The notes beneath the pieces are model-generated. The model ran no database searches and was not told the origin of the DNA. It was given only the letters and a program-made list of their open reading frames with translations. Positions 1-64,000 of a DNA stretch of 64,000 nt are shown here, piece by piece. The translations under genes and the position numbers were made by a program. The stretch is taken from assembly GCA_045605345.1 (NCBI GenBank), contig JAZUPT010000019.1, positions 64,603-128,602 of the forward strand, read 5' to 3'. How positions within the stretch are numbered: the stretch's first letter is position 1; every line of letters begins with the position of its first letter. The stretch comes from Candidatus Spyradenecus sp. GTDB lineage: Bacteria > Verrucomicrobiota > Kiritimatiellia > RFP12 > DVOR01.

Positions 1-1691
1 AATGACTCGCAGAAAGCGAGGAGCATGGCGTGTGACAAGGAGTTTAAGATGCCGAAGGTGGTGAGTGCTTGCCAAGGCTTTGGGGCTTCGCCGCGGAGGA
101 TGTCGGCCACTAACGTAAAGTCTCCTTCGCCGTGCATGCGTGCGATGCAGGAGAGAATCTTGCGCAAAGTCGTGCGCGTCTCTTCATCTAAGGGAAGCCG
201 TGGCGGGAGGTGTTTGAGTGGGTGGCAACGGTCGCAGCGGACACAACGGCGCTTGGTGGCAACTTCGCCAAAGTAGGTTAGGAGGAACTTGTGGCGACAG
301 GAGCGGAGGGAGACAAAGTCCAGCAATGTTTGCAAGCGCGCACGGTCCGCGGTGGCCTTGTCATTGAGTGCGGCGCAGACCTCGGCGAGCGCCGCGGGAT
401 TGGCCGACTCAGGAATGCTAATGGTGGAATAGGGGTCGCCCGCATGACGCGTGCGATGAATGAGGCCGCGACGTTCAAAGTGCGCCATGAGGCTGCGAAT
501 GCTTTGTTCTGAAGCGAATCCTGCACGGCCCGCCCACTCCTCTGGACTGAACATCGCGCCGCCAGTTTCGGACTGCGTGCAGGCATTGCGAACGGCGGCG
601 TAGCATTCATAGACGTGTTCTTGAGGCGGGGTTGCAGCGGCAATGAAAAATTCTTGCGTGCGGATGTCGGCGGGGGAGAAGAGGAGTTCGCACCATGCAT
701 AGGCGCCATCACGGCCAGCGCGGCCGACTTCTTGGTAGTAAGCTTCCACGGAACCTGGAATATCCCAGTGCACAACAAAGCGAATGTCCGCACGATCCAC
801 GCCCATGCCAAAGGCATTGGTGGCGGCCACGATGGGCGCATCGCCACGCATAAAGGCATCTTGCACACGGGTGCGCTCTCGGTCTTCCATGGCGCCGTGG
901 TAGGCAATGATTCGGTGGCCGTGAGGTTTGAGCAAGAGTTGTACGCGCTCCACCGCGCGACGCGTGGCGCAGTAGATGATGCCAGTGCGAAAGGTTTCGA
1001 TCACCTGAAGGAGGCGCTCAAGTTTTTCGGCGTGAGTTTTGACGCGGGTAACGGTGAGATGGAGGTTGGGTCGGGCAAAGCCTGTGACAAAGATTTTTGG
1101 GGGCTGGCGACCATTTTTGCCGAGGCCGAGATGGCGAATGATATCTTGGCGAACGTCATCGGTGGCGGTAGCCGTTACGGCAATAATTCGAATATCCGAA
1201 GGAAGTGATGAGACCACCTTTTCAAGGTGGAGGTAGTCTGGACGGAAGTCATGACCCCAGGTGCTAATGCAGTGCGCTTCGTCAATCGCGAGCATGCGTA
1301 AGGGCGTGTCGGCTAAGGCATCAAGAAAGCGTGGATTGCGGAAACGTTCAGGGGCGACATAGACGAGTCGGTAGCGTCCTGAGCGCATGCCATTGAGACG
1401 GAAGGCGGTTTCGGTGGGGGAGAGCGTAGAATTGAGGTAGGTCGCAGAGATGCGGTGGGCGGTAAGGGCGTCAACCTGGTCCTTCATTAACGCAATGAGG
1501 GGCGAGACGACCAACACCGTGCCGTCAGTTAACATCGCGGGTAATTGGAAGCAAAGACTCTTACCTGAGCCAGTGGGCATAACGACAAGGACGTCATGCC
1601 CACCGAGGATAGCACGTATCGCAGCCTCTTGTCCAGGACGGAATTCAGAGAAGCCGAAGCCAGCAGCGAGCGCCTTGTGAAGCGCATCCAT
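1..1691 (-). CDS. recQ: ATP-dependent DNA helicase RecQ; the 3' end of the gene runs off the window edge, so the C-terminal part of the protein is missing
   Basis: Minus-strand translation starts at ATG 1689-1691 with MDALHKALAAGFGFSEFRPGQEAAIRAILGGHDVLVVMPTGSGKSLCFQLPA, i.e. Walker A and DEAH-box RecQ motifs. The frame stays open to position 1. It is absent from the ORF track because it has no stop in the window. Confidence 0.85.
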   Translation of the reverse strand, partial: MDALHKALAAGFGFSEFRPGQEAAIRAILGGHDVLVVMPTGSGKSLCFQLPAMLTDGTVLVVSPLIALMKDQVDALTAHRISATYLNSTLSPTETAFRLNGMRSGRYRLVYVAPERFRNPRFLDALADTPLRMLAIDEAHCISTWGHDFRPDYLHLEKVVSSLPSDIRIIAVTATATDDVRQDIIRHLGLGKNGRQPPKIFVTGFARPNLHLTVTRVKTHAEKLERLLQVIETFRTGIIYCATRRAVERVQLLLKPHGHRIIAYHGAMEDRERTRVQDAFMRGDAPIVAATNAFGMGVDRADIRFVVHWDIPGSVEAYYQEVGRAGRDGAYAWCELLFSPADIRTQEFFIAAATPPQEHVYECYAAVRNACTQSETGGAMFSPEEWAGRAGFASEQSIRSLMAHFERRGLIHRTRHAGDPYSTISIPESANPAALAEVCAALNDKATADRARLQTLLDFVSLRSCRHKFLLTYFGEVATKRRCVRCDRCHPLKHLPPRLPLDEETRTTLRKILSCIARMHGEGDFTLVADILRGEAPKPWQALTTFGILNSLSHAMLLAFCES

Positions 1692-2204
1692 TTAGGGTTG
1701 CCACGCGTTATAATCGTCGCGTGCGGTACGCATCATCGCGTTGTATTCTTCGGGTGTCCCGAGGCCAGAGCGGAAGGCGAGTTGGGAACCATCAGGGCCC
1801 ATCACCACTAAGAAGGGATAGTAGCGGCCTGCATCGGTGACAGAGAAGGTTTCTTCAAAGGTAGCGCGCGTTTCGGGGTCGTCTACCGAGACGTCGGCAT
1901 AGAGGAAATCTTCTGGGAGAGGAATGCTGCCATTGCCAAGCATATTCCATACCTTTTGGCAATTGGTGCAGTTCTCGCGTCCGTACTGGATGAGGAGAAA
2001 TTTATTTTTGGCTTTGGCATTATCCATCGCCTTGCGCAAATCATGTTCGCCACGCGGCTTCACCACCTTGAGTTGCTCGCAATTGGCACCTGCAGGCACG
2101 GTGGAGGGGGCGAACGGTTTGTCAGAGAAGGTCTCGGCCTGAGCGATAGAAGAGAGTGCGCTCACCGCGAGTAAGCAACCAAAACGAACAATCATATGAC
2201 GCAT
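1692..2204 (-). CDS. Secreted thioredoxin-fold protein with a CxxC active site
   Basis: 170 aa with an N-terminal signal peptide and a CTNC motif in a thioredoxin-like context (LLIQYGRENCTNCQKV). Confidence 0.6.
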   Translation of the reverse strand: MRHMIVRFGCLLAVSALSSIAQAETFSDKPFAPSTVPAGANCEQLKVVKPRGEHDLRKAMDNAKAKNKFLLIQYGRENCTNCQKVWNMLGNGSIPLPEDFLYADVSVDDPETRATFEETFSVTDAGRYYPFLVVMGPDGSQLAFRSGLGTPEEYNAMMRTARDDYNAWQP

Positions 2205-2242
2205 TGCGAATTCCTCCTAACGAAGCTAAAGCATTAAAGCGA

Positions 2243-3736
2243 TTATTCCAAAACGCGAGCACCTGTATTTTGGCCAGGGAAGTTCTTTGCGGAAATCTTC
2301 CAGAAGAAGGTACACGGCGTATCAACGGTAACGGTCTGCGGCGACCAGAAGTTGTCCTTTGTGAAGACCAACTTTTTCGTGCTGACCGCTTTACCTGCAC
2401 CATCGGTGTCAAGATTGACGGTGACCTTTTCCGGTGTAGCACGCCAGAGCGAGAAAGCAAAGCGCCCCTTGCCGAGCGGACGGCAGAAGATGGCATTCAC
2501 ATCGCGACGCAAACGCTGTTGGCGCAACATTGTATCGATGCCGATGCTAATGGCGGTGGTGGCCTCTTGGTCGCAGGTCGGCGGTAAAACCGCGGCACCC
2601 GTCCACTTGAGATAGAGCATGGCGGCGAACATTGCGGCGGTCGCTTCCGTAGGTTCGGCACCCTTGTACACAGGCTTATTGGGGCAACGGCGCACCCACT
2701 CTGCGATGGCCAGCGGGAAGGGGAGCCAGCCGGGCTTGTTCGCATCGGCGGCGTAAATCATTTCAAGGTGTTGCAATTCGGTTAGACCGGAATCGTCTTC
2801 AAAGGCAGGACGCGTGTAGACTGAGGCATTCGGCATCTTGCCCAAGGTGTGAACCGTACGGAAGAGGCAGGGCCATCCCGTGTCAATGGTGGTATCTTTT
2901 GTGTAATGAAGCGTCAGCTTGCGCCCATCGGCCAAAGCGAAGGCCTCAAGCCAATCGCCGATCTTACGTTCAAATGCACCATCATAAAGAATGGCATCAA
3001 AGGCAATGCCAACGCGCACATCAAAGCCACCTGCGGGTAAGTGTTGCGCGGCATAGATGACATCTTGACCAAGTTCTAACCCAGCATCAATGGAATCAAG
3101 CAAGTCCACTGCCAAACTCGGATGGATACCACTCAAGGGCGCAATTTCAAAATCTTCACCTTTGAGCACGCGTGCAATGCCAGCGGCCGCAACATAGGAT
3201 TCTGTGCCAGCACCTTTCGGTACTTTTTTATTGTAAAAGGTGTCATCGGTGTAGACGCGTTGCCACACCTTAGGCAATGCAATAAAGGTGAGATCTGCGC
3301 CGATAGCGAGGCGCGCGAGGCGTTGGAGTGGGGAGTTTTCGCAGAGGCCAGACATCTTATAGACGGGCTTCTGGACTGCGACAACTGCGGCATCTTGCAA
3401 GTGTTTTGGACGCAATGCCTTTAAGGTGGCTAAGCCCAGAAAGGCTAAACGTTCGGACTCGGCGGGGGAGAGCGTAACCAAGAGCGAATCAGCTTCAAGC
3501 AAGGCGGCTCGCACGCCATCGGTATCAGGCGTATTAATCCACGTGCTGAGCCACTTGAAGGGGACCACTTCCACGGCTTCGTCATTCAACAGGTGGCTGA
3601 GTTGGGTCGCTACAGCAGGAGCATCCACCGCTGCGCCTTGACCAACGAGCCAGACAACCTTTGCCGAAAGGAGAGGGGCGCAGCAGAGCGCGAGGAGGAA
3701 AGATACACTGCGGCAGAGAGAGGGAAGAAAACGCAT
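2243..3736 (-). CDS. Hypothetical secreted protein of 497 aa
   Basis: Long ORF with a signal peptide (MRFLPSLCRSVSFLLALCCAPLLSA). No motif I can name. Confidence 0.5.
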   Translation of the reverse strand: MRFLPSLCRSVSFLLALCCAPLLSAKVVWLVGQGAAVDAPAVATQLSHLLNDEAVEVVPFKWLSTWINTPDTDGVRAALLEADSLLVTLSPAESERLAFLGLATLKALRPKHLQDAAVVAVQKPVYKMSGLCENSPLQRLARLAIGADLTFIALPKVWQRVYTDDTFYNKKVPKGAGTESYVAAAGIARVLKGEDFEIAPLSGIHPSLAVDLLDSIDAGLELGQDVIYAAQHLPAGGFDVRVGIAFDAILYDGAFERKIGDWLEAFALADGRKLTLHYTKDTTIDTGWPCLFRTVHTLGKMPNASVYTRPAFEDDSGLTELQHLEMIYAADANKPGWLPFPLAIAEWVRRCPNKPVYKGAEPTEATAAMFAAMLYLKWTGAAVLPPTCDQEATTAISIGIDTMLRQQRLRRDVNAIFCRPLGKGRFAFSLWRATPEKVTVNLDTDGAGKAVSTKKLVFTKDNFWSPQTVTVDTPCTFFWKISAKNFPGQNTGARVLE

Positions 3737-3862
3737 AAACGGTCTTTCTACTTGTGCACAGAAGGATGGCTTAACCGAGGAAGTCTTTGAGGACCTCCAA
3801 TAGCCCCATAATGATCCCTTTGATCAAATATTCCATTGGAGGTCCTCGGGGTTAAAGGCGGA

Positions 3863-5125
3863 TTAAAATGCCGCCAATTTGTTGAAGTCCAACGTGGCAA
3901 AGAGGTCTTCAATGGTCTCTGCGCGACGGATTTCCGTAACAGACCCATCTTCGCGCAAGAGCAATTCTGCGGAACGCAGTTTGCCATTGTAGTTGAAGCC
4001 CATGGCGTGTCCGTGAGCGCCAGCGTCGTGGAAGACGAGGAGGTCGCCCGGCACGATTTCAGGAAGCGCACGCTGAATGGCGAACTTATCATTGTTTTCG
4101 CAGAGCGAACCTGTGACATCATAGATGTGGTCTGCGGGAGCATCGGCCTTGCCAACCACGGTAATGTGGTGGTAAGCACCATAGAGTGCCGGACGCATGA
4201 GGTTGGCCATGCACGCATCCATGCCCACATAATCGCGGTAGGTGTGCTTGAGGTGGCGCACTGTGCTGACGAGATAACCGTAAGGCCCCGTGATGCAACG
4301 GCCACATTCCAAGTAAATCTTCAGCTCGGGATGGCCCTTGCCAATGAGACGTTCTTCATAAGCTTTACGAATGCCTTCGCCGACAATCTCCAGATTGACG
4401 CCCTCTTGTTCGGGACGGTAGGGAATGCCGATGCCGCCGCCGAGATTGACGAATTCAAAGGTAATGCCCAATTCGGCGTGAAGCTCTGCAATGAGATCGA
4501 AGAGCAGAATCGCCGTATCAATGAAGTACTGCGGATTCAACTCATTGGAGGCCACCATTGTGTGCAAGCCAAAGCGCTTGACGCCCTTTTCCTTGAGGAG
4601 GCGATAGCCCTCAAAGAGTTGCTCACGTGTGAAGCCATACTTCGCTTCCTCAGGCTTGCCGATGATGGCATTGCCACCTTTGAGCGGGCCGGGATTGTAG
4701 CGGAAGCAGACGAGTTCGGGGAGTTTGCCGCATGCTTTTTCGAGGAATTCGATATGGGAGATGTCGTCAAGATTGACATTCGCGCCCATTTCCACAGCGT
4801 GGACAAATTCTTCGGCGGGGGTGTCATTGGAGGTGAACATAATTGCTTCACCATCCAAGCCGACCTTTTCCGAAAGGAGAAGTTCGGGCAAAGACGAGCA
4901 GTCGGCACCAAAGCCTTCATCCTTCAGTACGCGCATCAGGAAGGGATTAGGGGCAGCTTTGACAGCAAAGAAGTTGCGAAAGCCTTTATTCCAGGCAAAC
5001 GCAGCCTTCATGCGGCGAGCATTTGCACGGATGGCCTTTTCATCATAGAGGTGAAAAGGCGTAGGCCAACGGGTTGCGATGTCGCGCAATTGCGCTTCTG
5101 TGCAAGGCAATGTTTTTTCAGACAT
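3863..5125 (-). CDS. lysA: PLP-dependent fold-III decarboxylase, diaminopimelate decarboxylase-like
   Basis: 420 aa with FHLYDE near the N-terminus, a glycine-rich loop NLGGGIGIPY, and a CENNDKF/HDAGAHG C-terminal region typical of the DAP/ornithine/carboxynorspermidine decarboxylase family. Confidence 0.65.
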   Translation of the reverse strand: MSEKTLPCTEAQLRDIATRWPTPFHLYDEKAIRANARRMKAAFAWNKGFRNFFAVKAAPNPFLMRVLKDEGFGADCSSLPELLLSEKVGLDGEAIMFTSNDTPAEEFVHAVEMGANVNLDDISHIEFLEKACGKLPELVCFRYNPGPLKGGNAIIGKPEEAKYGFTREQLFEGYRLLKEKGVKRFGLHTMVASNELNPQYFIDTAILLFDLIAELHAELGITFEFVNLGGGIGIPYRPEQEGVNLEIVGEGIRKAYEERLIGKGHPELKIYLECGRCITGPYGYLVSTVRHLKHTYRDYVGMDACMANLMRPALYGAYHHITVVGKADAPADHIYDVTGSLCENNDKFAIQRALPEIVPGDLLVFHDAGAHGHAMGFNYNGKLRSAELLLREDGSVTEIRRAETIEDLFATLDFNKLAAF

Positions 5126-5134
5126 AGTTAAAAC

Positions 5135-5494
5135 TCAGGGATTATTGGGGGTGAAGGGAATTTCTTTTGCGCCAGTCCAAAGGGCTTCAATGTCGTAGTA
5201 TTCGCGTGCTTCAGGTGCAAAGATGTGAACCACTACATTGAATGCATCCAATAAGACCCAGCCGCTGTCAGACTCGCCAGAGGTGCGATAACGGAGGTCC
5301 GTGTCGGACTTGAGGTAGGATTGTGCAGCCTTTTGTAAAGCCTTCAAGTGAGGAGCCGAGGTACCTGAAGCAATTACGCAAATATCTGTTACGGTGGAAA
5401 TGCCGCGCACGTCTAAGATGCGAATCGCTTCTGCTTGTTTGTCATACAAAGCTTGCGCGATACCTAACGCGAGCGTTTCATTTGTTTGTGTCAT
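5135..5494 (-). CDS. rsfS: Ribosomal silencing factor RsfS (Iojap)
   Basis: 119 aa, size and sequence pattern of the RsfS family, located immediately downstream of nadD as in the conserved nadD-rsfS arrangement. Confidence 0.75.
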   Translation of the reverse strand: MTQTNETLALGIAQALYDKQAEAIRILDVRGISTVTDICVIASGTSAPHLKALQKAAQSYLKSDTDLRYRTSGESDSGWVLLDAFNVVVHIFAPEAREYYDIEALWTGAKEIPFTPNNP

Positions 5495-5510
5495 GGGATA
5501 TTGTCTCCTT

Positions 5511-6113
5511 TTATAAATAGAGGTTGTGATCCCGAAGGTAGCGTTCTTCTAAATCACAAATAGCATACCGAATCGGACGCTTCTCCGCAACTGCTGCGCG
5601 GATGTCCGAACTTGAGATGTCCAATAAAGGCCCCGTCAAACGGTGCGCTTTGAATCCTGGAACTGCTGGGACGGTGGATTCCGAGATTCCTGGACGGTCG
5701 AAGAGAATGAACTCGCAGAGCCCTGGCAATGCTTCTGCGCGATACCATTTGGAGAAGGATTGGGCTGAGTCCATTCCGATGATGAACCAGAAGGTTGCCT
5801 CAGGTTCTTCTGCGCGAAGCGCCATCAACGTATCGTAGGTGTAGGTCTTGCCACCGCGATAGATTTCACGACAGTCCAATGTAAACTGCGGATGGTTTGC
5901 AAGCGCTAAGCGTAACATCGCACACCGATCTTTGGCGGCGGCGGGCGCGTGTTCTTTGAGTGCTTGTTGTGCGCAGGGCATGAAGCGAACTTCATCTAAC
6001 GAAAAGGTCTCTAATGCCGCCTGCGCAAGGGCGATGTGTCCCTCGTGCACCGGATCAAAAGACCCTCCCATAAGTCCGATATTTCGTTTCATGCTTGTTA
6101 ACAATGCTTTCAA
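5511..6113 (-). CDS. nadD: Nicotinate-nucleotide adenylyltransferase
   Basis: GLMGGSFDPVHEGHIAL (the GGxFDPxHxGH nucleotidyltransferase motif), about 200 aa. Confidence 0.85.
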   Translation of the reverse strand: MKALLTSMKRNIGLMGGSFDPVHEGHIALAQAALETFSLDEVRFMPCAQQALKEHAPAAAKDRCAMLRLALANHPQFTLDCREIYRGGKTYTYDTLMALRAEEPEATFWFIIGMDSAQSFSKWYRAEALPGLCEFILFDRPGISESTVPAVPGFKAHRLTGPLLDISSSDIRAAVAEKRPIRYAICDLEERYLRDHNLYL

Positions 6114-7241
6114 TTAATCGAAGAAGGGGGCGGGCGGTGTGGCCACCGGACGCGATTCATACTGCGTAGCATCGGGCAGGAGGCCATATTCGGATTCCGC
6201 TGCATCAGAAATACGAAAGACATAGCGGAAAACGAAGATGAGTCCCGTTAAGGTGAGTAAAGCCACAAAGATTAAGAGTGCCTGATAGAGCATGCGCGGG
6301 GTGACATAACGACCTTCATCGCCATGTAAGCGCTTCACCTTCGGGCGTGTGGCACACGTGACCAAATTGGCGCAACCTTGGAAGAGGTGCTTGAAGAGGT
6401 CGCAAATCGGACGGAGCGCTTGGTTGGCGGGCTCAGAGACTGGCTGCTGCGGACTAAAAATGTTGCGTTTGGCGCTGCCTGCGGGCTTTAATTCGTCCGA
6501 ACGGTCTCGCTGCGGCACGATGGTGCGATTGCGCTTTTCTTGTTCAAAGGCTTTTGAGAAGATCGCGCGGTGAGGGTTCGCTGGAGGCGGGGTGACGGAC
6601 GCAGGTGTCACGGGTGGAGGTAGGGTGTCACCCGTGAGGGTAAAGGTTTCGCGAACCGCAGGGTCGGCCGCAGGTGGTTGCGGGTCGGCACTCATGGGGA
6701 AGAGTTCCAACTCTGGTGCGGGCGCTACGGGTGCTTGGGCAGGTGTCGGCGCAGGTTCCGTCGGCATGCGGAAGGGTTCAGGTTGTGCAACGGTGTCTTC
6801 TTCAACGCTAATAGAGATTTCTGGTTTTGGCACCGCGGTGAAGGTCTCTTCGGCAGGCTCCACAATCTTGTGCGTGACAACCTTTGAAGGGGTTTCCGTC
6901 AAGGGCTCTTTGGGCGGCAAGGTTCTGCGAGCGCCCGTATGGATGGGTTCTAACGGACGTTCGGGGAGTTCGCGAATTGCAGGACGTGTGACAGGCTTTT
7001 TGCCGCTGCCTCCAGTGGTTTGCGCAAGGTAGTCTTCAAGCAGAGGTTGCGCTTCGATTCCAAGCAGATCGCAGTAAAGCTGAATGTACCCTTTACCATA
7101 GATCGGAGCGGCAATTTTCTTGAAATTTTCCGTTTCCAAAGCATCAATAATGCGCGTCATTAGATGGGTGCGTTCGGAGACGTACTCTTTGGTCCAGCCG
7201 CGTTCAAGTCGTTGTTGTTTCAGAATTTCACCGAAAGACAT
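6114..7241 (-). CDS. RodZ-like helix-turn-helix membrane protein with a proline-rich linker
   Basis: N-terminal Xre-type HTH (ILKQQRLERGWTKEYVSERTHL), a long Pro/Ala/Thr-rich region, and a C-terminal transmembrane helix. Confidence 0.55.
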   Translation of the reverse strand: MSFGEILKQQRLERGWTKEYVSERTHLMTRIIDALETENFKKIAAPIYGKGYIQLYCDLLGIEAQPLLEDYLAQTTGGSGKKPVTRPAIRELPERPLEPIHTGARRTLPPKEPLTETPSKVVTHKIVEPAEETFTAVPKPEISISVEEDTVAQPEPFRMPTEPAPTPAQAPVAPAPELELFPMSADPQPPAADPAVRETFTLTGDTLPPPVTPASVTPPPANPHRAIFSKAFEQEKRNRTIVPQRDRSDELKPAGSAKRNIFSPQQPVSEPANQALRPICDLFKHLFQGCANLVTCATRPKVKRLHGDEGRYVTPRMLYQALLIFVALLTLTGLIFVFRYVFRISDAAESEYGLLPDATQYESRPVATPPAPFFD

Positions 7242-7273
7242 GTTTAACCTCGGACGTTAAGGAATGGAAGGTG

Positions 7274-10102
7274 TTAAAGGGAGGAATCTGTGGATTTAAA
7301 TTGTGATGGACGACGAATCTCTGGCAACTCAAGAGAGGCAGGGTCAAAATCGCCCAGGTCGAAGTCTTCACCCGTGGGTGGAGTCTCTTCCAACGGTTCA
7401 TAGTGATAATCATTGACGCCTTCATCACTCGGGCTTTCGGAGGCGGGCGAGGGGGCGGCGTCAGGTGCGGGCGCATCGGTTCGTGTATCAAAGGCGGCGG
7501 CTTCTCCATCGGTGCCGGCCATCTTTTGACGTTCTTCAGCATTCAAGTCAACGAGAATCTCACGCGTGCCTCCGGCGCGTCCCATTGGACCAATGATGCC
7601 ACGTTCTTCAAGCATATCGGTGATGCGGCCAGCCTTTTGATAGCCAATCTTAAATTTGCGTTGCAACGCAGAGGTGGAAAAACGTCCGGTTTGACGGATG
7701 TATTCCAATGCTTTGAGATAGACACCTTCATCGGAGGTGTCATCATCAGCACCCAATTCAATGACAGGGTCATCCTTAGGTTGCGCCACGAGCCCTTCAA
7801 GAAGCGATTCCACGCTGCGGGTGGTCTTCTCTTCGGGGATACGCTCCATGGTGCCTGTTAAGACGTTGTCAAAGGCGGGGCCTGCTTGATTACGAATGAA
7901 ATCACAGATGGCATCAATAGACTCATTGGTTACCCATGCGGCCTGCGAACGCACGGTGGGCTTACCAGAACGGCCAAGCAACATGTCACCCTTGCCGATA
8001 AGGTTTTCTGCGCCAGATTCGTCAAGAATGGTGCGAGAATCATTGGCCTGCGCCACGCGAAGGGCCACACGGCCGGGGATGTTAGATTTAATTGTACCCG
8101 TGATGATGTCTGTGGTGGGACGCTGGGTAGCGATAATGAGGTGGATGCCTGCCGCACGTGCCTTGGCGGTAAGGGCGGCGATGGGCATTTCAATTTCGGA
8201 TCGCACCGCGGGGTCATTCATCAAGTCGGCAAGTTCGTCAATGATGAGCACGATAAAGGGCAGGCGAACGGTCGGGTTGTCACGATGGGGAAGGGGATTC
8301 TCAACGCGATTGTTGTACTCACCAATGTTACGCACACCATACCGTTGCAACTGTTCGTAGCGACGTTCCATTTCCATCTTTGCCCAACGCAAGGTGAACA
8401 TCACTTTTTTCGGTTCCACCACAACAGGATTGAGCAAGTGTGGCAGGTTGTCGTAAGAGGTGAATTCTACGCGTTTGGGGTCAACCATCAAGAGGCGCAA
8501 GCGGTCGGGTTTGCGGCACATAAGGAGGCCGACGAGCATGTCATTGACCGCCACAGACTTACCGGAGCCTGTGCCACCCGCCACCAAGAGGTGGGGCATT
8601 TCTGCCAAGTCTACAATTAAGTCGCCGCCAGTGGCCAATTTACCCATAGCCAAGGGCAAATCCATCTTACGTTCTGCTTCGCGCCACGTGTTACCTTCCA
8701 GGATTTCACGCAAGGTCACCGATTGACGAATGGAGTTTGGTACTTCGATACCCACGAGGTCACGGCCAGGGATTGGCGCTTGGATGCGGATGGATTCTGC
8801 GCGCAGGTTCATCAGCAAGTTGCGTCGTGTACCCTCAAACTTCTTCAAGTCAACATTGGGCTCAGGGCGAATTTCAAACTGTGTAAGCACTGGACCACGC
8901 TTGTAATTGACCACCTTCGCATCAATGCGGAATTGCGCCAAGACACCTTCAATCGCAGCAATAGCCGACTGAATGTCTTCTGCATCACTCTTCCGTGGAG
9001 GAATTTTGCCCAAAAGTTCAATGGGCGGCAAGCCGTAATCCTGCAGATAAGCTTCGGGCTCAGTATTATCATTGGCCGCCGGCACGGGGGCTGTGATTGA
9101 TTTTTCGGGTGAAACAGGCTTTAGTACAGGCGCATTTTCCGCCTGTAGTGTGAAGGGGACGGGTTCAGGTTCAGGGCGCGGCTCTGGGCGCTTGGGCTTG
9201 GCGATGGGTTCGGGACGTTCAAAGAGGGGTTCGGCGGCTGCTTTGCGTGGTGGCGGCACCCATGTTTGATCTGCTAAGCGAGCGCGTTGGCGCAAAATTT
9301 CTGCCGTAGAAGGGACGGGTGTCTCTTCAACGGGTTCTGGTTCATGCTTGCTACCGAAGAGTCGGCGCCAAAAACCTGGCGCGTTTTCTTGGGGTGTGTC
9401 GATTGCTGCCGCCTGACTGCGCAACGCTTCCGCGGTCTCCATCGCTTCCGAACCGAGCGTTTCGGTGGTGCGCGGCGTCATCAAGCGCGTAAGGAGGAAG
9501 AGCATATTCCGCACGCCAATAATCATCTGGAGTAAGAAGGCAATCAAAGCCCACAACAGAATCTGCAATCCCATCTCCCCGAGGAAATCGCGCAGGAACC
9601 CCGTAACAAGCCATTGACCAATCGCGCCGCCAGCATTGGGACGCAAGTTGAGTTCGGCGAGTAAGGGAATGGCAGCGCCATCGTCACCGCCAAAACTCTG
9701 AAAGAGGCAGGCGAGAACTGCATAGAGACAACCAATCCAAATCACACGCAACCGAAAATAGTGCACCCGCCCATGCAACATGAAGCAAGCAATGAGAAAC
9801 AGCAATGGCAGTGCGAAATAACGATAGGCCAATCCTGCAATACCGTACCCATAAAAGGTCAACCAAGCGCCCAAGGTCCCAATCTTGTTCATCGGTACGC
9901 CATCAGGCGGCGAGGGAGGGTTGTGCAACCAACTAATGTCGCGCCAATCATAAGAGATGAGGGCGAAAAAGAGAATGATGGTCGTTGCCAATAAGACGAT
10001 GCCCCAAATGCGGCGCATCCGCACATTGACAGTGGTATTCATCTCCTCCGAGAGCGTGGAGGAGATGCGCGAAGCAGAATGGGATTGGGGTTTTCGAGGC
10101 AT
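7274..10102 (-). CDS. ftsK: DNA translocase FtsK/SpoIIIE
   Basis: 942 aa: N-terminal transmembrane helices, proline-rich linker, Walker A VAGGTGSGKSV, and a gamma-domain winged helix (YLKALEYIRQTGRFSTSALQRKFKIGYQKAGRI). Confidence 0.9.
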   Translation of the reverse strand: MPRKPQSHSASRISSTLSEEMNTTVNVRMRRIWGIVLLATTIILFFALISYDWRDISWLHNPPSPPDGVPMNKIGTLGAWLTFYGYGIAGLAYRYFALPLLFLIACFMLHGRVHYFRLRVIWIGCLYAVLACLFQSFGGDDGAAIPLLAELNLRPNAGGAIGQWLVTGFLRDFLGEMGLQILLWALIAFLLQMIIGVRNMLFLLTRLMTPRTTETLGSEAMETAEALRSQAAAIDTPQENAPGFWRRLFGSKHEPEPVEETPVPSTAEILRQRARLADQTWVPPPRKAAAEPLFERPEPIAKPKRPEPRPEPEPVPFTLQAENAPVLKPVSPEKSITAPVPAANDNTEPEAYLQDYGLPPIELLGKIPPRKSDAEDIQSAIAAIEGVLAQFRIDAKVVNYKRGPVLTQFEIRPEPNVDLKKFEGTRRNLLMNLRAESIRIQAPIPGRDLVGIEVPNSIRQSVTLREILEGNTWREAERKMDLPLAMGKLATGGDLIVDLAEMPHLLVAGGTGSGKSVAVNDMLVGLLMCRKPDRLRLLMVDPKRVEFTSYDNLPHLLNPVVVEPKKVMFTLRWAKMEMERRYEQLQRYGVRNIGEYNNRVENPLPHRDNPTVRLPFIVLIIDELADLMNDPAVRSEIEMPIAALTAKARAAGIHLIIATQRPTTDIITGTIKSNIPGRVALRVAQANDSRTILDESGAENLIGKGDMLLGRSGKPTVRSQAAWVTNESIDAICDFIRNQAGPAFDNVLTGTMERIPEEKTTRSVESLLEGLVAQPKDDPVIELGADDDTSDEGVYLKALEYIRQTGRFSTSALQRKFKIGYQKAGRITDMLEERGIIGPMGRAGGTREILVDLNAEERQKMAGTDGEAAAFDTRTDAPAPDAAPSPASESPSDEGVNDYHYEPLEETPPTGEDFDLGDFDPASLELPEIRRPSQFKSTDSSL

Positions 10103-10111
10103 GGTAAAGGA

Positions 10112-10525
10112 TTAGTTCTCTGTCACAAGTGAGAATTTGAAGAGTCTCGCAGAGCGTAAAATCTGGATGACATCCATGATGCGGCCATAAGCCTGCGTTT
10201 CATCTCCGCGAATATGCGCCACAACATCTTTGTTTTGTGCTACGGCCGCCTTGGCCTTGGCGAGGAGTTCTTCATCCGTAACGGGTTCTTTTCCGATGAA
10301 GAGGCGGCCTTCTGCGGTGATGCTTACGGTGAAGGGATCGTTATTTTCAAGCGGATCTCCTGAGGCCTTAGGCAAGCGCAGTGTCACTCCGTTTTGCAGT
10401 GCAGGGAAGGTGATGATGAAGGCAATCAGCAACAGAAACGTCATGTCCAAAATCGGCGTCATATCAATTTGACCATTGATTTGACGAGGTTTACGTTTTC
10501 TGCGGGAGAGCCGTGTGCGTAACAT
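10112..10525 (-). CDS. exbD: Biopolymer transport protein ExbD/TolR
   Basis: 137 aa with a single transmembrane helix and the ExbD family pattern (INMTPILDMTFLLLIAFII). Confidence 0.8.
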   Translation of the reverse strand: MLRTRLSRRKRKPRQINGQIDMTPILDMTFLLLIAFIITFPALQNGVTLRLPKASGDPLENNDPFTVSITAEGRLFIGKEPVTDEELLAKAKAAVAQNKDVVAHIRGDETQAYGRIMDVIQILRSARLFKFSLVTEN

Positions 10526-10527
10526 AA

Positions 10528-11274
10528 TTAGCGATCCTCAAGGTAGTGCAATCGCAATTTACCCATTAGGTCTTCGCCGAAACCTTCAAGGTCAACGCTT
10601 TCCGATTCCAAACGCCCCTGCAACAGGTTATAGCCAATTGTTGAGGGGATTGCTACCACGAGGCCAACCACCGTGGTAAGCAATGCCGAGGAGATGCCAG
10701 GAGCCAATTCTGCGATGTCAGCACTTCCACACGCAGCCATCGCTTGGAAGGCGTACATCACACCCCAAACGGTGCCGAAAAGACCCATGAGTGGCGCAGA
10801 ACTGGTGAAGATGGCAATCCACGTCATGCCAGGTCCGCTCAGATTGACGCATTGCTCTTCCACGGAGTGAGCGCAGACAGACTCCACGAGGTCCATTTGC
10901 TTTCGTGTGAGACTCAGGCGATAGGTGGGGTCAATGCTCATGCGTTGACGTTGTTCAACTGGCACCAACGTGGCGAGGCGTTCGCAACTCTTCACATAGA
11001 CGTTGCCCATCGGTGTTTCGGTGAGCGCATGCGGTGCGTGGGCATACTCCACGAAGATTTCCAAGGGGTCGTTCTTCTTTACGAAGGCGTCTACGAAGCG
11101 TGCCGAACGATTATGAATATCGTCAAGTCTTGCCTTCTTGCTTAACATCATCCCCCAAGAGCAGATGCTCATCACAATTTGGATGATGACAATCATCTGA
11201 CCCATGATGTCCGAGTCCATAAAGGCTCGGAAGGGGCCCGTGGTGCCTACGGCGAGCAGGAGCGAATCAAACAT
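10528..11274 (-). CDS. exbB: MotA/TolQ/ExbB proton channel
   Basis: 248 aa, three-transmembrane MotA/TolQ/ExbB architecture, adjacent to exbD. Confidence 0.8.
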   Translation of the reverse strand: MFDSLLLAVGTTGPFRAFMDSDIMGQMIVIIQIVMSICSWGMMLSKKARLDDIHNRSARFVDAFVKKNDPLEIFVEYAHAPHALTETPMGNVYVKSCERLATLVPVEQRQRMSIDPTYRLSLTRKQMDLVESVCAHSVEEQCVNLSGPGMTWIAIFTSSAPLMGLFGTVWGVMYAFQAMAACGSADIAELAPGISSALLTTVVGLVVAIPSTIGYNLLQGRLESESVDLEGFGEDLMGKLRLHYLEDR

Positions 11275-11281
11275 GGTTCAC

Positions 11282-12991
11282 TTAAATCCTTTCCGGAGTC
11301 GGAATACCGAGCAAGGTCAAACCAGCACGCAAGACCTTAGAGACGGCATCGCACAAGCGGATACGGCAATCACGCACTGCGGGATCCGCCTTCAATACGG
11401 GCGAACACTGGTAGAAGCTGCTATAGAGTTGGCTGAGCTGGTAGAGGTAGTCTGCTAAGACGCTCGGCTTACAGAGGTCACCTGCGCGCTGCACGGCATT
11501 GGGATATTGCAAGAGGTGAAGGGCGAGGGCCTTTTCGGCATCGCCGGTGATTAGGAGCGGATTGTCCTTTGGCTTGCGACCCGTTTCTGCGCGATAACGT
11601 GCGAGCAGGGAGTTCAGGCGGGCGTTAGCATATTGCAAGTAGGGGCCGCTATTGCCTTCAAGCGCAAGGGCACGTTCCCAAGTGAAGACAATCATTGTGG
11701 CAGGGTCGTGGGAGAGGTCGGCATACTTAATGGCGCCGATGCCGATTGCTTCAGCGAGGGTTGCGCGTTCCTCTTCGGTCCAATCGGGGTGACTTTCGTC
11801 CACAATCTTGCGTGCACGGGCAGCTGCTTCATCGAGGAGTGTTTCAAGTTTAATCACGTTGCCTTGGCGTGTGGAGAAGGTGCCTTCAGGCAAGCGCATG
11901 AGACCGAAGGGAACGTGCTGGAGTGCCGCCTTGGCGCAGAAGCCAAGCTTGCCGCAGATGGCGAAGAATTGCTTGAAGTGAAGTTGCTGACGATCATCGG
12001 TGACGTAGATGATACGCGCAGGGTCAAATTCTTCAGTACGCGACTTGACCGTGGCGATGTCGGTGGAGGTGTAGTTGAAGCCGCCGTCACGCTTGCGAAC
12101 AATGGCCACTTCCAAGCCTTCATCCTTCATGTCCACAATCCATGCGCCTTCGCTCAAGGTGGCTAAGCCCTTTTCCTTGAGCGTTTCAACGACGGGCTCC
12201 AACATCGGCTGGTAGTAGCTTTCGCCACGATAGAGGTCGAAGCTTACATCAAGGCGGTTATAGATGCGACCAAATTCACCGAGGGAGATTTCAATAAAGC
12301 GCTTCCATACAGCGAGGTTGGCTTCGTCACCAGCCTGCAACTTCACGAGCTCTTCACGGCAGGCGTCCAACCATGCGGGATCTTCCTTGGTGGCGTTGTA
12401 GCTCTGCACGTAGACCTTTTCGAGGAGTTCTACCGTGAGGTTGGCGCGTTCGTCATCGGTGAGGAAGTGGCGGTAGCCCATGATGAGGATGCCAAATTGC
12501 GTTCCCCAGTCACCAAGGTGGTTGTCGGCAATGACGAGATAACCCAGCGCACGCAGGATGCGGTCAATCGCATTACCAATTACCGTGCTACGAATGTGGC
12601 CGATGTGCATCGGCTTCGCCACGTTAGGGGAGGAGTAGTCAATGACAACCTTTTCGTTCGCACCGCTCTGCGGAACGCCAAGGTGGGGATCATTGCTGAG
12701 CGATTCCACGCCATCAGCGAGGGCGCGGTTCGAGAGGGTTAAGTTGATAAAACCAGGTCCTGCGACTTCTGCCTTTTCCAAAATATCAGGCAAGGGGAGT
12801 GCCTGAATTACGGCATCGGCTAATGCGCGCGGATTTTTGCCTGCACGCTTGGCGATGCCCATGGCATCATTGCACTGCCAGTCGCCAAAACGCGAATCCT
12901 TTGAGGGCACAACTTTGCCACCGCCACATCCAGGCTCTACTGCTTCAAATGCCGCGCTCAACCACTGCTTTACAAGACCTTCGCAATCCAT
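11282..12991 (-). CDS. argS: Arginyl-tRNA synthetase
   Basis: 569 aa; HIGH motif region PMHIGHIRSTVIGNAI and a class-I anticodon-binding C-terminal domain. Confidence 0.9.
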   Translation of the reverse strand: MDCEGLVKQWLSAAFEAVEPGCGGGKVVPSKDSRFGDWQCNDAMGIAKRAGKNPRALADAVIQALPLPDILEKAEVAGPGFINLTLSNRALADGVESLSNDPHLGVPQSGANEKVVIDYSSPNVAKPMHIGHIRSTVIGNAIDRILRALGYLVIADNHLGDWGTQFGILIMGYRHFLTDDERANLTVELLEKVYVQSYNATKEDPAWLDACREELVKLQAGDEANLAVWKRFIEISLGEFGRIYNRLDVSFDLYRGESYYQPMLEPVVETLKEKGLATLSEGAWIVDMKDEGLEVAIVRKRDGGFNYTSTDIATVKSRTEEFDPARIIYVTDDRQQLHFKQFFAICGKLGFCAKAALQHVPFGLMRLPEGTFSTRQGNVIKLETLLDEAAARARKIVDESHPDWTEEERATLAEAIGIGAIKYADLSHDPATMIVFTWERALALEGNSGPYLQYANARLNSLLARYRAETGRKPKDNPLLITGDAEKALALHLLQYPNAVQRAGDLCKPSVLADYLYQLSQLYSSFYQCSPVLKADPAVRDCRIRLCDAVSKVLRAGLTLLGIPTPERI

Positions 12992-13230
12992 AACCTAAAA
13001 AACTCCTAATAAAGAAAAATCATATTTATTCTATCACAAAATAAGTGCGCACGCGTGTACTAATAGAAGAGAAAGCGTGTTAATTTCTACTGAAATACGC
13101 ACAAAAGTCTTTTTGCGTGAGGAATTTAAGCATTTTGAAGAAGGCTTGGAGGAATAAAGCACAAGGACGCGACTCGGGTCGCGTCCTTGTGATACGTCTT
13201 TTCCACCCGCATCGGGTGTCATAGATGGGT

Positions 13231-15051
13231 TTAACGCTTGAAGGAATCCTTCAAAGTTACCGTGCGGTTGAAGACGGGTGTGCCAGGCTTGGAAGCATGG
13301 ATATCTGGCGTGAAGTAGCCAACGCGTTCAAACTGATAGTGTTCGCCAGGAAGGGCGTCGCCGAGGAGGGGCTCCACGTATGCCGTAATCGTCTTTATGC
13401 TTTCTGGTGCGAGGGCATCAAGGAAGTTGCCACTCGGGCACGACATGGGGTCTTCCAATGCGAAGAGGCGGTCGTAGAGACGCACTTCTGCGGTCTTCGC
13501 GTACTTGGCGCTGACCCAGTGGATGGTACCCTTGACCTTGCGCCCATCAGAGGGATTGCCTCCCTTGCTCTGGGGGTCGTAGGTGCCGTGGATTTCGGTA
13601 ACATTACCCTCTGCATCCTTCACGATGTGCGTGCAAGTAAAGAGGCAGAGGCCGCGCAGACGTACCTCGTTGCCGACTGTGACACGGAAGAATTTCTTCA
13701 CGGGAACTTCCATGAAGTCATCACGGTCAATCCAAAGCTCACGACCGGAGCGAAGTACGCGTTTGCCCGCAGTTTCGTCTTCAGGATTGTTCGGCACTTC
13801 GGCAGTGAGTTCTGCGTCCTCAGGCAGGTTGTCAATGACGAGCTTGACCGGGTCCAAAACCGCCATACGACGCGTGGAGATGCGGTTTAAGTCGTCTCTG
13901 ACACACCACTCAAGTAATGCAAGATCGGTGAGCGATTTGTACTTTGAAACGCCCGTGCGTTCGCAGAGGTCGCGAATGGCCGCTGCGGTATATCCGCGAC
14001 GACGCATACCTGCCACGGTGGGCATACGGGGGTCATCCCAGCCGTCCACGTGACCTTCTTCCACTAATTGACGGAGCAGGCGCTTACTCATCACGGTGTA
14101 GGTGAGGTTGAGACGGGCAAATTCGCGCTGCTGCGGGCGAATTGTCTTACCATCGCGCACAACCAGACGGCCCTGTTCTGCGAGGCGGTCAATCACCCAA
14201 TCATAGAGCGGACGGTGGACTTCAAATTCAAGGGTGCACATGGAGTGTGTCACCCCTTCGAGCGCATCTTCAATCGGATGCGCGAAGTCATACATCGGAT
14301 AGCAATGCCACTTGTCGCCAGTGTGATAGTGCGGCTGATTGACAATGCGGTAAATCACTGGGTCGCGGAAGTGGATGTTGGGCGAAGCCATATCAATCTT
14401 CGCACGCAAACAACGCGTACCTTCGGCGAATTCGCCAGCGCGCATCCGACGGAAGAGGTCAAGGTTTTCTTCTGGACTGCGATCGCGATAAGGAGAGGGT
14501 TTGCCGGGTTCCTGCGGAATGCCGCGATAAGCCTTCCACTCATCCTGCGAGAGTTCGCACACATAGGCTTGGCCGCGACGAATAAGTTCTTCTGCGATGT
14601 CCCACATGGTTTCAAACATATCGCAGGCGTAGAAGAACTTGTCCCACGAATAGCCAAGCCAAGAGATGTCTTTCTTTAACTGCTCGACGAATTCATCCGT
14701 TTCTTTTGACGGGTTGGTATCGTCCATACGTAAGTGACACTTGCCGTTAAAGAGGCTCGCCATACCGAAATCAACCCACACCGCCTTTGCGTGGCCAATG
14801 TGAATCCATCCATTGGGTTCGGGAGGGAAACGAGTCACCACCGTGCCGTCATTCTTGCCTGCGGCGAGGTCTTCTTCAATCCATTGACGTAAAAAGTGGC
14901 GTGCGGTATCCGATTCGGTTGCGGGGTTCAATGACGCTTTGTCTTCCATAATCCTTGCATCCTTAAAAAATAAAATCCGCATAAGTATACCAAATTTACG
15001 CATGAATAGTGTATTTTGATACACTGTTAGTATGAAGTTTTCGCTTTCCAC
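13231..15051 (-). CDS. glnS: Glutaminyl-tRNA synthetase. The true start is probably the internal MEDKAS near position 14947
   Basis: TRFPPEPNGWIHIGHAKA (HIGH motif), VMSKR (the KMSKS equivalent), and a C-terminal beta-barrel anticodon-binding region. A stem-loop terminator lies downstream at 13169-13196. Confidence 0.8.
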   Translation of the reverse strand: MESENFILTVYQNTLFMRKFGILMRILFFKDARIMEDKASLNPATESDTARHFLRQWIEEDLAAGKNDGTVVTRFPPEPNGWIHIGHAKAVWVDFGMASLFNGKCHLRMDDTNPSKETDEFVEQLKKDISWLGYSWDKFFYACDMFETMWDIAEELIRRGQAYVCELSQDEWKAYRGIPQEPGKPSPYRDRSPEENLDLFRRMRAGEFAEGTRCLRAKIDMASPNIHFRDPVIYRIVNQPHYHTGDKWHCYPMYDFAHPIEDALEGVTHSMCTLEFEVHRPLYDWVIDRLAEQGRLVVRDGKTIRPQQREFARLNLTYTVMSKRLLRQLVEEGHVDGWDDPRMPTVAGMRRRGYTAAAIRDLCERTGVSKYKSLTDLALLEWCVRDDLNRISTRRMAVLDPVKLVIDNLPEDAELTAEVPNNPEDETAGKRVLRSGRELWIDRDDFMEVPVKKFFRVTVGNEVRLRGLCLFTCTHIVKDAEGNVTEIHGTYDPQSKGGNPSDGRKVKGTIHWVSAKYAKTAEVRLYDRLFALEDPMSCPSGNFLDALAPESIKTITAYVEPLLGDALPGEHYQFERVGYFTPDIHASKPGTPVFNRTVTLKDSFKR

Positions 15052-15982
15052 CTCTTATTTTGCTGGTCGCCATTATGCGCCAGAAGAAATGGCCGCTCGT
15101 ACGGTTGCTCTCGGCTTTGCGACGGTTGAGTTGGGTTATTTTACGCGTGATGTGGAGCTTGATGCGTGGGAGGATGCGCTTACGGCCGAAGGGCTCACCG
15201 TTTCAAGTGTTCATGCGTTTTGCCCAATGCCGCTGAGTATGCCTCAACTTGGCCCAGAGGTGTTCAGCCTCGCTTCTCCTGATGCGGAAGAACGTCAAGC
15301 TGCGATTCAAGCCATGCTTCGTACATTAGATGCGGCGGCGCGATTTGGCGCACGTGCGATTGTTACCCATGGGGGGCGCGTTGAACTTCGCGAGCCAGGT
15401 CGCCTTTTTGGTTCGCGCCCGTATCGTTCCCAACTTTCTCGCGCACTTCAAGCAACAGGTCAGGCTGATCTGAACCTCGTTGAACGCGAACGCGCCTACC
15501 GTGAAGCCGCCGCCCCCCACTGGGTGGACGCTGTTTCGTTTGCGTTGGACATGCTTTTGCCACGCTTTGAAGATGCAGGCATTGCGCTCGCTTTTGAGAA
15601 TTTGCCGGGCTTGGAAGCCTTCCCCGATCCAGCGGAATGCGCTTTTTTGCGTGAACGCTTCCCTTCGCCCTTCCTTACGGCTTGGTATGACATTGGCCAT
15701 GGCGAACGCAAAGCCCGTACGGGCGATTGGCCTGTTGCTGAAACGCTTGCGCTTACGTTAGACTTTACCGTTGGCACTCACATCCACGATGTGCGTGGAT
15801 TGGAAGAAGATCACTGCGCCCCTGGTGAGGGGGAGGTGGATTATCACGCCTTGATGCCCCTCTTGCGCAAGCTGGGTCTTATTCGCGTCTTTGAACCTGC
15901 GCCGAATGTCAATCCCGCAGCACTTCAAGCGGGACGCGAACACCTGGAGGCGCTTTTAGCTGACATTCCTGATACGCTTTGA
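15032..15982 (+). CDS. Sugar phosphate isomerase/epimerase with a xylose-isomerase-like TIM barrel
   Basis: 316 aa, AP-endonuclease-2 / xylose-isomerase-like pattern (GFATVELGYF ... IVTHGG ... LAFENLPG). Confidence 0.6.
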   Translation: MKFSLSTSYFAGRHYAPEEMAARTVALGFATVELGYFTRDVELDAWEDALTAEGLTVSSVHAFCPMPLSMPQLGPEVFSLASPDAEERQAAIQAMLRTLDAAARFGARAIVTHGGRVELREPGRLFGSRPYRSQLSRALQATGQADLNLVERERAYREAAAPHWVDAVSFALDMLLPRFEDAGIALAFENLPGLEAFPDPAECAFLRERFPSPFLTAWYDIGHGERKARTGDWPVAETLALTLDFTVGTHIHDVRGLEEDHCAPGEGEVDYHALMPLLRKLGLIRVFEPAPNVNPAALQAGREHLEALLADIPDTL

Positions 15983-16575
15983 TGATTAATTACTTTTTGA
16001 AAGATGGCACGATGAAACAAATTCTTTTTCCGATGTTCGTCATTACACTTCTTGGTTGCGTGGGGTGCACGACTCCACTTGCAGAGACTCCTATGAATGA
16101 GGTGGACGCCTATGTCGCCTTCTGTCGCGACTTGGCACTTGATGGCGAGCGGACTCCCGATGCATTACGCAGTCCTATTCATGCGCATGAGTATAAAACG
16201 GACTGTAGCATTGTCTATGCCGATGCCGATTATTTGAGCTATCGAGTTGAAGCTTTTGAATACACGGGCGGCGCACATGGGATGACCACTGTAACCGTGG
16301 GAACCCTTGATCGCAAAACGGGATGCAAACTGACTGTTGCAGAACTCCTTTCACGCACAAACCTTTCTGCGCATCAAGATGCAATTAAAGCCTCAATCAT
16401 CCAACGCCTCGGTGGGGCAGAAAACTTGTTAGTACCCCTCACGCTCACGGATAATTGTTACCTTGCAGAAGACGGTCTCCACTTCGTCTACAATCCCCTT
16501 GAAATCGCTTGTTACGCCGCAGGCCTTATCGAAGTCACCATCCCCTACAAAAAAGAATGTAGGGGATGGCGATAG
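15979..16575 (+). CDS. DUF3298/DUF4163-like lipoprotein (RsiV / PdaC C-terminal-like)
   Basis: Lipobox LLGCVGC; YRVEAFEYTGGAHGMTTVTVGTLD, characteristic of the DUF3298 family. Confidence 0.55.
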   Translation: MMINYFLKDGTMKQILFPMFVITLLGCVGCTTPLAETPMNEVDAYVAFCRDLALDGERTPDALRSPIHAHEYKTDCSIVYADADYLSYRVEAFEYTGGAHGMTTVTVGTLDRKTGCKLTVAELLSRTNLSAHQDAIKASIIQRLGGAENLLVPLTLTDNCYLAEDGLHFVYNPLEIACYAAGLIEVTIPYKKECRGWR

Positions 16576-16640
16576 GAGCGTGTGTAAGTGTTTTTAACCT
16601 TTAGGTAAAAGCGTAAATTCTTTTACTTTTATGCAAATAA

Positions 16641-17696
16641 CTATGTACGCTTTAGAAATTTAAACCTAAAGAGAAGCCAAAGATAGGCAATTTTATGACG
16701 GAAACTTACATCACGAAATGAGATTTTCTTTTCAATAAAGAATTCATAAAGAATGTCTGTAAATGCACGAAGTCGCAAATCGCGTTCTTCACGTGACAAT
16801 GATTTTCCACGTCGAATCATATTGAACGTAATCTTCAGAAACTTAATGATGTACCATTTACGTTGATGAGCCCAAAGACCAATTGGGTCGTTCTTTTCTC
16901 GCTCTTCTGTGTAGAGGTCAAAGAGAAGACGGACCTCGGTATGCTGACAGGCGATTTTCTTAAGTGAGATAGTGTTATGCATCATTGAGTTTTCTTGCCC
17001 ACCATTGTAAAAATACAACACTGCTTGCGAGACAACCCATCGCTCGGCCTTTTGAAGCAAGGCGAAAGGACGCGGCAATGAGGCATCTGCTAAAAAGGGA
17101 TAAGTTCGGGCTAATGCAGTTGTTGAAAATTGAATCCAATTGTCGGTATGGATTTCATGTGCTTGGACGTATTGTTTAGGGGTATTCTGTCGAACGGAAT
17201 CATCAGCAATTATGATTGGAATTGTCTCAAAGTCTTTTGGCAGAGGCTGGGGTGATGGAGACTCCCCATAAAAGGTTTGATATCGGAATGCAATGAATTC
17301 TGCATGATAGTGCTCAAGAGCCCATAGAGAATACTCTAAAAGTTGTGGGTGCAATACGTCATCTTGGTCACATGCATAGAAAAATTTTCCACGAGCTAAA
17401 GAAAGACCATTGGAACGAGCCGCGGCAGGGCCAGTGTTGGGTTGTGTTACAACACGAATTCGAGAGTCTTTCGCAGCACATGCTTCCAATACTGCAAGTG
17501 TTTTTCCATTGTCCGTTGATCCGTCATTTACGCAAATGACTTCAAAGGACTGCTCTGTTTGTGCTTGAATACTCTCAAGCGTTCGTATAATCACCTCGCC
17601 GATATTGTAGACGGGAATAACGATTGAAACTTTTGGAGGAGTTGATTGCATACGAAGCCCTTTCGAGTTGAAATACATAAGACAATTCTCACTCAT
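16641..17696 (-). CDS. Family 2 glycosyltransferase. The likely start is MQSTPP near position 17651
   Basis: KVSIVIPVYNIGEVIIRTLESIQAQT ... VICVNDGSTDN ... CDQDD (GT-A fold with the DxD motif). The gene and both flanks are AT-rich relative to their neighbours. Confidence 0.8.
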   Translation of the reverse strand: MSENCLMYFNSKGLRMQSTPPKVSIVIPVYNIGEVIIRTLESIQAQTEQSFEVICVNDGSTDNGKTLAVLEACAAKDSRIRVVTQPNTGPAAARSNGLSLARGKFFYACDQDDVLHPQLLEYSLWALEHYHAEFIAFRYQTFYGESPSPQPLPKDFETIPIIIADDSVRQNTPKQYVQAHEIHTDNWIQFSTTALARTYPFLADASLPRPFALLQKAERWVVSQAVLYFYNGGQENSMMHNTISLKKIACQHTEVRLLFDLYTEEREKNDPIGLWAHQRKWYIIKFLKITFNMIRRGKSLSREERDLRLRAFTDILYEFFIEKKISFRDVSFRHKIAYLWLLFRFKFLKRT

Positions 17697-18015
17697 CTAT
17701 AGTTTATCTCAGGCGTTACAAAATTGTCAAACAATCTATTTGAATGATATTTTAGATTACGTTGATGGTTAAATTATGTGGAGAAGATACACTGTTTGTA
17801 GGGGATATGAGGGAGGTGTTTCTTCATATTGCGTAATCAGCCGTGAATCTATTCCTTTTGAGAGAGTATTGGTGATAATTTAAAATTATTGGCACTCGGG
17901 GTGTTTTTTAGTGCTTTTTGAGGGGTAAATGGGATTCTTTGCGTACATTCGCTTGCATCGCGTGCGAATTTTAGAGATAATAAGGAGCGTTTTCTATTTG
18001 AAATAAGGAGCGACT

Positions 18016-18930
18016 ATGAAATTTGATAAGCGCGGTGCGCTGATGGAAGTGAACGTCCCTGGCATGGATAAGATTCAGGGTAAGGTGCGCGATATCTATG
18101 ATCTTGGCGATAAGATTCTCATCGTTGTGACCGACCGTTTGAGCGCGTTTGACGTGATTATGGATGACGGTGTCCCTGGCAAGGGTAAGGTGTTGAATAG
18201 CATTTCGACCTTCTGGTTCCGCAAGTTGGGTCACATTTGCCCCACTCACTTGATTTCTGCGGATGTGAAAGACTATCCGGCTCCCTTCAATGAAATGCCT
18301 GAATTGCAGGGCCGTTCGATGTTGGTGCGTAAGTTGAAGGTTGTTCCTTACGAATGCATCGTGCGTGGTTATCTCACGGGAAGCGGTTGGGCAGAATACA
18401 AGAAGCAGGGCACGGTGAATGGTCAGCAGCTGCGCGAGGGTTATCAGAATGCCTCCAAGCTTGACGAAGTGCTCTTCACGCCCACCACGAAGGCTGCGAT
18501 TGGCGACCACGATATGGCTGTGACCGTTGAGGAAATGACCAAGGACGTGGGCGAAGCATTGGCGACGAAGCTTCGCGACCTCTCTATTGCGCTCTACACT
18601 GAAGCAGCAAAGCACGCAGAAAGCCGTGGTATTATCCTCGCCGATACGAAGTTTGAATTCGGTTTGGATGAAGCGGGCAATGTTGTTCTTGCGGACGAAG
18701 CTTTGACCCCTGACTCGTCTCGTTTCTGGGCGAAGTCTACCTATGCCATCGGCAGCAATCCTCCCAGCATGGATAAGCAGTTCGTGCGTGACTGGTTGGA
18801 CGCCATCAATTTCAACCATCAGCCTCCGGCACCTCCGTTGCCTGATGAGGTGATTGAAAAGACTCAGGCAATCTATGCCGAATGCTACACGCGCCTGACC
18901 GAAGGCGAAGCTTGCGCCCCCGTGCTTTAA
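18016..18930 (+). CDS. purC: Phosphoribosylaminoimidazole-succinocarboxamide synthase (SAICAR synthetase)
   Basis: 304 aa with the PurC family signature (KVRDIYDLGDKILIVVTDRLSAFD ... ILADTKFEFG). Two AAGGAG repeats lie upstream. Confidence 0.9.
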   Translation: MKFDKRGALMEVNVPGMDKIQGKVRDIYDLGDKILIVVTDRLSAFDVIMDDGVPGKGKVLNSISTFWFRKLGHICPTHLISADVKDYPAPFNEMPELQGRSMLVRKLKVVPYECIVRGYLTGSGWAEYKKQGTVNGQQLREGYQNASKLDEVLFTPTTKAAIGDHDMAVTVEEMTKDVGEALATKLRDLSIALYTEAAKHAESRGIILADTKFEFGLDEAGNVVLADEALTPDSSRFWAKSTYAIGSNPPSMDKQFVRDWLDAINFNHQPPAPPLPDEVIEKTQAIYAECYTRLTEGEACAPVL

Positions 18931-18931
18931 C

Positions 18932-20692
18932 ATGACGGCCGCAACGCCTTTCTTAATTCCCCCGCGTCGCTTTGATGCGCACGGGGGATTTTTTTCTCTT
19001 CCGCCGTATGCGGTGCTTACGTTTACCGCACCAGAGCCCCTTCCGCACGCCTTGCGTTTAGCCGAATCGCTTGTGCCGCAGGGTGGGGTGCGCCAATGTT
19101 GTACGGGCCCAAATTATACATTGACGTTTGGTGCGCCAGAGGCCTTACCTGAAGTGCCTGAGATTGTTTCGGAGGCTTCGCCAGAGGCGTATGCCTTTAC
19201 GATTGCACCAGAGGGCGTGGCGGCGCGTGCGACTTCGGCAGAGGGGCTTTTTCGGTGTTGTGCTTTTTTAAAACGTGAATTGGCGCGCGGTCAATTGCCG
19301 TGCGGGTGCGGCGAGGATGCCCCGCAAAAGGCGGTGCGTGGGGTGATGCTTGATGTCTCGCGTAATCGCACCTATAGCTTGAAGACGCTCTTCAGCGTGG
19401 TGGACCAACTCGTCTTGTTGGGCATGAATCGCTTAGAGCTTTACTTTGAAAATGTCTTTGCTTATCGCGACCATGCTGCGGTGTGGGGGAAGACTTCGCC
19501 GTACACCCCTGCGGATATTGCGGCATTGGAGGCCTACTGTGCGGCGCGATTTGTTCAACTTGTTCCGAATCAAAATACCTTGGGACACTTTGAACGTTGG
19601 CTGAAGCATCCGGACTATTTACGTTATGCAGAGTTGCCACAGGGAGGCGCGCGGACGCCATGGGGCAGTATTCAGGCGCATCCCACGGGCCTTTTTGCAG
19701 CCGACCGCGCCACGCGTGATTTTGTGAAGGGGCTTCTTAATGAACTCTTGCCCTGCTTTCCGCATGCGACGACGGTGAATCTTGGCGGCGATGAGGTCTT
19801 TGATTTGGGGCAGGGGCGTTCGCAGTGTGAGGATAAAGCGGCGCTTTATTTGGGCTATATGCGTGAAATGGCCGATGTTGCGTTGCATCATGGCAAACGT
19901 CCAGAGCTTTGGGCGGATATGTTGATTCGCCATCCAGAGATTTTGCCTGAGGTTAAACGTATCTTACCAGAGGCGCGTTGGCTCGTGTGGGGTTATGAAG
20001 CTTCTGACCCAATTGTCGCGAATGCGGAACGATTGCAAGCGGAGGGCTTGGAGGTTGTCGTCAGTCCAGGTACTTCATCGTGGCGTAGTTTCTGCGGTAG
20101 AACGTCCAATATGCTCGCCAATATTCGAGCCGCCGCATCTGTGGCATCGTCAGGCATTCTGCTTACAGACTGGGGCGATGCGGGTCATTGGCAACCCCTT
20201 GCGATTTCCCTTCCTGCGCTTGCCTTTGCTGGTGCACTTGCGTGGAATTCAACTGCAGAGCCTGATGTGGCGGCATTAACGGATGTTTTATGCGGTGAAG
20301 ATGGGTTGGGTGAGTGCCTCTTACGCTTGGGCGATACTTACCTAACGGCAAATGCTGCTGCGGGTAATGCCACAAAACTCTTCCAAGCCTATAATCTGCC
20401 ACTTTCTGATGCGCCGAAGTTGGAACCCGATGCGCTCCGTAAAACGCTTGATGAACTGGATGAACTCGCTGCATTGCCAGTGCTCTCGGGAAGCTCCCTT
20501 GCCGTACGTGAGACGCGTTATGCTCTGGAATTGCAACGGCTCGCAGTGCTTCGCGCCTTACAAACGCCGGGATTACGTCGTAGACGTGCCGCACTTGCCG
20601 CCCAGATGTCGCTCTTGTGGGTTGAACGTGGCCCGCGTGCACAATTAGATGACTCTCTGTCGGCTTTTCTTTCACAGGAGTTGCCAGAATGA
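18932..20692 (+). CDS. GH20-family beta-N-acetylhexosaminidase-like protein
   Basis: RGVMLDVSRNRTYSLKTL ... LGMNRLELYFEN ... VPNQNTLGHFE ... NLGGDEVF, the GH20 catalytic TIM-barrel pattern. Confidence 0.65.
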   Translation: MTAATPFLIPPRRFDAHGGFFSLPPYAVLTFTAPEPLPHALRLAESLVPQGGVRQCCTGPNYTLTFGAPEALPEVPEIVSEASPEAYAFTIAPEGVAARATSAEGLFRCCAFLKRELARGQLPCGCGEDAPQKAVRGVMLDVSRNRTYSLKTLFSVVDQLVLLGMNRLELYFENVFAYRDHAAVWGKTSPYTPADIAALEAYCAARFVQLVPNQNTLGHFERWLKHPDYLRYAELPQGGARTPWGSIQAHPTGLFAADRATRDFVKGLLNELLPCFPHATTVNLGGDEVFDLGQGRSQCEDKAALYLGYMREMADVALHHGKRPELWADMLIRHPEILPEVKRILPEARWLVWGYEASDPIVANAERLQAEGLEVVVSPGTSSWRSFCGRTSNMLANIRAAASVASSGILLTDWGDAGHWQPLAISLPALAFAGALAWNSTAEPDVAALTDVLCGEDGLGECLLRLGDTYLTANAAAGNATKLFQAYNLPLSDAPKLEPDALRKTLDELDELAALPVLSGSSLAVRETRYALELQRLAVLRALQTPGLRRRRAALAAQMSLLWVERGPRAQLDDSLSAFLSQELPE

Positions 20693-21921
20693 AACTACCT
20701 GAAGTTCGTCCAGGAGAGCGGTGGGGGCTCTGTTTAAGTGGGGGAGCAGACTCCACTGCACTGCTCTTAAAATGCTTAGAAGTCGGCTTCCCGATGGTCG
20801 CGCTTCACTTCAATCACGCCTTTGAAGATGAGGAGGGGGACGCCGATGAGGTCTTCGTTCGGGAGCTGTGTGCGACACGAGGGGTAACCTTGCGTGTGGG
20901 ACGTTGTACAGAACCGTGGACAACGCGAGAGACGAAGGAGGTCTTTGCGCGTCGCCATCGTATGAATTTCTTTGCGGAGTCGGCACAAGAATTGAAGTTG
21001 ACGGGTTTGCTTTTGGCGCATCATGCCGGCGATCGAGCGGAGAATGTCGTGTTGCGTTTGGCACGCGGGTGTGGCGCAGAGGGATTGACGAGTTTTGGAT
21101 TTGAGAATCAAGCACCGTGGGATGCGCGATTAAAATTGGTGCGACCGCTTTTGGATGAGACGCATTTGGATCAGGTAAAGTGGTTGGAGGCGCGTGGTCA
21201 AACGTGGAGAGAGGATGTTTCAAATGCCGATTTGTCAATTCCACGTAATGCAATTCGCGCTGCATTGCCAGGGGTTTTGCCACACTTTGTTGCAGGGGTA
21301 AATGCGGCGGCAGATGTCCTTTCTGAGGAGAATGCGTTTATCGCGGCGTGCGCGGAGGCGAGTGTGATTCACCGCTCTGCGTGGCGCTTGGAGGTGAAAC
21401 CTGCGGTACATCCAGTCTTGTTGCGACGGATTTTGCGTGGATGGTTGGGTGAATTAACGCGTCGGCAAACCGAAACGCTCTTAATGCTTCCGCAAAACAA
21501 CACGGCGACGGTCTCAGGCAATCGCGTGATTGTGCGCCTTTCAGACACGCAGTGGCAGGTGCGTCGAGCTGAGGCATCGCCCGCGCCGCCAATGCTTACG
21601 ATTACTTCGCCTGGTGTATATCGCTTTGGGAATTGGCAAATTACGGTGGGAGATGACGCTGCGCAACTGCGCCTGCCCTTGCCACTCACCGTCCGTTCGC
21701 GTCAGGCTGGGGATCGTTTTCGGCCACGTGGGTTGCGCGGTTCGCGAAAGATTCAGGATGTTTTGACTGATTTGCGTGTGCCCGCTACTGCTCGAAATGG
21801 TTATCCGCTCTTTTGTGATTGTGCGGGGACGATTGTAGCAGTGCCTGGAATGCGTCCTGCAGCAGTGCCAGAAGGTGTGGAGACGGTGGGAATTACGCTT
21901 CAGCGTTTGGATGAGTGCTGA
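20689..21921 (+). CDS. tilS: tRNA(Ile)-lysidine synthetase
   Basis: PP-loop motif CLSGGADSTALL; 410 aa; its start overlaps the GH20 stop by 4 nt. Confidence 0.85.
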   Translation: MKLPEVRPGERWGLCLSGGADSTALLLKCLEVGFPMVALHFNHAFEDEEGDADEVFVRELCATRGVTLRVGRCTEPWTTRETKEVFARRHRMNFFAESAQELKLTGLLLAHHAGDRAENVVLRLARGCGAEGLTSFGFENQAPWDARLKLVRPLLDETHLDQVKWLEARGQTWREDVSNADLSIPRNAIRAALPGVLPHFVAGVNAAADVLSEENAFIAACAEASVIHRSAWRLEVKPAVHPVLLRRILRGWLGELTRRQTETLLMLPQNNTATVSGNRVIVRLSDTQWQVRRAEASPAPPMLTITSPGVYRFGNWQITVGDDAAQLRLPLPLTVRSRQAGDRFRPRGLRGSRKIQDVLTDLRVPATARNGYPLFCDCAGTIVAVPGMRPAAVPEGVETVGITLQRLDEC

Positions 21922-23315
21922 ACGAAGTCGCGTAGATGACCTGCGAGCGCCGCCGCGCCTCTGAAGAGGTAGGCGGGATGTTTTGCTGCGCGAAGGATTT
22001 GGCGCAGAATGGCCATTGGGTGCAAAAAGCCCCGATAGGTCTCCGCGATGCAGGCGCGAATCTCAGCCTCTGTCATCGGAGATTTCATCACAGGTGAACG
22101 CATATCGTAGGCTTCCCAATCACGCGTAAGGAGTTGGTCCGCTTGATCTAATGCCTTAAAGAGAGGCGTGCCAGGATAGGGGACAAGCCACGTTGCTTGT
22201 AAAGTTGCAGCGCGTCCAGTGCGGAGAAATTCACGTCCGAGTGCAACCGTTTTGGCGGCATCGCTTGCCGTCTCCCACGGATAACCAAACATTAGGGTAA
22301 TATGCACATCCAGCCCTGCGGCAGAGGCCGCCTTTGCCCCATCATAGATTTGCTGCACGGTGAGACCTTTGTTGAGCTTATCAAGCGTGGATTGATTGGC
22401 AGATTCCACGCCGAAGAGTACGAGGCGGAAGCCCGCGCGGCGCATGTGTTTGTACTCTTCCGCTGAGAGTGCGCCGAAGCGCATATTGCAATCAATTCGT
22501 ACTTTGCGGTGATAACCGCGCGTAATCATTCCCTCACAAAAATCCTTGAGCCACTTACCTGTTGGTAAACTGCCCGCATCGTCCATGATTTCTTTGACGC
22601 CTCGGTCAATTAAAGCGCCGATTTCATCCAAGACCTGCTCCACCGGGCGGACGCGATAGGTGGGATAGAGCGTTGTCCATGCGCAAAAGGTGCATTTGCC
22701 GTGCCAACAATCTCGTGCGCTCATGATATACGCGCCGGGCGTCTTTGCGAAGTTGCCATTGCGATAGGCGTAGTCTTCCCAACGGGTTAGGTCGCGATCA
22801 ATCTGCGGAAGCATTGAAAGATCCACTGGAATCTCGCGCCCCTCCAACCAAGAGAGCAGGGCAAAGTCATAGTCGCCACCCTTAAGTGCCGCATCCACTA
22901 CGCCACTTCCAAGCACCTCTTCTGGGCATGCCGTGACATGGTCGCCTGCCATAACAAGACGGCATTGGGGGAGGCGCGCTTTGAGTTGGGCCGCCCATGC
23001 TAAATGAAATCGTACCACAGGCGTCTTTGTCTCAAGGAATACCACGTTGGGCGCCCACGCCTCAAGTTCTTTCCAAAAGCGCTCAGACGTCATTGAACGT
23101 GCGATCCCGTCCAACCACAATACGGCATAACCACGCGACTGCAAGAGCGTCGCAGCACTTGCAGGGACCACGGGATAGATTGCGGTAGGATGGCTAAACC
23201 ACTGAAACTGGCGGTTCTGCGAGAGTAAAGGCACCCCCTTCTCCGACGGAATCGGCGGATAACAAAACGCAACGCGACAAGCAGGTGAAGAAGTCTGTGT
23301 ACTCACGCCCCACAT
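21900..23315 (-). CDS. B12-binding-domain radical SAM protein
   Basis: 471 aa; CWHGKCTFCAW (a Cx4Cx2C-type cluster motif) following an N-terminal cobalamin-binding-like region. The stop overlaps the tilS stop (convergent orientation). Confidence 0.7.
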   Translation of the reverse strand: MWGVSTQTSSPACRVAFCYPPIPSEKGVPLLSQNRQFQWFSHPTAIYPVVPASAATLLQSRGYAVLWLDGIARSMTSERFWKELEAWAPNVVFLETKTPVVRFHLAWAAQLKARLPQCRLVMAGDHVTACPEEVLGSGVVDAALKGGDYDFALLSWLEGREIPVDLSMLPQIDRDLTRWEDYAYRNGNFAKTPGAYIMSARDCWHGKCTFCAWTTLYPTYRVRPVEQVLDEIGALIDRGVKEIMDDAGSLPTGKWLKDFCEGMITRGYHRKVRIDCNMRFGALSAEEYKHMRRAGFRLVLFGVESANQSTLDKLNKGLTVQQIYDGAKAASAAGLDVHITLMFGYPWETASDAAKTVALGREFLRTGRAATLQATWLVPYPGTPLFKALDQADQLLTRDWEAYDMRSPVMKSPMTEAEIRACIAETYRGFLHPMAILRQILRAAKHPAYLFRGAAALAGHLRDFVQHSSKR

Positions 23316-23448
23316 TATAGTCTAAACCCACCCCATTCGTCCTGCCTTTTTCAAAAAAAGCAGGTGGTTGGATTAGGAATGTTATGTAGAAGAATCCGAA
23401 AGAAGCAACGCACGAGCGCGCCTCTTTGAACGGATGATTGGACGCAGT

Positions 23449-24155
23449 TTAGAGCGTTACAGGTGCGCTCATAAACGTTTGTCGGGTGGCACCCTTCTCC
23501 TGTTGGAAAAGCAGTTGAATTGTGGTGCCAGTGGGGTAATCTGCGCTATTGAGCGAGAAAAGTACCTCTTTGCCAGACTTCTTTTGCAGAATGGGCGTAA
23601 TCGCAGTGCGCTGTTGGTCAACAATGACAAACCACTTCGCCTGTTTCCCCAATTGCTCACAATACAAATGACGCCCATTCACCAGAACAAACGTAGTCTC
23701 CCCAGAAGGCGTTACTTCCACGTCACGCAGTTCAGGAGTTGTAATGGCATCAACCTTTTCAACCGTTACACCCTCTAACGCATGACGCAAGCGTGACCCT
23801 GCAGAGACCGAAACTAAGAGCTGATGTTTGCTACTATCAAATGCTTCGTCTTTGGTTGTGAAAGCACCTTTAATGGTTGGGCGAAAGCGCATAACGGAGC
23901 CAAAATTAACCGAGCGGCCATGGCGAAGATTGTCAATGATGACATCCATCATCTGTTCGGCTATGCCCAAAATTTCATGTTCAGCATACTTTGATCCTTC
24001 GCGAACCATCTGCTGGGCGATGGTTTTTAAGCTTGCCGGGTGGATTTCAGCTCTTGCTGCATAATACTGTTTCCCGCGAACCAAATATGGCAACGGGATT
24101 AATCAATAAGCGATGTTAGCAATCGTATTGCGAACATTTAAAAGACGTGGACTCA
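23449..24155 (-). pseudogene. HU-family DNA-binding protein with a C-terminal DUF4469-like domain, interrupted by an in-frame TGA
   Basis: ATG at 24153-24155 (RBS GGAGG upstream) encodes MSPRLLNVRNTIANIAY, then an in-frame TGA, then the same frame continues LIPLPYLVRGKQYYAARAEIHPASL... to 23449. The ORF track restarts at a TTG codon at 24093. Confidence 0.5.
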
Positions 24156-24277
24156 TAAGTAACCTCCATACGAACGTAGAACAAATACATTTAATAATGT
24201 AACCTTGCGCTCATCATATCACAATCCTGCCACTTTTACTGTTCAGTTTGTTACAAACTCAAATCCAGTTTGTTACA

Positions 24278-24560
24278 TTTCATTTCTTCAATACTTTGTA
24301 CCATATTTGCCGTGCCGTAACTTATTCATTTACAATAACTTATTTTGAATATTTTATGGCAGGCAATTTTAAGTTTAAAATCAGTACAATTTGTACTATT
24401 CATGCAAAATTTAAACAGTACAATTTTTTTGGGGGCCAATTATTTAAAGGGGAAATTTCCTCTCGGGAAGAAATCTTAAACAGTACAATTTTTAGCCGGG
24501 GACTTTTTAGACCTGTTTAGAAAATTCTAGAAAATAGTACGAAGGTCCGAAGAAGTGAAA
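24278..24560. mobile_element. MITE-like non-autonomous element, copy 1 (283 bp) with terminal inverted repeats
   Basis: Near-identical to 31178-31459. Ends are TTTCATTTCTTCAATACTTTGTAC ... GTACGAAGGTCCGAAGAAGTGAAA (about 17 of 24 terminal positions inverted-complementary). Contains AGTACAATTT three times and the palindrome GGAAATTTCC. Confidence 0.6.
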
Positions 24561-24759
24561 AAGGGCGAGACCCTTGAAGAATATGGTACCATATTGATGA
24601 GGAAAATGGTACCCTATTCTTCGGCAATATTAGCCTTTTTCAAACGCAGAAAGGGTTGTTTTCGTTTTCAATATTAGCCTTTTTGATTTTGAAAATGGGT
24701 ACACTTATTTTTTTGATTTTGTGAGGGGGCGTTTCTTTCGTCAAATTAGACTCTTTTGC

Positions 24760-24800
24760 AGAGAGAAAAAGAAACGCCTCCCCGACATCCGGAGAGGCGA
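24760..24800 (-). terminator. Rho-independent terminator of the minus-strand lipoprotein operon
   Basis: Stem CGCCTC ... GAGGCG with loop CCCGACATCCGG, followed on the minus strand by TTTCTTTTTCTCTC. Confidence 0.55.
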
Positions 24801-24823
24801 TGGATCAGTGGTCGTTTATGGGA

Positions 24824-25447
24824 TTACCAGCCGATGGAAGAACCCTTGCCGCCCTGCTTTGCCATATCAACCGACTTCTGGAAGACGGTGCGACGCTGGC
24901 GATTGTTGAGGCGAATTTGGAAAGTATAATTCTTCTCACGCAGGTCTGCATTGGCAGCCGTGAGCAGATTGATGGTACCTTCCATGTAGAAGTCTGCTGC
25001 GTCATCTCTATTCACGGCGACATCATTCATGAAGGCGTCTTCCTTATTGGCAGCAATTGCTCCGGCATCGTTTGCCACGATTTCAACGAGTCCGCTATTG
25101 AGCAGGTCTTCATTGATACGGCCTGCAATCTGAGCCAGGTCAATGGACAAATCTGTTTTATTGATAATGCTGCCGACATTAATCACAGGCAGACGACCAT
25201 TCTTTTTCTCAAAATTAACAATGTGACCATTGTTGAGCATGGCTTGCGTGAGCTGACCTGCAGCATTCTTGAAGTCCTGCAAGTCCACACCCATAGAGGT
25301 GATCGCTTCTGTACCACCTGCAACAATACGACGGGGCTGCTGTGCAACACAGCCCGTCAAAAATACACCAAGTAATGCGCAACCTGCTAAAAATGCAATG
25401 TTTTTCATCTTTTGAGTTCCTTTTTTAATGTGTACGGTTTTTATCAT
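24824..25447 (-). CDS. LpoB-like lipoprotein (penicillin-binding protein activator LpoB/YcfM family)
   Basis: Lipobox LAGCALLGVFLTGC; C-terminal pattern ADFYMEGTINLL ... YTFQIRLNN, resembling LpoB. Confidence 0.55.
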   Translation of the reverse strand: MIKTVHIKKGTQKMKNIAFLAGCALLGVFLTGCVAQQPRRIVAGGTEAITSMGVDLQDFKNAAGQLTQAMLNNGHIVNFEKKNGRLPVINVGSIINKTDLSIDLAQIAGRINEDLLNSGLVEIVANDAGAIAANKEDAFMNDVAVNRDDAADFYMEGTINLLTAANADLREKNYTFQIRLNNRQRRTVFQKSVDMAKQGGKGSSIGW

Positions 25448-25485
25448 CCGATAATTTCTTCAGGGAAACTGCCGCATGAAGAAGA

Positions 25486-25908
25486 TTAGTTATCGGCATT
25501 CAACAATTTAATGCGGAAGTCCCGCGCCTCACGCGAAGGTGCAGTAAAAGAAAGACTCCGGCTTTCACGCGCTTCAAAGACATATTGCTGCCAGCCACCT
25601 CCTGCGGTGTCAATTTTCATCGCAGCAGCATCGTACCACTCCATCTGCGCATTCACCGTCAGGCGATTACGTGTAAAGTTTTCCATTTCGAGCTGCACGC
25701 GAAGTAATCCTGCTGCATTTTCTGCAGTATTAATCCGTACTACGCCAAAATCATCTGCGAAGTTCAAATCGGTATCCACGCGACTGTCACGAATAATATT
25801 CATCGCAGCAGACTTATTTGCATTTTCTACCGTATTGACAGAAACACCTGCGCAGCCCACCATCAGGAACATCCCAATGCAAGCCGCACAAAAAAGAGCT
25901 TGTTTCAT
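25486..25908 (-). CDS. YcfL-like small lipoprotein
   Basis: 140 aa, lipobox MVGCAG, size and context (next to an LpoB-like gene) as in ycfL-lpoB operons. Confidence 0.45.
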   Translation of the reverse strand: MKQALFCAACIGMFLMVGCAGVSVNTVENANKSAAMNIIRDSRVDTDLNFADDFGVVRINTAENAAGLLRVQLEMENFTRNRLTVNAQMEWYDAAAMKIDTAGGGWQQYVFEARESRSLSFTAPSREARDFRIKLLNADN

Positions 25909-25954
25909 ACGTATTCCCTTTCCTTACTGTTGTTGCTGAAATAATAACATAAAA

Positions 25955-27388
25955 TCAACGGATCTTGAATGCCATCACGCAGGCTTTACTATTCGCATGC
26001 ATCGTGCGTACACAGATGACCCACACCTCTCCGGTTTCAGGCAATGTAAGTGTTTGCAAGGTACGCCCGTCCTGCGTAATCGTTACCTGACGATCAGCCG
26101 GCATGTCAATGCGTCCCACACCGATATGCTTCGGCAAAGCATTCCAACTGCGTGTATCTGCCGTAGCTGTGCCATATTGATAAAGTGCAGTCCCAAGCAA
26201 TGCAGCAATCTGCATATAGGTATTACCACTCTGACGTGCAGCGTAATTCGCAGCATACGAAGCGACCGCTTTCGCAGTAGCAGAAGCAATCGCACGTGTC
26301 AAAATGCCAGGATAATCATTATCATATTCCTTGGCAATGACCGCCTCCATGTCGCAAACCAGCTCAGCTACGCCTACTTGACCACCTCCACGAAGGGTGG
26401 CAAAGGGGCCAACATTCTTGTCAACCTTCAACTTCGGCAAGGCGATGCTGACAAAGGAGAAGGTTCCACCAGCATAGATGGGCAGCAGGATTGAGAACTC
26501 TTCACGATAAGGCGCCATCCCATTCTCATGGAAAAGATACACCCCAGCTGGAATTTTTGCACCAGCATTGAGGCGTTCAACATCCTGACGAATAGTCTTA
26601 TTTTCAGGTGCCATTGAAAGCGCACGTGTCATGCGGAACCGCGCCATTTCACGATCTGCATCATCCACACCTGCATAAAGGTGATAAAACGCGTAGAGAT
26701 ACTCCGAGAAAGGATTCACATACAGTTCATACCCGCGTGTATCAGGTAACTCTTTCATGATTTCATCGGTGGCCTCAGCCATCTCTCCGCTCGAGGATGT
26801 CTTGTCAATACTTGCGCTATTTTCGTCTTTTTCAACCGCCTCACGCGTCTTTTCAATACGCTCGGCATTCACTGCGACAATCTCTTTCTGATGATTATCC
26901 AATCGCACCAGAGGTTGACGCGCATCAGCAATTTTACCTGCCTGTAACGCATTCAAAGCCTGGTAGGTATTCACCATCAAAATATCCGCCCCAGAACCAC
27001 GATACGGCAATGTTGCAGGATTGGTCAAAAGTGAAATTCCTTCGCGGCTGATAGAGACCTTTGCCATGTTCTGCCAATAATCATAGATGCGTTCAGCGCG
27101 ATTGAAAAAGGCCTGACTCGCCCTTTCACGCCCTGCTGCACGCGCAGTAGCACCAGCCTCTAAAAGAAGCACAAGCGTATCTCGCCCATGTTCATCTTCA
27201 GCACCATCCTCAGCCATGTCACTGATCAGTTCCACCGCCCTGTCCGTATCGCCAGTGCCAAACACCTGACGATATTCTGCAACGCGCTCTGAATAGCTCG
27301 CGCAGCCCACCATTAAACCCATCCATATCAGCGACAAAGCCACCCCAAAGGTGCGTTTTGTCCGCATCATTGCTTGAACTTTTGTCAT
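25955..27388 (-). CDS. Lipoprotein of 477 aa, the COG3014-like partner commonly found with LpoB-like and YcfL-like genes
   Basis: Lipobox LMVGCAS, helical/TPR-like N-terminal region. Translationally coupled to its neighbours. Confidence 0.4.
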   Translation of the reverse strand: MTKVQAMMRTKRTFGVALSLIWMGLMVGCASYSERVAEYRQVFGTGDTDRAVELISDMAEDGAEDEHGRDTLVLLLEAGATARAAGRERASQAFFNRAERIYDYWQNMAKVSISREGISLLTNPATLPYRGSGADILMVNTYQALNALQAGKIADARQPLVRLDNHQKEIVAVNAERIEKTREAVEKDENSASIDKTSSSGEMAEATDEIMKELPDTRGYELYVNPFSEYLYAFYHLYAGVDDADREMARFRMTRALSMAPENKTIRQDVERLNAGAKIPAGVYLFHENGMAPYREEFSILLPIYAGGTFSFVSIALPKLKVDKNVGPFATLRGGGQVGVAELVCDMEAVIAKEYDNDYPGILTRAIASATAKAVASYAANYAARQSGNTYMQIAALLGTALYQYGTATADTRSWNALPKHIGVGRIDMPADRQVTITQDGRTLQTLTLPETGEVWVICVRTMHANSKACVMAFKIR

Positions 27389-28284
27389 TCTTTCTTCTCC
27401 ATGGGTTTAACCTGCGAACCGACGGATGCACGTGTATCACCGATTAATTCGCCCTGTGCATAGTCAGATTCTACATCCGTAATCTTTACTGTGCCCATAG
27501 GACGCCCCTTAATCTTACGCGTGACACCCGTATCAGGATCGGTTACAGTGCGCGTCTTGCCATAAACTTTACAGACATCACCGACCTTAAAAATGCCTTC
27601 GCCGGCATTAATCGTAACGTAAATCTCGTCCACATCAATAATCTTGGGCGGGAAAGTTGCGGCGATTAAGAATTTCGTACTTGCCTCAGCCATTTCGCGT
27701 GTCAGTTTGGGCAACATTGAATCAAACCGTCCAAAACGACGATTCGAGGTGTTGGAAACATCGGCAATATCCACCTTTTCAAGTTGCTGATTCGACGCAT
27801 CAATAATTTCAGAAGTGCTTGTATCAATCACACGCATCTGAGTAGAGAGTTGATAACGTACCTTCGCACGATGTACACCATTGAAAACAGCTACATCCGT
27901 GACCTGTTGGAAAGCATCAATTGAGACGATTAAAGCATACTCTCCACCAATCATCTCATTAGCCTGAGCACCTTTTTTCGCCACCAACCCTGCTTCATCA
28001 AGAGCCTGTTCACGAAGCAACTCTTCCAAAGCATCCGAACGCTCCAGAACACGATACTTGCGAGAGGAAACAATCTCAGAGATCAGATGTTCGTCCAAAC
28101 TCTCAATCACGCGCCCCAAAAGCTGCGCACGTTCATCATGCGCCACCTCAGCCTTCAGCGAATCATTCGCGGTAACGCGCGCAACATAGAGCGTCTTCTG
28201 CTGCGCCAAAGCAATCACCGGCATCATCACCGCCAGTGCTAACCATTTTAAACTGCCAGATTTCATCGTTAATCCCCCTTTCAA
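27385..28284 (-). CDS. CsgG/HfaB-family lipoprotein (curli-type secretion channel-like)
   Basis: KTLYVARVTANDSL ... ISEIVSSRKYRVLERSDALEELLREQALDEAGL ... GGEYALIVSIDAFQ follows the CsgG family pattern. Its start overlaps the upstream gene's stop. Confidence 0.6.
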   Translation of the reverse strand: MKGGLTMKSGSLKWLALAVMMPVIALAQQKTLYVARVTANDSLKAEVAHDERAQLLGRVIESLDEHLISEIVSSRKYRVLERSDALEELLREQALDEAGLVAKKGAQANEMIGGEYALIVSIDAFQQVTDVAVFNGVHRAKVRYQLSTQMRVIDTSTSEIIDASNQQLEKVDIADVSNTSNRRFGRFDSMLPKLTREMAEASTKFLIAATFPPKIIDVDEIYVTINAGEGIFKVGDVCKVYGKTRTVTDPDTGVTRKIKGRPMGTVKITDVESDYAQGELIGDTRASVGSQVKPMEKKE

Positions 28285-28285
28285 A

Positions 28286-29530
28286 TTACTTCATTAACCA
28301 GTCAATAAACATCGGCGCCTGCCCTCCGACCACATCTGGCAGTTTATCCGCCTTAATCTGCAAACCACTCTGCTCAAGCATCTTGGCATGGCCCAAACGC
28401 TGAGCCATCTCCGCCTGACTCTGTTCGCGTTCAATCGTCAAATCATGCATAAACTGAATCGAATCCTTTACACGGTTGTATTCCTCATCTGTCATCCGCA
28501 TATTCACCGAAAGCGCCAACCCTTCACTCGGCACAACAGACATCGTGACATCATCATACCCCTCACGCGAGAAGCGCACCTTATGTACACCGCGAGAGAG
28601 ACGTAATGTACACCCAGTCGTACCACGCGCCACCCCATCGACCTCTACTGTCGCAGCCACCTCCGTGGGAATACGATCATTCAAAATGGAATTATCCTGT
28701 TTCAACGCCGGCAAGTAAATTGGCTTATTATTCATATCGTAAGCCAAAACCGTAAACGAAACCGGAATGCCACTCTTCTCTAAAGAAGCCTCACGCCACG
28801 CAGGAGCCTTCTCACGAATCTCTTCTGCCATCGCTGCTGCAAGTTCTTCTTCTAAACCATCGGCGTACTCGCCAAATTCCTCATCGGTAAAGGCCGTCTT
28901 ACGCATTGAAATCTGCGCCTGTAACGTACCCCCATCAAAAGCACTGCCCGTGTAAACATCCGCAATGCGATACGATGCAGAAATCTTGTAAATTTCATTT
29001 ACAATCTGTACATCCGAATTATCCGTTGCCTTACCAAAACGACGATCCCGCAATCGACGCACATTTTTTGTAAACCTGTCAAGCGTCACCGTCAGCAGAT
29101 AATCTGCGCCAGCATTCGCTGCCAAATGCATCCGTGATGTATCCCCCTTCAACTTCTCATCCTGCGTCGGTAAAGCCCGCCCCTTCTCATCATATTCCCG
29201 GCGAGACTCCATAGCAAAAACGGCATCATCCATATCGATGACCTCCACATTCGCTCCGGCAATCTGTGCCCCCACCTGAGAAGCCAAAACCTTACAAACC
29301 TTATCAAATTCCTTTTTACCCGTAATATTTTTCACCATCAACGCCACCACATGGGCCCTCGGCTCTGCCGGTTTCTGCGCCTTCACCTCTACATCATACG
29401 CAGCTTGCACCTTCAATTCCGTGCCGTCTTTCAACCGCAAAGAGACCGGATCTGCTGTAGCCGTCACCTTCTCCGCGCACAAAATAGAGGCGGCAACCAT
29501 TCCGTAAAACAAACAAAGCGACCGTTTCAT
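28286..29530 (-). CDS. Secreted protein with a C-terminal PEGA domain
   Basis: C-terminal VEVDGVARGTTGCTLRLSRGVHKVRFSREGYDDVTMSV is a PEGA-type motif; N-terminal signal peptide present. Confidence 0.55.
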   Translation of the reverse strand: MKRSLCLFYGMVAASILCAEKVTATADPVSLRLKDGTELKVQAAYDVEVKAQKPAEPRAHVVALMVKNITGKKEFDKVCKVLASQVGAQIAGANVEVIDMDDAVFAMESRREYDEKGRALPTQDEKLKGDTSRMHLAANAGADYLLTVTLDRFTKNVRRLRDRRFGKATDNSDVQIVNEIYKISASYRIADVYTGSAFDGGTLQAQISMRKTAFTDEEFGEYADGLEEELAAAMAEEIREKAPAWREASLEKSGIPVSFTVLAYDMNNKPIYLPALKQDNSILNDRIPTEVAATVEVDGVARGTTGCTLRLSRGVHKVRFSREGYDDVTMSVVPSEGLALSVNMRMTDEEYNRVKDSIQFMHDLTIEREQSQAEMAQRLGHAKMLEQSGLQIKADKLPDVVGGQAPMFIDWLMK

Positions 29531-29550
29531 CTCCTCTTTCCTCCTTACAA

Positions 29551-30099
29551 TTAAAAAGAACCATAAATGATGGGGAAAAAGCCTGGCGTTGTATTCGTAA
29601 TCACATTCACTACGCCAATCTGAATCCCACGTGCACCCTCTGCATAATTAATCACACCAATCTGCAAACCTTTAAGGTAATACGCACAGTTAATCACGCC
29701 AATCTGCAAACCACGCACACGCGAAACACTGTTCAGTGCACCCACCTGCAAACCTGCAAAATCCGCTTCCACAGTATTGAGTAACCCCACATCCAAGCCC
29801 TTCATGTTCACACACCGCCCATAAATCGGTGAAATGCGAATCCCACGCACATCCCAATCACCCCAGGGCAACTGAATCGGCGCAAGAATCCCAAGCGACA
29901 ATGGGGTCGTATTGCCATCCATCAAACTGAAATCTGCGCCACTTCCTCCTGAAGGTAAAGGTTTCGGCTGATCAGAAGGTTGACGCGTCGCAGTCCAATG
30001 ATACGTTGCCCCTTCCTGCCCGCTCCCTTCAGCAAAAAGTGTCCCACCCGAAAAACAAATCGTACTCACCAAAACAAAGCATAAAACCCATTTAAACAT
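29551..30099 (-). CDS. Secreted repeat protein with GlQiGxxN repeats
   Basis: Signal peptide; repeats GLQVGALN, GLQIGVIN, GLQIGVIN, GIQIGVVN. Confidence 0.5.
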   Translation of the reverse strand: MFKWVLCFVLVSTICFSGGTLFAEGSGQEGATYHWTATRQPSDQPKPLPSGGSGADFSLMDGNTTPLSLGILAPIQLPWGDWDVRGIRISPIYGRCVNMKGLDVGLLNTVEADFAGLQVGALNSVSRVRGLQIGVINCAYYLKGLQIGVINYAEGARGIQIGVVNVITNTTPGFFPIIYGSF

Positions 30100-30221
30100 C
30101 TTTCACCTCAACCTTCATCACTCCACCAATGTACACCATGTACATTACCCTAAAGAGCGATTCTGCAAAAAGAGTACATCATTTTCAGACCACTGTCAAT
30201 ACAAATCCACTCCGCACCCAC

Positions 30222-30496
30222 CATCCCGACATTATCGTACCCACCCGGCCACTGCGCCGGGTGGAGCCTTTCGCTTTAAGTTCACTTAGAACAAGGTTTA
30301 TCGTGAACGCCCTGACACTGTGACTGGAGTCCCCTCTCACACATCACCCCACGATTATCGTACCCACTCGGCCACTGCGCTGGGTGGAATCTTTCGGCTT
30401 TAAATTCACTGGGAACTGGCGGACCTTATCTGCTTCCGCTCTCTGCTAGCGAGTCTCAATCGCCTTTCGGCTTTAAGTTCACTTGGATCTGTACCA
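30222..30496. repeat. Irregular repeat array of units ATTATCGTACCCACYCGGCCACTGCGCYGGGTGGA (an 8-bp stem hairpin) plus CTTTCGGCTTTAARTTCACT
   Basis: The hairpin-containing unit occurs twice (30236-30290 and 30354-30410). The CTTTCGGCTTTAAGTTCACT motif occurs three times (about 30264, 30394 and 30464). Confidence 0.6.
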
Positions 30497-30879
30497 TAAT
30501 TAAGCTATTGATTCCAAGGGGTTTATTTTGGTGATTTGAAGGGAAACAGGGGTTTTTGAGCATTTTCGTCTCCCTTCAGGAAGATTCTCTATGAGTACTC
30601 CTCAGTTGTCAGTGAGCGCTACGCGCAGGACTGCATGTTTTTTAACACAAGAACGCAAGGTCTTGTTCCGTCGCGCAACTCGGCGCGATGAAAAACCTTG
30701 CTTTGCAAGTTTTTTCCCGAGTATGCCGACGGAACGCTGATATCTTACGGAACGCTGATATCTTAAAGATGGTCTTCACAACAAAAGAGTGGTGCACCAC
30801 GCCTTTCCTTACCCCTCTCTTCTTACTCATCACTCATCCCTTCTCTCTTCTCCCTTCTCTCCCCTCGCCACTCCCCGTG

Positions 30880-31100
30880 AGCACCTGTAAGCACATCCGC
30901 AGGATGTGCAGCGTGCAGGACTCAGTCCTGCCGCGGGGTGTGGGGCTGCGCAAGCCCCACATCTCTCCTCTAATCTACTAATCCACAGCGAGCACCCGCT
31001 CGCGTAATCCACAGCACCGTCAGGTGCGGATATATGCGCCCGATCCCGTAGGGCTGGGAAATCCACAGGGCCGACAGGCCCCTGCGGCGCAGCCGCTCAG
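30880..31100. repeat. Array of roughly eight short GC-rich hairpins, three of them preceded by (T/A)AATCCACAG
   Basis: Hairpins at about 30891-30909 (GCACATCC/GGATGTGC), 30915-30931 (GCAGGAC/GTCCTGC), 30940-30960 (GTGGGGCT/AGCCCCAC), 30989-31001 (CGAGC/GCTCG), 31013-31026 (GCACC/GGTGC), 31066-31079 (GGGCC/GGCCC) and 31084-31096 (GCGGC/GCCGC). AATCCACAG occurs at 30980, 31005 and 31058. A CT-rich tract sits at 30841-30875. Confidence 0.6.
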
Positions 31101-31177
31101 AAAAATAGCCTTTTTGAAAAAGAAAAAGGGTTGTTTTGAAGAAGCGTTAGGGAAGCCTTCATTTTCAATAAGGGCGA

Positions 31178-31459
31178 TTTCATTTCTTCAATACTTTGTA
31201 CTATATTTGCCGTGCCGTAACTTATTCATTTACAATAACTTATTTTGAATATTTTAGGGTAGGCAATTTTAAGCTTAAAATCAGTACAATTTGTACTATT
31301 CATGCAAAATTTAAACAGTACAATTTTTTGGGGGCCAATTATTTAAAGAGGAAATTTCCTCTCGGGAAGAAATCTTAAACAGTACAATTTTTAGCCGGGG
31401 ACTTTTTAGACTTGTTTAGAAAATTCTAGAAAATAGTACGAAGGTCCGAAGAAGTGAAA
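31178..31459. mobile_element. MITE-like element, copy 2 (282 bp)
   Basis: Near-identical direct copy of 24278-24560. It is flanked on the right by TGTTACAAACTCAAATTCAGTTT, matching the left flank of copy 1. Confidence 0.6.
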
Positions 31460-32051
31460 TGTTACAAACTCAAATTCAGTTTCTAAGAAACTTAGAGTCA
31501 ATTTCGCCTCTTTTTGAGTTTTGGCTCAATGAAACCTCCTCCTAAAGTTTGCAGAATGGAGGAAATGTTTTGGCATATGCGGTGGAAAATAATCGCGCAC
31601 AGTTGAGGGGCTGATTGACCATTTTTATACCTTATATGATGGAACCGAAATTGCGATTTCCTCGCAATGGGGACGCGCGTGGGGGAATGGGAATCTGCCT
31701 CAATTCCTTGCACGAGCGCATGAGTTAGGCTATGTTTTTGAAGAAGTACCGCCTGCTTCAATGGGCGGTGTTGAATAAATCGTAGAGCGATTAGTTTGTT
31801 TCTGGGGACGCGTGGGGGCGAGGCTTCCACGCGTTTTATTTACGCAGTACTGGAGTCGTAATAAAACAGTGGTTATGCTCTATTGTGATTTTAAAGCGTA
31901 TAACGGCGCCGCGATGCACTATAAATAAGTGCCGTGGATGCCGTTGGATGTGTTATCTCCGTGCTCCCGTTAGAGGGGGAGGTCGAAATCGGAGGTGTCA
32001 ATTAGTGTTAAACCTTGAGGTAGCACTAATGGCCCCTTGGATGAAACAGTC

Positions 32052-32732
32052 TTACTTGAAGAGGGTGCGTTGCGCAGGGATGTACTTGCGTGACGGGTAG
32101 GTGGTTTGTTTACGAATCAAGTTTAAATCATTGGGCGTGAGGGGGACTCGTTTAAACTTGGGGTTTTCGTAAAAAATGGTTGCGGCGGGGAAGAGGTCGC
32201 CAAATGCGGCATTCGCATGTGTGATGGTGCCATCCTTCTCGAAGGTAAAGGCTTGGTAGACCCAATGATTGTGTTGGCTCTTTTCGAAGTCATTAAAGAA
32301 GGTGGAGTGTAAGAGGTAAATTTTTCCATTCACTTGCACCAAGTCGGTGAGTTTAATGTTGTAGCCTTCAACGACTGTCTCAATGCGTCCTTGTTTGCCG
32401 CCAGAAAGAATGAAATGCGCACTGTATCCGTCAGCATTTAATCCACATCCCATCCAGGGCAAAAGAAAGACATAGTCGTCCACTTCGTCGCCATTGAGGT
32501 CAAGCATCCCGCCTTCGCAATACTGCGCGCTATCAATGTATGTAATTGTTTCACACTCTAACAAACTTAAAAAAGCGGCGATCGTTTCGCTTGAAAAGGT
32601 GGTCATTTCTACAGGGGTGGCCTTCACCTTTGGCGCCCAAGGGGTCTTCCACGCAAAGAGTGTGGTCATACAGCCCATGGCTAAAAATACTGCACTTGCA
32701 CAAATAAAACGTAAAAACGACTGTTGCATCAC
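32052..32732 (-). CDS. Hypothetical secreted protein of 226 aa
   Basis: Signal peptide (AVFLAMGCMTTLFA); no recognisable motif. Confidence 0.45.
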   Translation of the reverse strand: MMQQSFLRFICASAVFLAMGCMTTLFAWKTPWAPKVKATPVEMTTFSSETIAAFLSLLECETITYIDSAQYCEGGMLDLNGDEVDDYVFLLPWMGCGLNADGYSAHFILSGGKQGRIETVVEGYNIKLTDLVQVNGKIYLLHSTFFNDFEKSQHNHWVYQAFTFEKDGTITHANAAFGDLFPAATIFYENPKFKRVPLTPNDLNLIRKQTTYPSRKYIPAQRTLFK

Positions 32733-33021
32733 TGTAACCTCCCTTTCAAATCGTTGCTATCATAACATAAAACGTAAGATAAGAGGTGCTTCGTAAGGGG
32801 TGGTTTGCGCTAAAAAAGAGGAGCTAAAGCAATGAAGCGTTGTGGTAAAAGGGTAGGACGACTCATAGAGGGGGTAAATCTGTGTGCGCGAAATGAGGGG
32901 GAAACGTTGTAAAAAGGGTAGTGCGACCCCGTGGTTTTTCTTGATGAAATACGAAAAGTGTTGCGGAAAAGGCGTTTTGTAGGGTATAATACCTTCACCA
33001 TTTAACACTAAGGAGAAAACA

Positions 33022-33735
33022 ATGAGTTGTCCCTACGCTTGCTCGAGCGAAGTCGAGCACATGACAATGGTCGCTAAAGGCGCCAAGCATGGCCCCGCAC
33101 CTATCCCAGAAGAAGGTAAGTGGGTCAAGGTTTATGAAACCAAGGATATCTCCGGCCTCACCCATGGTGTGGGTTGGTGCGCACCCCAGCAGGGCGCTTG
33201 CAAGCTCACGCTTAACGTCAAGGACGGCGTGATTCAGGAAGCTCTCGTCGAAACCATCGGTTGCTCGGGTATGACCCACTCTGCCGCTATGGCTGCAGAA
33301 GTGCTCCCTGGTAAGACCATTCAGGAAGCGTTGAACACCGATCTCGTGTGTGACGCTATCAACACCGCAATGCGCGAACTCTACCTCCAGATCGTCTACG
33401 GTCGTACGCAGAGCGCATTCTCTGAAGGCGGTCTCCCCATCGGCGCAGGTCTCGAAGACCTCGGCAAGGGCCTCCGTTCTCAGGTTGGTACCATGTACTC
33501 CACCGCTCAGAAGGGTGTTCGTTACCTCGAAATGGCTGAAGGCTATGTCCGCAAGATTTACCTCGACAAGAACGATGAAGTCTGCGGTTATGAATTCGTC
33601 CACATGGGCAAGTTCATGGAAGCCGTCAAGAAGGGCCAGGACGCTAACGAAGCGCTCGCTGCCTGCACCGGCACTTATGGTCGCGTGACCGAAGCTGACG
33701 GCGCTGTGAAGTCCATTGACCCCCGTCACGAATAA
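33022..33735 (+). CDS. NifU/IscU-like Fe-S scaffold N-terminal-domain protein, the usual partner of the GGGtGRT protein
   Basis: GCSGMTHSAAMAAEVLPGKTIQEALN resembles the IscU/NifU N-terminal cysteine-ligand segment. Strongly biased codon usage. Confidence 0.5.
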   Translation: MSCPYACSSEVEHMTMVAKGAKHGPAPIPEEGKWVKVYETKDISGLTHGVGWCAPQQGACKLTLNVKDGVIQEALVETIGCSGMTHSAAMAAEVLPGKTIQEALNTDLVCDAINTAMRELYLQIVYGRTQSAFSEGGLPIGAGLEDLGKGLRSQVGTMYSTAQKGVRYLEMAEGYVRKIYLDKNDEVCGYEFVHMGKFMEAVKKGQDANEALAACTGTYGRVTEADGAVKSIDPRHE

Positions 33736-33748
33736 GGAGGATACTACA

Positions 33749-34747
33749 ATGGCTTTGTTTGAATCTTACGAACGTCGTATCAACCAGATTATGCCCGTCC
33801 TCGAAAAGTATGGCATCAAGTCCATCGAGGAATGCCGCGAAATCTGCAAGGCTAAGGGTTTCGATCCTTACGAAATCGCTGAAAACATCCAGAAGATCTG
33901 CTTTGAAAACGCAAAGTGGGCTTATGTGGTTGGCGCCGCTATCGCAATCAAGAAGGGCTGCACCAAGGCCGCTGATGCTGCTGAAGCAATCGGCGAAGGC
34001 CTCCAGGCTTTCTGTATCCCCGGCTCCGTTGCTGACGACCGCAAGGTCGGTCTCGGCCATGGTAACCTCGGCGCAATGCTCCTCCGCGAAGAAACCAAGT
34101 GCTTCTGCTTCCTCGCAGGTCACGAATCCTTCGCTGCAGCTGAAGGCGCTATCGGTATCGCAATGAAGGCCAACAAGGTCCGTAAGGAACCCCTCAAGGT
34201 CTGCTTGAACGGTCTCGGTAAGGATGCTGCTTACATCATCTCTCGTATCAACGGCTTCACCTACGTTGAAACCGAATTCGACTACTTCACCGGCAAGCTC
34301 AACATCATCAAGGAAATTCCTTTCTCTGATGGTCCTCGCTCCAAGGTGCGTTGCTACGGTTCTGACGACGTTCGCGAAGGCGTGGCAGTGATGTGGCAGG
34401 AAGGTGTGGACGTCTCCATCACGGGTAACTCCACCAACCCCACCCGCTTCCAGCACCCCGTCGCAGGTACCTACAAGAAGGAATGCATCCTCGCTGGTAA
34501 GAAGTACTTCTCCGTCGCTTCCGGCGGTGGTACCGGCCGTACGCTTCACCCCGATAACATGGCCGCTGGTCCTGCTTCTTACGGCATGACCGACACCATG
34601 GGCCGCATGCACTCCGATGCGCAGTTCGCTGGTTCTTCCTCCGTTCCTGCACACGTCGAAATGATGGGCCTCATCGGTGCTGGCAACAACCCCATGGTCG
34701 GCATGACTGTGGCTGTTGCTGTGGCTATCGAAGAAGCCAGCAAGTAA
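33749..34747 (+). CDS. GGGtGRT-family protein
   Basis: Contains the eponymous motif SGGGTGRTLHP; RBS AAGGAGGA lies 8 nt upstream of ATG 33749; strongly biased codon usage. Confidence 0.75.
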   Translation: MALFESYERRINQIMPVLEKYGIKSIEECREICKAKGFDPYEIAENIQKICFENAKWAYVVGAAIAIKKGCTKAADAAEAIGEGLQAFCIPGSVADDRKVGLGHGNLGAMLLREETKCFCFLAGHESFAAAEGAIGIAMKANKVRKEPLKVCLNGLGKDAAYIISRINGFTYVETEFDYFTGKLNIIKEIPFSDGPRSKVRCYGSDDVREGVAVMWQEGVDVSITGNSTNPTRFQHPVAGTYKKECILAGKKYFSVASGGGTGRTLHPDNMAAGPASYGMTDTMGRMHSDAQFAGSSSVPAHVEMMGLIGAGNNPMVGMTVAVAVAIEEASK

Positions 34748-34767
34748 GTTTTCACTTACTACAGCTA

Positions 34768-34803
34768 ATAAAAGCCGTCTCCTTGTGGAGGCGGCTTTTT
34801 GTT
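34768..34803 (+). terminator. Rho-independent terminator after the GGGtGRT gene
   Basis: AAAGCCGTCTCC-TTGT-GGAGGCGGCTTT stem-loop followed by TTTGTTTC. Confidence 0.6.
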
Positions 34804-34994
34804 TCTTAGTGGGGCTAACTTAGGAGACCAGTCCAACAATGGACCTTTCAGAACAATTCATTCGTAGTGAACCTTTCAGAACAATTCATTCGTGCGAAGT
34901 GTACAGAATGAACCTACGCAGAACAAGCATCTATCCTAAGCGATGGCATCCGCTCACGCAAAGCCGTAACGCCACGCATTTAAATGGTGTTACT

Positions 34995-35145
34995 GCAGTT
35001 GATGGGGATGGCGCGGGGATAGAGCAGTTTCGGTCTGCGCTTGAGCCGACACTTAGAAGGTGGGGATGGCGCGGGGATAGAGCAGTGTCGGTCTGCGATT
35101 GAGCCGAATATTAGAAGATGGAGATGGCGCGGAGGATGTCGTTTA
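34995..35145. repeat. Tandem ~60-bp repeat (about 2.3 copies) overlapping the 3' end of dus
   Basis: TGGGGATGGCGCGGGGATAGAGCAGTTTCGGTCTGCGCTTGAGCCGACACTTAGAAGG repeated. The last partial copy encodes the Dus C-terminus (...RAISIF). Confidence 0.7.
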
Positions 35146-36073
35146 ATGAATGGAGATTCATGAGGTTGCCGCGAAGGGTGTTGGCGCCAGGGAGCCCTTT
35201 GAAGTAGCGGAAGAGGTGGCGGCGGAAGGTGAGCACGGTGGCTTCTTCGGGGGTGAGGCGTGAGAAGGCGCAGGCTTTTTCGCGGTAACGAAGTTCTAAG
35301 GCAAGGTGGGCCTCGGCAAGCGGACGGGGTGCAACGTGTTCAAAGTTAAAGACACTGGGTGTTTCTAATGCCGCACGTGCAATTAAAATTGCCTTCACAC
35401 CCGTAGCCGCCATTGCTTCCGCTGAGGCGCGATCAACCACAGAGCCATTCCCGAAGATGGGCAAGTGGGTGGCTTCAACGGCCGCCTTTAGTGTTTCCAA
35501 ATGGACGGTGCCGGCATGTCCTTGCGAGGTGTAGCGCGCGTGAAGGCTAACCGAGGTCGTGCCCGCCGCTTCCATGCGTTGTAAGACCTCCTGCCAAACG
35601 GGCACCTGTGGGTTGGGGCCGAGGCGTGTCTTTACACTGACAGGGAGATTGACCGCCTTTACGACCGATGAAATGATTGCTTCAAGACGCGGTAAATCCT
35701 TGAGGAGTGCAGAGCCCGCGCCTTGCGCGGTGATGCGTGGCACAGGGCACCCAGCATTAATATCAATGCCCTCAAAGCGCCCCATGTCCGCAACAATGTG
35801 TGCCGCCTCCGCCAATCGTACAGGGTCATGGCCGTAAAGGTGGGCCCACACATGACGCTCTTCGGGAAAGGTTTCCAACAAAAAGAGCGTCTTTGGAGAG
35901 CGTCGACAGATTCCCTCGGCATTGACCATTTCCGTGTAGGTGCGTTGTGCTCCATGTTGTTCGCACAAAATACGCATCGGTGGCGTGGTAAACTCCGCCA
36001 TTGGGGCAAGGTAAAGAGGAGGGAGGTCTGTCATTGTGATTGATTCACGCTTAACGCCGCTTAAGCCAACCAA
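35111..36073 (-). CDS. dus: tRNA-dihydrouridine synthase
   Basis: LAPMAEFTTPPMRILC ... GIDINAGCPVPRI ... SVKTRLG, the Dus family FMN-binding TIM barrel. Confidence 0.8.
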   Translation of the reverse strand: MVGLSGVKRESITMTDLPPLYLAPMAEFTTPPMRILCEQHGAQRTYTEMVNAEGICRRSPKTLFLLETFPEERHVWAHLYGHDPVRLAEAAHIVADMGRFEGIDINAGCPVPRITAQGAGSALLKDLPRLEAIISSVVKAVNLPVSVKTRLGPNPQVPVWQEVLQRMEAAGTTSVSLHARYTSQGHAGTVHLETLKAAVEATHLPIFGNGSVVDRASAEAMAATGVKAILIARAALETPSVFNFEHVAPRPLAEAHLALELRYREKACAFSRLTPEEATVLTFRRHLFRYFKGLPGANTLRGNLMNLHSLNDILRAISIF

Positions 36074-37349
36074 ATGTGGGCTTGGGCGGTTCTGCTTCAG
36101 GTGTGATGGGTTCTTCTACGCGATAGGGGGTGAAATTGCCCTGTGCGGTGAGACGTTCCAACTCTTCAATGCGCCGCAAGAGTTGCTCTTGAATGTGGGC
36201 ATTTTCGCGGTGTTCATCTTCACGAGCGGTGCGTTCACGTTCAAGCGAACGCGCTGTTTCGCGTAATTTTTCTTCCAATTGGAGGGCGTTGAGCGTTTGA
36301 CGTTCTGCCTGGCCAATCTGGGCGCGAAGCTGGGTTTCGCGGCCTTCATGAGCGACGAGCTGACGTTGGAGCGCGCTTTCACGATCACGTGCATCGGCGA
36401 TTGCCTTCTCCAATGTAGCGATGCGGTCAGCATCTTGCGGACGTTGAATGGAGCCCGGCAATCCACCGAGGCGTCCTCGCACGGCAGAGGCAATCATCTG
36501 TTCCGGATTATCACCTGCGATGCGGCGGATTTCAAAGAGACGTTCGGAGAGCTGTACCAACCGTTGACGCGAGAGTTCACGGAGGCGTTCAATGAAGTGT
36601 TCTTCTTCTTCTTGGCTTCGCTTTAAAAGTTCTACTTCACGTTGGAGAACGGCGAAGAGCTCATCTGCGGGGAGTGCGTCTGAGGTCGGCTTAGCCTGTT
36701 GCGCCGTTTCCAATGCCGTTTCAAGGGTGTGAATACGCTGACGAAGCATGCGTTCGCGTTCGGCGGCAGCCTCAGCCGCTTCGGCGGCGGAGGCGCGAAG
36801 ATGGTCACGTTCCGAGTGCAGTGCTTCGATTTCTGCGGTGAGTGCGGCGGGATCGGGGAGGGAATTCGTGATGAAGTCGGCTTGACGAAGTTCTGCTTCT
36901 TGGCGTAATTCATCAATGCGACGATCTTTTAGGCGCAGCTCTTTCTCAAGCAAGAGCAATTTACGTTGCGCCTCTTCCAATTCCTGCAAGTGATCATTTT
37001 GTGGCACTTCAATCGGAAGGGGCAACTCCATTGAGATGGGTTTTTCGCCAGGGTCTTGCGAGATGATTGCATCAAAGGGGAAGTGGCCCTCTTCAATGAA
37101 ACGGCGTGCGGCAGTTTGTGTGACTGGACCATACGGTGCGCGACCGGAGACAATGACATACCAACACATCTGTAGTTCGGGCAATGTTTCAGCAGGTGCC
37201 CACGTAATCCCATCCGAGGAGATGGCATAACCGGGCTTGATGATGCCACGTTCGGCCCACTCCACGAGCATTGCGGTGGGGATATTGTTATTGCTGATTT
37301 CCGCGCCAGGATTGCGCAAAGACCAACGGCGTGTATCGATTTCCGCCAT
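36051..37349 (-). CDS. DUF4339 (GYF-like) N-terminal domain plus a long coiled-coil protein
   Basis: N-terminal WAERGIIKPGYAISSDGITWAPAETLPEL, then extended heptad-rich E/R/L/Q sequence. Confidence 0.5.
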   Translation of the reverse strand: MAEIDTRRWSLRNPGAEISNNNIPTAMLVEWAERGIIKPGYAISSDGITWAPAETLPELQMCWYVIVSGRAPYGPVTQTAARRFIEEGHFPFDAIISQDPGEKPISMELPLPIEVPQNDHLQELEEAQRKLLLLEKELRLKDRRIDELRQEAELRQADFITNSLPDPAALTAEIEALHSERDHLRASAAEAAEAAAERERMLRQRIHTLETALETAQQAKPTSDALPADELFAVLQREVELLKRSQEEEEHFIERLRELSRQRLVQLSERLFEIRRIAGDNPEQMIASAVRGRLGGLPGSIQRPQDADRIATLEKAIADARDRESALQRQLVAHEGRETQLRAQIGQAERQTLNALQLEEKLRETARSLERERTAREDEHRENAHIQEQLLRRIEELERLTAQGNFTPYRVEEPITPEAEPPKPTFGWLKRR

Positions 37350-37351
37350 AC

Positions 37352-37612
37352 TTACTGCTCCGCACGGATGGATTCGATTACCTTCGCGGCGTCTTCACGT
37401 ACATTGAAGACTTCATCTTCGGCAACGATATTACGCAAAAGTGCCGCACGAAGGCGTTCCTTAGTGGCTTCAAGTTCTTCTTCTGCGGTCAATAAGCGGG
37501 CTTTGGCAATAATCAGTTCGCGTTCCCACTGCGCTTTTGTCACTGCGAGTGCTTCGGTGAGGCGCGCATTTTCCTCGCGCAACTGCTTGATTTCGTCTTC
37601 GTATGCCATAGT
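37352..37612 (-). CDS. Small coiled-coil protein, possibly ZapB-like; start taken at MAYEDEIK
   Basis: About 86 aa and entirely coiled-coil (EIKQLREENARLTEALAVTKAQWERELIIAKARLL). Confidence 0.4.
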   Translation of the reverse strand, partial: TMAYEDEIKQLREENARLTEALAVTKAQWERELIIAKARLLTAEEELEATKERLRAALLRNIVAEDEVFNVREDAAKVIESIRAEQ

Positions 37613-37646
37613 GTGTGCTTCCTTAATCTGACGGAATAAAATGGGG

Positions 37647-38384
37647 TTAAAGGTCGGTTTTGGTGCCGGCGGGTGCGGTGCGAATGTGCCCAATCTCTTG
37701 CAAGACTGCCGCAGAACTGTCATATTCGGCGGCCAATTCAAGCGCGGCATCCTTTTGCGTCATGTCGCCCAGCTCGTTGTAAAGCTTTGCTGCGGTGAGG
37801 GCGGCCTCTGCGTTGCGCGTCGTGGTCGCGCAACGTTTCGCCTCGGCGGCCGCCGCCTTGAGATTACCCGCGGTATAGAGTCCGCGAATGGCAAGCCGCC
37901 AACGTGCCACAGTGTCATCCCGCATTGCAGGGGAGTGTTGCTGCACCTTTGAACGCAGGAGATTGTAACGGGTGCGGTAGGCTTGCGGCCAATCGGTGGG
38001 ATCAAGATCGTAGAGCCAGTCTGCCGAGTAGGCTGTTTGAAGCGTCTCGGCCAAGGTTAATTCGGCATTGATGAGGTCGTCGCGTGACCAATCGTCGCGT
38101 TGTTCACCCCATGCCCGCAGGAGTCGACGTAATTCGCCTTGTTGCGTCCCTTCAGCCAGTGCAATTTGCAACTCAAGCGTGCGACGCCAAAGGTTGGACC
38201 GTGGCACATCGTGACGATCAGCACGGGCGATAAGGCGACGCGCTTGAGCGTGTTGGCCCGTCTCAAAGGCTTCAAACGCCTGACGCTTCAATTCAGCATC
38301 CGCTTTGACATTGGGCGTGGTAACGCATCCGCTCCATCCCAGAAGCGCAATCGTTAAGCTGACAAGGAGTGGGAATTTACTCAT
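37647..38384 (-). CDS. Helical/TPR-like lipoprotein
   Basis: Start ATGAGTAAATTCCCACTCC (MSKFPLLVSLTIALLGWSGC lipobox); 245 aa. The longer 404-aa ORF in the track is an upstream over-extension. Confidence 0.55.
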   Translation of the reverse strand: MSKFPLLVSLTIALLGWSGCVTTPNVKADAELKRQAFEAFETGQHAQARRLIARADRHDVPRSNLWRRTLELQIALAEGTQQGELRRLLRAWGEQRDDWSRDDLINAELTLAETLQTAYSADWLYDLDPTDWPQAYRTRYNLLRSKVQQHSPAMRDDTVARWRLAIRGLYTAGNLKAAAAEAKRCATTTRNAEAALTAAKLYNELGDMTQKDAALELAAEYDSSAAVLQEIGHIRTAPAGTKTDL

Positions 38385-39456
38385 TGGTGGTCCTCGATGA
38401 CGGGGTGAAAGAGTCTGTGGATTTGTCCAATTGTTTGGCGAAAGCTTGTGCGCGCGCCACCTCATTCCGTGGGCAGATGAGGGTGACTTGCGGGGTGTGG
38501 GCGATAAATAAACCTTCCACACCTGAGAGGATGACCCGATGATTGGGGGTTGTTGAGAGGAGGGTGGTGTTTGCGGTATGATCGCATTGCCCACACCCCG
38601 CGATACGATTGCCCGCTGCATCTGCGGGAAGGTGACGTTCAATCGCATCAAAGGTGCCCGCATCATCCCAATCAAAGGTGCCACGTACCACCGAAAAGGC
38701 GGGGCAGGGTTCCATAATCGCATAGTCAAAGGCGATGGCAGGTAGTTGGGGATAAAATGCATCCGCCTTTGTAGGCGTCTCAATGAGGGGCAGAAATGCG
38801 GGAGCATCGGCACGAAAACGCGCATACAGCGTCTCGGCCGTCCAAACGAAAATCCCCGCATTCCAAAGGAAGTTGCCCGTGTTTAAGTAAGCCTTTGCGG
38901 TGGCAAGGTCGGGTTTTTCCGTAAACCCAGCACCCTTGCAGGTGCGGCATCCTGCGCGCGTTTCCAATGCGGTGCCGCAGGCGATATAACCATAAGCTGT
39001 GGCGGGTGCAGTGGGTTCAATCCCTACCGTGACAATTTCCTGTCGAGCCTCTGCCAATTCACAGGCGGCAGTGAGCGCCGCTTGAAAGGCTGTCGCATCT
39101 TGAATGAGATGGTCTGCGGGTAAGACCACACCGAGCGCATCGGGCGATTCTTGGCGAAGGTAACCGCAAGCATAGGCTAATGCCGCGGCGGTATTGCGCC
39201 CTTCGGGTTCACAGAGAATCTGCGCATCAGGGAAGTCGGGCACGGCTTCTCGAACAGCACCCCGCAATTCCTGCGCCGTGAGGATTCGCACGTGCTGCAA
39301 GGGGACAAACCCCTCAAGCCGTGCCAATGTTAATTCCAACAACGACTTCCCCCCAAACAACTTGATGAACGGCTTCCGACAGGCCGCCGATGAAAGCGGC
39401 CACAGACGCTCACCGCGTCCGCCTGCCAGAATAAAAACGTAAGGGGTGCCGTTCAT
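38377..39456 (-). CDS. manC: Mannose-1-phosphate guanylyltransferase-like nucleotidyltransferase
   Basis: YVFILAGGRGERLWPLS (G-rich NTP-transferase motif); about 360 aa with a C-terminal left-handed beta-helix-like region. Confidence 0.7.
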   Translation of the reverse strand: MNGTPYVFILAGGRGERLWPLSSAACRKPFIKLFGGKSLLELTLARLEGFVPLQHVRILTAQELRGAVREAVPDFPDAQILCEPEGRNTAAALAYACGYLRQESPDALGVVLPADHLIQDATAFQAALTAACELAEARQEIVTVGIEPTAPATAYGYIACGTALETRAGCRTCKGAGFTEKPDLATAKAYLNTGNFLWNAGIFVWTAETLYARFRADAPAFLPLIETPTKADAFYPQLPAIAFDYAIMEPCPAFSVVRGTFDWDDAGTFDAIERHLPADAAGNRIAGCGQCDHTANTTLLSTTPNHRVILSGVEGLFIAHTPQVTLICPRNEVARAQAFAKQLDKSTDSFTPSSRTTNE

Positions 39457-39470
39457 GTGGGGCGAGGTCC

Positions 39471-40547
39471 TTAGAGAATCAACATACAATCGCCGTAAGA
39501 GAAGAAGCGATACCGAGCTTTGACGGCCTCTTCATAGGCGGCCAAAACGCGTTCTCTTCCTGCCAAGGCCGAAATCATCATGATTAAGGTGGACTGCGGC
39601 AGGTGGAAATTGGTCAACATGACATCAATGGCCTTGAAGGTGTACGGCGGGTAAATGAAGGCAGTGCTGCTACCTTGTGTGGCGACAATTTCGCCATTGT
39701 TGAGCGAAGCAACCGTTTCAAGTGTACGCACCGAGGTGGAGCCCACTGCCACAATGCGTCCACCCGCGGCACGAGTTTCACGGATGGCGCGTGCCGTCTC
39801 TTCTGGGATTTCGTAGAATTCAGCATCCATGCGATGCTCTTCCACACGTTCAGCCTTGACGGGTTTAAAGGTGCCCGGCCCCACATGTAGCGTCACGAAG
39901 GCGCGACGCACGCCTGCCGCCTCAAGTTTTTCAAAGAGTTCATCGGTGAAGTGCAACCCTGCAGTAGGGGCAGCCACTGCGCCCACCTCCTTGGCATAAA
40001 CCGTTTGATAACGCTCCTTGTCGAGGCGCGCCATCTCGGGGTCGTTGGCATCGCGTCGAATATAGGGTGGCACGGGGGTGAGACCATACTGGTCCAACAA
40101 TGTCATCAATGGCTTGGCAGAGCGGAAGCAGACGAGGGAGTGTCCCTCTTCGTCCTTGTTGAGCACTTCGGCACGGAGTTGCTGCTCGGCGCAGAGGATG
40201 GTATGACCCGTACGTGACTTGCGTCCACTGCCGCACATGCAGCGCCATTGCGAGGTGAAGAGGCCCTCCACTTCGTGTTCGGTTTCGCAACAATTGAGGA
40301 GCAGTAATTCTGCTGCGCCACCAGTATCTTCCCAAGCACCGAGAATGCGTGCAGGGAAGACGCGCGTGTTGTTCAAAATCATCAAGTCGCCTGGACGTAA
40401 ATAGTCCACAATGTCGCTGATGGATTTGTGCTCAAGCGTGTTGGTCTCGCGGTTCAACACCATCATGCGCGAAGTGCCACGCACCTCTGGAGGGACCTGG
40501 GCGATGAGTTCTTCAGGGAGATTGTAATCAAAGTCTGCGGTGAGCAT
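39471..40547 (-). CDS. queA: S-adenosylmethionine:tRNA ribosyltransferase-isomerase
   Basis: MLTADFDYNLPEELIAQ ... GDLMILNNTRVFPARI ... and a conserved QueA C-terminal region. Confidence 0.85.
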   Translation of the reverse strand: MLTADFDYNLPEELIAQVPPEVRGTSRMMVLNRETNTLEHKSISDIVDYLRPGDLMILNNTRVFPARILGAWEDTGGAAELLLLNCCETEHEVEGLFTSQWRCMCGSGRKSRTGHTILCAEQQLRAEVLNKDEEGHSLVCFRSAKPLMTLLDQYGLTPVPPYIRRDANDPEMARLDKERYQTVYAKEVGAVAAPTAGLHFTDELFEKLEAAGVRRAFVTLHVGPGTFKPVKAERVEEHRMDAEFYEIPEETARAIRETRAAGGRIVAVGSTSVRTLETVASLNNGEIVATQGSSTAFIYPPYTFKAIDVMLTNFHLPQSTLIMMISALAGRERVLAAYEEAVKARYRFFSYGDCMLIL

Positions 40548-43353
40548 GGGTATCCTTTTGGAGGCAGGAGCCTTCTTCGGTGGCTTTTTTCACGGCGTCA
40601 CGATAACGATTCGCGACCTCCACCCCGAGGTCTTTCTCAATGATTTCTGCATAGCGAGCGGTGGCCACTGGGTGTAAGGGATAGTACCGCAGGCAGGTCT
40701 TAATCTCGCTTTCGGGGTCAGAGGAGGGAGGGAGATCCTTGGAGAGGATATAGGTCCAAAGTCGGTACTGACGCGGTTCAGAACGCAACCATCCCTCACA
40801 CACGGTGCGAGCGCGAGTGGGGTTTTCCTTAATTAGGCTTTCTAAGACACGGCAGCTAAGCTCTTGAGCGAGTGCAGGCGTCTTGGCAAGGCGTTCACGA
40901 ACGTTGAAGCTGCCGACGAATTTGACCGCCTCTTCGAGTTTGTTCTCAGCCAAGAGGGCATTGACGTAGTAGAGCGCATAGGCGAAGGTGCCATCGCGCA
41001 GGAAGAAGGACTGCATCTTGTCGGCAATGCGTTCACGTAGACGCGAGTTCTTTTCACGGAAGAGGGTGTAGAGCGCATCGTTGTCACTGAAGAAACGCTT
41101 GTTTTGTTGGTAGAGTTCGTCCGTCTTTGGGTGGTTGGGGTAGAGGCAGAAGAAGAGTTCCCAATCGGTTTCAGAGAGGGTATTTTGGGCCAAGAGTTGT
41201 GCCACTTCGTCTGCGGGAAGGTGGAGAATCGCCACGGCACGTTCAGGACGAGAGAGTTGGCTTGGGTCAGTTCGATAGAGCGCAAGAATCTCGGTCAAGA
41301 CGGCAGGCGCATTGCCTAATTGAAATCTTCTCAGACGGCTTGCCGAACAGAATCCCGGTGCACGCACAGGGCCATAGCGGTGTTCGAAGAGAAGGGCCGT
41401 GTGCTCAGAGGGTTGGCGCAGTTCTGGGCGCGCTTCCAAGACATCGCGGGCGGCATTGCGTTCGGCCTGTGTAATTGCGACGCCTTCGTGTTCCAACGCG
41501 GCGAGAGAGAGTGGAATGCTCGGGTTCTCAGGGTCAAGTGCGTGGGCGAGGCGCAGATGGGTGGCGGCCGCTTCGGGCTCTGCTCCAATGGCACAGGCGG
41601 CATGTTCTCGGGCGGCGAGTTGGTTCAATAAGAGCGTGCAGTGGTTGCCAATCGCCGTCTCTCCAAGCGTGGTTTCCTTCAAGAGCTTTGCCGCTTGGGC
41701 AGCATTGGTGGAGGTCTTGCGCGGGGGGAGTTGCTTTAAGATGCCGAGCTCAGGCGCAGTGGCAAGCAGATATTGGCGCAGGGGTTCCACGCCAACGTGT
41801 GTCAGGTTACGAATTAAAGGATCATGTGCCGCCACGTTTTTGAGGAAGGGGTGGTGATCCAATGATGCCGGCGTGAGCGTAGAGAAGGTTTCTGCTTGAG
41901 GTTGAATCGGTCTTCCGGAGATGTAACGGCGCGCCACGATGCCGAGTGTGTCTGGGTGATGCGTCATCCAGAGTGTAGCGGTTTCGGGGACGAGTTCATC
42001 TAAAAGCGGCGCAATGGCATGCATCGCCGTGCGGGCGGGCAGACCAGAGGCAGCAGGGGCATTTTTAATCGCAGAGTAAATCGCGAGGGTGCCAGAAAAG
42101 GCAAAGGTAAGGAGTAGGGCAATCAATCGAAACTTCGCACGAGACCAATGGACACGTTCGCCAAAACCGGTGTGTAACCACGACCCGAAGAGCACGCCAA
42201 TGCAGAGGGGCAACATAAAGCCTGCCACCAAGGCCATCGCATCGGGTTCGCAGAAGAGTTCCCATGCCGATTCGGGCCACTGCAAGAGCATCGCAATCAA
42301 AAGCCCGACGCAGGCGACTTGCCCAATGATTGGTGAGCCAAATTTGAGATAGGCGTGGGGGAAGCAACCGAAGAAGAGTGCCGCCGCAGAGAGGAAGATG
42401 ATGAGCGGGGCTAATCCTTCAAATGCGGTAAAGCGAGGCACTAACCCAAGGAGCCCCGTCATGAAGTGTTGGCCCCAGAGTGCGACGCCATTGGGGAGGG
42501 GCATCTGAGCCGCGTTCAGGACGCGCGCCCACCCCGCCGTGACCGCGATGGAGAGCAGGATCCCCACCACTAATCCTGCGCCAGCAGAGAGCAAGTAGGC
42601 GCCCCGTCCTTCTGCTTCATTGTGCAAAAAGATCCCACTCGCCAAAATAAAGGCAAAGAGTGAAACGGGCGTAAGTTCGGGTTGCGTAAAGGTGATAAAG
42701 GCAATGAATGCATAGGTGAGCGCAAGCAGGATGCAGTGACGCGCTTCAGGTAGACGGCTTAAAAGGTAACATTGGGTCGCTCGCCAACGAAACTCAAGGG
42801 CAAACGTAATCATGCAGGTCACCGCCAGCGCCGTTAAGGCTTGCGGGTAGGGGCGTGTGGCAATCGCCCAAATCGGAAGCGTGGCCAAAGCAAGCAAAGC
42901 CGTGGCGATGCCCGTCTCAAAGGAGACGTGCGAAATGGCAAAGAGTGCGCGGTCAAGTTCGTTATCGCGAATGCCTGTCAGGTCGACGCACGCATGGCGA
43001 GAGGTGGCAATTGCACAACGGAAAAGGCAGGCCACAATTCCCGCCCCAATCGCGGCATAGATGAGTCCCACAAAGAGCGTGAGATGATCATAGGGTAAAA
43101 GCGTAGCCAACGAACGAAGCACAATGGTATCCAAGGGTGCCGTCAAAATGTCGGGCGCTGAACCTGGATAACAAATCGCAGAAAAATATTCTGCGGAAAG
43201 TCCTGGGTAAGGTGTGAATGCAGACGTGCCGACATAAAAGAGCAATGCAACGACAAAAATGCCGACCGTCCAAAACAGATTCACGCTATGGCGTTTAAGA
43301 ATGTCAATCATAAGGCTATCTGTGTCATCATTAAGAAAACTAAACGCACTCAT
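40528..43353 (-). CDS. Large polytopic membrane protein with a C-terminal TPR-like domain (DUF2723 / O-mannosyltransferase-like)
   Basis: 941 aa with about 11 or more predicted transmembrane helices in the N-terminal 500 aa, then a helical-repeat C-terminal domain. Confidence 0.5.
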   Translation of the reverse strand: MSAFSFLNDDTDSLMIDILKRHSVNLFWTVGIFVVALLFYVGTSAFTPYPGLSAEYFSAICYPGSAPDILTAPLDTIVLRSLATLLPYDHLTLFVGLIYAAIGAGIVACLFRCAIATSRHACVDLTGIRDNELDRALFAISHVSFETGIATALLALATLPIWAIATRPYPQALTALAVTCMITFALEFRWRATQCYLLSRLPEARHCILLALTYAFIAFITFTQPELTPVSLFAFILASGIFLHNEAEGRGAYLLSAGAGLVVGILLSIAVTAGWARVLNAAQMPLPNGVALWGQHFMTGLLGLVPRFTAFEGLAPLIIFLSAAALFFGCFPHAYLKFGSPIIGQVACVGLLIAMLLQWPESAWELFCEPDAMALVAGFMLPLCIGVLFGSWLHTGFGERVHWSRAKFRLIALLLTFAFSGTLAIYSAIKNAPAASGLPARTAMHAIAPLLDELVPETATLWMTHHPDTLGIVARRYISGRPIQPQAETFSTLTPASLDHHPFLKNVAAHDPLIRNLTHVGVEPLRQYLLATAPELGILKQLPPRKTSTNAAQAAKLLKETTLGETAIGNHCTLLLNQLAAREHAACAIGAEPEAAATHLRLAHALDPENPSIPLSLAALEHEGVAITQAERNAARDVLEARPELRQPSEHTALLFEHRYGPVRAPGFCSASRLRRFQLGNAPAVLTEILALYRTDPSQLSRPERAVAILHLPADEVAQLLAQNTLSETDWELFFCLYPNHPKTDELYQQNKRFFSDNDALYTLFREKNSRLRERIADKMQSFFLRDGTFAYALYYVNALLAENKLEEAVKFVGSFNVRERLAKTPALAQELSCRVLESLIKENPTRARTVCEGWLRSEPRQYRLWTYILSKDLPPSSDPESEIKTCLRYYPLHPVATARYAEIIEKDLGVEVANRYRDAVKKATEEGSCLQKDTHAHRRL

Positions 43354-43609
43354 TATACCATAAAAAGCGCGCCCGCGAGAGCACGCTCATTGGAACTAGA
43401 ATCGCTCACGAATGAATAATCTTTGGCGACTGGGATTTAGCCTCCTGCAACTACCAACTGTAGTAAAGCCACTGCTAATTTCTTCTCTCTACACACACTA
43501 AGAGTGTAGCAAAAGGAAGACAAGTCGTCAACTCCGTTCACTCAAGTCAGTTAAACTCCCGCGGAAAGTAGGCGGCTTTCCCTTGGGAAAATGGGCGACT
43601 TTAGCCACC

Positions 43610-43700
43610 CGATTTCGTCTATTTTGCTCACCAATTTCGCCTATATTGCTCACCAACTTCGCTTATTTTGCAACTCAATTTCACTTATATTGACCCGGAA
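43610..43700. promoter_or_regulatory. About 3.5 tandem 23-bp repeats, plus three TTGTTGATAACT motifs further downstream (43729-43955)
   Basis: TTCGTCTATTTTGCTCACCAA / TTCGCCTATATTGCTCACCAA / CTTCGCTTATTTTGCAACTCAA / TTTCACTTATATTGACC, in the AT-rich 900-bp region upstream of the giant gene. Confidence 0.4.
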
Positions 43701-44304
43701 TTCCTTTAGCTTTCCCCAAAAAAGCTCCCAATTGTTGATAACTTTTCTACCACTTCTACCCCAAATTTTCGCAAGGAAGCCGCTGTAGCGGAGTTGATTT
43801 CGCCCCATTTTTGCATTATCTCTTTATTTCTCAATGCGTTATGCAGTTTCAACAAGGTTGAGCAAAAGTGCCGAAAATCTGCCAATCCGTAGAAGAATTT
43901 TCCAAAAACTGCGTCAAAAAAACCGCATTGTTGATAACTCGTTGATAACTCAAAAAAGTTTTCAACAAGCGAAAAATCGATGAAATTTTCGAAAAAGTGA
44001 TGGTTTCGCGCACGAGATTTTAAGGGACAAAAGGGATGAAAGGGAGGAGGAAAGAGACAGTTACCGCGAACGCAGTTTTAGAGAAGTGACAATCAGGTCC
44101 ATGAGCCCCCGCTCAAACAAGTTCCTTTTCCTATTTCAAATAGTCTCTTTTAATTGTGATTTTCGCCTTTCAAAGATGCTTCCTCCTTGGCGAGCTGCGG
44201 ATGATCCATTCGCGCTTGGGAAACATTTCTATCAACTTCTCGTATGTATAATTATTGATTTATAAATCATTTTGAGTTATAGTGGTAATAGGATTGAGGT
44301 GAGC

Positions 44305-47300
44305 ATGAACACATTCTTCCTTTTTCGTGCGACTATCACATTGCTCTTCGCAATATTCACATATCACACTCTTTTTGCAGAGGGCGACTTCCTTGGGCCG
44401 CCGCTACCCAATCTATCTCCTGAAGATGAAACAGAATTACCGAATGAGGGAAGTGATGATAATGAAGATGCGCCTGTTGAGGAGAATACACCAACTTCAT
44501 TAGCACTTATTGATTACTCGTCTTTTTTTAATCATTATGATTGGAGCACGTGGGATGAACGCATCGCAACATGGTATTCAAATTGTCATGATGCTGCTTT
44601 AATGACTCCACCGCTTCCATTAGGCACAAGAATGCATCATGCCCTTGGTGTTGAAGAAGTTTTTCCTCCCTTTGATGAGTTTTGCCCAAATTTAGAAGCG
44701 ATTGTCGTAGGAGATATTCAAACGTGGCAAGTTCGTGTAGAGGAGCACATTAATGCAGAAGGAGAACGCTCCTTTTGGACGCTCATTGGGAATGTCATTG
44801 TTCATAAGTTGCCATCACCAATGACATTTAATCCAACGAATTGGATTTGTTCTCTTTATGAAGATAATCTTCCTACGTGGCTTTTTGAAGACGAAGAGCA
44901 AACAACGGAGTGGTTGAGTATACGTGACCGAAGTCGCCTTGCAATTACATTAACAATCTTGCCGACAGGAATGCTCTCGACTTACAATACGGTCATGATT
45001 GAACTTGCAGAAGCCGAGCGTGTCAAGCGCGAGGAAGCGCAACAAGACCCTACCGCCTTTGCTTTTACACGGATTGATGTATCAGATAAAGATGTCTTTT
45101 TTGAATTTTACAACCCACTTAATGTTCGACTAAACCTACTGACAAGGGTGCGCCTTGATGAGCCGTGGGCATTATTTGGGGAGGTAGGTGAAACATCTTC
45201 TTTAGGTTACACATCAATTACATTCCCGCGACAAGAAAAAAATGACCCACCCTTTTTCCGTATCGTTGATGCCGTCACAGATACGGACGGTGATGGTTTG
45301 GCGGACGGTCTTGAACTCAATTATTTTAAGAGTGACCCCACCAAACAAGATTCTTCTGGCTCAGGGATTAGCGATTGGGATAAAGTGTATGTTTATAAGC
45401 TTGATCCAAGCGTACGCGATTCTGATGGTGACGGGTTAATTGATGGCGAAGAGATTCACATTGGGACAAATCCACAAGTTGCTGATAGCGATGGCGATGG
45501 GTTAAATGATGCAGAGGAAGTTAATAGCCTTCAACCCGCAGTAGCGTTTACTTGGATTCCAATAACGGCCTCTATTTTAACAAATCCCACGACGGAGTGC
45601 ATTGAGATTATATTGCCATCTGCGGTCAGTTTCGCCGGACATTTGTATGACAAGGTTATTATTGACACTGTGGGTAAACTAACACTCTCGCATACGTCTA
45701 TAGGAGATTCAGTTGATGAATTGATTATTTCAGGACATAGCAATCATCCCTATCTTTCAATTGATGCAGAATCAGACATTCTGTTTGAAGCGACAACATT
45801 TAATGATGTCCCCTGTTTTGTTTTTTCTTTTGTTAATTTAATTTTTGACGATGAGCGAAAAAGTTCTAATCACATCACATTTCAGATTGTATTGAGTTCA
45901 ATGTTCCCTAATCGTGTTTGGATTAACTATCTCGATATTGGTAAAGATAAATGGAATAATGGTGCAATTGCACAAATTCAAAATAAAACAAAGAAATCTT
46001 CTATCACGTTCCCCTACCTAAATGAAGGCACACTTACCACGCAAATCTCACTTGAGGGACGTTTTGGCTATGGCACCAATCCACATCTACCAGACAGTGA
46101 TGCCGATGGGTTATTGGACGGTGTTGAGATTAAAGAGGCGGGAAGTTCGCCTTTAATTGCCGACACCGACAAGGACTCCTTGTCTGATGGCAAAGAATTC
46201 TGTCACTATCACACCTCGCCAGTGTTGATTGACACCGATGGCGACACATTGCCTGATGCATGGGAAATTCAACATGGATTAGACCCCTGCTCAACAAATG
46301 GCAATCATGGACGTTTAGGAGATCCAGATGGAGACCGGCTGCCGAATGAGCTTGAGATGGAATACCAAACGTCTCCGACCCTTGCCGATTCCGATAGGGA
46401 CGGGCTGTCCGATTCGCACGAGGTTGGTCAAATTACTACTGAGAATGTTAATGAGACGCGTTCTGGGACAGTGCTTCATTCACTAAGCCATAGTTCAAAT
46501 GCAGATTCATTAGTCGCAACATTTTCACTCCCCTCTGCAATTCGCTTTAATACTACGTCTTACTCTAAGATCTTAATTTCATTGGATGGTCACATTCTTT
46601 TATTTAATGATGACGAAAATTTCTCTGAACTGTCTTATTCAAACATAAAATTAACGGGACTGAAGAGTTGCGCAACAGCTCTTATTATTGCAGCCTTCTG
46701 GGATGATTTGTATTATTTCGGCAATGAAACACGCATCACATTGGAAGAAACGGAGGATTCTTATCTTGTTCGCTATCAAGATGTTGGGTTATATGATTTT
46801 AAGTCAAACCAATCGGTTGTAGGTACGTTTGTTATTACGCTTCCTAAAAATGCCAATCCTTCTATTTCAATCACATACTCCAATTTTTCCTCTTCTTTTA
46901 CATGTCAAAGTGCGACCATCGGTGTTCGCACTGCATCTCTAAGTCGTGATATTGGACATAAAGTGTACCAATACACTTTTAACCAGGCAGTAGTACTCAA
47001 TAATACTACGGTGAATTTTTTAATAGGAAGTGGCACAGACCCCAACCTTTCCGACACCGATAATGATGGCATCTTGGATAGTGAGGAACTTGCCATCAAC
47101 ACCTCACCCTTTAGCGCCGACGACGATTTAGATGGACTACCTGATGGTTGGGAAATACAGTATTCGCTTAACCCAAAGTTTGCGAGTGGCAATCATGGCG
47201 CTAATGGAGACCTCGATGGAGATTTTCTGCGAAACTTAGATGAATACCGCGCAGGTTCCTCTCCCTTACACAGTGACACTGATAATGACGGTCTACTGGA

Positions 47301-50300
47301 TATTCAAGAGTTTGGTGGAGTCGCATTACAGTATAACGCGTCATGGATAACTACACCAAGTTCAATGACTAACATTATGTCTCGATTTAAAAGTACTTCC
47401 ACGGGATACGTTACGATTGATTGTAGTGATGCGCCATTTCAGTTTTTGAACACAAATTACACCACGATGTCTATCAATCTTAATGGACGAATTGACTTAT
47501 TTAATGATGATGTGTCGCCATCAGGATTAGCCACGAAAGGTCCAAAAGACTACTACACATGTGAGTCACAACAAAATCATATTTTGTTAGCCCCAGCATC
47601 GGGCGATCTATTTCTTTCATCATCCTCTTCCATTCTTTATGGAGAAACCGTTCTGAATGGGAAGGTATATGTTGTGGTGGAGTATCAACAGATGGGGGAT
47701 TATTGGAATAATGCAGACCTTGCCAATCATCAAATTTCGGCTCAGATTCTAATTCCTCGCGTCATCTCTCCCATTGAGCCGATTATCATCAATTACAAGA
47801 ATGTCGCGGGCAATCTATCACGAGAGCGACTCTCCGTAGGCTTTACAACACCAACACATTCAAAAGGGCGCGGTTTCGTTTTTAGTGAAAACCGACCGCT
47901 ATCCTCACCCGAAAGTGTTGCATTATTCCTTGGGATTGGCACATCGGCCTCAAATACAGATAGCGATTGCGATGGAATTAGTGATGGAGATGAATACAAC
48001 TATGGTACAAATGCTATTCAACCAGACACAGATGGAGATGGATTGTCTGATGGCTGGGAAATGCAACATGCTTATAATCCCCTCGTTCACAATGAAACAG
48101 ACGCGATTGTAGGCAATGAAAGAGATGCTGACCCAGATGAGGATGGCTTAACCAACCAGGAAGAAGAGTGTTTTAAAACGGTTCCAAAACAAACCGATAG
48201 TGATGGTGATGGCGTAAGTGATAAGACGGAAATTGACCAATGCAGTCATCCAATGAATGCTCAGGATGAAGGGATTCCAATGACGTATTATCCGGTCACC
48301 TTCGAATTCGGCGATTGGAGCACAAGTCATTCTGAAAAATATTATTTAACAATTAGGCCATTGGGAGAAGCCGCTTCAAATGAAAGTAAAATTGGGTGGG
48401 TCAACCTTGAATATGGTCAAGTTGAAACAAAGATTGCGCTTCTTAAAAAAGGTACAACATATGAAGTGTCACTCACGCATGCGAGTTCAAACCAAAGCGA
48501 ACCAGACTTAGACTACACCCTCAATATTAAATCTCCCAATGGTAGCGGACTCATCATTACAGACGCTATTACATCCCCCTTGGGAGCGTTTGCTGAATCC
48601 GAATGGGACTCCTCCGATCGTCTGTTTAAATTAACACTTGCAGGAGGCGATATTTACTGTGACATCAATCGAGATGGTCAAATAGAACAAGCAGTTGATG
48701 GCATTGCTACTCGAAGTGGAAAGAAGGTGCTTCATCATTGGTCCAACGACGATTATGACGTAGGGAACTGTAGCGATGACAAGGGTGCAACAGACATCCC
48801 TAAGGGAAACCAAAGCATTTTTAACGGAAATGACTTAAATTATCGTGATGGCACTGTTAATGGACGAGCCGACCTATTAGATTTTGTTCCCCTTTGGTTT
48901 GATATCGCTGATTTAATTAATGCGTGTCCGATGACGCAAGACTACACGTATACATTGTCATCAACGCTTGAAGTCGGCATTGTTTTTACCGAATTAGCCG
49001 CCAATGATGTCTTTAGTTGGCAGACCTCTGATGTGATAACCTACGACAAGCAAGGGGACGAGACACCCTCACATGAAGCCTCCGTCTACCCGATTGATGA
49101 CGCAGGTTTAGAGCTTAACCAAACGCTACTCAACCATTTAACAACTGGCATTGTGATGCTTGAAGGTAACGAACCAGGAGAAGGAGAATTAAAGCTTACG
49201 GTTTTGAAAGATGATATACTTATTTCCGAAATCGCATTTCAATTCAAGATTGTTGAAGTTGAAAACATGTACCGTACCATTGACATCACTTCAATGCCAC
49301 ATACCGTTGCTAAGCCAAGTGCGCCGACAGGATTAGCAGACTCCTATTTTGCGGAAAACACGCCTTACCTTTTCTTCTTGCATGGGTTTAATGTAACACC
49401 TAACACAGCGCGAGGATGGCAAGCAGAAATGTTTAAACGTTTGTGGCAGACTGGGTGTGATATGAAATTCGTTGGCGTAACGTGGTTTGGTGAAGAGGGT
49501 GTATTTGAGGCTTTTCGTTACCAAGAAAATGTCCGCAACGCACTTCTGTCAGGCGAATCATTCGCAGCATTGATGTCGCATTACAGTCAAGATAAAACGG
49601 TCGTAATGGCTCATAGCTTAGGCAATATGGTCGTCTCTTCTGCGTTTCAATTCTATGGCGCGACGTGTGACACCTTTATGATGCTTAATGCTGCAATCCC
49701 AAGCGAAGCTTTTGGGGCAACAGTTTCTAATGCTGACGAATACGTGAACTGTTTCGAAAGCGAGCAGCTCTTTGTTCCCGAGTCGTGGCACTCCTATCCC
49801 TGCAAGTCGTGGAGTGTTAATTGGCATAAACTCTTTTCCGCTGACGAAAAAGAGTCTAAATTAACATGGCGCAACGCATTCAAAGATGTCCCAACGAAAA
49901 CAACGGTCTATAACTTCTATTCCTCTGAAGATGAAGTCTTTGAACTTCACCACACGGTCCCATCAATGTTATCAGGAACAGAATTTGATCTTGCTTGGCC
50001 CTACATTGATTGGACTTTCCCTTATCTCCATCTACTATCGTCAATCCGAGTTGAAGCATCCCGCTATGCTTGGCATAAACAAGAAGTGTTTAAGGGAATG
50101 AATGGCCCCATTGGAACAAAAGGTGGTGGATGGTCATTCCATTGTCGCGAGCGTGGATTTAAGGTTTACCCAACGGGTGACGACGCGAGAAATGCAACAG
50201 ATACGCGATTACGGACGCGCCCCGTCTTTTCTACACGCGAAACCCCCTTCTTACGTAATGTGTCACAATACTCCGATGAAGAGTACTTCACACTCCTCGC

Positions 50301-50532
50301 CCTTCACATACCGGCCCTCACGCCTGCAATGGGAAGACCAGAAAATGCGACATTTTCGGATGTCGCCTCACTCTATCCGATTGACATGATTACAGTCAAA
50401 AACAATGGATGGGGGCGAGAACATTTTGAGTACAAAGGCCGTTGGCTTCATAGTGATGTCAAGAATATGGCATATTTTTATGTACATGAGCTTTTTCAAA
50501 CACTTAATTCTCTTGTGAAAAGGAGCAAATAA
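44305..50532 (+). CDS. Giant secreted multidomain protein: TSP3 calcium-binding repeats, three NIDO-like domains and a C-terminal alpha/beta-hydrolase (lipase/esterase-like) domain
   Basis: Signal peptide MNTFFLFRATITLLFAIFTYHTLFA, with RBS GAGGTGA before ATG 44305. There are at least 15 DxDxDGxxDxxE repeats (for example DTDGDGLADGLE, DSDGDGLIDGEE). Three paralogous domains of about 200 aa carry an FxFPxxxYxKIxIxxDGxIxLFND-type core. The C-terminal region has an LHGF oxyanion motif, an AHSLGN nucleophile elbow, and downstream D/H candidates. GC is much lower than the core genes. Confidence 0.8.
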   Translation: MNTFFLFRATITLLFAIFTYHTLFAEGDFLGPPLPNLSPEDETELPNEGSDDNEDAPVEENTPTSLALIDYSSFFNHYDWSTWDERIATWYSNCHDAALMTPPLPLGTRMHHALGVEEVFPPFDEFCPNLEAIVVGDIQTWQVRVEEHINAEGERSFWTLIGNVIVHKLPSPMTFNPTNWICSLYEDNLPTWLFEDEEQTTEWLSIRDRSRLAITLTILPTGMLSTYNTVMIELAEAERVKREEAQQDPTAFAFTRIDVSDKDVFFEFYNPLNVRLNLLTRVRLDEPWALFGEVGETSSLGYTSITFPRQEKNDPPFFRIVDAVTDTDGDGLADGLELNYFKSDPTKQDSSGSGISDWDKVYVYKLDPSVRDSDGDGLIDGEEIHIGTNPQVADSDGDGLNDAEEVNSLQPAVAFTWIPITASILTNPTTECIEIILPSAVSFAGHLYDKVIIDTVGKLTLSHTSIGDSVDELIISGHSNHPYLSIDAESDILFEATTFNDVPCFVFSFVNLIFDDERKSSNHITFQIVLSSMFPNRVWINYLDIGKDKWNNGAIAQIQNKTKKSSITFPYLNEGTLTTQISLEGRFGYGTNPHLPDSDADGLLDGVEIKEAGSSPLIADTDKDSLSDGKEFCHYHTSPVLIDTDGDTLPDAWEIQHGLDPCSTNGNHGRLGDPDGDRLPNELEMEYQTSPTLADSDRDGLSDSHEVGQITTENVNETRSGTVLHSLSHSSNADSLVATFSLPSAIRFNTTSYSKILISLDGHILLFNDDENFSELSYSNIKLTGLKSCATALIIAAFWDDLYYFGNETRITLEETEDSYLVRYQDVGLYDFKSNQSVVGTFVITLPKNANPSISITYSNFSSSFTCQSATIGVRTASLSRDIGHKVYQYTFNQAVVLNNTTVNFLIGSGTDPNLSDTDNDGILDSEELAINTSPFSADDDLDGLPDGWEIQYSLNPKFASGNHGANGDLDGDFLRNLDEYRAGSSPLHSDTDNDGLLDIQEFGGVALQYNASWITTPSSMTNIMSRFKSTSTGYVTIDCSDAPFQFLNTNYTTMSINLNGRIDLFNDDVSPSGLATKGPKDYYTCESQQNHILLAPASGDLFLSSSSSILYGETVLNGKVYVVVEYQQMGDYWNNADLANHQISAQILIPRVISPIEPIIINYKNVAGNLSRERLSVGFTTPTHSKGRGFVFSENRPLSSPESVALFLGIGTSASNTDSDCDGISDGDEYNYGTNAIQPDTDGDGLSDGWEMQHAYNPLVHNETDAIVGNERDADPDEDGLTNQEEECFKTVPKQTDSDGDGVSDKTEIDQCSHPMNAQDEGIPMTYYPVTFEFGDWSTSHSEKYYLTIRPLGEAASNESKIGWVNLEYGQVETKIALLKKGTTYEVSLTHASSNQSEPDLDYTLNIKSPNGSGLIITDAITSPLGAFAESEWDSSDRLFKLTLAGGDIYCDINRDGQIEQAVDGIATRSGKKVLHHWSNDDYDVGNCSDDKGATDIPKGNQSIFNGNDLNYRDGTVNGRADLLDFVPLWFDIADLINACPMTQDYTYTLSSTLEVGIVFTELAANDVFSWQTSDVITYDKQGDETPSHEASVYPIDDAGLELNQTLLNHLTTGIVMLEGNEPGEGELKLTVLKDDILISEIAFQFKIVEVENMYRTIDITSMPHTVAKPSAPTGLADSYFAENTPYLFFLHGFNVTPNTARGWQAEMFKRLWQTGCDMKFVGVTWFGEEGVFEAFRYQENVRNALLSGESFAALMSHYSQDKTVVMAHSLGNMVVSSAFQFYGATCDTFMMLNAAIPSEAFGATVSNADEYVNCFESEQLFVPESWHSYPCKSWSVNWHKLFSADEKESKLTWRNAFKDVPTKTTVYNFYSSEDEVFELHHTVPSMLSGTEFDLAWPYIDWTFPYLHLLSSIRVEASRYAWHKQEVFKGMNGPIGTKGGGWSFHCRERGFKVYPTGDDARNATDTRLRTRPVFSTRETPFLRNVSQYSDEEYFTLLALHIPALTPAMGRPENATFSDVASLYPIDMITVKNNGWGREHFEYKGRWLHSDVKNMAYFYVHELFQTLNSLVKRSK

Positions 50533-51593
50533 TGAAAATGTTTTATCACATTATGATTTTGTCATTATTACTTATGACAGCATGTGCAAACACATATGTT
50601 CCCAAAGCCAAAGTTACAATTCGTTCGGTGAACCAAGATGGGAAACCAATTGTAAACGAACCTGTGCGAATAGGATTTTCGTCATGGGGAGGAGTCTATG
50701 GAAAAACAGATCAGAATGGTTGCTTTACTGCAGAAGGACGACCGACGAGTGATTATCTTTTTGCAATCGGCCGGATGAAGGTAGATGAGGAATCCCCAAA
50801 GTATTATGCAACCTATTTTAGTAAAGATATCGCCCACTGGAAAGATTATCCCAAAGACGGCAAGTGGAAACCGTGGAATGAAACGATTGAAGTCGTCGTA
50901 AAAGAAAAAATAAATCCTATTCCAATGTATGCAAATGGGATTAAATTTAAAACAAATATCCCAGTCATTGATGAGTGGGTAGGATATGATTTCGAATACA
51001 ATGACTGGGTCGCTCCTCATGGCAAGGGGATTGTCGCAGATATTGAAGTTTCTCTTTCCGAAGAAAAGCCAACCGAAGAGGATGAAATTGAAGCATTGAA
51101 GATTCGTTTTCCGTATCCCCTCGCAGGCGCATACGTTATGAAAAAAGACCTCAATTGTGACTTTAAGTCCGTGTACCACGCAAATCCCAACGCAACGTAT
51201 GAACAAGAGATAACATGGTATAAAGCATATAAAATGATGGATGACATCAACCCTCATGCTTGGACAGAAAAAGAACGTTATTTTAAAGTAAGCAGAATGG
51301 TTAAATACAATCTCCTCTCCAAAGACGATTATCTCATTTTTCGTACACGAACAAAAGTGGACGAAAATGGGAATCTCATTGAAGCCCGTTATGGAAAAAT
51401 TTATGGACCTATTGAGTTTCGGTTAAATCTAACAGATGAAAGGCCGTCCTATCGCAAGCGTGTCACCCTCTGGAACTATTATTTCAATCCTACTGTTAAT
51501 GACACGAATCTTGAATATGATTTAAAACGTAATTTACTCAGTGACAAGGTTAAACCCAGAAAACGTGTAAACAACTCTCGTGTGTGGCCATAA
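50532..51593 (+). CDS. Lipoprotein paralog 1 with an N-terminal CarboxypepD_reg-like beta-sandwich; candidate immunity protein
   Basis: Lipobox LLLMTACAN. Its ATG overlaps the giant gene's stop (TAATG). It is about 90% identical overall to the next gene. Confidence 0.7.
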   Translation: MKMFYHIMILSLLLMTACANTYVPKAKVTIRSVNQDGKPIVNEPVRIGFSSWGGVYGKTDQNGCFTAEGRPTSDYLFAIGRMKVDEESPKYYATYFSKDIAHWKDYPKDGKWKPWNETIEVVVKEKINPIPMYANGIKFKTNIPVIDEWVGYDFEYNDWVAPHGKGIVADIEVSLSEEKPTEEDEIEALKIRFPYPLAGAYVMKKDLNCDFKSVYHANPNATYEQEITWYKAYKMMDDINPHAWTEKERYFKVSRMVKYNLLSKDDYLIFRTRTKVDENGNLIEARYGKIYGPIEFRLNLTDERPSYRKRVTLWNYYFNPTVNDTNLEYDLKRNLLSDKVKPRKRVNNSRVWP

Positions 51594-51649
51594 TCGCATC
51601 AAATCGTAACCATAGAAGATTGTAGAAATGGCTCATTGCCACCTTAACA

Positions 51650-51742
51650 TTGGCTTCATAGTGACGTCAAGAATATGGCTTATTTTTATATCCATCCGCT
51701 CTTTTCTCACATAGTAGAAATTCTTCAGAGAGGCTCCAAATG
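51650..51742 (+). repeat. Orphan copy of the giant gene's 3' end (encodes WLHSDVKNMAYFYIHPLFSHIVEILQRGSK*)
   Basis: TTGGCTTCATAGTGACGTCAAGAATATGGCTTATTTTTAT matches 50442-50482. It is in frame and ends with a TGA that overlaps the ATG of paralog 2. Confidence 0.75.
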
Positions 51743-52786
51743 AAAAAACACGTAACACTTGTTCTGTCTTTTTTATTTCTTTTAACTGCTTGTGCCCACA
51801 ACTACATTCCCGAAGCCAAGGTAACATTTAAGGTTGTTGATATGCATGGAAATCCAATCCCAAACGAAGATGCCACATTAGGTTTTTCACCCACGATTGG
51901 ATTTCATGGGAAAACGGATGAGAATGGTTATTTTACAGGCCGTGGTCGAACAGAAAGTGATTACGTCTTTTCTGTTGCTCGCGAATCAAACAAATACTAT
52001 CGAACCCGTTTTAGTAAAGATATCGCCCACTGGAAAGATTATCCCAAAGACGGCAAGTGGAAACCGTGGAATGAGACCATTAAAATCGTTGTAAAAGAAG
52101 AAATAAATCCTATTCCAATGTATGCAAATGGGATTAATTTTAAAACAAATATCCCTGTCGTTGATGAGTGGGTAGGATATGATTTCGAATACAATGACTG
52201 GGTCGCTCCTCATGGCAAGGGGATTGTTGCAGATATTGAAGTTTCTCTTTCCGAAGAAAAGCCAACCGAAGAGGATGAAATTGAAACGTTGAAGATTCGT
52301 TTCCCGTATCCCCTCGCAGGTGCATACGTTATGAAAAAAGACCTCAATTGTGACCTTAAGTCCGTGTACCACGCAAATCCTAACGCAACGTATGAACAAG
52401 AGATCACATGGTATAAAGCATATAAAATGATGGATGACATCAACCCTCATGCTTGGACAGAAAAAGAACGTTATTTTAAAGTAAGTAGAATGGTTAAATA
52501 CAATCTCCTCTCCAAAGACGATTATCTCATTTTTCGTACACGAACAAAAGTGGACGAAAATGGGAATCTCATTGAAGCCCGTTATGGAAAAATTTATGGA
52601 CCCATTGAGTTTCGGTTAAATCTAACAGATGAAAGACCGTCCTATCGCAAGCGTGTCACCCTCTGGAACTATTATCTCAATCCTACTGTTAATGACACGA
52701 ATCTTGAATATGATTCAAAGCGTAATTTACTCATTGACAAGGTCAAACCCAGAGAACGTGTGAACTACTCTGGTGTGTGGCCATAA
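51740..52786 (+). CDS. Lipoprotein paralog 2
   Basis: Lipobox LLLTACAH. Residues about 100-348 are nearly identical to paralog 1, whereas the N-terminal ~90 residues have diverged to roughly 55% identity. Confidence 0.7.
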   Translation: MKKHVTLVLSFLFLLTACAHNYIPEAKVTFKVVDMHGNPIPNEDATLGFSPTIGFHGKTDENGYFTGRGRTESDYVFSVARESNKYYRTRFSKDIAHWKDYPKDGKWKPWNETIKIVVKEEINPIPMYANGINFKTNIPVVDEWVGYDFEYNDWVAPHGKGIVADIEVSLSEEKPTEEDEIETLKIRFPYPLAGAYVMKKDLNCDLKSVYHANPNATYEQEITWYKAYKMMDDINPHAWTEKERYFKVSRMVKYNLLSKDDYLIFRTRTKVDENGNLIEARYGKIYGPIEFRLNLTDERPSYRKRVTLWNYYLNPTVNDTNLEYDSKRNLLIDKVKPRERVNYSGVWP

Positions 52787-52849
52787 TCGCATCGAATCGT
52801 AACCACAGAAGATTGTAGAAATGGCTCATCAAAACATTGCCCCTTAATA

Positions 52850-52900
52850 TTGGCTTCATAGTGACGTCAAGAATATGGCGTATTTTTATGTTTGTTGATT
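52850..52900 (+). repeat. Second orphan copy of the giant gene's 3' end (WLHSDVKNMAYFYVC*)
   Basis: TTGGCTTCATAGTGACGTCAAGAATATGGCGTATTTTTATG. The preceding 55-bp spacer is also shared with 51594-51649. Confidence 0.75.
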
Positions 52901-52959
52901 GAAAAAGTAAGTGGGCAGGTGGAACGAAATTACCTGTCCACTTACTTTCTTAATCAGCC

Positions 52960-53090
52960 AATTTCTTTTGACGAGTCATATTTATTCAACGATGCGGCTT
53001 TTGAAAATGAAGGTTTGACAAGGGTGGGGGCTTTTGATACCCTCTCAACGAAAGTACGTTTGATGCATTTTTATTAGGATAGCGTAGGCG
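52960..53090 (+). repeat. 130-bp direct repeat, copy A: a gene 3'-end fragment encoding ...ISFDESYLFNDAAFENEGLTRVGAFDTLSTKVRLMHFY*
   Basis: About 97% identical to 54518-54647. Together they bracket the fic gene. Confidence 0.7.
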
Positions 53091-53175
53091 TGTCGCTTGC
53101 TGCAGTCAACCTTGCAGGCGTTGAAGATTGAATTTCGCAGACGCCTGATGACTTAGTGACGAGGAAGTAAGTGGG

Positions 53176-54288
53176 ATGAATGACTTTGATGAATATCTTG
53201 TAGCAGGAGAGCCAGATAAGCGTGAGCGCGCATACGGATGGGCTACCGCCATCGGTCTGCAGGATGTTGATGGGCTGAAGGTTTCTGACCTTCTACTCAA
53301 GACTGCGAGGCGCAATATTGAAGGTGAGATAACTCAGGTAGATGCCGGGCAGATTATTGATGCTTACTATGAAACAAAGGAAGGACATGATCAGCCAGAA
53401 GATCAAAAAGAGGCTGATAAGGTGGCGTGTAGAATTAATGAAACGATCAATTCACCAACGTTTCGTTTTTCGCCAGAATACTACATTGGATTGCACGGTA
53501 GACTCTTTAAAGATGTGTTCGCTCACGCCGGAAAGATACGTGAGGTGGAGCTTACGAAGCGTGAATGGGTGTTGAACGGTGACACGGTCAACTATACGCC
53601 GTCGTATTTAGTGAAAGACTCACTTGCGTATGATTTCGCGGAGGAAAAGAAGTTTAGTTACGGTAGACTCTCTGATGAAGCTTTTACGGAACATTTTGCG
53701 TCTTTTATTTCGGGGCTTTGGCAGATTCATCCATTCAGAGAGGGGAATACTCGAACGGTTGCGGTTTTTGCCATTAAGTATCTGCATGCGATGCGTTATG
53801 ATGTGACGAATGCGCTATTCAAGGAAAAGTCGTGGTATTTTAGAAATGCGCTTGTGCGGGCGAATTATGAAAACCGGCAACTGAATGTTGAGAAGACGAT
53901 GCAACCTTTGGAGAACTTCTTCAAAGTCCTTATTTACGGAAGTAATATTGAGTTACGAAATAGATTTTTGCGTATTGGGGGTGAACATGAGATATCAAAG
54001 TCAAATGCTGTAAAGGATTTACATTGGAATGGGGGCGGCATAGATGTCGGTATAAAGAGTGTGGATGTCGGTATAAATGTCGGTATAAAGCAGGGGGAAA
54101 TACTCTCGCATACTGAAGAAAATGCCGTTAAGGCCATCTTGCGAGACAATCGCATAACGGCCAAGGCGTTGTCAGCTGTGTTGGGGGTTACCTCGCGTCA
54201 GGCTGAACGTATAATGGTGTCGCTTAAGAAGAAGACGGGCCTGCGTCGCGAGGGGTCGCGTAAAAATGGTCGTTGGATATTTTGCTAA
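53176..54288 (+). CDS. fic: Fic/DOC-family protein with a C-terminal winged-helix domain and a degenerate Fic motif
   Basis: HPFREGNTRTVAVFA, against the canonical HPFx(D/E)GNGRxxR; C-terminal wHTH-like LSAVLGVTSRQAERIMVSLKKKTGL; low GC. Confidence 0.75.
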   Translation: MNDFDEYLVAGEPDKRERAYGWATAIGLQDVDGLKVSDLLLKTARRNIEGEITQVDAGQIIDAYYETKEGHDQPEDQKEADKVACRINETINSPTFRFSPEYYIGLHGRLFKDVFAHAGKIREVELTKREWVLNGDTVNYTPSYLVKDSLAYDFAEEKKFSYGRLSDEAFTEHFASFISGLWQIHPFREGNTRTVAVFAIKYLHAMRYDVTNALFKEKSWYFRNALVRANYENRQLNVEKTMQPLENFFKVLIYGSNIELRNRFLRIGGEHEISKSNAVKDLHWNGGGIDVGIKSVDVGINVGIKQGEILSHTEENAVKAILRDNRITAKALSAVLGVTSRQAERIMVSLKKKTGLRREGSRKNGRWIFC

Positions 54289-54517
54289 TTGGTGCAGAAA
54301 ATAATGCATAACGCCTTGGTAATCAACAATTTCACATTGACAGTAAAATTAACAATTGACTGGCAGTCCAAGCAAAACTATCCGTGCTCGCAGGGAAATT
54401 AAAGCCTCTTGGATTCGCGACTCATCCACACTTGAATGCACCGCATGATAGACTTGTAGAAAGAAATATAACCGATGCTTGTGTGAGAATACCGATATGC
54501 TTTTTGGTGTAGAGTGG

Positions 54518-54647
54518 AATTTCTTTTGACGAGTCATACTTATTCAACGAAGCGGCTTTTGAAAATGAAGGTTTGACAAGGGTGGGGGCTTTTGATACCC
54601 TCTCAACGAAAGTACGTTTGATGCATTTTTATAGGATAGCGTAGGCG
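54518..54647 (+). repeat. 130-bp direct repeat, copy B
   Basis: Same coding-fragment sequence as copy A, here preceded by a stop and ending ...HFYRIA*. Confidence 0.7.
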
Positions 54648-54651
54648 ATAG

Positions 54652-55992
54652 GTGATGAAGGACGATTTGTTTCAATTTGAAGAGTCAACATGGCAGGAGG
54701 AGGCTCCAGATAATCGTAAGACGGGGCCACTTCCAGCGCGGATGCGTCCGCGTTCGCTTGAGGAAATCGTTGGGCAAGATCACATTTTGGCGCCAGGACG
54801 TTTGTTGCGTCGCGTGATTGAGAGTGACCGCTTTACGAATTTAATCTTTTATGGGCCGCCTGGTACGGGAAAGACGACGCTGGCGGAGGTGATTGCGCGC
54901 ACGACGCATCGTCGCTTTGAGCGGACGAGTGGGGTGATGAGTAATGTGGCGCAATTGCGCGCCATTTGCGAGCAGGCGCGGACGTTGCGAGGGCGGATTG
55001 GGACGGTGTTATTCGTTGATGAAATTCACCGATTCAATAAGTCCCAACAGGATGTGCTCTTGCCTTATGTTGAGGATGGTACGGTGACGTTGATTGGTGC
55101 GACCACGCATCATCCTGGGATCTTTATCAATACGCCACTAGTTTCACGAAGCTTGGTCTTTGAGTTGCACGCATTGACGGTGGCAGATATTGTGACACTC
55201 TTAAATCGTGCGGTCGCGGATAAGGAGCGCGGGCTAGGCGAAGACCCGGTCGTGTTAGAGCCTACCGCGGCGCATTTCTTGGCGGAGATTTGCGAAGGGG
55301 ATGCGCGTCGTGCGTTGACTGCGCTTGAGATTGCGGTGCGCTCAACGCCCCCGGCGGAGGATGGGCGGATCGTCATCACGCCCGAGGTGATGGGGGAGTG
55401 CGTCCAACGTCGCATTATCGCTTACGATAAGGATGAGGACCAACACTACGACACCATTTCGGCGTTCATCAAGTCCATTCGTGGGTCGGATCCTGATGCG
55501 GCAATTTATTGGTTGGCCAAGATGCTTGAGGGGGGAGAAGATCCACGCTTTATTGCTCGTCGCCTCATCATTTCCGCAAGTGAGGATATCGGCAATGCCG
55601 ATCCGCGTGGTCTAACGGTGGCGGTGGCGGCAATGCAGGCGGTGGAGTTTATTGGGATGCCGGAAGCGCGTATTTCGTTGGCGCAGGCGACCACCTATTT
55701 GGCTACCGCGCCGAAATCCAATGCGGCCTATCTCGCTGTGAATGAGGCTATGGCAGATATTCGTGCAGGACGCGTGCAACCTGTGCCCGAGCACCTTAAA
55801 AATGTCCATGTGAAGGCAGAGGGGAAGGCACGCGCCCCAGATTATCTCTATCCGCACGATTATAAAGATACGGCCGTGGATCAAGCCTATTTAACGGTGC
55901 CGAAGACGTATTATCATCCGAAGGCGGCGGGTTATGAGGATACGATTGCCAAACGTTTGGAGTGGCTTCGCAACAAGAAGAAGCAGGGTTAA
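54652..55992 (+). CDS. rarA: Replication-associated recombination protein A (AAA+ ATPase)
   Basis: LIFYGPPGTGKTTLAEVIA (Walker A), VLFVDEIHRFNK, and the MgsA C-terminal domain. Confidence 0.9.
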   Translation: MMKDDLFQFEESTWQEEAPDNRKTGPLPARMRPRSLEEIVGQDHILAPGRLLRRVIESDRFTNLIFYGPPGTGKTTLAEVIARTTHRRFERTSGVMSNVAQLRAICEQARTLRGRIGTVLFVDEIHRFNKSQQDVLLPYVEDGTVTLIGATTHHPGIFINTPLVSRSLVFELHALTVADIVTLLNRAVADKERGLGEDPVVLEPTAAHFLAEICEGDARRALTALEIAVRSTPPAEDGRIVITPEVMGECVQRRIIAYDKDEDQHYDTISAFIKSIRGSDPDAAIYWLAKMLEGGEDPRFIARRLIISASEDIGNADPRGLTVAVAAMQAVEFIGMPEARISLAQATTYLATAPKSNAAYLAVNEAMADIRAGRVQPVPEHLKNVHVKAEGKARAPDYLYPHDYKDTAVDQAYLTVPKTYYHPKAAGYEDTIAKRLEWLRNKKKQG

Positions 55993-56023
55993 TTTTGAGC
56001 ACGCTACACGAAAGAGGTGAAGG

Positions 56024-56905
56024 ATGAAGACAACGATTTCAATTTTACTTGCGAGTGGATTCGCCATGATGTTGACGGCGGGCACCTTTACGAAGGGCGC
56101 ACCGACGGCATCGTTGTTCGTGGCAGGGAATAACTATCTGGCAAAGATTGGGCCAGATGGGACGCAACAGCATCGTTGGCCCGGTGGGAATAATAATGAT
56201 GCGTGGATGTTGCCGAATGGAAATATCTTGATTGCGGATGGCCGTGCATGGGAGGCAGATGCCTCTGGAAAGTGTGTGTGGGAATATCGTTCGGAAGACA
56301 CGACGGGGGGCGGGTGCTATTCGGCACAACGTCTCCCTGATGGCTCAACGCTGATTGGTGAGAATAGCACGGGGCGAATCTTTGAGGTGACGCCGACGGG
56401 TGAGAAGCGCAATGTCATCCAAGTACCGTTGAACAATGGGAATCGGCATCAGACATTACGCATGGTGAGACGTTTGGCGGATGGGAGCACGTTGGTTTGT
56501 CGTTCGGGTATGGGCATTGTGGAACGCTATGCGCCAGGGGTCTTGGATAAACCCGCTTGGTCGCAGAAGGTGCCAGGGCTTGCTTTTGCCGCCATCGCAG
56601 ATGCGCAGGGAAATATTTACATTTCAAGTTTGAATCAAGTGCAGAAGTGGTCGCCCGATCATCAGTTGTTGTGGGAATTGAAGGCGAGCGAAACGGGACT
56701 CCCGATTAAGAACATAACGGGGCTTCATTTGTTGCCGAATGGTCACTTAATTATTGGTTGTTATGGTTATGGCAAGGGGATTGGCGCCTTTGAGGTGACG
56801 CCCGAAAAGACCATTTTGTGGACGTATCGTTCTGAAGAACCGTGTAATGATAGCCATATGGCGGTGCAACTTTTAGCAGAAGAGATTCCTACGCCAAATC
56901 GTTAA
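56024..56905 (+). CDS. Secreted beta-propeller-like protein
   Basis: Signal peptide; repeated DGS/NG-rich blades (LPDGSTLIG, LADGSTLVC, LPNGHLIIG). Confidence 0.45.
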   Translation: MKTTISILLASGFAMMLTAGTFTKGAPTASLFVAGNNYLAKIGPDGTQQHRWPGGNNNDAWMLPNGNILIADGRAWEADASGKCVWEYRSEDTTGGGCYSAQRLPDGSTLIGENSTGRIFEVTPTGEKRNVIQVPLNNGNRHQTLRMVRRLADGSTLVCRSGMGIVERYAPGVLDKPAWSQKVPGLAFAAIADAQGNIYISSLNQVQKWSPDHQLLWELKASETGLPIKNITGLHLLPNGHLIIGCYGYGKGIGAFEVTPEKTILWTYRSEEPCNDSHMAVQLLAEEIPTPNR

Positions 56906-56977
56906 GGCGAGTAAGTGGCGAAAGAGAAAAGCGGCAGGGAGACCTGTCGCTTTCGTTTATATGTGGGGATTTACGCC

Positions 56978-59626
56978 TTAGAGCGTCACTTCGCCGATGA
57001 GGTGTTTTTCTTTCGGCTTGTTAAGGCGCAGGGTCATGGTGCGCTGCTTCTCTTTAGCCGTGCCCCAATCGGTGTAGAGGGTGACGGTGATGACGGTCGC
57101 ACCCGTGAGGGCGGTTTGATGGGAGGAGAAGTAGTTGGAGAGGATCTTGTAGGTGCCACGTTCAAGGTCTTTCTTCAAGTATTCCTCTGGGCCATAACCA
57201 GTGGTGACGTCTTCGGAGACAAAGCCGCCTTCTGCGGTGCGCCGATTTCGGTAAAACGCCTCTTCGCCATTGGGCTCCAAGACATGGATGTCGATATCGG
57301 TTTGGTCGGCGTCCCAACTCATCACAATGCGCAGGCTCACAGGGAGGTCGCGCCGATAGGCGGCATCAAACGCAGGAATGGTGGGGCATTCGCCTTCTGG
57401 CCACTCATGCGCTTCAATCCAAGCAATCAACCCATTGAGTTCTTCCAAAGCAATGATGGCGACTTGGAAGTCATTGCCACGGAGTCCACTCTTGCGACCA
57501 TGCAAATCAAAGGCCGCGCGCTTAAAGAGGGTCATCGCCTCTTCTAAGAGGGGTTTTGCTGCAGTGGGGGCTGTCATTGCGCGTGCTTTACCTTCCTCCA
57601 TGAGTACGAGGGCTAAGTCGCGGTAGCTCTGTCCCTCTTCGCCACGTAGGGTCAACACCTTGCGGAAACAATGGATGGCGAGCGCGTAGTGTTTGGCTTC
57701 TCGCAGACGCCATCCCATTGTGCGCCACAAGGCGGGATCTTCTAACTTGAATTCGGCAAGGTTGGTGATGATGCGCTCGGCAATCACAATCGTGCAGGCG
57801 CTTGAGATGAGCTCAGACTTTGAAGAAGGCTCTTTGCCGATGGAGGGCTTTTGGTTTAAGAACCATCCTGCGCAGTCAAGGTAGAAGGCGGGGGAGTCTG
57901 CGTAGGTCTTGCGTTCTTTTAAGTAGATGTTGTAGGCATCTTCAGGATTGGCATCCATGGCCTTGAGGTAGGGCGTGTCGGGATTCCATGGTTTGAGGGT
58001 AATTGTAGCAGTGGGCGTGTCGTCTTGAGCCGAGGAGCCTTTACGTTTGAGGGAACGTCGTACACCATGCTGGGCTTGAGGTGCTGGGGCATTTTCTGGC
58101 GCGCCACTTCCTAAGAAGCGATAGGAAGCAGATTCGGCCACGGGTGACGCAGCATCAACATCGTACATGGGGACAGGGGCCGCCATATCGACTTCGGCTT
58201 CCATTTCGGTTTCCTCATCGGAGTCGTTGTCACGAGAGAAAGCACGCGCGAGGCCATTAAAGAGACCGCTGGAGGGTGTTTGTTTCTTCGGCTTCGGATC
58301 GTTCCACCACTTGACGCGTTCTTCCCAATAACGGAGCAACTGCGCTTCGTGTTCGGCCTTTGCCTTCCTATCGGCGATCGGATCATCCATTGCGGCGCGA
58401 CGCTTGACCCATTCGGTATGAATGTGCAATTGCTTGGGCGGTTCAATCTTGTATTCCAACCACTGTTCCAGCGTCTCTAAAACGATGAGGGAGAGCCCAG
58501 GCCCCGCCACACCATATTTGCGACCGAGGGCCAAGAATTCATCCTTTCGGGCGTCTGCTTGATTGGCTAAATCCTGCATGCGGCGCGAGGCCCACATGGT
58601 AGCGAGGAGCGTGCCGTCCGTGACGGGGAGCCCCGTGGCTTCGGCTTGGGCACGAGTGAGCTTTTGAATGGTGACATCGCGTGCAGGTGTTTCCGCGCGG
58701 CTGGCGATAGTCAAGCCTTCGCGTGTTTCATAATCGGGCGTTGTTAAACCCAGGGTGTCAATCTCATCGCTGAAGAGGAGGACAGGTGTCTTTTGGGGAA
58801 GGGCTTGGAAGGCCGCGCCTAAGTCGGTGCCCCCATCGTAAACGAGTGCGTCAATCGCTGTAAGGAGGTCGGCCTTCGTCTTAAAGGTTGACGGCATGTC
58901 TGGCCGATTGCGGAAGCAGTAGAGTTGCCATTCGCCAACGTCTGGGAGCATGGTTAGGCGTTCGCGCCACGCCGCAGCATGGGGTTCCGCGCTGAGGCTC
59001 GCATCCCAGAGGATGATGCCCGTAGTGAAGGCACCGAGGGTGTCGCGCAGGGAGGGCCGCGCCACGGTAGTGTTCTGTTCGGCAAGGAAGAAGTCTTCGC
59101 CGTCTCGTTCCAAAATTGCACTTTTGAGGGGCGTTTGAGGGAGGATCGGTGCGATGTAATCTATTTCTGCCTTGCGCGGAGTTTTGGGGAGTAAAGGATA
59201 GATGCGTGTACGCCAAAGATTCCCTTTGACGTGTTCAACAATGCCTGGGTCAACGCCTTTTCGTTCTTCGTTCTCAAAGGCGATGCGTGCTTTCTCTTTT
59301 TCACAGACCACGCCGGGCACCATTTCGCCATTAATTTCAAGTGCATAACCGCAGACAATCGCGCCGTCGGGGAGGGGGAGTTGCAACTCGCCAGACATTT
59401 CTCGCGAATTGGGGTTGGTGAAGGTGATGGAGACCTTGGTCCGTTCAAAGTAGGGATTTGAGGCAACAACCGACTGTGTCTGCGTAATCGCAACAGGTTT
59501 CTCATCGACACGCAGATTGGGAACAACGATAACTGGCGGGCGAGGTGGACGGATGTGCGCATGCACAGGCATTGTTCCAAGGAGAATCATCGGTAAAAAC
59601 GAAAGATAAAAAAGAGACTGCTTCAT
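56978..59626 (-). CDS. VIT (vault protein inter-alpha-trypsin) plus von Willebrand factor A domain protein, YfaP/DUF2135-like C-terminus
   Basis: Start ATGAAGCAG (MKQSLFYLSFLPMILL signal peptide), a VIT-like N-terminal domain (SITFTNPNSREMSGELQLPLPDGAIVCGYALEING), and a vWA region of about 300 aa. The track's 966-aa ORF is an upstream over-extension. Confidence 0.6.
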   Translation of the reverse strand: MKQSLFYLSFLPMILLGTMPVHAHIRPPRPPVIVVPNLRVDEKPVAITQTQSVVASNPYFERTKVSITFTNPNSREMSGELQLPLPDGAIVCGYALEINGEMVPGVVCEKEKARIAFENEERKGVDPGIVEHVKGNLWRTRIYPLLPKTPRKAEIDYIAPILPQTPLKSAILERDGEDFFLAEQNTTVARPSLRDTLGAFTTGIILWDASLSAEPHAAAWRERLTMLPDVGEWQLYCFRNRPDMPSTFKTKADLLTAIDALVYDGGTDLGAAFQALPQKTPVLLFSDEIDTLGLTTPDYETREGLTIASRAETPARDVTIQKLTRAQAEATGLPVTDGTLLATMWASRRMQDLANQADARKDEFLALGRKYGVAGPGLSLIVLETLEQWLEYKIEPPKQLHIHTEWVKRRAAMDDPIADRKAKAEHEAQLLRYWEERVKWWNDPKPKKQTPSSGLFNGLARAFSRDNDSDEETEMEAEVDMAAPVPMYDVDAASPVAESASYRFLGSGAPENAPAPQAQHGVRRSLKRKGSSAQDDTPTATITLKPWNPDTPYLKAMDANPEDAYNIYLKERKTYADSPAFYLDCAGWFLNQKPSIGKEPSSKSELISSACTIVIAERIITNLAEFKLEDPALWRTMGWRLREAKHYALAIHCFRKVLTLRGEEGQSYRDLALVLMEEGKARAMTAPTAAKPLLEEAMTLFKRAAFDLHGRKSGLRGNDFQVAIIALEELNGLIAWIEAHEWPEGECPTIPAFDAAYRRDLPVSLRIVMSWDADQTDIDIHVLEPNGEEAFYRNRRTAEGGFVSEDVTTGYGPEEYLKKDLERGTYKILSNYFSSHQTALTGATVITVTLYTDWGTAKEKQRTMTLRLNKPKEKHLIGEVTL

Positions 59627-59805
59627 AAAACCTCCACGAGGGTTGCGAAATGAAAAAGCGGGGTGGCACAGTTCACACCCTTTACATCGTAACAAATCTT
59701 TTCCGTGAAGAGAATTGAAAATCGGAGGTGTTGCATTGTGTAATTCGGAATACGCATTGATGAAAGGAAGTGGAGAGGCGCGGCAGGTGTGGTACAATGG
59801 AAGGC

Positions 59806-60987
59806 ATGAAAAAGACTGCGTTGACGATTTTGTATTACCTCTGGGTTGTGATTCGAGAGGTGTGCTATGCGATTGCAAGTTTCTTGTTATGGAGTTATGG
59901 CGGCGTCATTATTGTGTTTACCATGCACTATCAAGGTGTGATGGTGCTCGCATGGACGGCATTGTGGGCCTTGCTTTACGGTGCCCATATCTTCAACCTC
60001 TTTGGAAAGAAACGTGTTCGTAAGGGATTGTTGCTCTTGAGTCTGGTGGCGGTTGTGGTCCTGGTGGCGATGCCGTCTTATCGGTGGTACACCGTAGACC
60101 GTCATCGCCAATTGGCAGATCAGATTCAATGGTGGAAGTATGCCCCGTTCCGTGAGGGAACATTGGCGAAGCAGGTGGTAGCAGACCCACAGTATCACCT
60201 GCTCGGAGATTTGCCACGGATTGACGGCGCTTATGCGCTCTATCCACTTTATGCTGGGGCTGTTCAGTCGCTTTGCGAACCTAATGCCGAGATTGAGGTG
60301 AAAGTGGAGACAAATGGGTCGGATCGGACCTTTGAACGTCTCTTGGCGGGGAAGGTGGATTTGATTTTTAGCGCGCCTCCATCGCAATTGCAAGAAGAAG
60401 CCGCACAAGCAGCGGGGTTAACCTTTGAAATGACGCCAATTGCGCGTGAGGCCTTCGTCTTCTTTGTGCATCGAGAGAATCCTGTAGATAACTTGTCGCA
60501 AGAGGATATTCGGGCGATTTATTCAGGGAAGGGGAAGCGTTGGGAGGAGATTAATCCTGCGTGGAGTGGTGAGATTAAACCCTTCCAACGCAATGAGGGG
60601 AGTGGCAGCCAGACGCGGTTGCAACGCATCATGGGCGACATCCCAATTCTGCCACCGATTCGTGAGGATCGCGTGGGTGGCATGGGCGGCATTATTAATG
60701 ATGTGGCTGCTTATCGCAATCACCGCGAAGCGATTGGCTTCTCATTCCGTTACTTTACCGAAGAGATGTTTAAAAATGGCGACATCAAGTTGCTCTCTAT
60801 TGACGGTGTCGCCCCCACAGTAGAGAACATTCGCAACGGCACCTATCCCTTCTTGAGCGACTTTGGCATTATTACTGTTCACCCGCGGAGCGAAAATACG
60901 CGTAAACTCGTGAACTTCTTTTTCTCTGAAGCGGGGCAAACCTTAATTGAAGAAACCGGCTACGTCCCCCTCCCACACAAAGAGTAA
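59806..60987 (+). CDS. Membrane-anchored PstS-like (PBP superfamily) substrate-binding protein
   Basis: N-terminal transmembrane helices, then a periplasmic-binding-protein-like domain (DLIFSAPPSQ ... FQRNEGSGSQTRL ... IGFSFRYF). The start could be 59797 or 59806. Confidence 0.5.
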   Translation: MKKTALTILYYLWVVIREVCYAIASFLLWSYGGVIIVFTMHYQGVMVLAWTALWALLYGAHIFNLFGKKRVRKGLLLLSLVAVVVLVAMPSYRWYTVDRHRQLADQIQWWKYAPFREGTLAKQVVADPQYHLLGDLPRIDGAYALYPLYAGAVQSLCEPNAEIEVKVETNGSDRTFERLLAGKVDLIFSAPPSQLQEEAAQAAGLTFEMTPIAREAFVFFVHRENPVDNLSQEDIRAIYSGKGKRWEEINPAWSGEIKPFQRNEGSGSQTRLQRIMGDIPILPPIREDRVGGMGGIINDVAAYRNHREAIGFSFRYFTEEMFKNGDIKLLSIDGVAPTVENIRNGTYPFLSDFGIITVHPRSENTRKLVNFFFSEAGQTLIEETGYVPLPHKE

Positions 60988-61218
60988 GCCGCGACACTGT
61001 AAAGCATAAGTCTGCGATAGCTTAAAAGCGCCCGACCTCTTGTGAAGTCGGGCGCTTTTCTATCAAATGATACCACTTGCGTGAACGTGCGGCGATGGGG
61101 CCCTTCACCCATCGCAAGGATAACCGTCGCCGCCCATTTATTTAGTGTAAGAAAATCAATAAATCAAGGGTCGCAGTGCTGTCGTTATTTGAAAATATGG
61201 TATAGTGTGAATGTGAAA

Positions 61219-62346
61219 ATGTTCAATGAGCCGATTTTGGTAACGCGTCCATACTTGCCATCGTTGGAGATGTATAAATCTAAGTTGGCAGAGGTTTGGG
61301 CTAATCAGTGGTTGACGAATAATGGTCCTGTAGTACGACGATTTGCTACTCGACTTGCGGAGGTTCTTGATGTCGCAGAGGCGCGAACCTCGTTGTTTGT
61401 GAATGGCACCTTGGCGCTTGAAATTGTTTATCAGGCGTTAGGATTGGACACACCTGGTGCGGAGGTGGTTACCACGCCGTTCACCTTTGTGGCAACGTCA
61501 CATGCCTTGCGTCGTGTAGGGGCAATACCAGTTTTTGCGGATGTGGATCCCGATACCCTTTGCATGACACCAGAGTCTGCCGAAAAGTTAATAACGGAAA
61601 AGACGAAGGCGATTGTCCCGGTGCATGTTTATGGCCACCCCTGCGACTTAGATGGCTTTGAACGTCTTGCAAAAAAGTACGATTTGCGCTTAATTTACGA
61701 TGCGGCGCATGCATTTGGTGTGAAAGTGAACGGCAAGTCCATCGCGGATTATGGCGATGCATCAATGTTCTCCTTCCACTCCACCAAACTTTTCCACAGT
61801 ATTGAGGGTGGTTTGTTGACATTTCGCAAGCCGGAATTAAAGGCTGCGCTTGAGCGACTGAAAAACTTTGCAATTCGTTCAGAAACAGAGTGTGATAATA
61901 TTGGCACCAATGCGAAGATGAATGAACTCGCAGCCCTCATGGGAGAATGTTGTTTAGAAGTACTGCCGGATTTGATTGCCCACCGTAAGGCAATTTATGA
62001 CACCTATGCCGAAGTCTTTGAGGGGCAGGATAACGTTCGGTTGTTGCCCCGCCCTGAAAAGATGTATGGCTACGAGATTACGCATAACTATGCATACGTG
62101 CCAGTACTCTTCAAGGACTTCGAAACTCGCGAACGCGTTTACGAAACGCTTAAGCAATATAACATCTTTACACGTCGCTACTTCTATCCCCTCTTGAGCG
62201 ACTTTGAACCCTATCGCACCACTACTGGTGCCACTCCCATTGCGCGTCAAGCTGCGGATTGCGTCCTCTCCTTACCATCCTATCACGGTCTTGACCTCGC
62301 CGATGTCCGCGACATCGCTCAAAACATTTTGGAGATAGTGAAGTGA
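61219..62346 (+). CDS. DegT/DnrJ/EryC1/StrS-family PLP-dependent sugar aminotransferase
   Basis: MFNEPILVTRPYLPSLEMY ... NGTLALEI ... TPFTFVATSHA ... SFHSTKLF (Lys-containing loop). Confidence 0.8.
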   Translation: MFNEPILVTRPYLPSLEMYKSKLAEVWANQWLTNNGPVVRRFATRLAEVLDVAEARTSLFVNGTLALEIVYQALGLDTPGAEVVTTPFTFVATSHALRRVGAIPVFADVDPDTLCMTPESAEKLITEKTKAIVPVHVYGHPCDLDGFERLAKKYDLRLIYDAAHAFGVKVNGKSIADYGDASMFSFHSTKLFHSIEGGLLTFRKPELKAALERLKNFAIRSETECDNIGTNAKMNELAALMGECCLEVLPDLIAHRKAIYDTYAEVFEGQDNVRLLPRPEKMYGYEITHNYAYVPVLFKDFETRERVYETLKQYNIFTRRYFYPLLSDFEPYRTTTGATPIARQAADCVLSLPSYHGLDLADVRDIAQNILEIVK

Positions 62347-63560
62347 GTGCGCAGAAAAAGTTAATGTTGCTTGGAGGTATTCGATACCTTTTGCCGGTGA
62401 TTGAGACGGCACATAAGTTAGGCGTGTATGTGATTACGGCGGATTACTTGCCAAACAATATTGCACACAAATACTCCGACGAATACGTCAATGTCAGCAT
62501 CATTGATCGTGAAGCCGTTCTCAAGGTTGCCCAAGAAAAGCAAATTGATGGAATTCTTTCTTTTGCATGTGACCCAGGCGTAACCACTGCTGCGTATGTA
62601 GCAGAACAGATGGGCTTGCCATTTCAGTGTTCGTATGCGTCAACTCAGACGTTACAAGATAAAGGGTTATTTCGCGCTTTCTTGACAGAGCATGGGTTTA
62701 ATTGTCCGCATGCAAGGCGTTATACCGACATTGAAGCGCCGCAGAAAGATATTGATTTCTTCACATGGCCAGTGATTGTTAAACCGGTTGATTCTGCAGG
62801 TTCAAAAGGCGTGACCAAAGTTGAAAAGCCTGAAGACTTGCATGATGCTATCGTTGAAGCAGTGGGTAAATCACACACTGCAGGCTTTATTATTGAAGAT
62901 TTTATTGAATTTGAAAGTTGCCACTCTAGTACAGATATGTTTACAGTAGAGGGCAAACTGTGCGCAGTGTCCTATTCGGATCAGTTGTTTGATAAAGAGG
63001 CGGACAATCCTTACACGCCAGCCTTTATCATTTGGCCAACAACGATGAAGCAAGAGCATCAAGATTATCTCACATGCGAGATTCAGCGTTTGATGGACCT
63101 CTTGCAAGTAAAAACAGGTATTTACAATATTGAAACGTGCGTTGGCAAAGGTGGTATTCCTTACATTATGGAAGTCTCCCCTCGTGGGGGAGGCTGTAAG
63201 ATTGCTGAGTTGCAAGAAATGGCTTTTGGAGTAAACTTAATTGAGAATGAAGTGCGGAAAGCATTATCAATGCCATTAACAACAATTAAAGAGTCTGCAA
63301 TTGATGGTCATTGGTGCGAAATGGTCGTCCATGCACGCCCAGGACAGCAAGGTGTCTTTGAACGAATTGACATTCGTGAGGATGTACAAAGAGACCATTT
63401 ACGTGTAGTGGATATGTCGGCACAAAAGGGTGATATGGTTTATCCATTTACAGGCGCGAACTGCTCACTGGGGGATATGTTCCTCCAATTTGAGACGCGT
63501 CAAGCGCTAGACAATGCGATTAGCGATGTCACCGATTGGTTAAGTGTTGTAGTCAAGTGA
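62343..63560 (+). CDS. ATP-grasp domain protein
   Basis: 405 aa; pre-ATP-grasp plus ATP-grasp fold (WPVIVKPVDSAGSKGV ... IIEDFIEFE ... IMEVSPRGGG). Its start overlaps the DegT stop. Confidence 0.7.
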   Translation: MSAQKKLMLLGGIRYLLPVIETAHKLGVYVITADYLPNNIAHKYSDEYVNVSIIDREAVLKVAQEKQIDGILSFACDPGVTTAAYVAEQMGLPFQCSYASTQTLQDKGLFRAFLTEHGFNCPHARRYTDIEAPQKDIDFFTWPVIVKPVDSAGSKGVTKVEKPEDLHDAIVEAVGKSHTAGFIIEDFIEFESCHSSTDMFTVEGKLCAVSYSDQLFDKEADNPYTPAFIIWPTTMKQEHQDYLTCEIQRLMDLLQVKTGIYNIETCVGKGGIPYIMEVSPRGGGCKIAELQEMAFGVNLIENEVRKALSMPLTTIKESAIDGHWCEMVVHARPGQQGVFERIDIREDVQRDHLRVVDMSAQKGDMVYPFTGANCSLGDMFLQFETRQALDNAISDVTDWLSVVVK

Positions 63561-63564
63561 CGCA

Positions 63565-64000
63565 TGAAGGCAATTGGCGGATATTTTGGACTGGATGAAG
63601 GAAACGGAAATACACCGTTGCCGAATGGTGTGTTGTTGAATTCTGCTCGAAATGCCTTACGTCACATTGTTCGTCAGCTTAAGATTAAACAGATTCACAT
63701 TCCGCGTTACATTTGTCCTGTTGTGGAAGACGCCTTGCGTGCAGAATCATGTGCGATTGAACACTATGATTTGAATGATGCGTTTCTTCCTGCGAAAGAT
63801 TTTTCAAAGCAAGATATTGTTTTGTATGTCAATTATTTTGGCGTATCGGGTAAACGCGTTGAAATCTTGGCTGAACAATATCCAAACGTGATTGTGGATT
63901 GTGCGCAAGCCTATTATGCATTACCAAAGGGCCGTGCGAGTTTTTCGTCTCCGCGTAAGTTTTTTGGCATTCCAGATGGCGGTGTCGCATATGGTGTTGA
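63565..64000 (+). CDS. Hypothetical protein, possibly another aminotransferase-fold enzyme; its 3' end runs past the window
   Basis: ORF MKAIGGYFGLDEGNG... continues to the window edge. Confidence 0.4.

Follow-up and report, generated by a model that had tools for sequence, protein, structure and literature searches.

A strain-variable accessory island with a giant hydrolase gene, lipoprotein genes, and a fic cassette in an uncultured Kiritimatiellia-like bacterium

Gene Content and Composition

The window, that is, the whole 64-kb stretch of DNA analyzed here, contains an island at 43354-54651 composed of a giant gene with its upstream spacer, two lipoprotein genes, and a fic gene. The features of the island and its surroundings are as follows.

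34748-35110: intergenic spacer between GGGtGRT and Dus, an "empty site" that holds a homologous 10.5-kb cassette in the relative L085
39471-40547, minus strand: queA, left flank
40528-43353, minus strand: gene for a 941-aa membrane protein, left flank
43485-44304, plus strand: about 0.8 kb of non-coding DNA accompanying the giant gene
43612-43692: 22-bp tandem repeats, 3.7 copies (TRF: period 22, 81-86% matches)
43732-43951, plus strand: three GTTGATAACT motifs at 43734, 43930, and 43941, the last two in tandem
44305-50532, plus strand: giant gene, 2075 aa, true ATG at 44305 (Pfam TSP3_bac, E 1.5e-33)
49342-50529, plus strand: C-terminal serine alpha/beta-hydrolase domain (Pfam DUF900, motif columns, AF2)
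50532-51593, plus strand: lipoprotein 1, 353 aa, lipobox LLMTAC
51650-51739, plus strand: remnant of a hydrolase 3' end with an open 31-codon alternative tail, translation HWLHSDVKNMAYFYIHPLFSHIVEILQRGSK
51740-52786, plus strand: lipoprotein 2, 348 aa, lipobox FLLTAC, mosaic paralog
52850-52961, plus strand: third, partial 42-bp His-strand repeat (52850-52891) and hairpin, right end of the giant-lipoprotein module
52960-53090: left 131-bp direct repeat, a duplicate of the rarA upstream region, 97.7% identical to 54518-54647
53176-54288, plus strand: fic, 370 aa, motif HPFREGNTRT (Pfam Fic, E 1.2e-10)
54518-54647: right 131-bp direct repeat, ending 4 bp before the rarA start codon
54652-55992: rarA, right flank

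An earlier note on this DNA described the region as AT-rich compared with the flanking core genes. Counts in 1-kb bins bear this out, with GC of 0.39-0.44 in 43001-54000 and 0.54-0.57 on either side. Uniform composition is also refuted at the level of codon positions: GC3 is 0.36-0.46 across the island genes (0.375 in the giant gene, 0.36 in both lipoprotein genes, and 0.456 in fic) versus 0.55-0.65 in a reference set of queA, the 941-aa membrane protein gene, rarA, and other flanking genes. Because the drop is also present at synonymous positions, it is not an effect of amino-acid composition. The same note saw an accessory island without a recombinase between conserved genes, and here too the data agree: no recombinase-sized ORF was found when the island ORFs were checked, and the remaining ORFs of at least 150 aa are only antisense shadows of the lipoprotein genes. 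The 64-kb window contains no tRNA genes.

Further low-GC patches are seen in the window at 16-18, 24-33, and 61-64 kb; therefore, the island is not its sole compositionally deviant stretch.

The Giant Gene and Its C-terminal Hydrolase

The start codon of the giant gene is preceded by GAGGTGA and is consistent with the gene call in the close relative L081. The encoded protein contains a Sec-type signal peptide, an N-terminal domain, and three super-repeats of ~300 aa made up of TSP3 calcium-binding repeats and a beta-rich domain. These are followed by a beta-sandwich, a calcium-loop-like domain of ~225 aa, and the C-terminal alpha/beta hydrolase. The super-repeats are mutually 28-30% identical (E 1e-20 to 1e-34). 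The best NCBIfam matches of the protein, the surface-associated CglD and MtsD, are below thresholds and cover the TSP3 repeats only. Apart from the Sec signal, the protein has no recognizable delivery domain (no T5SS, T6SS, T7SS, Rhs, PAAR, or LXG signature), and no secretion-system genes were seen adjoining the giant gene in the loci examined. Its full-length orthologs range from 97% down to 46% identity.

The hydrolase domain taken alone scores 22.8 bits against Pfam DUF900, above the threshold of 20.5 bits, and its AF2 model has a pLDDT of 88. The proposed catalytic residues are HG 1693-1694, Ser1771 (49615-49617), Asp1876 (49930-49932), and His2049 (50449-50451). Across 46 homologs, the HG, S-L-G-N, and His columns show no variation; Asp1876 is invariant in an alignment of seven sequences, the window protein and six full-length orthologs. 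The domain has no sequence similarity to any solved structure, and the best 50 of its 1606 Foldseek matches are exclusively generic esterases, lipases, and alpha/beta hydrolases with low TM-scores. Among orthologs with 53-62% overall identity it reaches 70-78%, which makes it the best-conserved region of the protein; variability is highest in the central domains. In ~1124 sequence clusters, the hydrolase invariably occupies the C-terminus and is preceded by N-terminal regions of widely differing kinds.

Lipoprotein Genes and Hydrolase-lipoprotein Arrays

The start of the lipoprotein 1 gene overlaps the giant-gene stop by one base (TAATG). Lipoprotein 1 has no match in Pfam, NCBIfam, PADLOC, or PHROG; its AF2 model is all-beta with a pLDDT of 92. 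Neighbors in PDB were found only for the N-terminal CarboxypepD_reg/CnaB-like sandwich. The larger domain has no structural neighbor and, therefore, nothing marks the lipoprotein as an inhibitor.

The hydrolase remnant downstream of lipoprotein 1 starts at the strand of the putative catalytic His, and its stop overlaps the lipoprotein 2 start (ATGA). It opens the second copy of a 1.2-kb tandem unit that consists of a hydrolase 3' tail and a lipoprotein gene and is present in 2.03 copies (50442-51689 vs. 51650-52889, 85% identical). The two lipoproteins are 82% identical overall, with dN/dS of 0.19-0.31. Lipoprotein 2 is a mosaic, in which residues 101-353 are 94-98% identical to lipoprotein 1 and the N-terminal 100 aa are of a different type, common to the paralogs in L084 and L085. 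In general, the lipoprotein paralogs are intact, lipobox-bearing, and mosaic, with dN/dS of 0.17-0.4, even behind a mere hydrolase stump. The module ends with a hairpin that has 30-bp arms (52891-52920 and 52932-52961). In the window and in the conspecific contigs L088 and L096, copies of the 42-bp repeat outnumber the lipoprotein genes by one. There are two lipoprotein genes in L088, where the left neighbors are different (CPSase, ArsC), and one in L096, where lipoprotein 2 is absent.

A survey of the best 80 metagenomic loci yielded 105 lipoprotein copies, and 96 of them reside in hydrolase-lipoprotein arrays: 77 have hydrolase-coding DNA at most 350 bp upstream on the same strand, and another 19 lie directly behind a lipoprotein copy. 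Two to five lipoprotein copies are found in 29 of the 80 loci. Many arrays hold divergent or truncated "orphan" hydrolases. Full-length downstream hydrolase ORFs retain the HG, AHSLG, and WxHSD motifs, with 32-73% identity to the first copy; other downstream hydrolases are 5'-truncated and lack the signal peptide. In locus L110, divergence of the lipoproteins parallels that of the hydrolases (73%/59%, 32%/35%, 34%/38%). The layout of these arrays with truncated downstream copies is the one described for polymorphic toxin loci (PMC4436062).

The fic Cassette

The spacing between the two 131-bp repeat copies gives a fic cassette of 1558 bp. In L088, a single 131-bp copy is present at 11237-11365 and fic is absent, and L096 has fic with both repeats. 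The ~1.56-kb cassette would be a separate insertion into the rarA upstream region, with the 131-bp duplication. The Fic protein matches the PADLOC model PDC-S72 over the full length (E 7.3e-112), and its closest solved structures are the Fic domains of VbhT and Bep proteins (E ~1e-6), which have a similar Fic core. It differs from Fic-domain defense candidates in the active-site motif, which lacks the final Arg of the canonical consensus HxFx(D/E)GNGRxxR. No antitoxin-like small ORF adjoins fic. The protein is a candidate for a single-gene phage-defense protein of the PDC-S72 family, a family that is itself only a candidate.

Proposed Function of the Hydrolase-lipoprotein Pair

We infer that this is a polymorphic effector-immunity-like lipase/lipoprotein locus built from conflict-type modules, a tentative reading to which we assign a probability of about 45%. 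The core module would be an operon in which the gene of a giant exported protein is followed by a translationally coupled lipoprotein gene. The TSP3 repeats and the three diversifying beta-rich domains may form a long stalk or binding region. The C-terminal lipase/esterase-type serine hydrolase, predicted to be catalytically intact, would be a membrane- or envelope-attacking effector, and the lipoprotein would be its cognate envelope-located neutralizing (immunity) partner. The extra lipoprotein genes behind hydrolase 3'-end stumps could then be orphan immunity cassettes, gained and lost via unequal recombination between the repeated hydrolase tails. There may be an export route beyond Sec, and the upstream repeats and motifs may have a regulatory role.

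Lipase effectors with lipoprotein immunity have precedents in Tli3, an outer-membrane lipoprotein (PMC9860674), and in Tli of E. cloacae (10.1101/2023.03.28.534661). The surroundings contain defense genes: restriction-modification genes are next to the module in L082 and ~1 kb past the array in L093, and the PDC-S72 Fic gene follows the module here. Several observations stand against an effector. Among close orthologs, conservation is highest in the hydrolase and variation highest in the center, the reverse of the classical conserved N-terminus and variable toxic C-terminus. Beyond the Sec signal there is no recognizable delivery domain, and secretion-system genes were not seen beside the giant gene in the loci examined. 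Foldseek (best 50 of 1606 matches) points only to generic alpha/beta hydrolases for the enzyme, and the larger lipoprotein domain has no structural neighbor.

Polymorphic toxins with orphan cassettes (CdiA/CdiI, Rhs/RhsI, MafB/MafI; PMC4436062) share four characteristics with the locus: (i) a large exported protein of several domains, with repeats in the center and an enzyme at the C-terminus, (ii) a directly downstream partner gene with overlapping stop and start codons, (iii) downstream C-terminal-domain copies that are 5'-truncated and come with one partner gene each, and (iv) repeated homology segments allowing recombination, along with strain variation and location in an island. In contrast to these toxins, the C-terminal domain here always belongs to one enzyme family and varies least when close orthologs are compared, the Sec signal is not joined by any known trafficking domain or known demarcation motif, and the partner is a lipoprotein of 330-350 aa without a match to a described family. 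The Tle/Tli pairs of T6SS (PMC9860674, 10.1101/2023.03.28.534661) also consist of a GxSxG-type serine alpha/beta hydrolase and an envelope lipoprotein encoded downstream, and the lipoprotein genes can be multiplied. However, the hydrolase here forms the end of a Sec-exported fusion with a 1700-aa repeat protein, no T6SS, VgrG, PAAR, or adaptor genes were seen near the loci examined, and no specific Tle structure is among the listed Foldseek matches of the hydrolase (best 50 of 1606).

A different explanation, which we consider less likely, is that the giant protein acts as an adhesin-enzyme on the cell surface or after secretion (e.g., as a carbohydrate or lipid esterase used to capture substrates), with the lipoprotein serving to anchor it in the outer membrane, export it, or display it; the island would then be devoted to niche adaptation and would not be a weapon. 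Kiritimatiellia are glycan degraders; therefore, an esterase displayed on the surface together with an anchoring partner would be a realistic alternative. It agrees with the Sec signal, the TSP3 repeats and their sub-threshold similarity to CglD and MtsD, the lack of a delivery domain in the giant protein, and the CarboxypepD_reg/CnaB-like sandwich of the lipoprotein, a fold common among surface proteins. The conserved hydrolase and the central beta-rich domains that diversify like binding modules also fit this pattern. Against it stand the arrays of up to five copies, in which intact lipoprotein genes are kept behind bare hydrolase stumps, and a cargo-less anchor or export partner is of no obvious use. 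Further observations against it are the stacking of divergent hydrolase-lipoprotein pairs within one locus, the orphan hydrolases without signal peptides, and the strain variability of a locus situated among defense genes.

It is highly improbable that the pair is a lipase with a specific foldase (Lif/LipB-like), in which the lipoprotein would be a steric chaperone folding the hydrolase. The enzyme and a membrane-tethered partner of ~340 aa are indeed adjacent and translationally coupled, and the LipA:LipB complex occurs at rank 48 among the distant Foldseek matches of the hydrolase (best 50 of 1606). However, Lif proteins are alpha-helical, whereas the lipoprotein model (pLDDT 92) is all-beta, and neither enzyme-less orphan partners nor divergent partner arrays are expected for a chaperone.

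Variation Among Relatives and Apparent Exchange of the Island

The gene order is not common to all relatives; the site of the module, its copy number, and the presence of fic vary. Relatives that share the core block of this region (Dus ... queA-membrane protein) have the giant-lipoprotein module at the opposite side of the block, between GGGtGRT and Dus, two genes that are adjacent in the window, with the module not between them. In L085, the cassette at this site is enclosed by 47-bp direct repeats (87% identical), one of which is the 3' end of Dus. In further relatives, the module is located elsewhere or at neither block end; L092 has the same core block with the cassette at neither end. 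In each close relative (L081, L082, L084, L085, L086, and L088), the GC content of the module is 0.35-0.45. As judged by gene order, the module has moved between chromosomal sites across related species.

Within the species, dS of the giant gene is 0.07-0.09 versus 0.13-0.29 in flanking core genes (three strain comparisons), although composition effects on the Nei-Gojobori estimate could contribute in part. Synonymous divergence of the island 2-3 times below that of the flanks is as expected under exchange by flanking homology, and the module appears to be exchanged within the species through its flanks by homologous recombination. Recombination at conserved gene tails, which the earlier note had suggested, is thus supported in part: by this lower divergence, by the L085 cassette with its repeat in the Dus 3' end, and by the fic cassette between copies of the rarA upstream region. 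The giant-lipoprotein module of the window, on the other hand, has no flanking direct repeat.

There is very little probability that the low GC reflects the amino-acid make-up of a repeat protein or local selection, the genes being ordinary core content of the lineage. Module orthologs do occur in several related species, so the module is old in the clade, and the distant homologous locus L093 is only slightly below host GC. Such a reading conflicts with the GC3 difference from the flanking genes, with the variable position of the module among relatives that have the same core block, some of which lack it there, and with copy-number and presence/absence variation within the species. Moreover, identity is 53% for the giant protein and 95% for queA in the same comparison.

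These observations confirm a real, strain-variable, compositionally foreign accessory island in an uncultured Kiritimatiellia-like bacterium. It has three layers: (i) the giant-plus-lipoprotein module, (ii) the tandem duplication, and (iii) an independent insertion/deletion polymorphism of fic. Integrase-less genomic islands, and flexible islands replaced by homologous recombination via conserved flanks, resemble it in their deviant GC, in having core genes at either end, and in lacking a recombinase. As in such islands, divergence within the species is below that of the flanks, and gene tails are duplicated at the junctions. The present case differs in that the module also changed its chromosomal site between species and that a tandem duplication and an independent small cassette form additional layers.

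The Upstream Spacer

The 0.95-kb spacer upstream of the giant gene contains no ORFs longer than 65 aa, and the ~0.8 kb of it that accompany the gene have no Rfam match at E<=1. Contig L088 can be aligned to both L081 and the window starting at about AGTGTAGCAAA (window ~43500). The distal half of the 0.8-kb segment is hypervariable among strains, and the proximal ~330 bp are conserved. The segment with the repeats and motifs, 43501-44000, is the most divergent part of the region between strains, with 76% identity between L096 and the window versus 96-99% in the coding part.

Of the sequence elements listed in the earlier note, the iteron-like tandem repeats are present in 3.7 copies, but TRF gives a period of 22 bp rather than 23. 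Their core is AATTTCGC...ATTG; there are four copies in the window and three in L081, L088, and L096, and the unit sequence is strain-dependent. The three proposed regulator-site motifs stand in their shorter form, as the 64-kb window contains exactly three copies of GTTGATAACT, each of them in the spacer, but the full TTGTTGATAACT is found in only two of the three. All three motifs are invariant in L081 and L088; in L096, two of the three carry one substitution. On the opposite strand the motif reads TTATCAACA, an 8/9 match to the DnaA-box consensus.

That the spacer is a replication origin or the remnant of an iteron plasmid that delivered the island is the least probable of all the explanations: the direct repeats in an AT-rich setting and the near-DnaA-box motifs resemble an iteron origin, but no Rep or any other ORF lies in or beside the spacer, GC skew has no turning point at 43-44 kb, the repeat-bearing segment is the one that diverges most among strains, the motifs were not found upstream of the orthologous giant genes in L082, L084, L085, and L086, and in L082 the giant gene starts only 55 bp behind restriction-modification genes. 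The 22-bp repeats and the GTTGATAACT motifs are specific to the allele of the window's species, where they accompany the giant gene and their cores are retained in four strains.

Composition and gene content of the island

The GC content drops to 0.39-0.44 between approximately 43.0 and 54.0 kb of the window, compared with 0.54-0.57 on both sides. Because the trough is also present at third codon positions, it is not a by-product of amino-acid composition: GC3 is 0.375 in the giant gene, 0.36 in each of the two lipoprotein genes, and 0.456 in fic, versus 0.55-0.65 in queA, the gene of the 941-aa membrane protein, rarA, and other flanking genes. The low-GC island described in the earlier note is confirmed, and our ORF map agrees with the one proposed there. 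From left to right, the map contains:

queA, left of the island (Pfam Queuosine_synth, E 3e-130)
gene of a 941-aa membrane protein, between queA and the spacer, without a Pfam match
spacer of 0.95 kb, upstream of the giant gene
44305-50532 (+), giant gene, with the C-terminal hydrolase domain at 49342-50529
50532-51593 (+), lipoprotein gene 1
51740-52786 (+), lipoprotein gene 2, a paralog of lipoprotein gene 1
53176-54288 (+), Fic-domain gene fic
54652-55992, rarA, right of the island (MgsA_C, E 1e-64)

The giant gene starts with an ATG at 44305 preceded by GAGGTGA, yielding 2075 aa, and the same call is made in a 97% identical contig.

The ORF search of 43354-54651 found no recombinase-sized ORF; there is no tRNA gene within the window and no Rfam family at E ≤ 1 in 43000-55000. 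The island shares with classical integrase-mediated genomic islands the deviant base composition and codon usage, as well as presence-absence and positional variation among relatives, but its giant-lipoprotein module (the giant gene with its lipoprotein gene or genes) has no integrase or transposase, no tRNA target, and no flanking att-like repeats. The absence of a recombinase, together with a context and content that vary among relatives, upholds the initial description of an accessory island without a recombinase of its own. Such an island is ordinary in itself.

Low GC is also seen elsewhere in the window. A second patch (23449-33000, GC 0.40-0.50) starts beside an HU-DNA_bdg (PF14848) gene at 23449-24093 and contains LpoB-like, CsgG-like, and PEGA-domain genes; HU-DNA_bdg genes are also located just upstream of the giant-lipoprotein module in two loci from other genomes, L082 and L084. 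The family-2 glycosyltransferase-like gene 16641-17696 (-) is an isolated low-GC gene (GC 0.416; GC3 0.358, the island value) flanked by normal-GC genes.

Position of the module among relatives

Full-length orthologs of the giant-lipoprotein module form a graded series from 97% down to 46% identity.

Table. Context of the module in homologous loci (locus; identity of the giant protein; context)
L081 (conspecific); 97%; left side as in the window
L088 (conspecific); 95.5%; left neighbours CPSase and ArsC
L082/L083; 80%; 55 bp after a D12 methyltransferase and an EcoRI-family restriction gene
L084; 62%; downstream of an HU-like gene
L085/L089; 53%; module between GGGtGRT and Dus (L085)
L086; 46%; adjoins a homolog of the window ORF 56978-59878 and ATP synthase genes
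L092; giant homolog not seen in this locus; core block as in the window, module at neither end

In each close relative the GC content of the module is 0.35-0.45, irrespective of the surrounding GC. Its position differs in L082, L084, L085, L086, and L088, and the lipoprotein copy number and the presence of fic vary within the species. Thus, a gene order shared by all relatives, as would be expected of core content, is not observed. A simple empty site, with the membrane-protein gene directly beside rarA, was not found among the species examined. The neighbours of the core block are different in every species examined. In a search of 185,579 species representatives, the best rarA matches were 69-71% identical, came from Kiritimatiellia and Lentisphaerae MAGs, and had no neighbouring gene in common with the window; an Akkermansia origin, initially considered because of the GC content, was therefore rejected. 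Exact-match searches with the rarA and Fic proteins of the window gave no hit. Those homologs of the island proteins that carry names are assigned to Kiritimatiellae or Kiritimatiellia, and the window thus derives from an uncultured Kiritimatiellia-like bacterium.

The most informative example of a site change is L085. This locus keeps the block from Dus to queA and the membrane-protein gene, with a queA 95% identical to that of the window, and carries the module on the opposite side of this block, between genes that are adjacent in the window (GGGtGRT and Dus, 34748-35110). The L085 cassette starts directly after the conserved GGGtGRT terminator and lies between 47-bp direct repeats that are 87% identical and 10,524 bp apart, the right repeat being the 3' end of Dus. 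In the window, the GGGtGRT-Dus spacer, which is the site of the L085 cassette, contains tandem repeats of approximately 63 bp (GATGGGGATGGCGCGGGGATAGAGCAG...; 34900-35100), also found in L081. Nearby, long ORFs overlap on opposite strands, 33644-34654 (-) and 33716-34747 (+); the gene calls of L081 and L085 identify the latter as the GGGtGRT-family gene and the former as an antisense shadow ORF.

In L088, homology to the other strains starts approximately 0.8 kb upstream of the giant gene despite the different left neighbours, and thus a spacer of this length travels with the giant gene. The left junction of L088 has its own short tandem repeats (1217-1330 and 1737-1910; 57 bp ×2 and 'AAAGTGTAAAG'-type units of 20-22 bp). 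These repeats stop where the homology starts; therefore, the rearrangement breakpoint coincides with repeat arrays.

Tandem duplication, the fic cassette, and probable exchange within the species

The island is made up of three layers: the giant-lipoprotein module, a tandem duplication, and the fic cassette. Self-comparison revealed a 1.2-kb tandem unit (50442-51689 vs. 51650-52889, 85% identical) that consists of the final 90 bp of the giant gene and one lipoprotein gene. A third, partial copy of 42 bp at 52850-52891 is followed by a strong hairpin. The stump before lipoprotein gene 2 is an open 31-codon alternative tail, HWLHSDVKNMAYFYIHPLFSHIVEILQRGSK, whose stop codon overlaps the start of lipoprotein gene 2, just as the stop of the giant gene overlaps the start of lipoprotein gene 1. 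We also asked whether the 42-bp His-strand repeat is conserved as DNA because it serves as a recombination site. This was rejected by synonymous codon identity in five orthologs, which is 0.48 compared with the gene-wide 0.51 for invariant residues, 396 of 629 windows being as high; recurrence of the repeat is explained by protein conservation and duplication inside each locus.

The fic gene is flanked by direct repeats of 131 bp (52960-53090 and 54518-54647, 97.7% identical), the right one stopping 4 bp short of rarA. In the conspecific contig L096 (95% DNA identity), the membrane-protein gene and the giant gene are followed by a single lipoprotein gene, by fic between its two repeats, and by rarA. 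L088 (giant protein 95.5% and rarA 97.8% identical) has two lipoprotein genes, a single copy of the 131 bp, and no fic. The conspecific contigs thus differ in exactly the lipoprotein copy number and fic, which is evidence that the tandem duplication and the fic cassette are separate events. The duplication of 131 bp upstream of rarA and the single-copy empty site in L088 show insertion or repeat-mediated deletion. The window arrangement is not a chimera, as independent assemblies, L096 and L081, agree with it.

The Fic protein matches PADLOC PDC-S72 over its full length (E 7.3e-112, positions 4-373 of 377), also exceeds the threshold for Pfam Fic, and has a core similar to VbhT and Bep. Its motif, HPFREGNTRT, is without the last Arg of the canonical Fic motif. 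PDC-S72 is a phage-defence candidate family in PADLOC, and fic is a candidate phage-defence gene. A 12-bp tandem repeat within fic (ATGTCGGTATAA ×2.1, 54036-54090) specifies a DVGI(K/N) peptide repeat that separates the Fic core from a C-terminal wHTH-like region; its copy arrangement is different in L096.

Comparison of the window with three conspecific contigs by the Nei-Gojobori method gave dS of 0.071-0.088 for the giant gene, 0.03-0.06 for lipoprotein gene 1 where orthologous, and 0.13-0.29 for flanking core genes (eleven comparisons). The dN of island genes equals or exceeds that of core genes; the giant gene and fic both have a dN/dS of approximately 0.24, compared with 0.018 in rarA. 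DNA identity to L096 is 92-96% in the flanks and 96-99.8% in the island interior. The simplest reading is that the common ancestor of the island among these strains would be more recent than that of the flanks, which points to exchange of the island within the species at a rate exceeding the divergence of the flanks. Homologous recombination through conserved flanks would produce such lower dS values; alternatively, these may be an effect of composition on the Nei-Gojobori estimate.

The earlier note suggested that acquisition and maintenance may rely on recombination at conserved gene tails, and this idea is partly supported. Exchange through the flanks agrees with the dS values, and a role of gene tails agrees with the L085 cassette with its copy of the Dus 3' end. 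In the window, no direct repeat brackets the giant-lipoprotein genes; bracketing repeats exist for fic (131 bp) and for the L085 cassette (47 bp). The locus is a clean natural example of three ways in which an island changes without its own recombinase: (i) change of site with duplication of a gene tail, (ii) unequal crossing-over between repeated 3' tails, and (iii) insertion of a small cassette accompanied by duplication of 131 bp.

The giant protein and its lipoprotein partners

The giant protein has a Sec-type signal peptide, TSP3_bac repeats (E 1.5e-33), and three super-repeats of approximately 300 aa that are mutually 28-30% identical. The model of its C-terminal 759 aa (pLDDT 88) predicts a beta-sandwich, a domain of approximately 225 aa with DxNxDG-like loops, and an alpha/beta hydrolase. 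The match of the latter to DUF900 (PF05990) is marginal, covering only the N-terminal half of the DUF900 model, with 22.8 bits for the domain alone against a gathering cut-off of 20.5 and 19.9 bits, below the cut-off, for the full-length protein. The Foldseek matches listed for the hydrolase model (50 of 1606) comprise only generic esterases and lipases, with no informative specific neighbour, and a PDB sequence search with the C-terminal 759 aa gave no match. A NIDO-like label for the internal beta-rich domains was dropped, as there is no Pfam match even at E ≤ 1.

No variation is seen among 46 homologs at the oxyanion HG (1693-1694), at Ser1771 within AHSLGN, or at His2049 within WLHSD; when the window protein is aligned with six full-length orthologs, Asp1876 is likewise invariant. 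Conservation is highest in the hydrolase (70-78% in orthologs that are 53-62% identical overall) and lowest in the beta-rich domains of the super-repeats (33-40% along the series of orthologs). Many large proteins with other N-terminal regions end in the same C-terminal module. A scan of 1.84 billion representatives yielded 1124 clusters (50% identity) carrying the hydrolase domain at E ≤ 1e-10; in the 150 clusters listed, short fragments aside, the domain is C-terminal in proteins of 360 to more than 3400 aa.

Both lipoproteins have a lipobox and no match in Pfam, NCBIfam, PADLOC, or PHROG. The predicted structure is all-beta (pLDDT 92), and Foldseek neighbours were obtained only for its N-terminal CarboxypepD_reg/CnaB-like sandwich. 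At least two N-terminal and at least two central sequence types are combined in mosaic fashion in the paralogs, with dN/dS between copies of 0.17-0.4.

A metagenome scan with a 24-sequence lipoprotein alignment yielded at least 525 loci, as 525 of 600 candidate stretches examined encode a lipoprotein relative. Pairing was counted in the best 80 of these loci, for the 105 lipoprotein copies preceded by 400 bp or more of sequence. Hydrolase-coding DNA lies on the same strand within 350 bp upstream of 77 copies (at least 1 kb of it in 38, shorter fragments in 39); 19 copies directly follow another lipoprotein copy, and only nine have neither upstream. Thus, 96 of the 105 copies belong to hydrolase-lipoprotein arrays, and 29 of the 80 loci contain two to five lipoprotein copies.

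Along the arrays stop and start codons overlap. Hydrolases stacked in one locus are 32-73% identical, and the full-length ones retain the catalytic motifs; in L110, lipoprotein divergence tracks hydrolase divergence. Orphan hydrolases, either complete or truncated and accompanied by lipoproteins of their own, are found in L084, L085, L093, L110, L120, and L135, and intact, constrained lipoprotein genes persist behind bare hydrolase stumps. In L093, a 32% identical lipoprotein again follows a TSP3-hydrolase gene (frameshifted in that MAG), and downstream there are an ORF that encodes only the hydrolase and no signal peptide, another divergent lipoprotein, and part of the preceding domain. One of the downstream orphan hydrolases, in L120 (7145-8701), starts with a signal anchor of its own; therefore, at least some stacked copies may be produced and exported independently, as enzymes of approximately 520 aa.

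Restriction-modification genes adjoin arrays in other genomes. L082 has a type II pair of a D12 methyltransferase and an EcoRI-like endonuclease at 8104-9945, and further downstream in L093 (14440-18224) a D12 methyltransferase and a SacI-like endonuclease, also a type II pair, are accompanied by an ISL3 transposase. These neighbours suggest that the arrays are located in defence-island-like hot spots.

Putative function

The content of the island, a large unannotated protein pair, is less ordinary than its lack of an integrase. Its genomic grammar is toxin-immunity-like, with tight coupling, divergent stacked pairs, truncated orphans, and intact partners behind enzyme stumps; unlike toxin-immunity systems, it lacks a known delivery apparatus, and its enzymatic end is unusually conserved. 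We tentatively suggest that the locus works like an effector-immunity array, with a probability of about 0.45, and its content may be described as effector-immunity-like cassette arrays. The locus is not assigned to any named toxin family.

Polymorphic toxin loci encode a large exported protein with central repeats, an enzymatic end, and a coupled partner gene, followed by truncated or alternative C-terminal cassettes with partners, and the repeated homology permits recombination (PMC4436062). The giant gene has the same exported multidomain layout (a signal peptide followed by TSP3 repeats and a hydrolase whose catalytic residues are conserved), and an overlapping downstream partner whose immunity role is putative; the 31-codon stump with lipoprotein gene 2 corresponds to an orphan cassette. 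The two systems differ in that polymorphic toxins combine a variable C-terminus with a conserved N-terminus between strains, whereas here the hydrolase is the most conserved part. At the family level the converse is observed, the same C-terminal domain being placed behind different N-terminal regions.

T6SS lipase effectors with lipoprotein immunity proteins are known (PMC9860674; 10.1101/2023.03.28.534661). Their combination of a GxSxG hydrolase and a lipoprotein partner (Tle/Tli) is matched here by the AHSLGN elbow and the lipobox-containing partner, but neither the island nor the genes called around nine loci include a VgrG, PAAR, Hcp, or adaptor gene.

The main rival, which we regard as rather unlikely, is a surface adhesin-esterase with a lipoprotein as its display partner. 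Two observations count against the effector-immunity reading: close orthologs have a conserved, not a variable, enzymatic end, and neither a delivery domain nor linkage to a secretion system was found at the loci examined. On the other side, the persistence of intact, constrained lipoprotein genes behind enzyme stumps argues that the lipoprotein would be useful without its cis-encoded enzyme, which agrees with immunity and agrees less well with a role in anchoring, export, or folding. A Lif-type foldase pair differs in its partner, as Lif proteins are alpha-helical and membrane-anchored and the lipoprotein is predicted to be all-beta.

A broader version of the effector-immunity reading is doubtful: the arrays would represent a hitherto undescribed family of interbacterial lipase toxins that depend on Sec, are neutralised by lipoproteins, and come with orphan cassettes. 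The family would be widespread in Kiritimatiellia and related environmental bacteria. Such toxins would use no known contact-dependent delivery machine, and the TSP3/beta-domain stalk would bind the target. If the hydrolase is an antibacterial or envelope-active effector, a family of weapons independent of secretion systems would be added in a phylum of gut and environmental bacteria that is poorly studied, and several hundred 'hypothetical' lipoproteins would gain a function.

The upstream spacer

The spacer contains no ORF or conserved small ORF and has no Rfam match. The tandem repeat reported there with a period of 23 bp has a period of 22 bp, with 3.7 copies at 43612-43692. It is unlikely to be an iteron-type replication origin, because there is neither a cognate Rep gene nor a GC-skew inflection. 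A sigma-70-like match at 44255-44283 was rejected as a promoter, being too near the start codon for the ribosome-binding site.

The repeat is present in four copies in the window and three in other strains, the unit varying around the core AATTTCGC...ATTG, and this distal part of the spacer is the most divergent segment of the region (76% identity to L096). In contrast to the distal part, the proximal 330 bp hardly vary among four strains. As noted earlier, there are three GTTGATAACT motifs; they are the only ones in the 64 kb, and all lie within the spacer. The motifs are absent upstream of more distant orthologs, are invariant in two strains, and have single substitutions in a third. Plausibly, the 22-bp repeats and GTTGATAACT motifs constitute a putative regulator-binding array.

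Follow-up and report, generated by a model that had tools for sequence, protein, structure and literature searches.

A putative effector/inhibitor locus with a Sec-exported lipase-like hydrolase, partner lipoproteins and orphan cassettes in Kiritimatiellia

Background

In Candidatus Spyradenecus sp. (Verrucomicrobiota; Kiritimatiellia), the 3' end of a giant gene is found again downstream of each of two adjacent lipoprotein genes, and the question is what kind of system such an arrangement represents. The window studied here is the whole stretch of 64,000 nucleotides from contig JAZUPT010000019.1 (assembly GCA_045605345.1), in which positions are counted from the first letter. An initial annotation of this DNA had read the arrangement as an effector/immunity locus with orphan modules; its observation on the sequence is confirmed by our analysis, and its interpretation is partly supported.

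Results and discussion

Anatomy of the locus

The giant 3' end is present three times in the window, for a chance expectation of 0. The stretch TGGCTTCATAGTGAYGTCAAGAATATGGC is matched perfectly (0 mismatches) at 50443, 51651 and 52851 and has 0 matches in 100 shuffles, and a repeat finder returns a 55-nt unit in three copies at 50442, 51650 and 52850 (identity 100, 87 and 76%), spaced by 1208 and 1200 nt in an X-Y-X-Y-X' layout (Table 1). The repeat starts at the codons of the invariant WLHSD motif, which is probably the catalytic-His motif of the C-terminal alpha/beta-hydrolase of the giant protein. Behind the conserved part, the first copy encodes a C-terminal helix of variable sequence (tail type t1) and contains the RBS of the first lipoprotein gene (L1), whose ATG is overlapped by the giant TAA as TAATG. 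The second copy is in frame over 31 codons (HWLHSDVKNMAYFYIHPLFSHIVEILQRGSK, then a stop); a TAA lying two codons upstream of the W shuts the frame, and a start codon ahead of the W is absent. The TGA of this copy and the ATG that opens the second lipoprotein gene (L2) overlap as ATGA, and both overlaps had been described correctly. The tails were said to follow the lipoprotein genes directly; they do lie downstream of each, but spacers of 56 and 63 nt intervene. What had been called toxin tails are remnants of just 16-31 codons which are toxin-free, and the orphan cassette of the window keeps the tail alone, the variable loop being gone. The hairpin behind the third copy is probably the transcription terminator of the giant-L1-L2 operon; it was missed by a simple terminator scan.

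Table 1. Features of the giant gene and the downstream cassettes
Feature	Position	Strand	Remarks
Giant gene	44305..50532	+	~2075 aa from ATG 44305
Module part 1, beta-sandwich domain ahead of hydrolase	48772..49344	+	AF2 model, pLDDT 81
Lipase-like alpha/beta-hydrolase domain (predicted)	49345..50532	+	AF2 model, conserved residues
Oxyanion HG, FLHGFNV	49375-49395	+	
Nucleophile Ser in AHSLGN	49606-49626	+	
Probable catalytic Asp in SSEDEVF	49921-49941	+	
Hypervariable His-loop GRPENATFSDVASLYPIDMITVKNNGWGREHFEYKGR	50332..50442	+	Between conserved PALTPAMG and WLHSD motifs; one of two segments in which nt identity among close relatives falls from 97-100% to 46-70%
Probable catalytic His in RWLHSD	50440-50457	+	
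Tail copy 1, functional end of giant gene	50442..50532	+	55-nt conserved part encodes WLHSDVKNMAYFY
L1, 353 aa, lipobox LMTAC	50532..51593	+	N-domain type N1 (~50586-50825), then C-domain type C1
Tail copy 2, orphan 31-codon hydrolase 3'-end remnant	51648..51743	+	Tail type t2
L2, 348 aa, lipobox LLTAC	51740..52786	+	N-domain type N2 and C-domain type C1, junction ~51992
Tail copy 3, trailing 16-codon remnant	52848..52898	+	YWLHSDVKNMAYFYVC, then a stop; same remnant in L001
Long perfect hairpin	52894..52958	+	dG -37.8 kcal/mol, z = -9.1

The giant reading frame is open from 44272 to 50532 (2086 aa), and ATG 44305 is the likely start, followed by a Sec-type signal peptide (MNTFFLFRATITLLFAIFTYHTLFAEG). 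The protein carries bacterial TSP3 repeats (TSP3_bac, Pfam) and a conserved C-terminal module of 586 aa. Pfam and NCBIfam scans returned nothing else for it except a sub-threshold DUF900 (PF05990; 19.9 bits vs a cut-off of 20.5), the gathering threshold of which is passed by two relatives (P0147, 23.9; P0159, 26.1), and the NIDO domain assigned in the initial annotation was not found by Pfam at E <= 0.1. Positions 1-191 of the module HMM, namely the beta-sandwich, are covered only in long proteins and are missing from stand-alone relatives of 391 aa. The structure model predicts for the C-terminal module a lipase-like alpha/beta-hydrolase fold, with a GxSxG-type nucleophile elbow and a Ser-Asp-His triad; within the family the Ser of AHSLGN and H560 are invariant and D387 is near-invariant. 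A PDB-sequence profile search with the hydrolase gave weak pancreatic-lipase matches alone and no Tle structures. The variable part comprises only ~35 + 17 residues, i.e. the loop and the tail helix, and the enzyme core is conserved.

L1 and L2 are 82% identical overall. Their split into a divergent N-part and a near-identical rest is as had been described, with 95% identity in the remainder, but the N-terminal domains share 51%, not the 55% given before. In a pairwise alignment the divergence boundary is sharp, the DNA identity jumping from 43-70% to 90-100% at 50799 / 51992; beyond it, 28 of 258 C-domain codons differ (15 synonymous, 13 non-synonymous). The structure model of the lipoprotein is all-beta (pLDDT 85.9), its C-domain is strongly conserved with invariant motifs, and sequence-family and structure searches detected no relation to any described family. 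Both genes are complete, each with its own RBS, start codon and lipobox, and the downstream copies are probably co-expressed rather than silent.

Conserved pairing across genomes

A lipoprotein-profile search led to 79 species-level genome loci, mostly in Verrucomicrobiota, Kiritimatiellia and Lentisphaerae, 75 of which are evaluable and 4 are not. Hydrolase sequence stands directly upstream of the lipoprotein in 62 of the 75 evaluable loci, thus lipoproteins widespread without an adjacent effector-like gene, which had been named as the finding that would speak against an effector/immunity role, are not what these genomes contain, and the architecture of that type with orphan modules extends far beyond the window. 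In 57/79 loci a hydrolase module, either full or truncated by a contig end, terminates at or overlaps the lipoprotein start; fragments alone are upstream in 5/79, and a hydrolase is lacking in 13/79. There are 2-4 lipoprotein genes in 28/79 loci. Orphan modules, as proposed earlier, are found in many lineages: across the 79 loci, start-less hydrolase 3' fragments precede 19 lipoprotein copies, and a trailing fragment is present in 5 loci. Some orphan lipoproteins exist without hydrolase, two of them adjoining IS200-type transposases. At the other extreme, stand-alone hydrolases of 391-395 aa have a signal peptide and share both the WLHSD..YFY end and the partner lipoprotein, by which the minimal unit would be a signal peptide, the hydrolase and the partner lipoprotein. 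The N-terminal regions are interchangeable extracellular modules (TSP3, Laminin_G_3, RCC1, Big).

An alternative account would be plain tandem duplication, accompanied by gene conversion, in a stretch prone to recombination and with no special function, where a 1.2-kb unit takes in the final 90 nt of the gene upstream and the lipoprotein is tied to the hydrolase by the operon alone. The layout with its regular spacing is indeed a product of unequal crossing-over in form, and the few differing C-domain codons fit recent conversion. However, many distant lineages have this layout independently of one another and with differing fragment lengths, the paralogs carry deeply divergent allele types found in other strains, and the hydrolase pairing is kept across phyla, which is unexpected for an unrelated neighbour; we regard this account as improbable.

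Exchange of cassettes among close relatives

Among 11 close loci, cassettes of His-loop/tail and lipoprotein that are orphans in one strain are attached to a full gene in a second, and the N- and C-domains of the lipoprotein have been reshuffled. The lipoprotein copy number of close relatives varies from 1 to 4 or more, in line with the copy-number variation suggested earlier. For example, the full gene of L083 is joined to the cassette loop4/t4+N4-C4, which L002, L088 and L089 have as an orphan, and L083 in turn has as an orphan the loop5 that is resident in L003. In L084, the tail and N2 lipoprotein that go with a full gene of the loop6 type resemble the orphan cassette of the window. Two pairs of loci, window/L001 and L002/L003, have near-identical backbones (97-100% nt), and both fall to 46-73% nt in two segments, the His-loop and the N-domain of the lipoprotein, the dips being milder in the short tail/signal-peptide stretch in between; the allele classes are common to both lineages. 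The conserved PALTPAMG and WLHSD motifs bound the variable loop and tail, and whole toxin domains are not exchanged.

Recombination at the conserved 3' end, as previously proposed, is supported, and that the repeat encodes the invariant catalytic-His motif offers a reason for it. The N-domains had been thought to diverge in place; instead, they are distinct allele types that recombination has brought together. The paralogs of L001 show the opposite pattern, with N-domains 100% and C-domains 54% identical, and the N-domain of L2 shares 84% identity with its counterpart in an orphan cassette (b) of L002. Since cassettes interchange and N- and C-domains reshuffle among the close loci, the window paralogs are recombination mosaics and did not diverge in place; L2 is N2 joined to C1.

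Such exchange could also serve surface variation, in which silent [3' end + lipoprotein] cassettes donate by gene conversion and thereby alter exposed epitopes of the giant's end and of a surface lipoprotein against phages, predators or host antibodies, toxicity having no part in it. The variability does lie in short segments between conserved recombination sites, the same cassettes are expressed or downstream depending on the strain, the N-terminal parts resemble adhesins, Kiritimatiellae is the annotation of the source clade, and related hydrolase-lipoprotein pairs also occur in human-gut contigs. Nevertheless, we give this explanation little chance: the completeness of the downstream lipoprotein genes speaks for expression and not for silent donors, the variable loop lies beside the catalytic histidine in a conserved enzyme and is not obviously an exposed non-functional region, and the stand-alone 391-aa pairs are organised alike without a surface stalk.

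A putative effector/inhibitor system

We lean, by a modest margin over doubt, towards a Sec-exported lipase-like putative effector with cognate exported inhibitor or immunity lipoproteins and orphan cassettes, and the sequence suggests that the locus belongs to a putative, undescribed bacterial weapon-and-antidote family. The locus would be a polymorphic effector/inhibitor system, in which Sec exports the giant with the Ser-Asp-His hydrolase at its C-terminus, and the translationally coupled, exported lipoprotein may act as the cognate inhibitor that shields the producer's own envelope. The sequences show the anatomy, the conserved pairing, the variation in copy number, the interchange of resident and orphan cassettes, the mosaicism and the conservation of the catalytic residues; we infer the enzymatic activity and toxicity of the hydrolase, its binding and inhibition by the lipoprotein, the interacting surfaces and any delivery to other cells. 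Specificity would reside on one side in the hypervariable loop and the C-terminal helix on either side of the catalytic histidine, and on the other in the lipoprotein, chiefly its N-terminal transthyretin-like domain. Because selection on the enzyme would keep the DNA for the invariant WLHSDVKNMAYFY motif near-identical, this DNA could be a portable homology arm, and [hydrolase 3' end + lipoprotein] cassettes would be inserted, displaced and reshuffled by recombination at this site, at PALTPAMG and at a conserved linker within the lipoprotein gene. The window would then hold a resident cassette (loop1/t1 with L1), a displaced one (31 codons with L2) and, ahead of the terminator, a trailing remnant; L2 might protect against a hydrolase variant of other strains.

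Several observations weigh against parts of this reading. The giant has a Sec signal and adhesin-like repeats, and no known delivery machinery is linked to it. The hydrolase core is conserved rather than polymorphic, and the orphan of the window retains only its tail. As to specificity, co-variation of His-loop and N-domain could be mere physical linkage in one recombination tract of ~500 nt, and loop and N-domain types are not strictly paired, loop5 being followed by N3 in L003 and by N5 in L083. The lipoproteins are large (~330-350 aa), and their strongly conserved C-domain would equally suit a non-inhibitory partner.

More broadly, and only tentatively, bacteria of the PVC group (Kiritimatiellia, Verrucomicrobiota, Lentisphaerae) may possess a widespread, T6SS-independent interbacterial toxin system, where a two-domain lipoprotein neutralises a Sec-exported lipase that is either free or carried by giant adhesin-like stalks, the loop and helix at the catalytic histidine, both short and hypervariable, determine specificity, and the DNA of the catalytic-His motif is the recombination site for swapping and hoarding effector-tip/immunity cassettes.

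Comparison with known systems

In lipase/foldase operons, as in the present locus, the gene behind that of a lipase-like alpha/beta-hydrolase encodes a periplasmic partner tethered to the membrane, and these operons are a known precedent for regarding the lipoprotein as a dedicated helper of the hydrolase, that is, a steric chaperone or foldase like Lif, a secretion partner or an outer-membrane anchor for the giant's C-terminal domain, with the arrays as by-products of recombination. Strict, translationally coupled pairing of two exported proteins agrees with such a role, as do a conserved C-domain with invariant motifs, expected of a partner recognising a conserved enzyme core, the resemblance of the giant proteins to surface adhesins, and the LipA:LipB complex 9g8u among the Foldseek matches of the hydrolase. 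Lif, however, is helical and single-copy, whereas the lipoprotein here is all-beta, multi-copy, polymorphic and also found without any hydrolase. Multiple divergent paralogs per locus, the 13 loci with orphan lipoproteins, the exchange of resident and orphan cassettes and the confinement of allele classes to the His-loop and N-domain are left unexplained by a helper, which we consider unlikely, if the least so of the alternatives.

Regarding the effector/inhibitor reading, close parallels are in the T6SS, where lipases that act in the periplasm have the outer-membrane lipoproteins Tli1 and Tli3 encoded downstream of them, and the catalytic crevice is plugged by Tli3, an all-beta protein (AIEC Tle3/Tli3, PDB 8boz; PMC9860674). 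An alpha/beta-hydrolase with a Ser-Asp-His triad and an exported lipoprotein gene directly downstream are common to both. Unlike them, the giant sequence belongs to none of the families Tle1-5, Sec signal peptides are present on the giant and on its stand-alone relatives, the hosts are PVC bacteria, and the polymorphism is limited to the loop and tail around the catalytic His; VgrG, PAAR, Hcp or other T6SS families were not seen in the flanking genes of the window and the close loci. Alkaline protease with its inhibitor (AprA/AprI) and the Inh proteins of Serratia and Erwinia represent a secreted enzyme with an operon-encoded periplasmic inhibitor. They likewise combine an exported hydrolase and an exported inhibitor, here putative, in one operon for self-protection during export, but those pairs are neither polymorphic nor in orphan arrays, and enzyme class and folds differ.

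In CDI systems, orphan modules have no start codons and begin at a conserved motif (Poole et al. 2011, reviewed in PMC9086364). The present locus shares with CDI/Rhs a large exported protein with the active domain at its C-terminus, downstream arrays in which every start-less 3' fragment has a complete partner gene behind it, fragments starting at a conserved motif, and modules resident in one strain and orphan in another, with evidence of exchange between lineages. In contrast, the conserved WLHSD lies inside the enzyme as the catalytic-His motif and does not mark a pre-toxin boundary, strains swap a 35-aa loop and a 17-aa helix instead of a whole toxin domain, and the partner is not a small cytoplasmic immunity protein but an exported two-domain lipoprotein of 330-350 aa shuffled by domain. 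The analogy to Tle/Tli and CDI/Rhs drawn in the initial annotation holds for the orphan-module architecture, while the locus is a member of none of these families. By Pfam, the giant and 34 N-terminal regions of relatives contain no TPS domain, CdiB, Rhs/YD shell or PAAR/VgrG link; T5SS, T6SS and T7SS domains are likewise absent from the giant. A few YD repeats are present in one relative (P0152).

Repeated 3'-end and operon layout in the window

The initial annotation described an array in which the 3'-end of the giant gene recurs behind two lipoprotein genes (L1 and L2), and all three copies could be located exactly. A 29-nt core, TGGCTTCATAGTGAYGTCAAGAATATGGC, is present in each of them with 0 mismatches, where none is expected by chance, and a repeat finder returned three copies of 55 nt with spacings of 1208 and 1200 nt. 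In the frame of copy 2 a TAA lies two codons ahead of the W codon and no start codon precedes the W. As had been claimed, the start codons of both lipoprotein genes overlap the preceding stop; since L2 has its own ribosome binding site, GAGAGG, translational coupling, which was considered as a reason for keeping the tail copies, is not required. The hairpin that follows copy 3 has a loop of 11 nt, was missed by a simple terminator scan and revealed by folding, and is probably the terminator of the giant-lipoprotein operon. If a cassette is taken as the hydrolase 3'-end (His-loop and tail) plus a lipoprotein gene, resident on a full gene or orphan behind a start-less fragment, then both kinds lie inside one 2.5-kb stretch of the window, where the orphan consists of the tail only and does not retain the loop. 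An in-frame ATG, coding for the M of KNMAYFY, is preserved in every tail copy; in copy 2 it opens a potential mini-ORF that, if translated, might couple L2 expression.

Coordinates of the features discussed (window positions unless a related locus is named)
Feature	Locus	Position	Details
941-aa ORF	window	40528-43353 (-)	divergent, ~900 nt upstream of giant
Giant ORF	window	44272-50532	2086 codons; likely start ATG 44305, then typical signal peptide
Variable segment, His-loop	window	50302-50481
Tail copy 1, core	window	50443	end of giant ORF
L1	window	50532-51593	353 aa
Variable segment, lipoprotein N-domain	window	50572-50796
L1/L2 divergence boundary	window	50799/51992
Tail copy 2, core	window	51651	31 codons in frame, to TGA overlapping the L2 ATG
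Mini-ORF of copy 2	window	51675-51743	22 codons; stop overlaps L2 start
L2	window	51740-52786	348 aa
Tail copy 3, core	window	52851	16 codons kept; perfect hairpin next, dG -37.8 kcal/mol, z -9.1
Fic/DOC-family gene	window	53176-54288 (+)	370 aa
467-aa gene and exosortase gene	L002	17903-20940	past LRR gene
467-aa gene and exosortase gene	L003	11500-14537	directly past array
467-aa gene and exosortase gene	L083	10549-13586	directly past array
467-aa gene and exosortase gene	L088	4779-7816	directly past array
Truncated hydrolase locus	L094	6001-10250	715-aa protein
Lipoprotein gene upstream of giant gene	L086	2639-3646
Broken downstream copies	L086	11034-12024	three fragments
Transposase and lipoprotein gene	L005	8840-9676	IS200-type (Y1)
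Transposase and lipoprotein gene	L067	8766-9707	IS200-type (Y1)
M56 peptidase and lipoprotein-family gene	L064	6508-9879	peptidase 1123 aa
Stand-alone pairs	L091	336-7105	two pairs

The two lipoproteins are 82% identical overall, 51% in the N-terminal domain and 95% beyond it, and their alignment located a sharp DNA-level boundary of divergence. In the C-domains 28 of 258 codons differ (15 synonymous, 13 non-synonymous), which is consistent with recent conversion. Neither protein gave anything above threshold in Pfam and NCBIfam, an exact look-up of L1 had no match on record, and a profile search of PDB sequences gave weak matches to Ig/transthyretin-like domains.

The hydrolase module

A conserved module occupies the C-terminal 586 residues of the giant; in it a beta-sandwich is followed by an alpha/beta-hydrolase (AF2 model, pLDDT 81). 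An alignment of 32 diverse homologues shows the oxyanion HG, the Ser of AHSLGN, and W558, H560 and D562 of RWLHSD to be invariant and D387 near-invariant, and WLHSD is the probable catalytic-histidine motif. The repeated 3'-end starts exactly at the codons of this motif, thus the DNA there stays similar enough to recombine. In the canonical alpha/beta-hydrolase topology the His is on the loop following the last core strand, from which it follows that the variable loop described below should lie at the active-site rim. Sequence and fold put the domain with the lipase-like hydrolases but do not assign it to a described family. The Pfam match of the giant to DUF900 is sub-threshold, a profile search of PDB sequences with the hydrolase gave weak matches to pancreatic lipase, and Foldseek with the model against the PDB returned generic alpha/beta-hydrolases only, at TM-scores which are low because the query model has two domains.

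Proteins that bear the hydrolase module are between about 530 and more than 2800 aa long, and N-terminally they carry interchangeable extracellular modules (TSP3, Laminin_G_3, Glucodextran_B, RCC1, Ig-like), among which no T5SS, T6SS or T7SS delivery domains were found. One homologous protein of 788 aa (P0152) has a few YD/RHS repeats right before the module; a recognisable Rhs shell or cleavage motif was not found in it, and an RHS link through a few YD repeats on so short a protein was given little weight.

Pairing of hydrolase and lipoprotein across genomes

A profile of the lipoprotein family, run on one-genome-per-species contigs, found 189 relatives, from which 79 loci were kept and sorted by HMM scans for the hydrolase module. 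They belong nearly all to Verrucomicrobiota, Kiritimatiellia and Lentisphaerae, with a few in Proteobacteria. In 57 loci the module, complete or truncated where the contig stops, ends at or overlaps the lipoprotein start, five have hydrolase 3' fragments only, 13 lack the hydrolase with at least 2 kb visible upstream, and four are not evaluable. A wide occurrence of the lipoproteins away from effector-like genes, which the initial annotation had named as the sign of an unrelated function, was therefore not what we found. Ten of the 13 hydrolase-less loci were examined and have unrelated genes upstream, two being IS200-type transposases (L005 and L067, directly upstream of the lipoprotein gene). 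In L064 a lipoprotein-family gene without a hydrolase follows that of a BlaR1-type M56 peptidase with three fused CarboxypepD_reg domains, possibly a different partner or sensor context for the lipoprotein.

There are also stand-alone versions of 391-395 aa, composed of a signal peptide and the hydrolase, which end in RWLHSD..YFY and have the same partner family next to them, so that the functional unit is an exported hydrolase with an exported partner, and the giant stalk is optional. On human-gut contigs stand-alone pairs occur twice within an island whose genes encode DNA methyltransferase, PDDEXK and helicase proteins; in the Hadza human-gut contig L091, and also in L092 and L093, the partners are 310-327 aa, and the L091 neighbours (N6_N4 DNA methyltransferase, PDDEXK_3, ResIII/DEAD helicase) look like a mobile or defence island. 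These pairs bear on the proposition that the cassettes serve to vary exposed epitopes, which we consider improbable: the recombination pattern agrees with it, but each downstream gene is complete and co-expression is probable, and the stalk-less, periplasmic-type pairs have the same layout.

Cassette arrays and allele shuffling

Two to four lipoprotein genes are found in 28 of the 79 loci; 19 lipoprotein genes of these arrays have a hydrolase 3' fragment instead of a full gene in front, and in 5 loci a fragment trails the last lipoprotein gene. Fragment starts cluster at model positions ~450-465 and ~510-524, the second of which is the WLHSD motif. For 11 loci of the same clade we typed the His-loop (~36 residues ahead of WLHSD), the tail past YFY and the N- and C-domains of the lipoproteins. 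One of the lipoprotein clusters has a member with the annotation Kiritimatiellae.

Array composition in the window and related loci (H stands for the full gene and L for a lipoprotein; frag is a longer 3' fragment, followed by its aa count, and tail a short remnant; t, tail type; N and C, domain types)
Locus	Array
window, L087	H(loop1/t1) L(N1-C1) tail(t2) L(N2-C1)
L001	H(loop2/t1) L(N3-C2) tail(t1) L(N3-C1)
L002	H(loop1/t1) L(N1-C1) frag108(loop3/t3) L(N2-C3) frag96(loop4/t4) L(N4-C4) tail(t5) L(N5-C1)
L003	H(loop5/t1) L(N3-C1)
L083	H(loop4/t4) L(N4-C4) tail(t1) L(N3-C5) untyped 23-codon remnant L(N2-C3) frag99(loop5/t6) L(N5-C1)
L084	H(loop6/t3) L(N2-C6) frag88(loop7/t2) L(N2-C7) frag172(loop6/t7) L(N6-C8)

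Resident and orphan cassettes are interchangeable, since a cassette on the full-length gene in one strain is a start-less orphan in another: L083 has loop4/t4 with N4-C4 on its full gene and L002, L088 and L089 have it as an orphan, and for loop5 the resident form is in L003 and the orphan in L083. The architecture and the recombination proposed in the initial annotation thus hold and are general, whereas its account of the paralogs as having diverged N-domains has to be replaced by allele shuffling. The L001 paralogs are 100% identical in the N-domain and 54% in the C-domain, the reverse of the window pair, for which reason in-place divergence was rejected, and N2 occurs joined to C1, C2, C3, C6 and C7; window L2 is therefore, as judged from these alignments, a recombinant with its junction at the conserved linker KDIAHWKDYPKDGKWKPWNET.

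At the DNA level, window and L001, like L002 and L003, are 97-100% identical through most of the hydrolase module and drop to 46-73% in two segments, the His-loop and the lipoprotein N-domain, where the closer pairs become window-L002 (77-83%) and L001-L003 (63-78%); the tail and signal peptide stretch between them shows a milder dip (84-91%). By these comparisons the polymorphism is localised and common to both lineages. Neutral tandem duplication with gene conversion would account for the window by itself, but we give it a low probability, as it leaves the recurrence across phyla and the deep shared allele types unaccounted for. The co-variation of loop and N-domain may be linkage inside one tract of ~500 nt, and the two types are not strictly one-to-one, loop5 occurring with N3 or N5. 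Metagenomes were scanned for loop7/t2, the cassette most closely related to the window orphan, on a full-length gene; no resident version turned up, and the sole match was a 2.4-kb contig with the same fragment.

Two related loci show degraded genes. In L094 the hydrolase protein stops just short of WLHSD (...NGWGRDDAVYKEAT*), without the catalytic histidine, and two complete lipoprotein genes follow; it may be an inactivated effector with retained immunity genes. L086 has one lipoprotein gene ahead of the giant gene, and the copies that come downstream of the first are broken up into three pieces and hence pseudogenes.

Proposed mechanism and known systems

The best-supported reading, to which we give somewhat better than an even chance, is an exported lipase-like effector with a cognate lipoprotein immunity protein and orphan cassettes. 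The data establish the anatomy, the pairing, the varying copy number, the exchange between resident and orphan positions, the mosaic lipoproteins and the conserved catalytic residues; immunity itself is an inference. The giant would be exported by Sec, and its C-terminal domain, presumed to be enzymatically active and toxic, would be kept in check in the producer's envelope through inhibition by the co-translated lipoprotein; any delivery to other cells is likewise conjectural. Specificity would lie in the loop and terminal helix around the catalytic histidine on the enzyme side and in the N-domain, possibly with the C-domain, on the lipoprotein side. Extra lipoprotein genes would guard against the variants of other strains, and cassettes would be inserted, displaced or re-assorted at PALTPAMG, WLHSDVKNMAYFY, the lipobox region and the inter-domain linker. 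That the lipoprotein is instead a helper of the hydrolase, namely a foldase, secretion partner or anchor, seems unlikely, although it deserves more credit than epitope variation or neutral duplication: the strict pairing and the conserved C-domain agree with such a role, while the all-beta structure, the presence of several divergent copies, the orphans that lack a hydrolase and the localised allele classes do not.

Among known systems, Tle/Tli combines a periplasm-acting lipase with an all-beta outer-membrane lipoprotein that plugs its crevice (PMC9860674). The window pair is alike in being a predicted exported lipase-like enzyme with a lipoprotein partner; however, its effector has no Tle family match and carries a Sec signal, and no T6SS linkage was seen in the flanking genes of the window and the close loci. 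The orphan arrays of CDI/Rhs loci consist of toxin 3'-ends that lack start codons and open with a conserved motif; an expressed immunity gene accompanies each, and these modules are regarded as displaced or acquired horizontally (PMC9086364). The dynamics of our loci resemble these arrays, but the CDI/Rhs scaffolds are absent, the exchanged part is a small active-site rim and not a whole toxin, and shuffling extends to the partner, a large exported protein of two domains. Literature searches on DUF900 effectors, Tli arrays and Kiritimatiellota toxins returned nothing on this family and nothing comparable for the PVC superphylum, including such systems in Kiritimatiellota. For Proteobacteria, Bacteroidota and Firmicutes the weapons used between bacteria have been mapped well, and members of the PVC superphylum are common in guts, soils and waters. 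If the effector-immunity reading is true, it would add two new protein families (effector domain and immunity), with hundreds of members each, and a different route to a polymorphic toxin, in which recombination swaps only the active-site rim along with a single immunity-protein domain and uses the catalytic-motif codons as its homology arm. If it is wrong, a strictly conserved enzyme-lipoprotein pair still wants explaining. Testable pairs are at hand in the resident and orphan cassettes of the window, with matching alleles known from other strains.

Flanking genes

Directly past the array terminator the window has a Fic/DOC-family gene, with a homologue at the same place in L087 and L090. The otherwise near-identical L001 lacks it and has an MgsA-type AAA+ gene directly after the array, which indicates an insertion or deletion between close relatives beside the variable locus. 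In the sister lineage an unannotated 467-aa gene and then an exosortase EpsH/EpsI gene lie downstream of the array, a position held by Fic, MgsA and VIT/DUF2135 genes in the window lineage. On the other side, the divergent 941-aa ORF upstream of the giant has no Pfam match at E <= 0.001, and L084 has a homologue of about the same size close to the locus.
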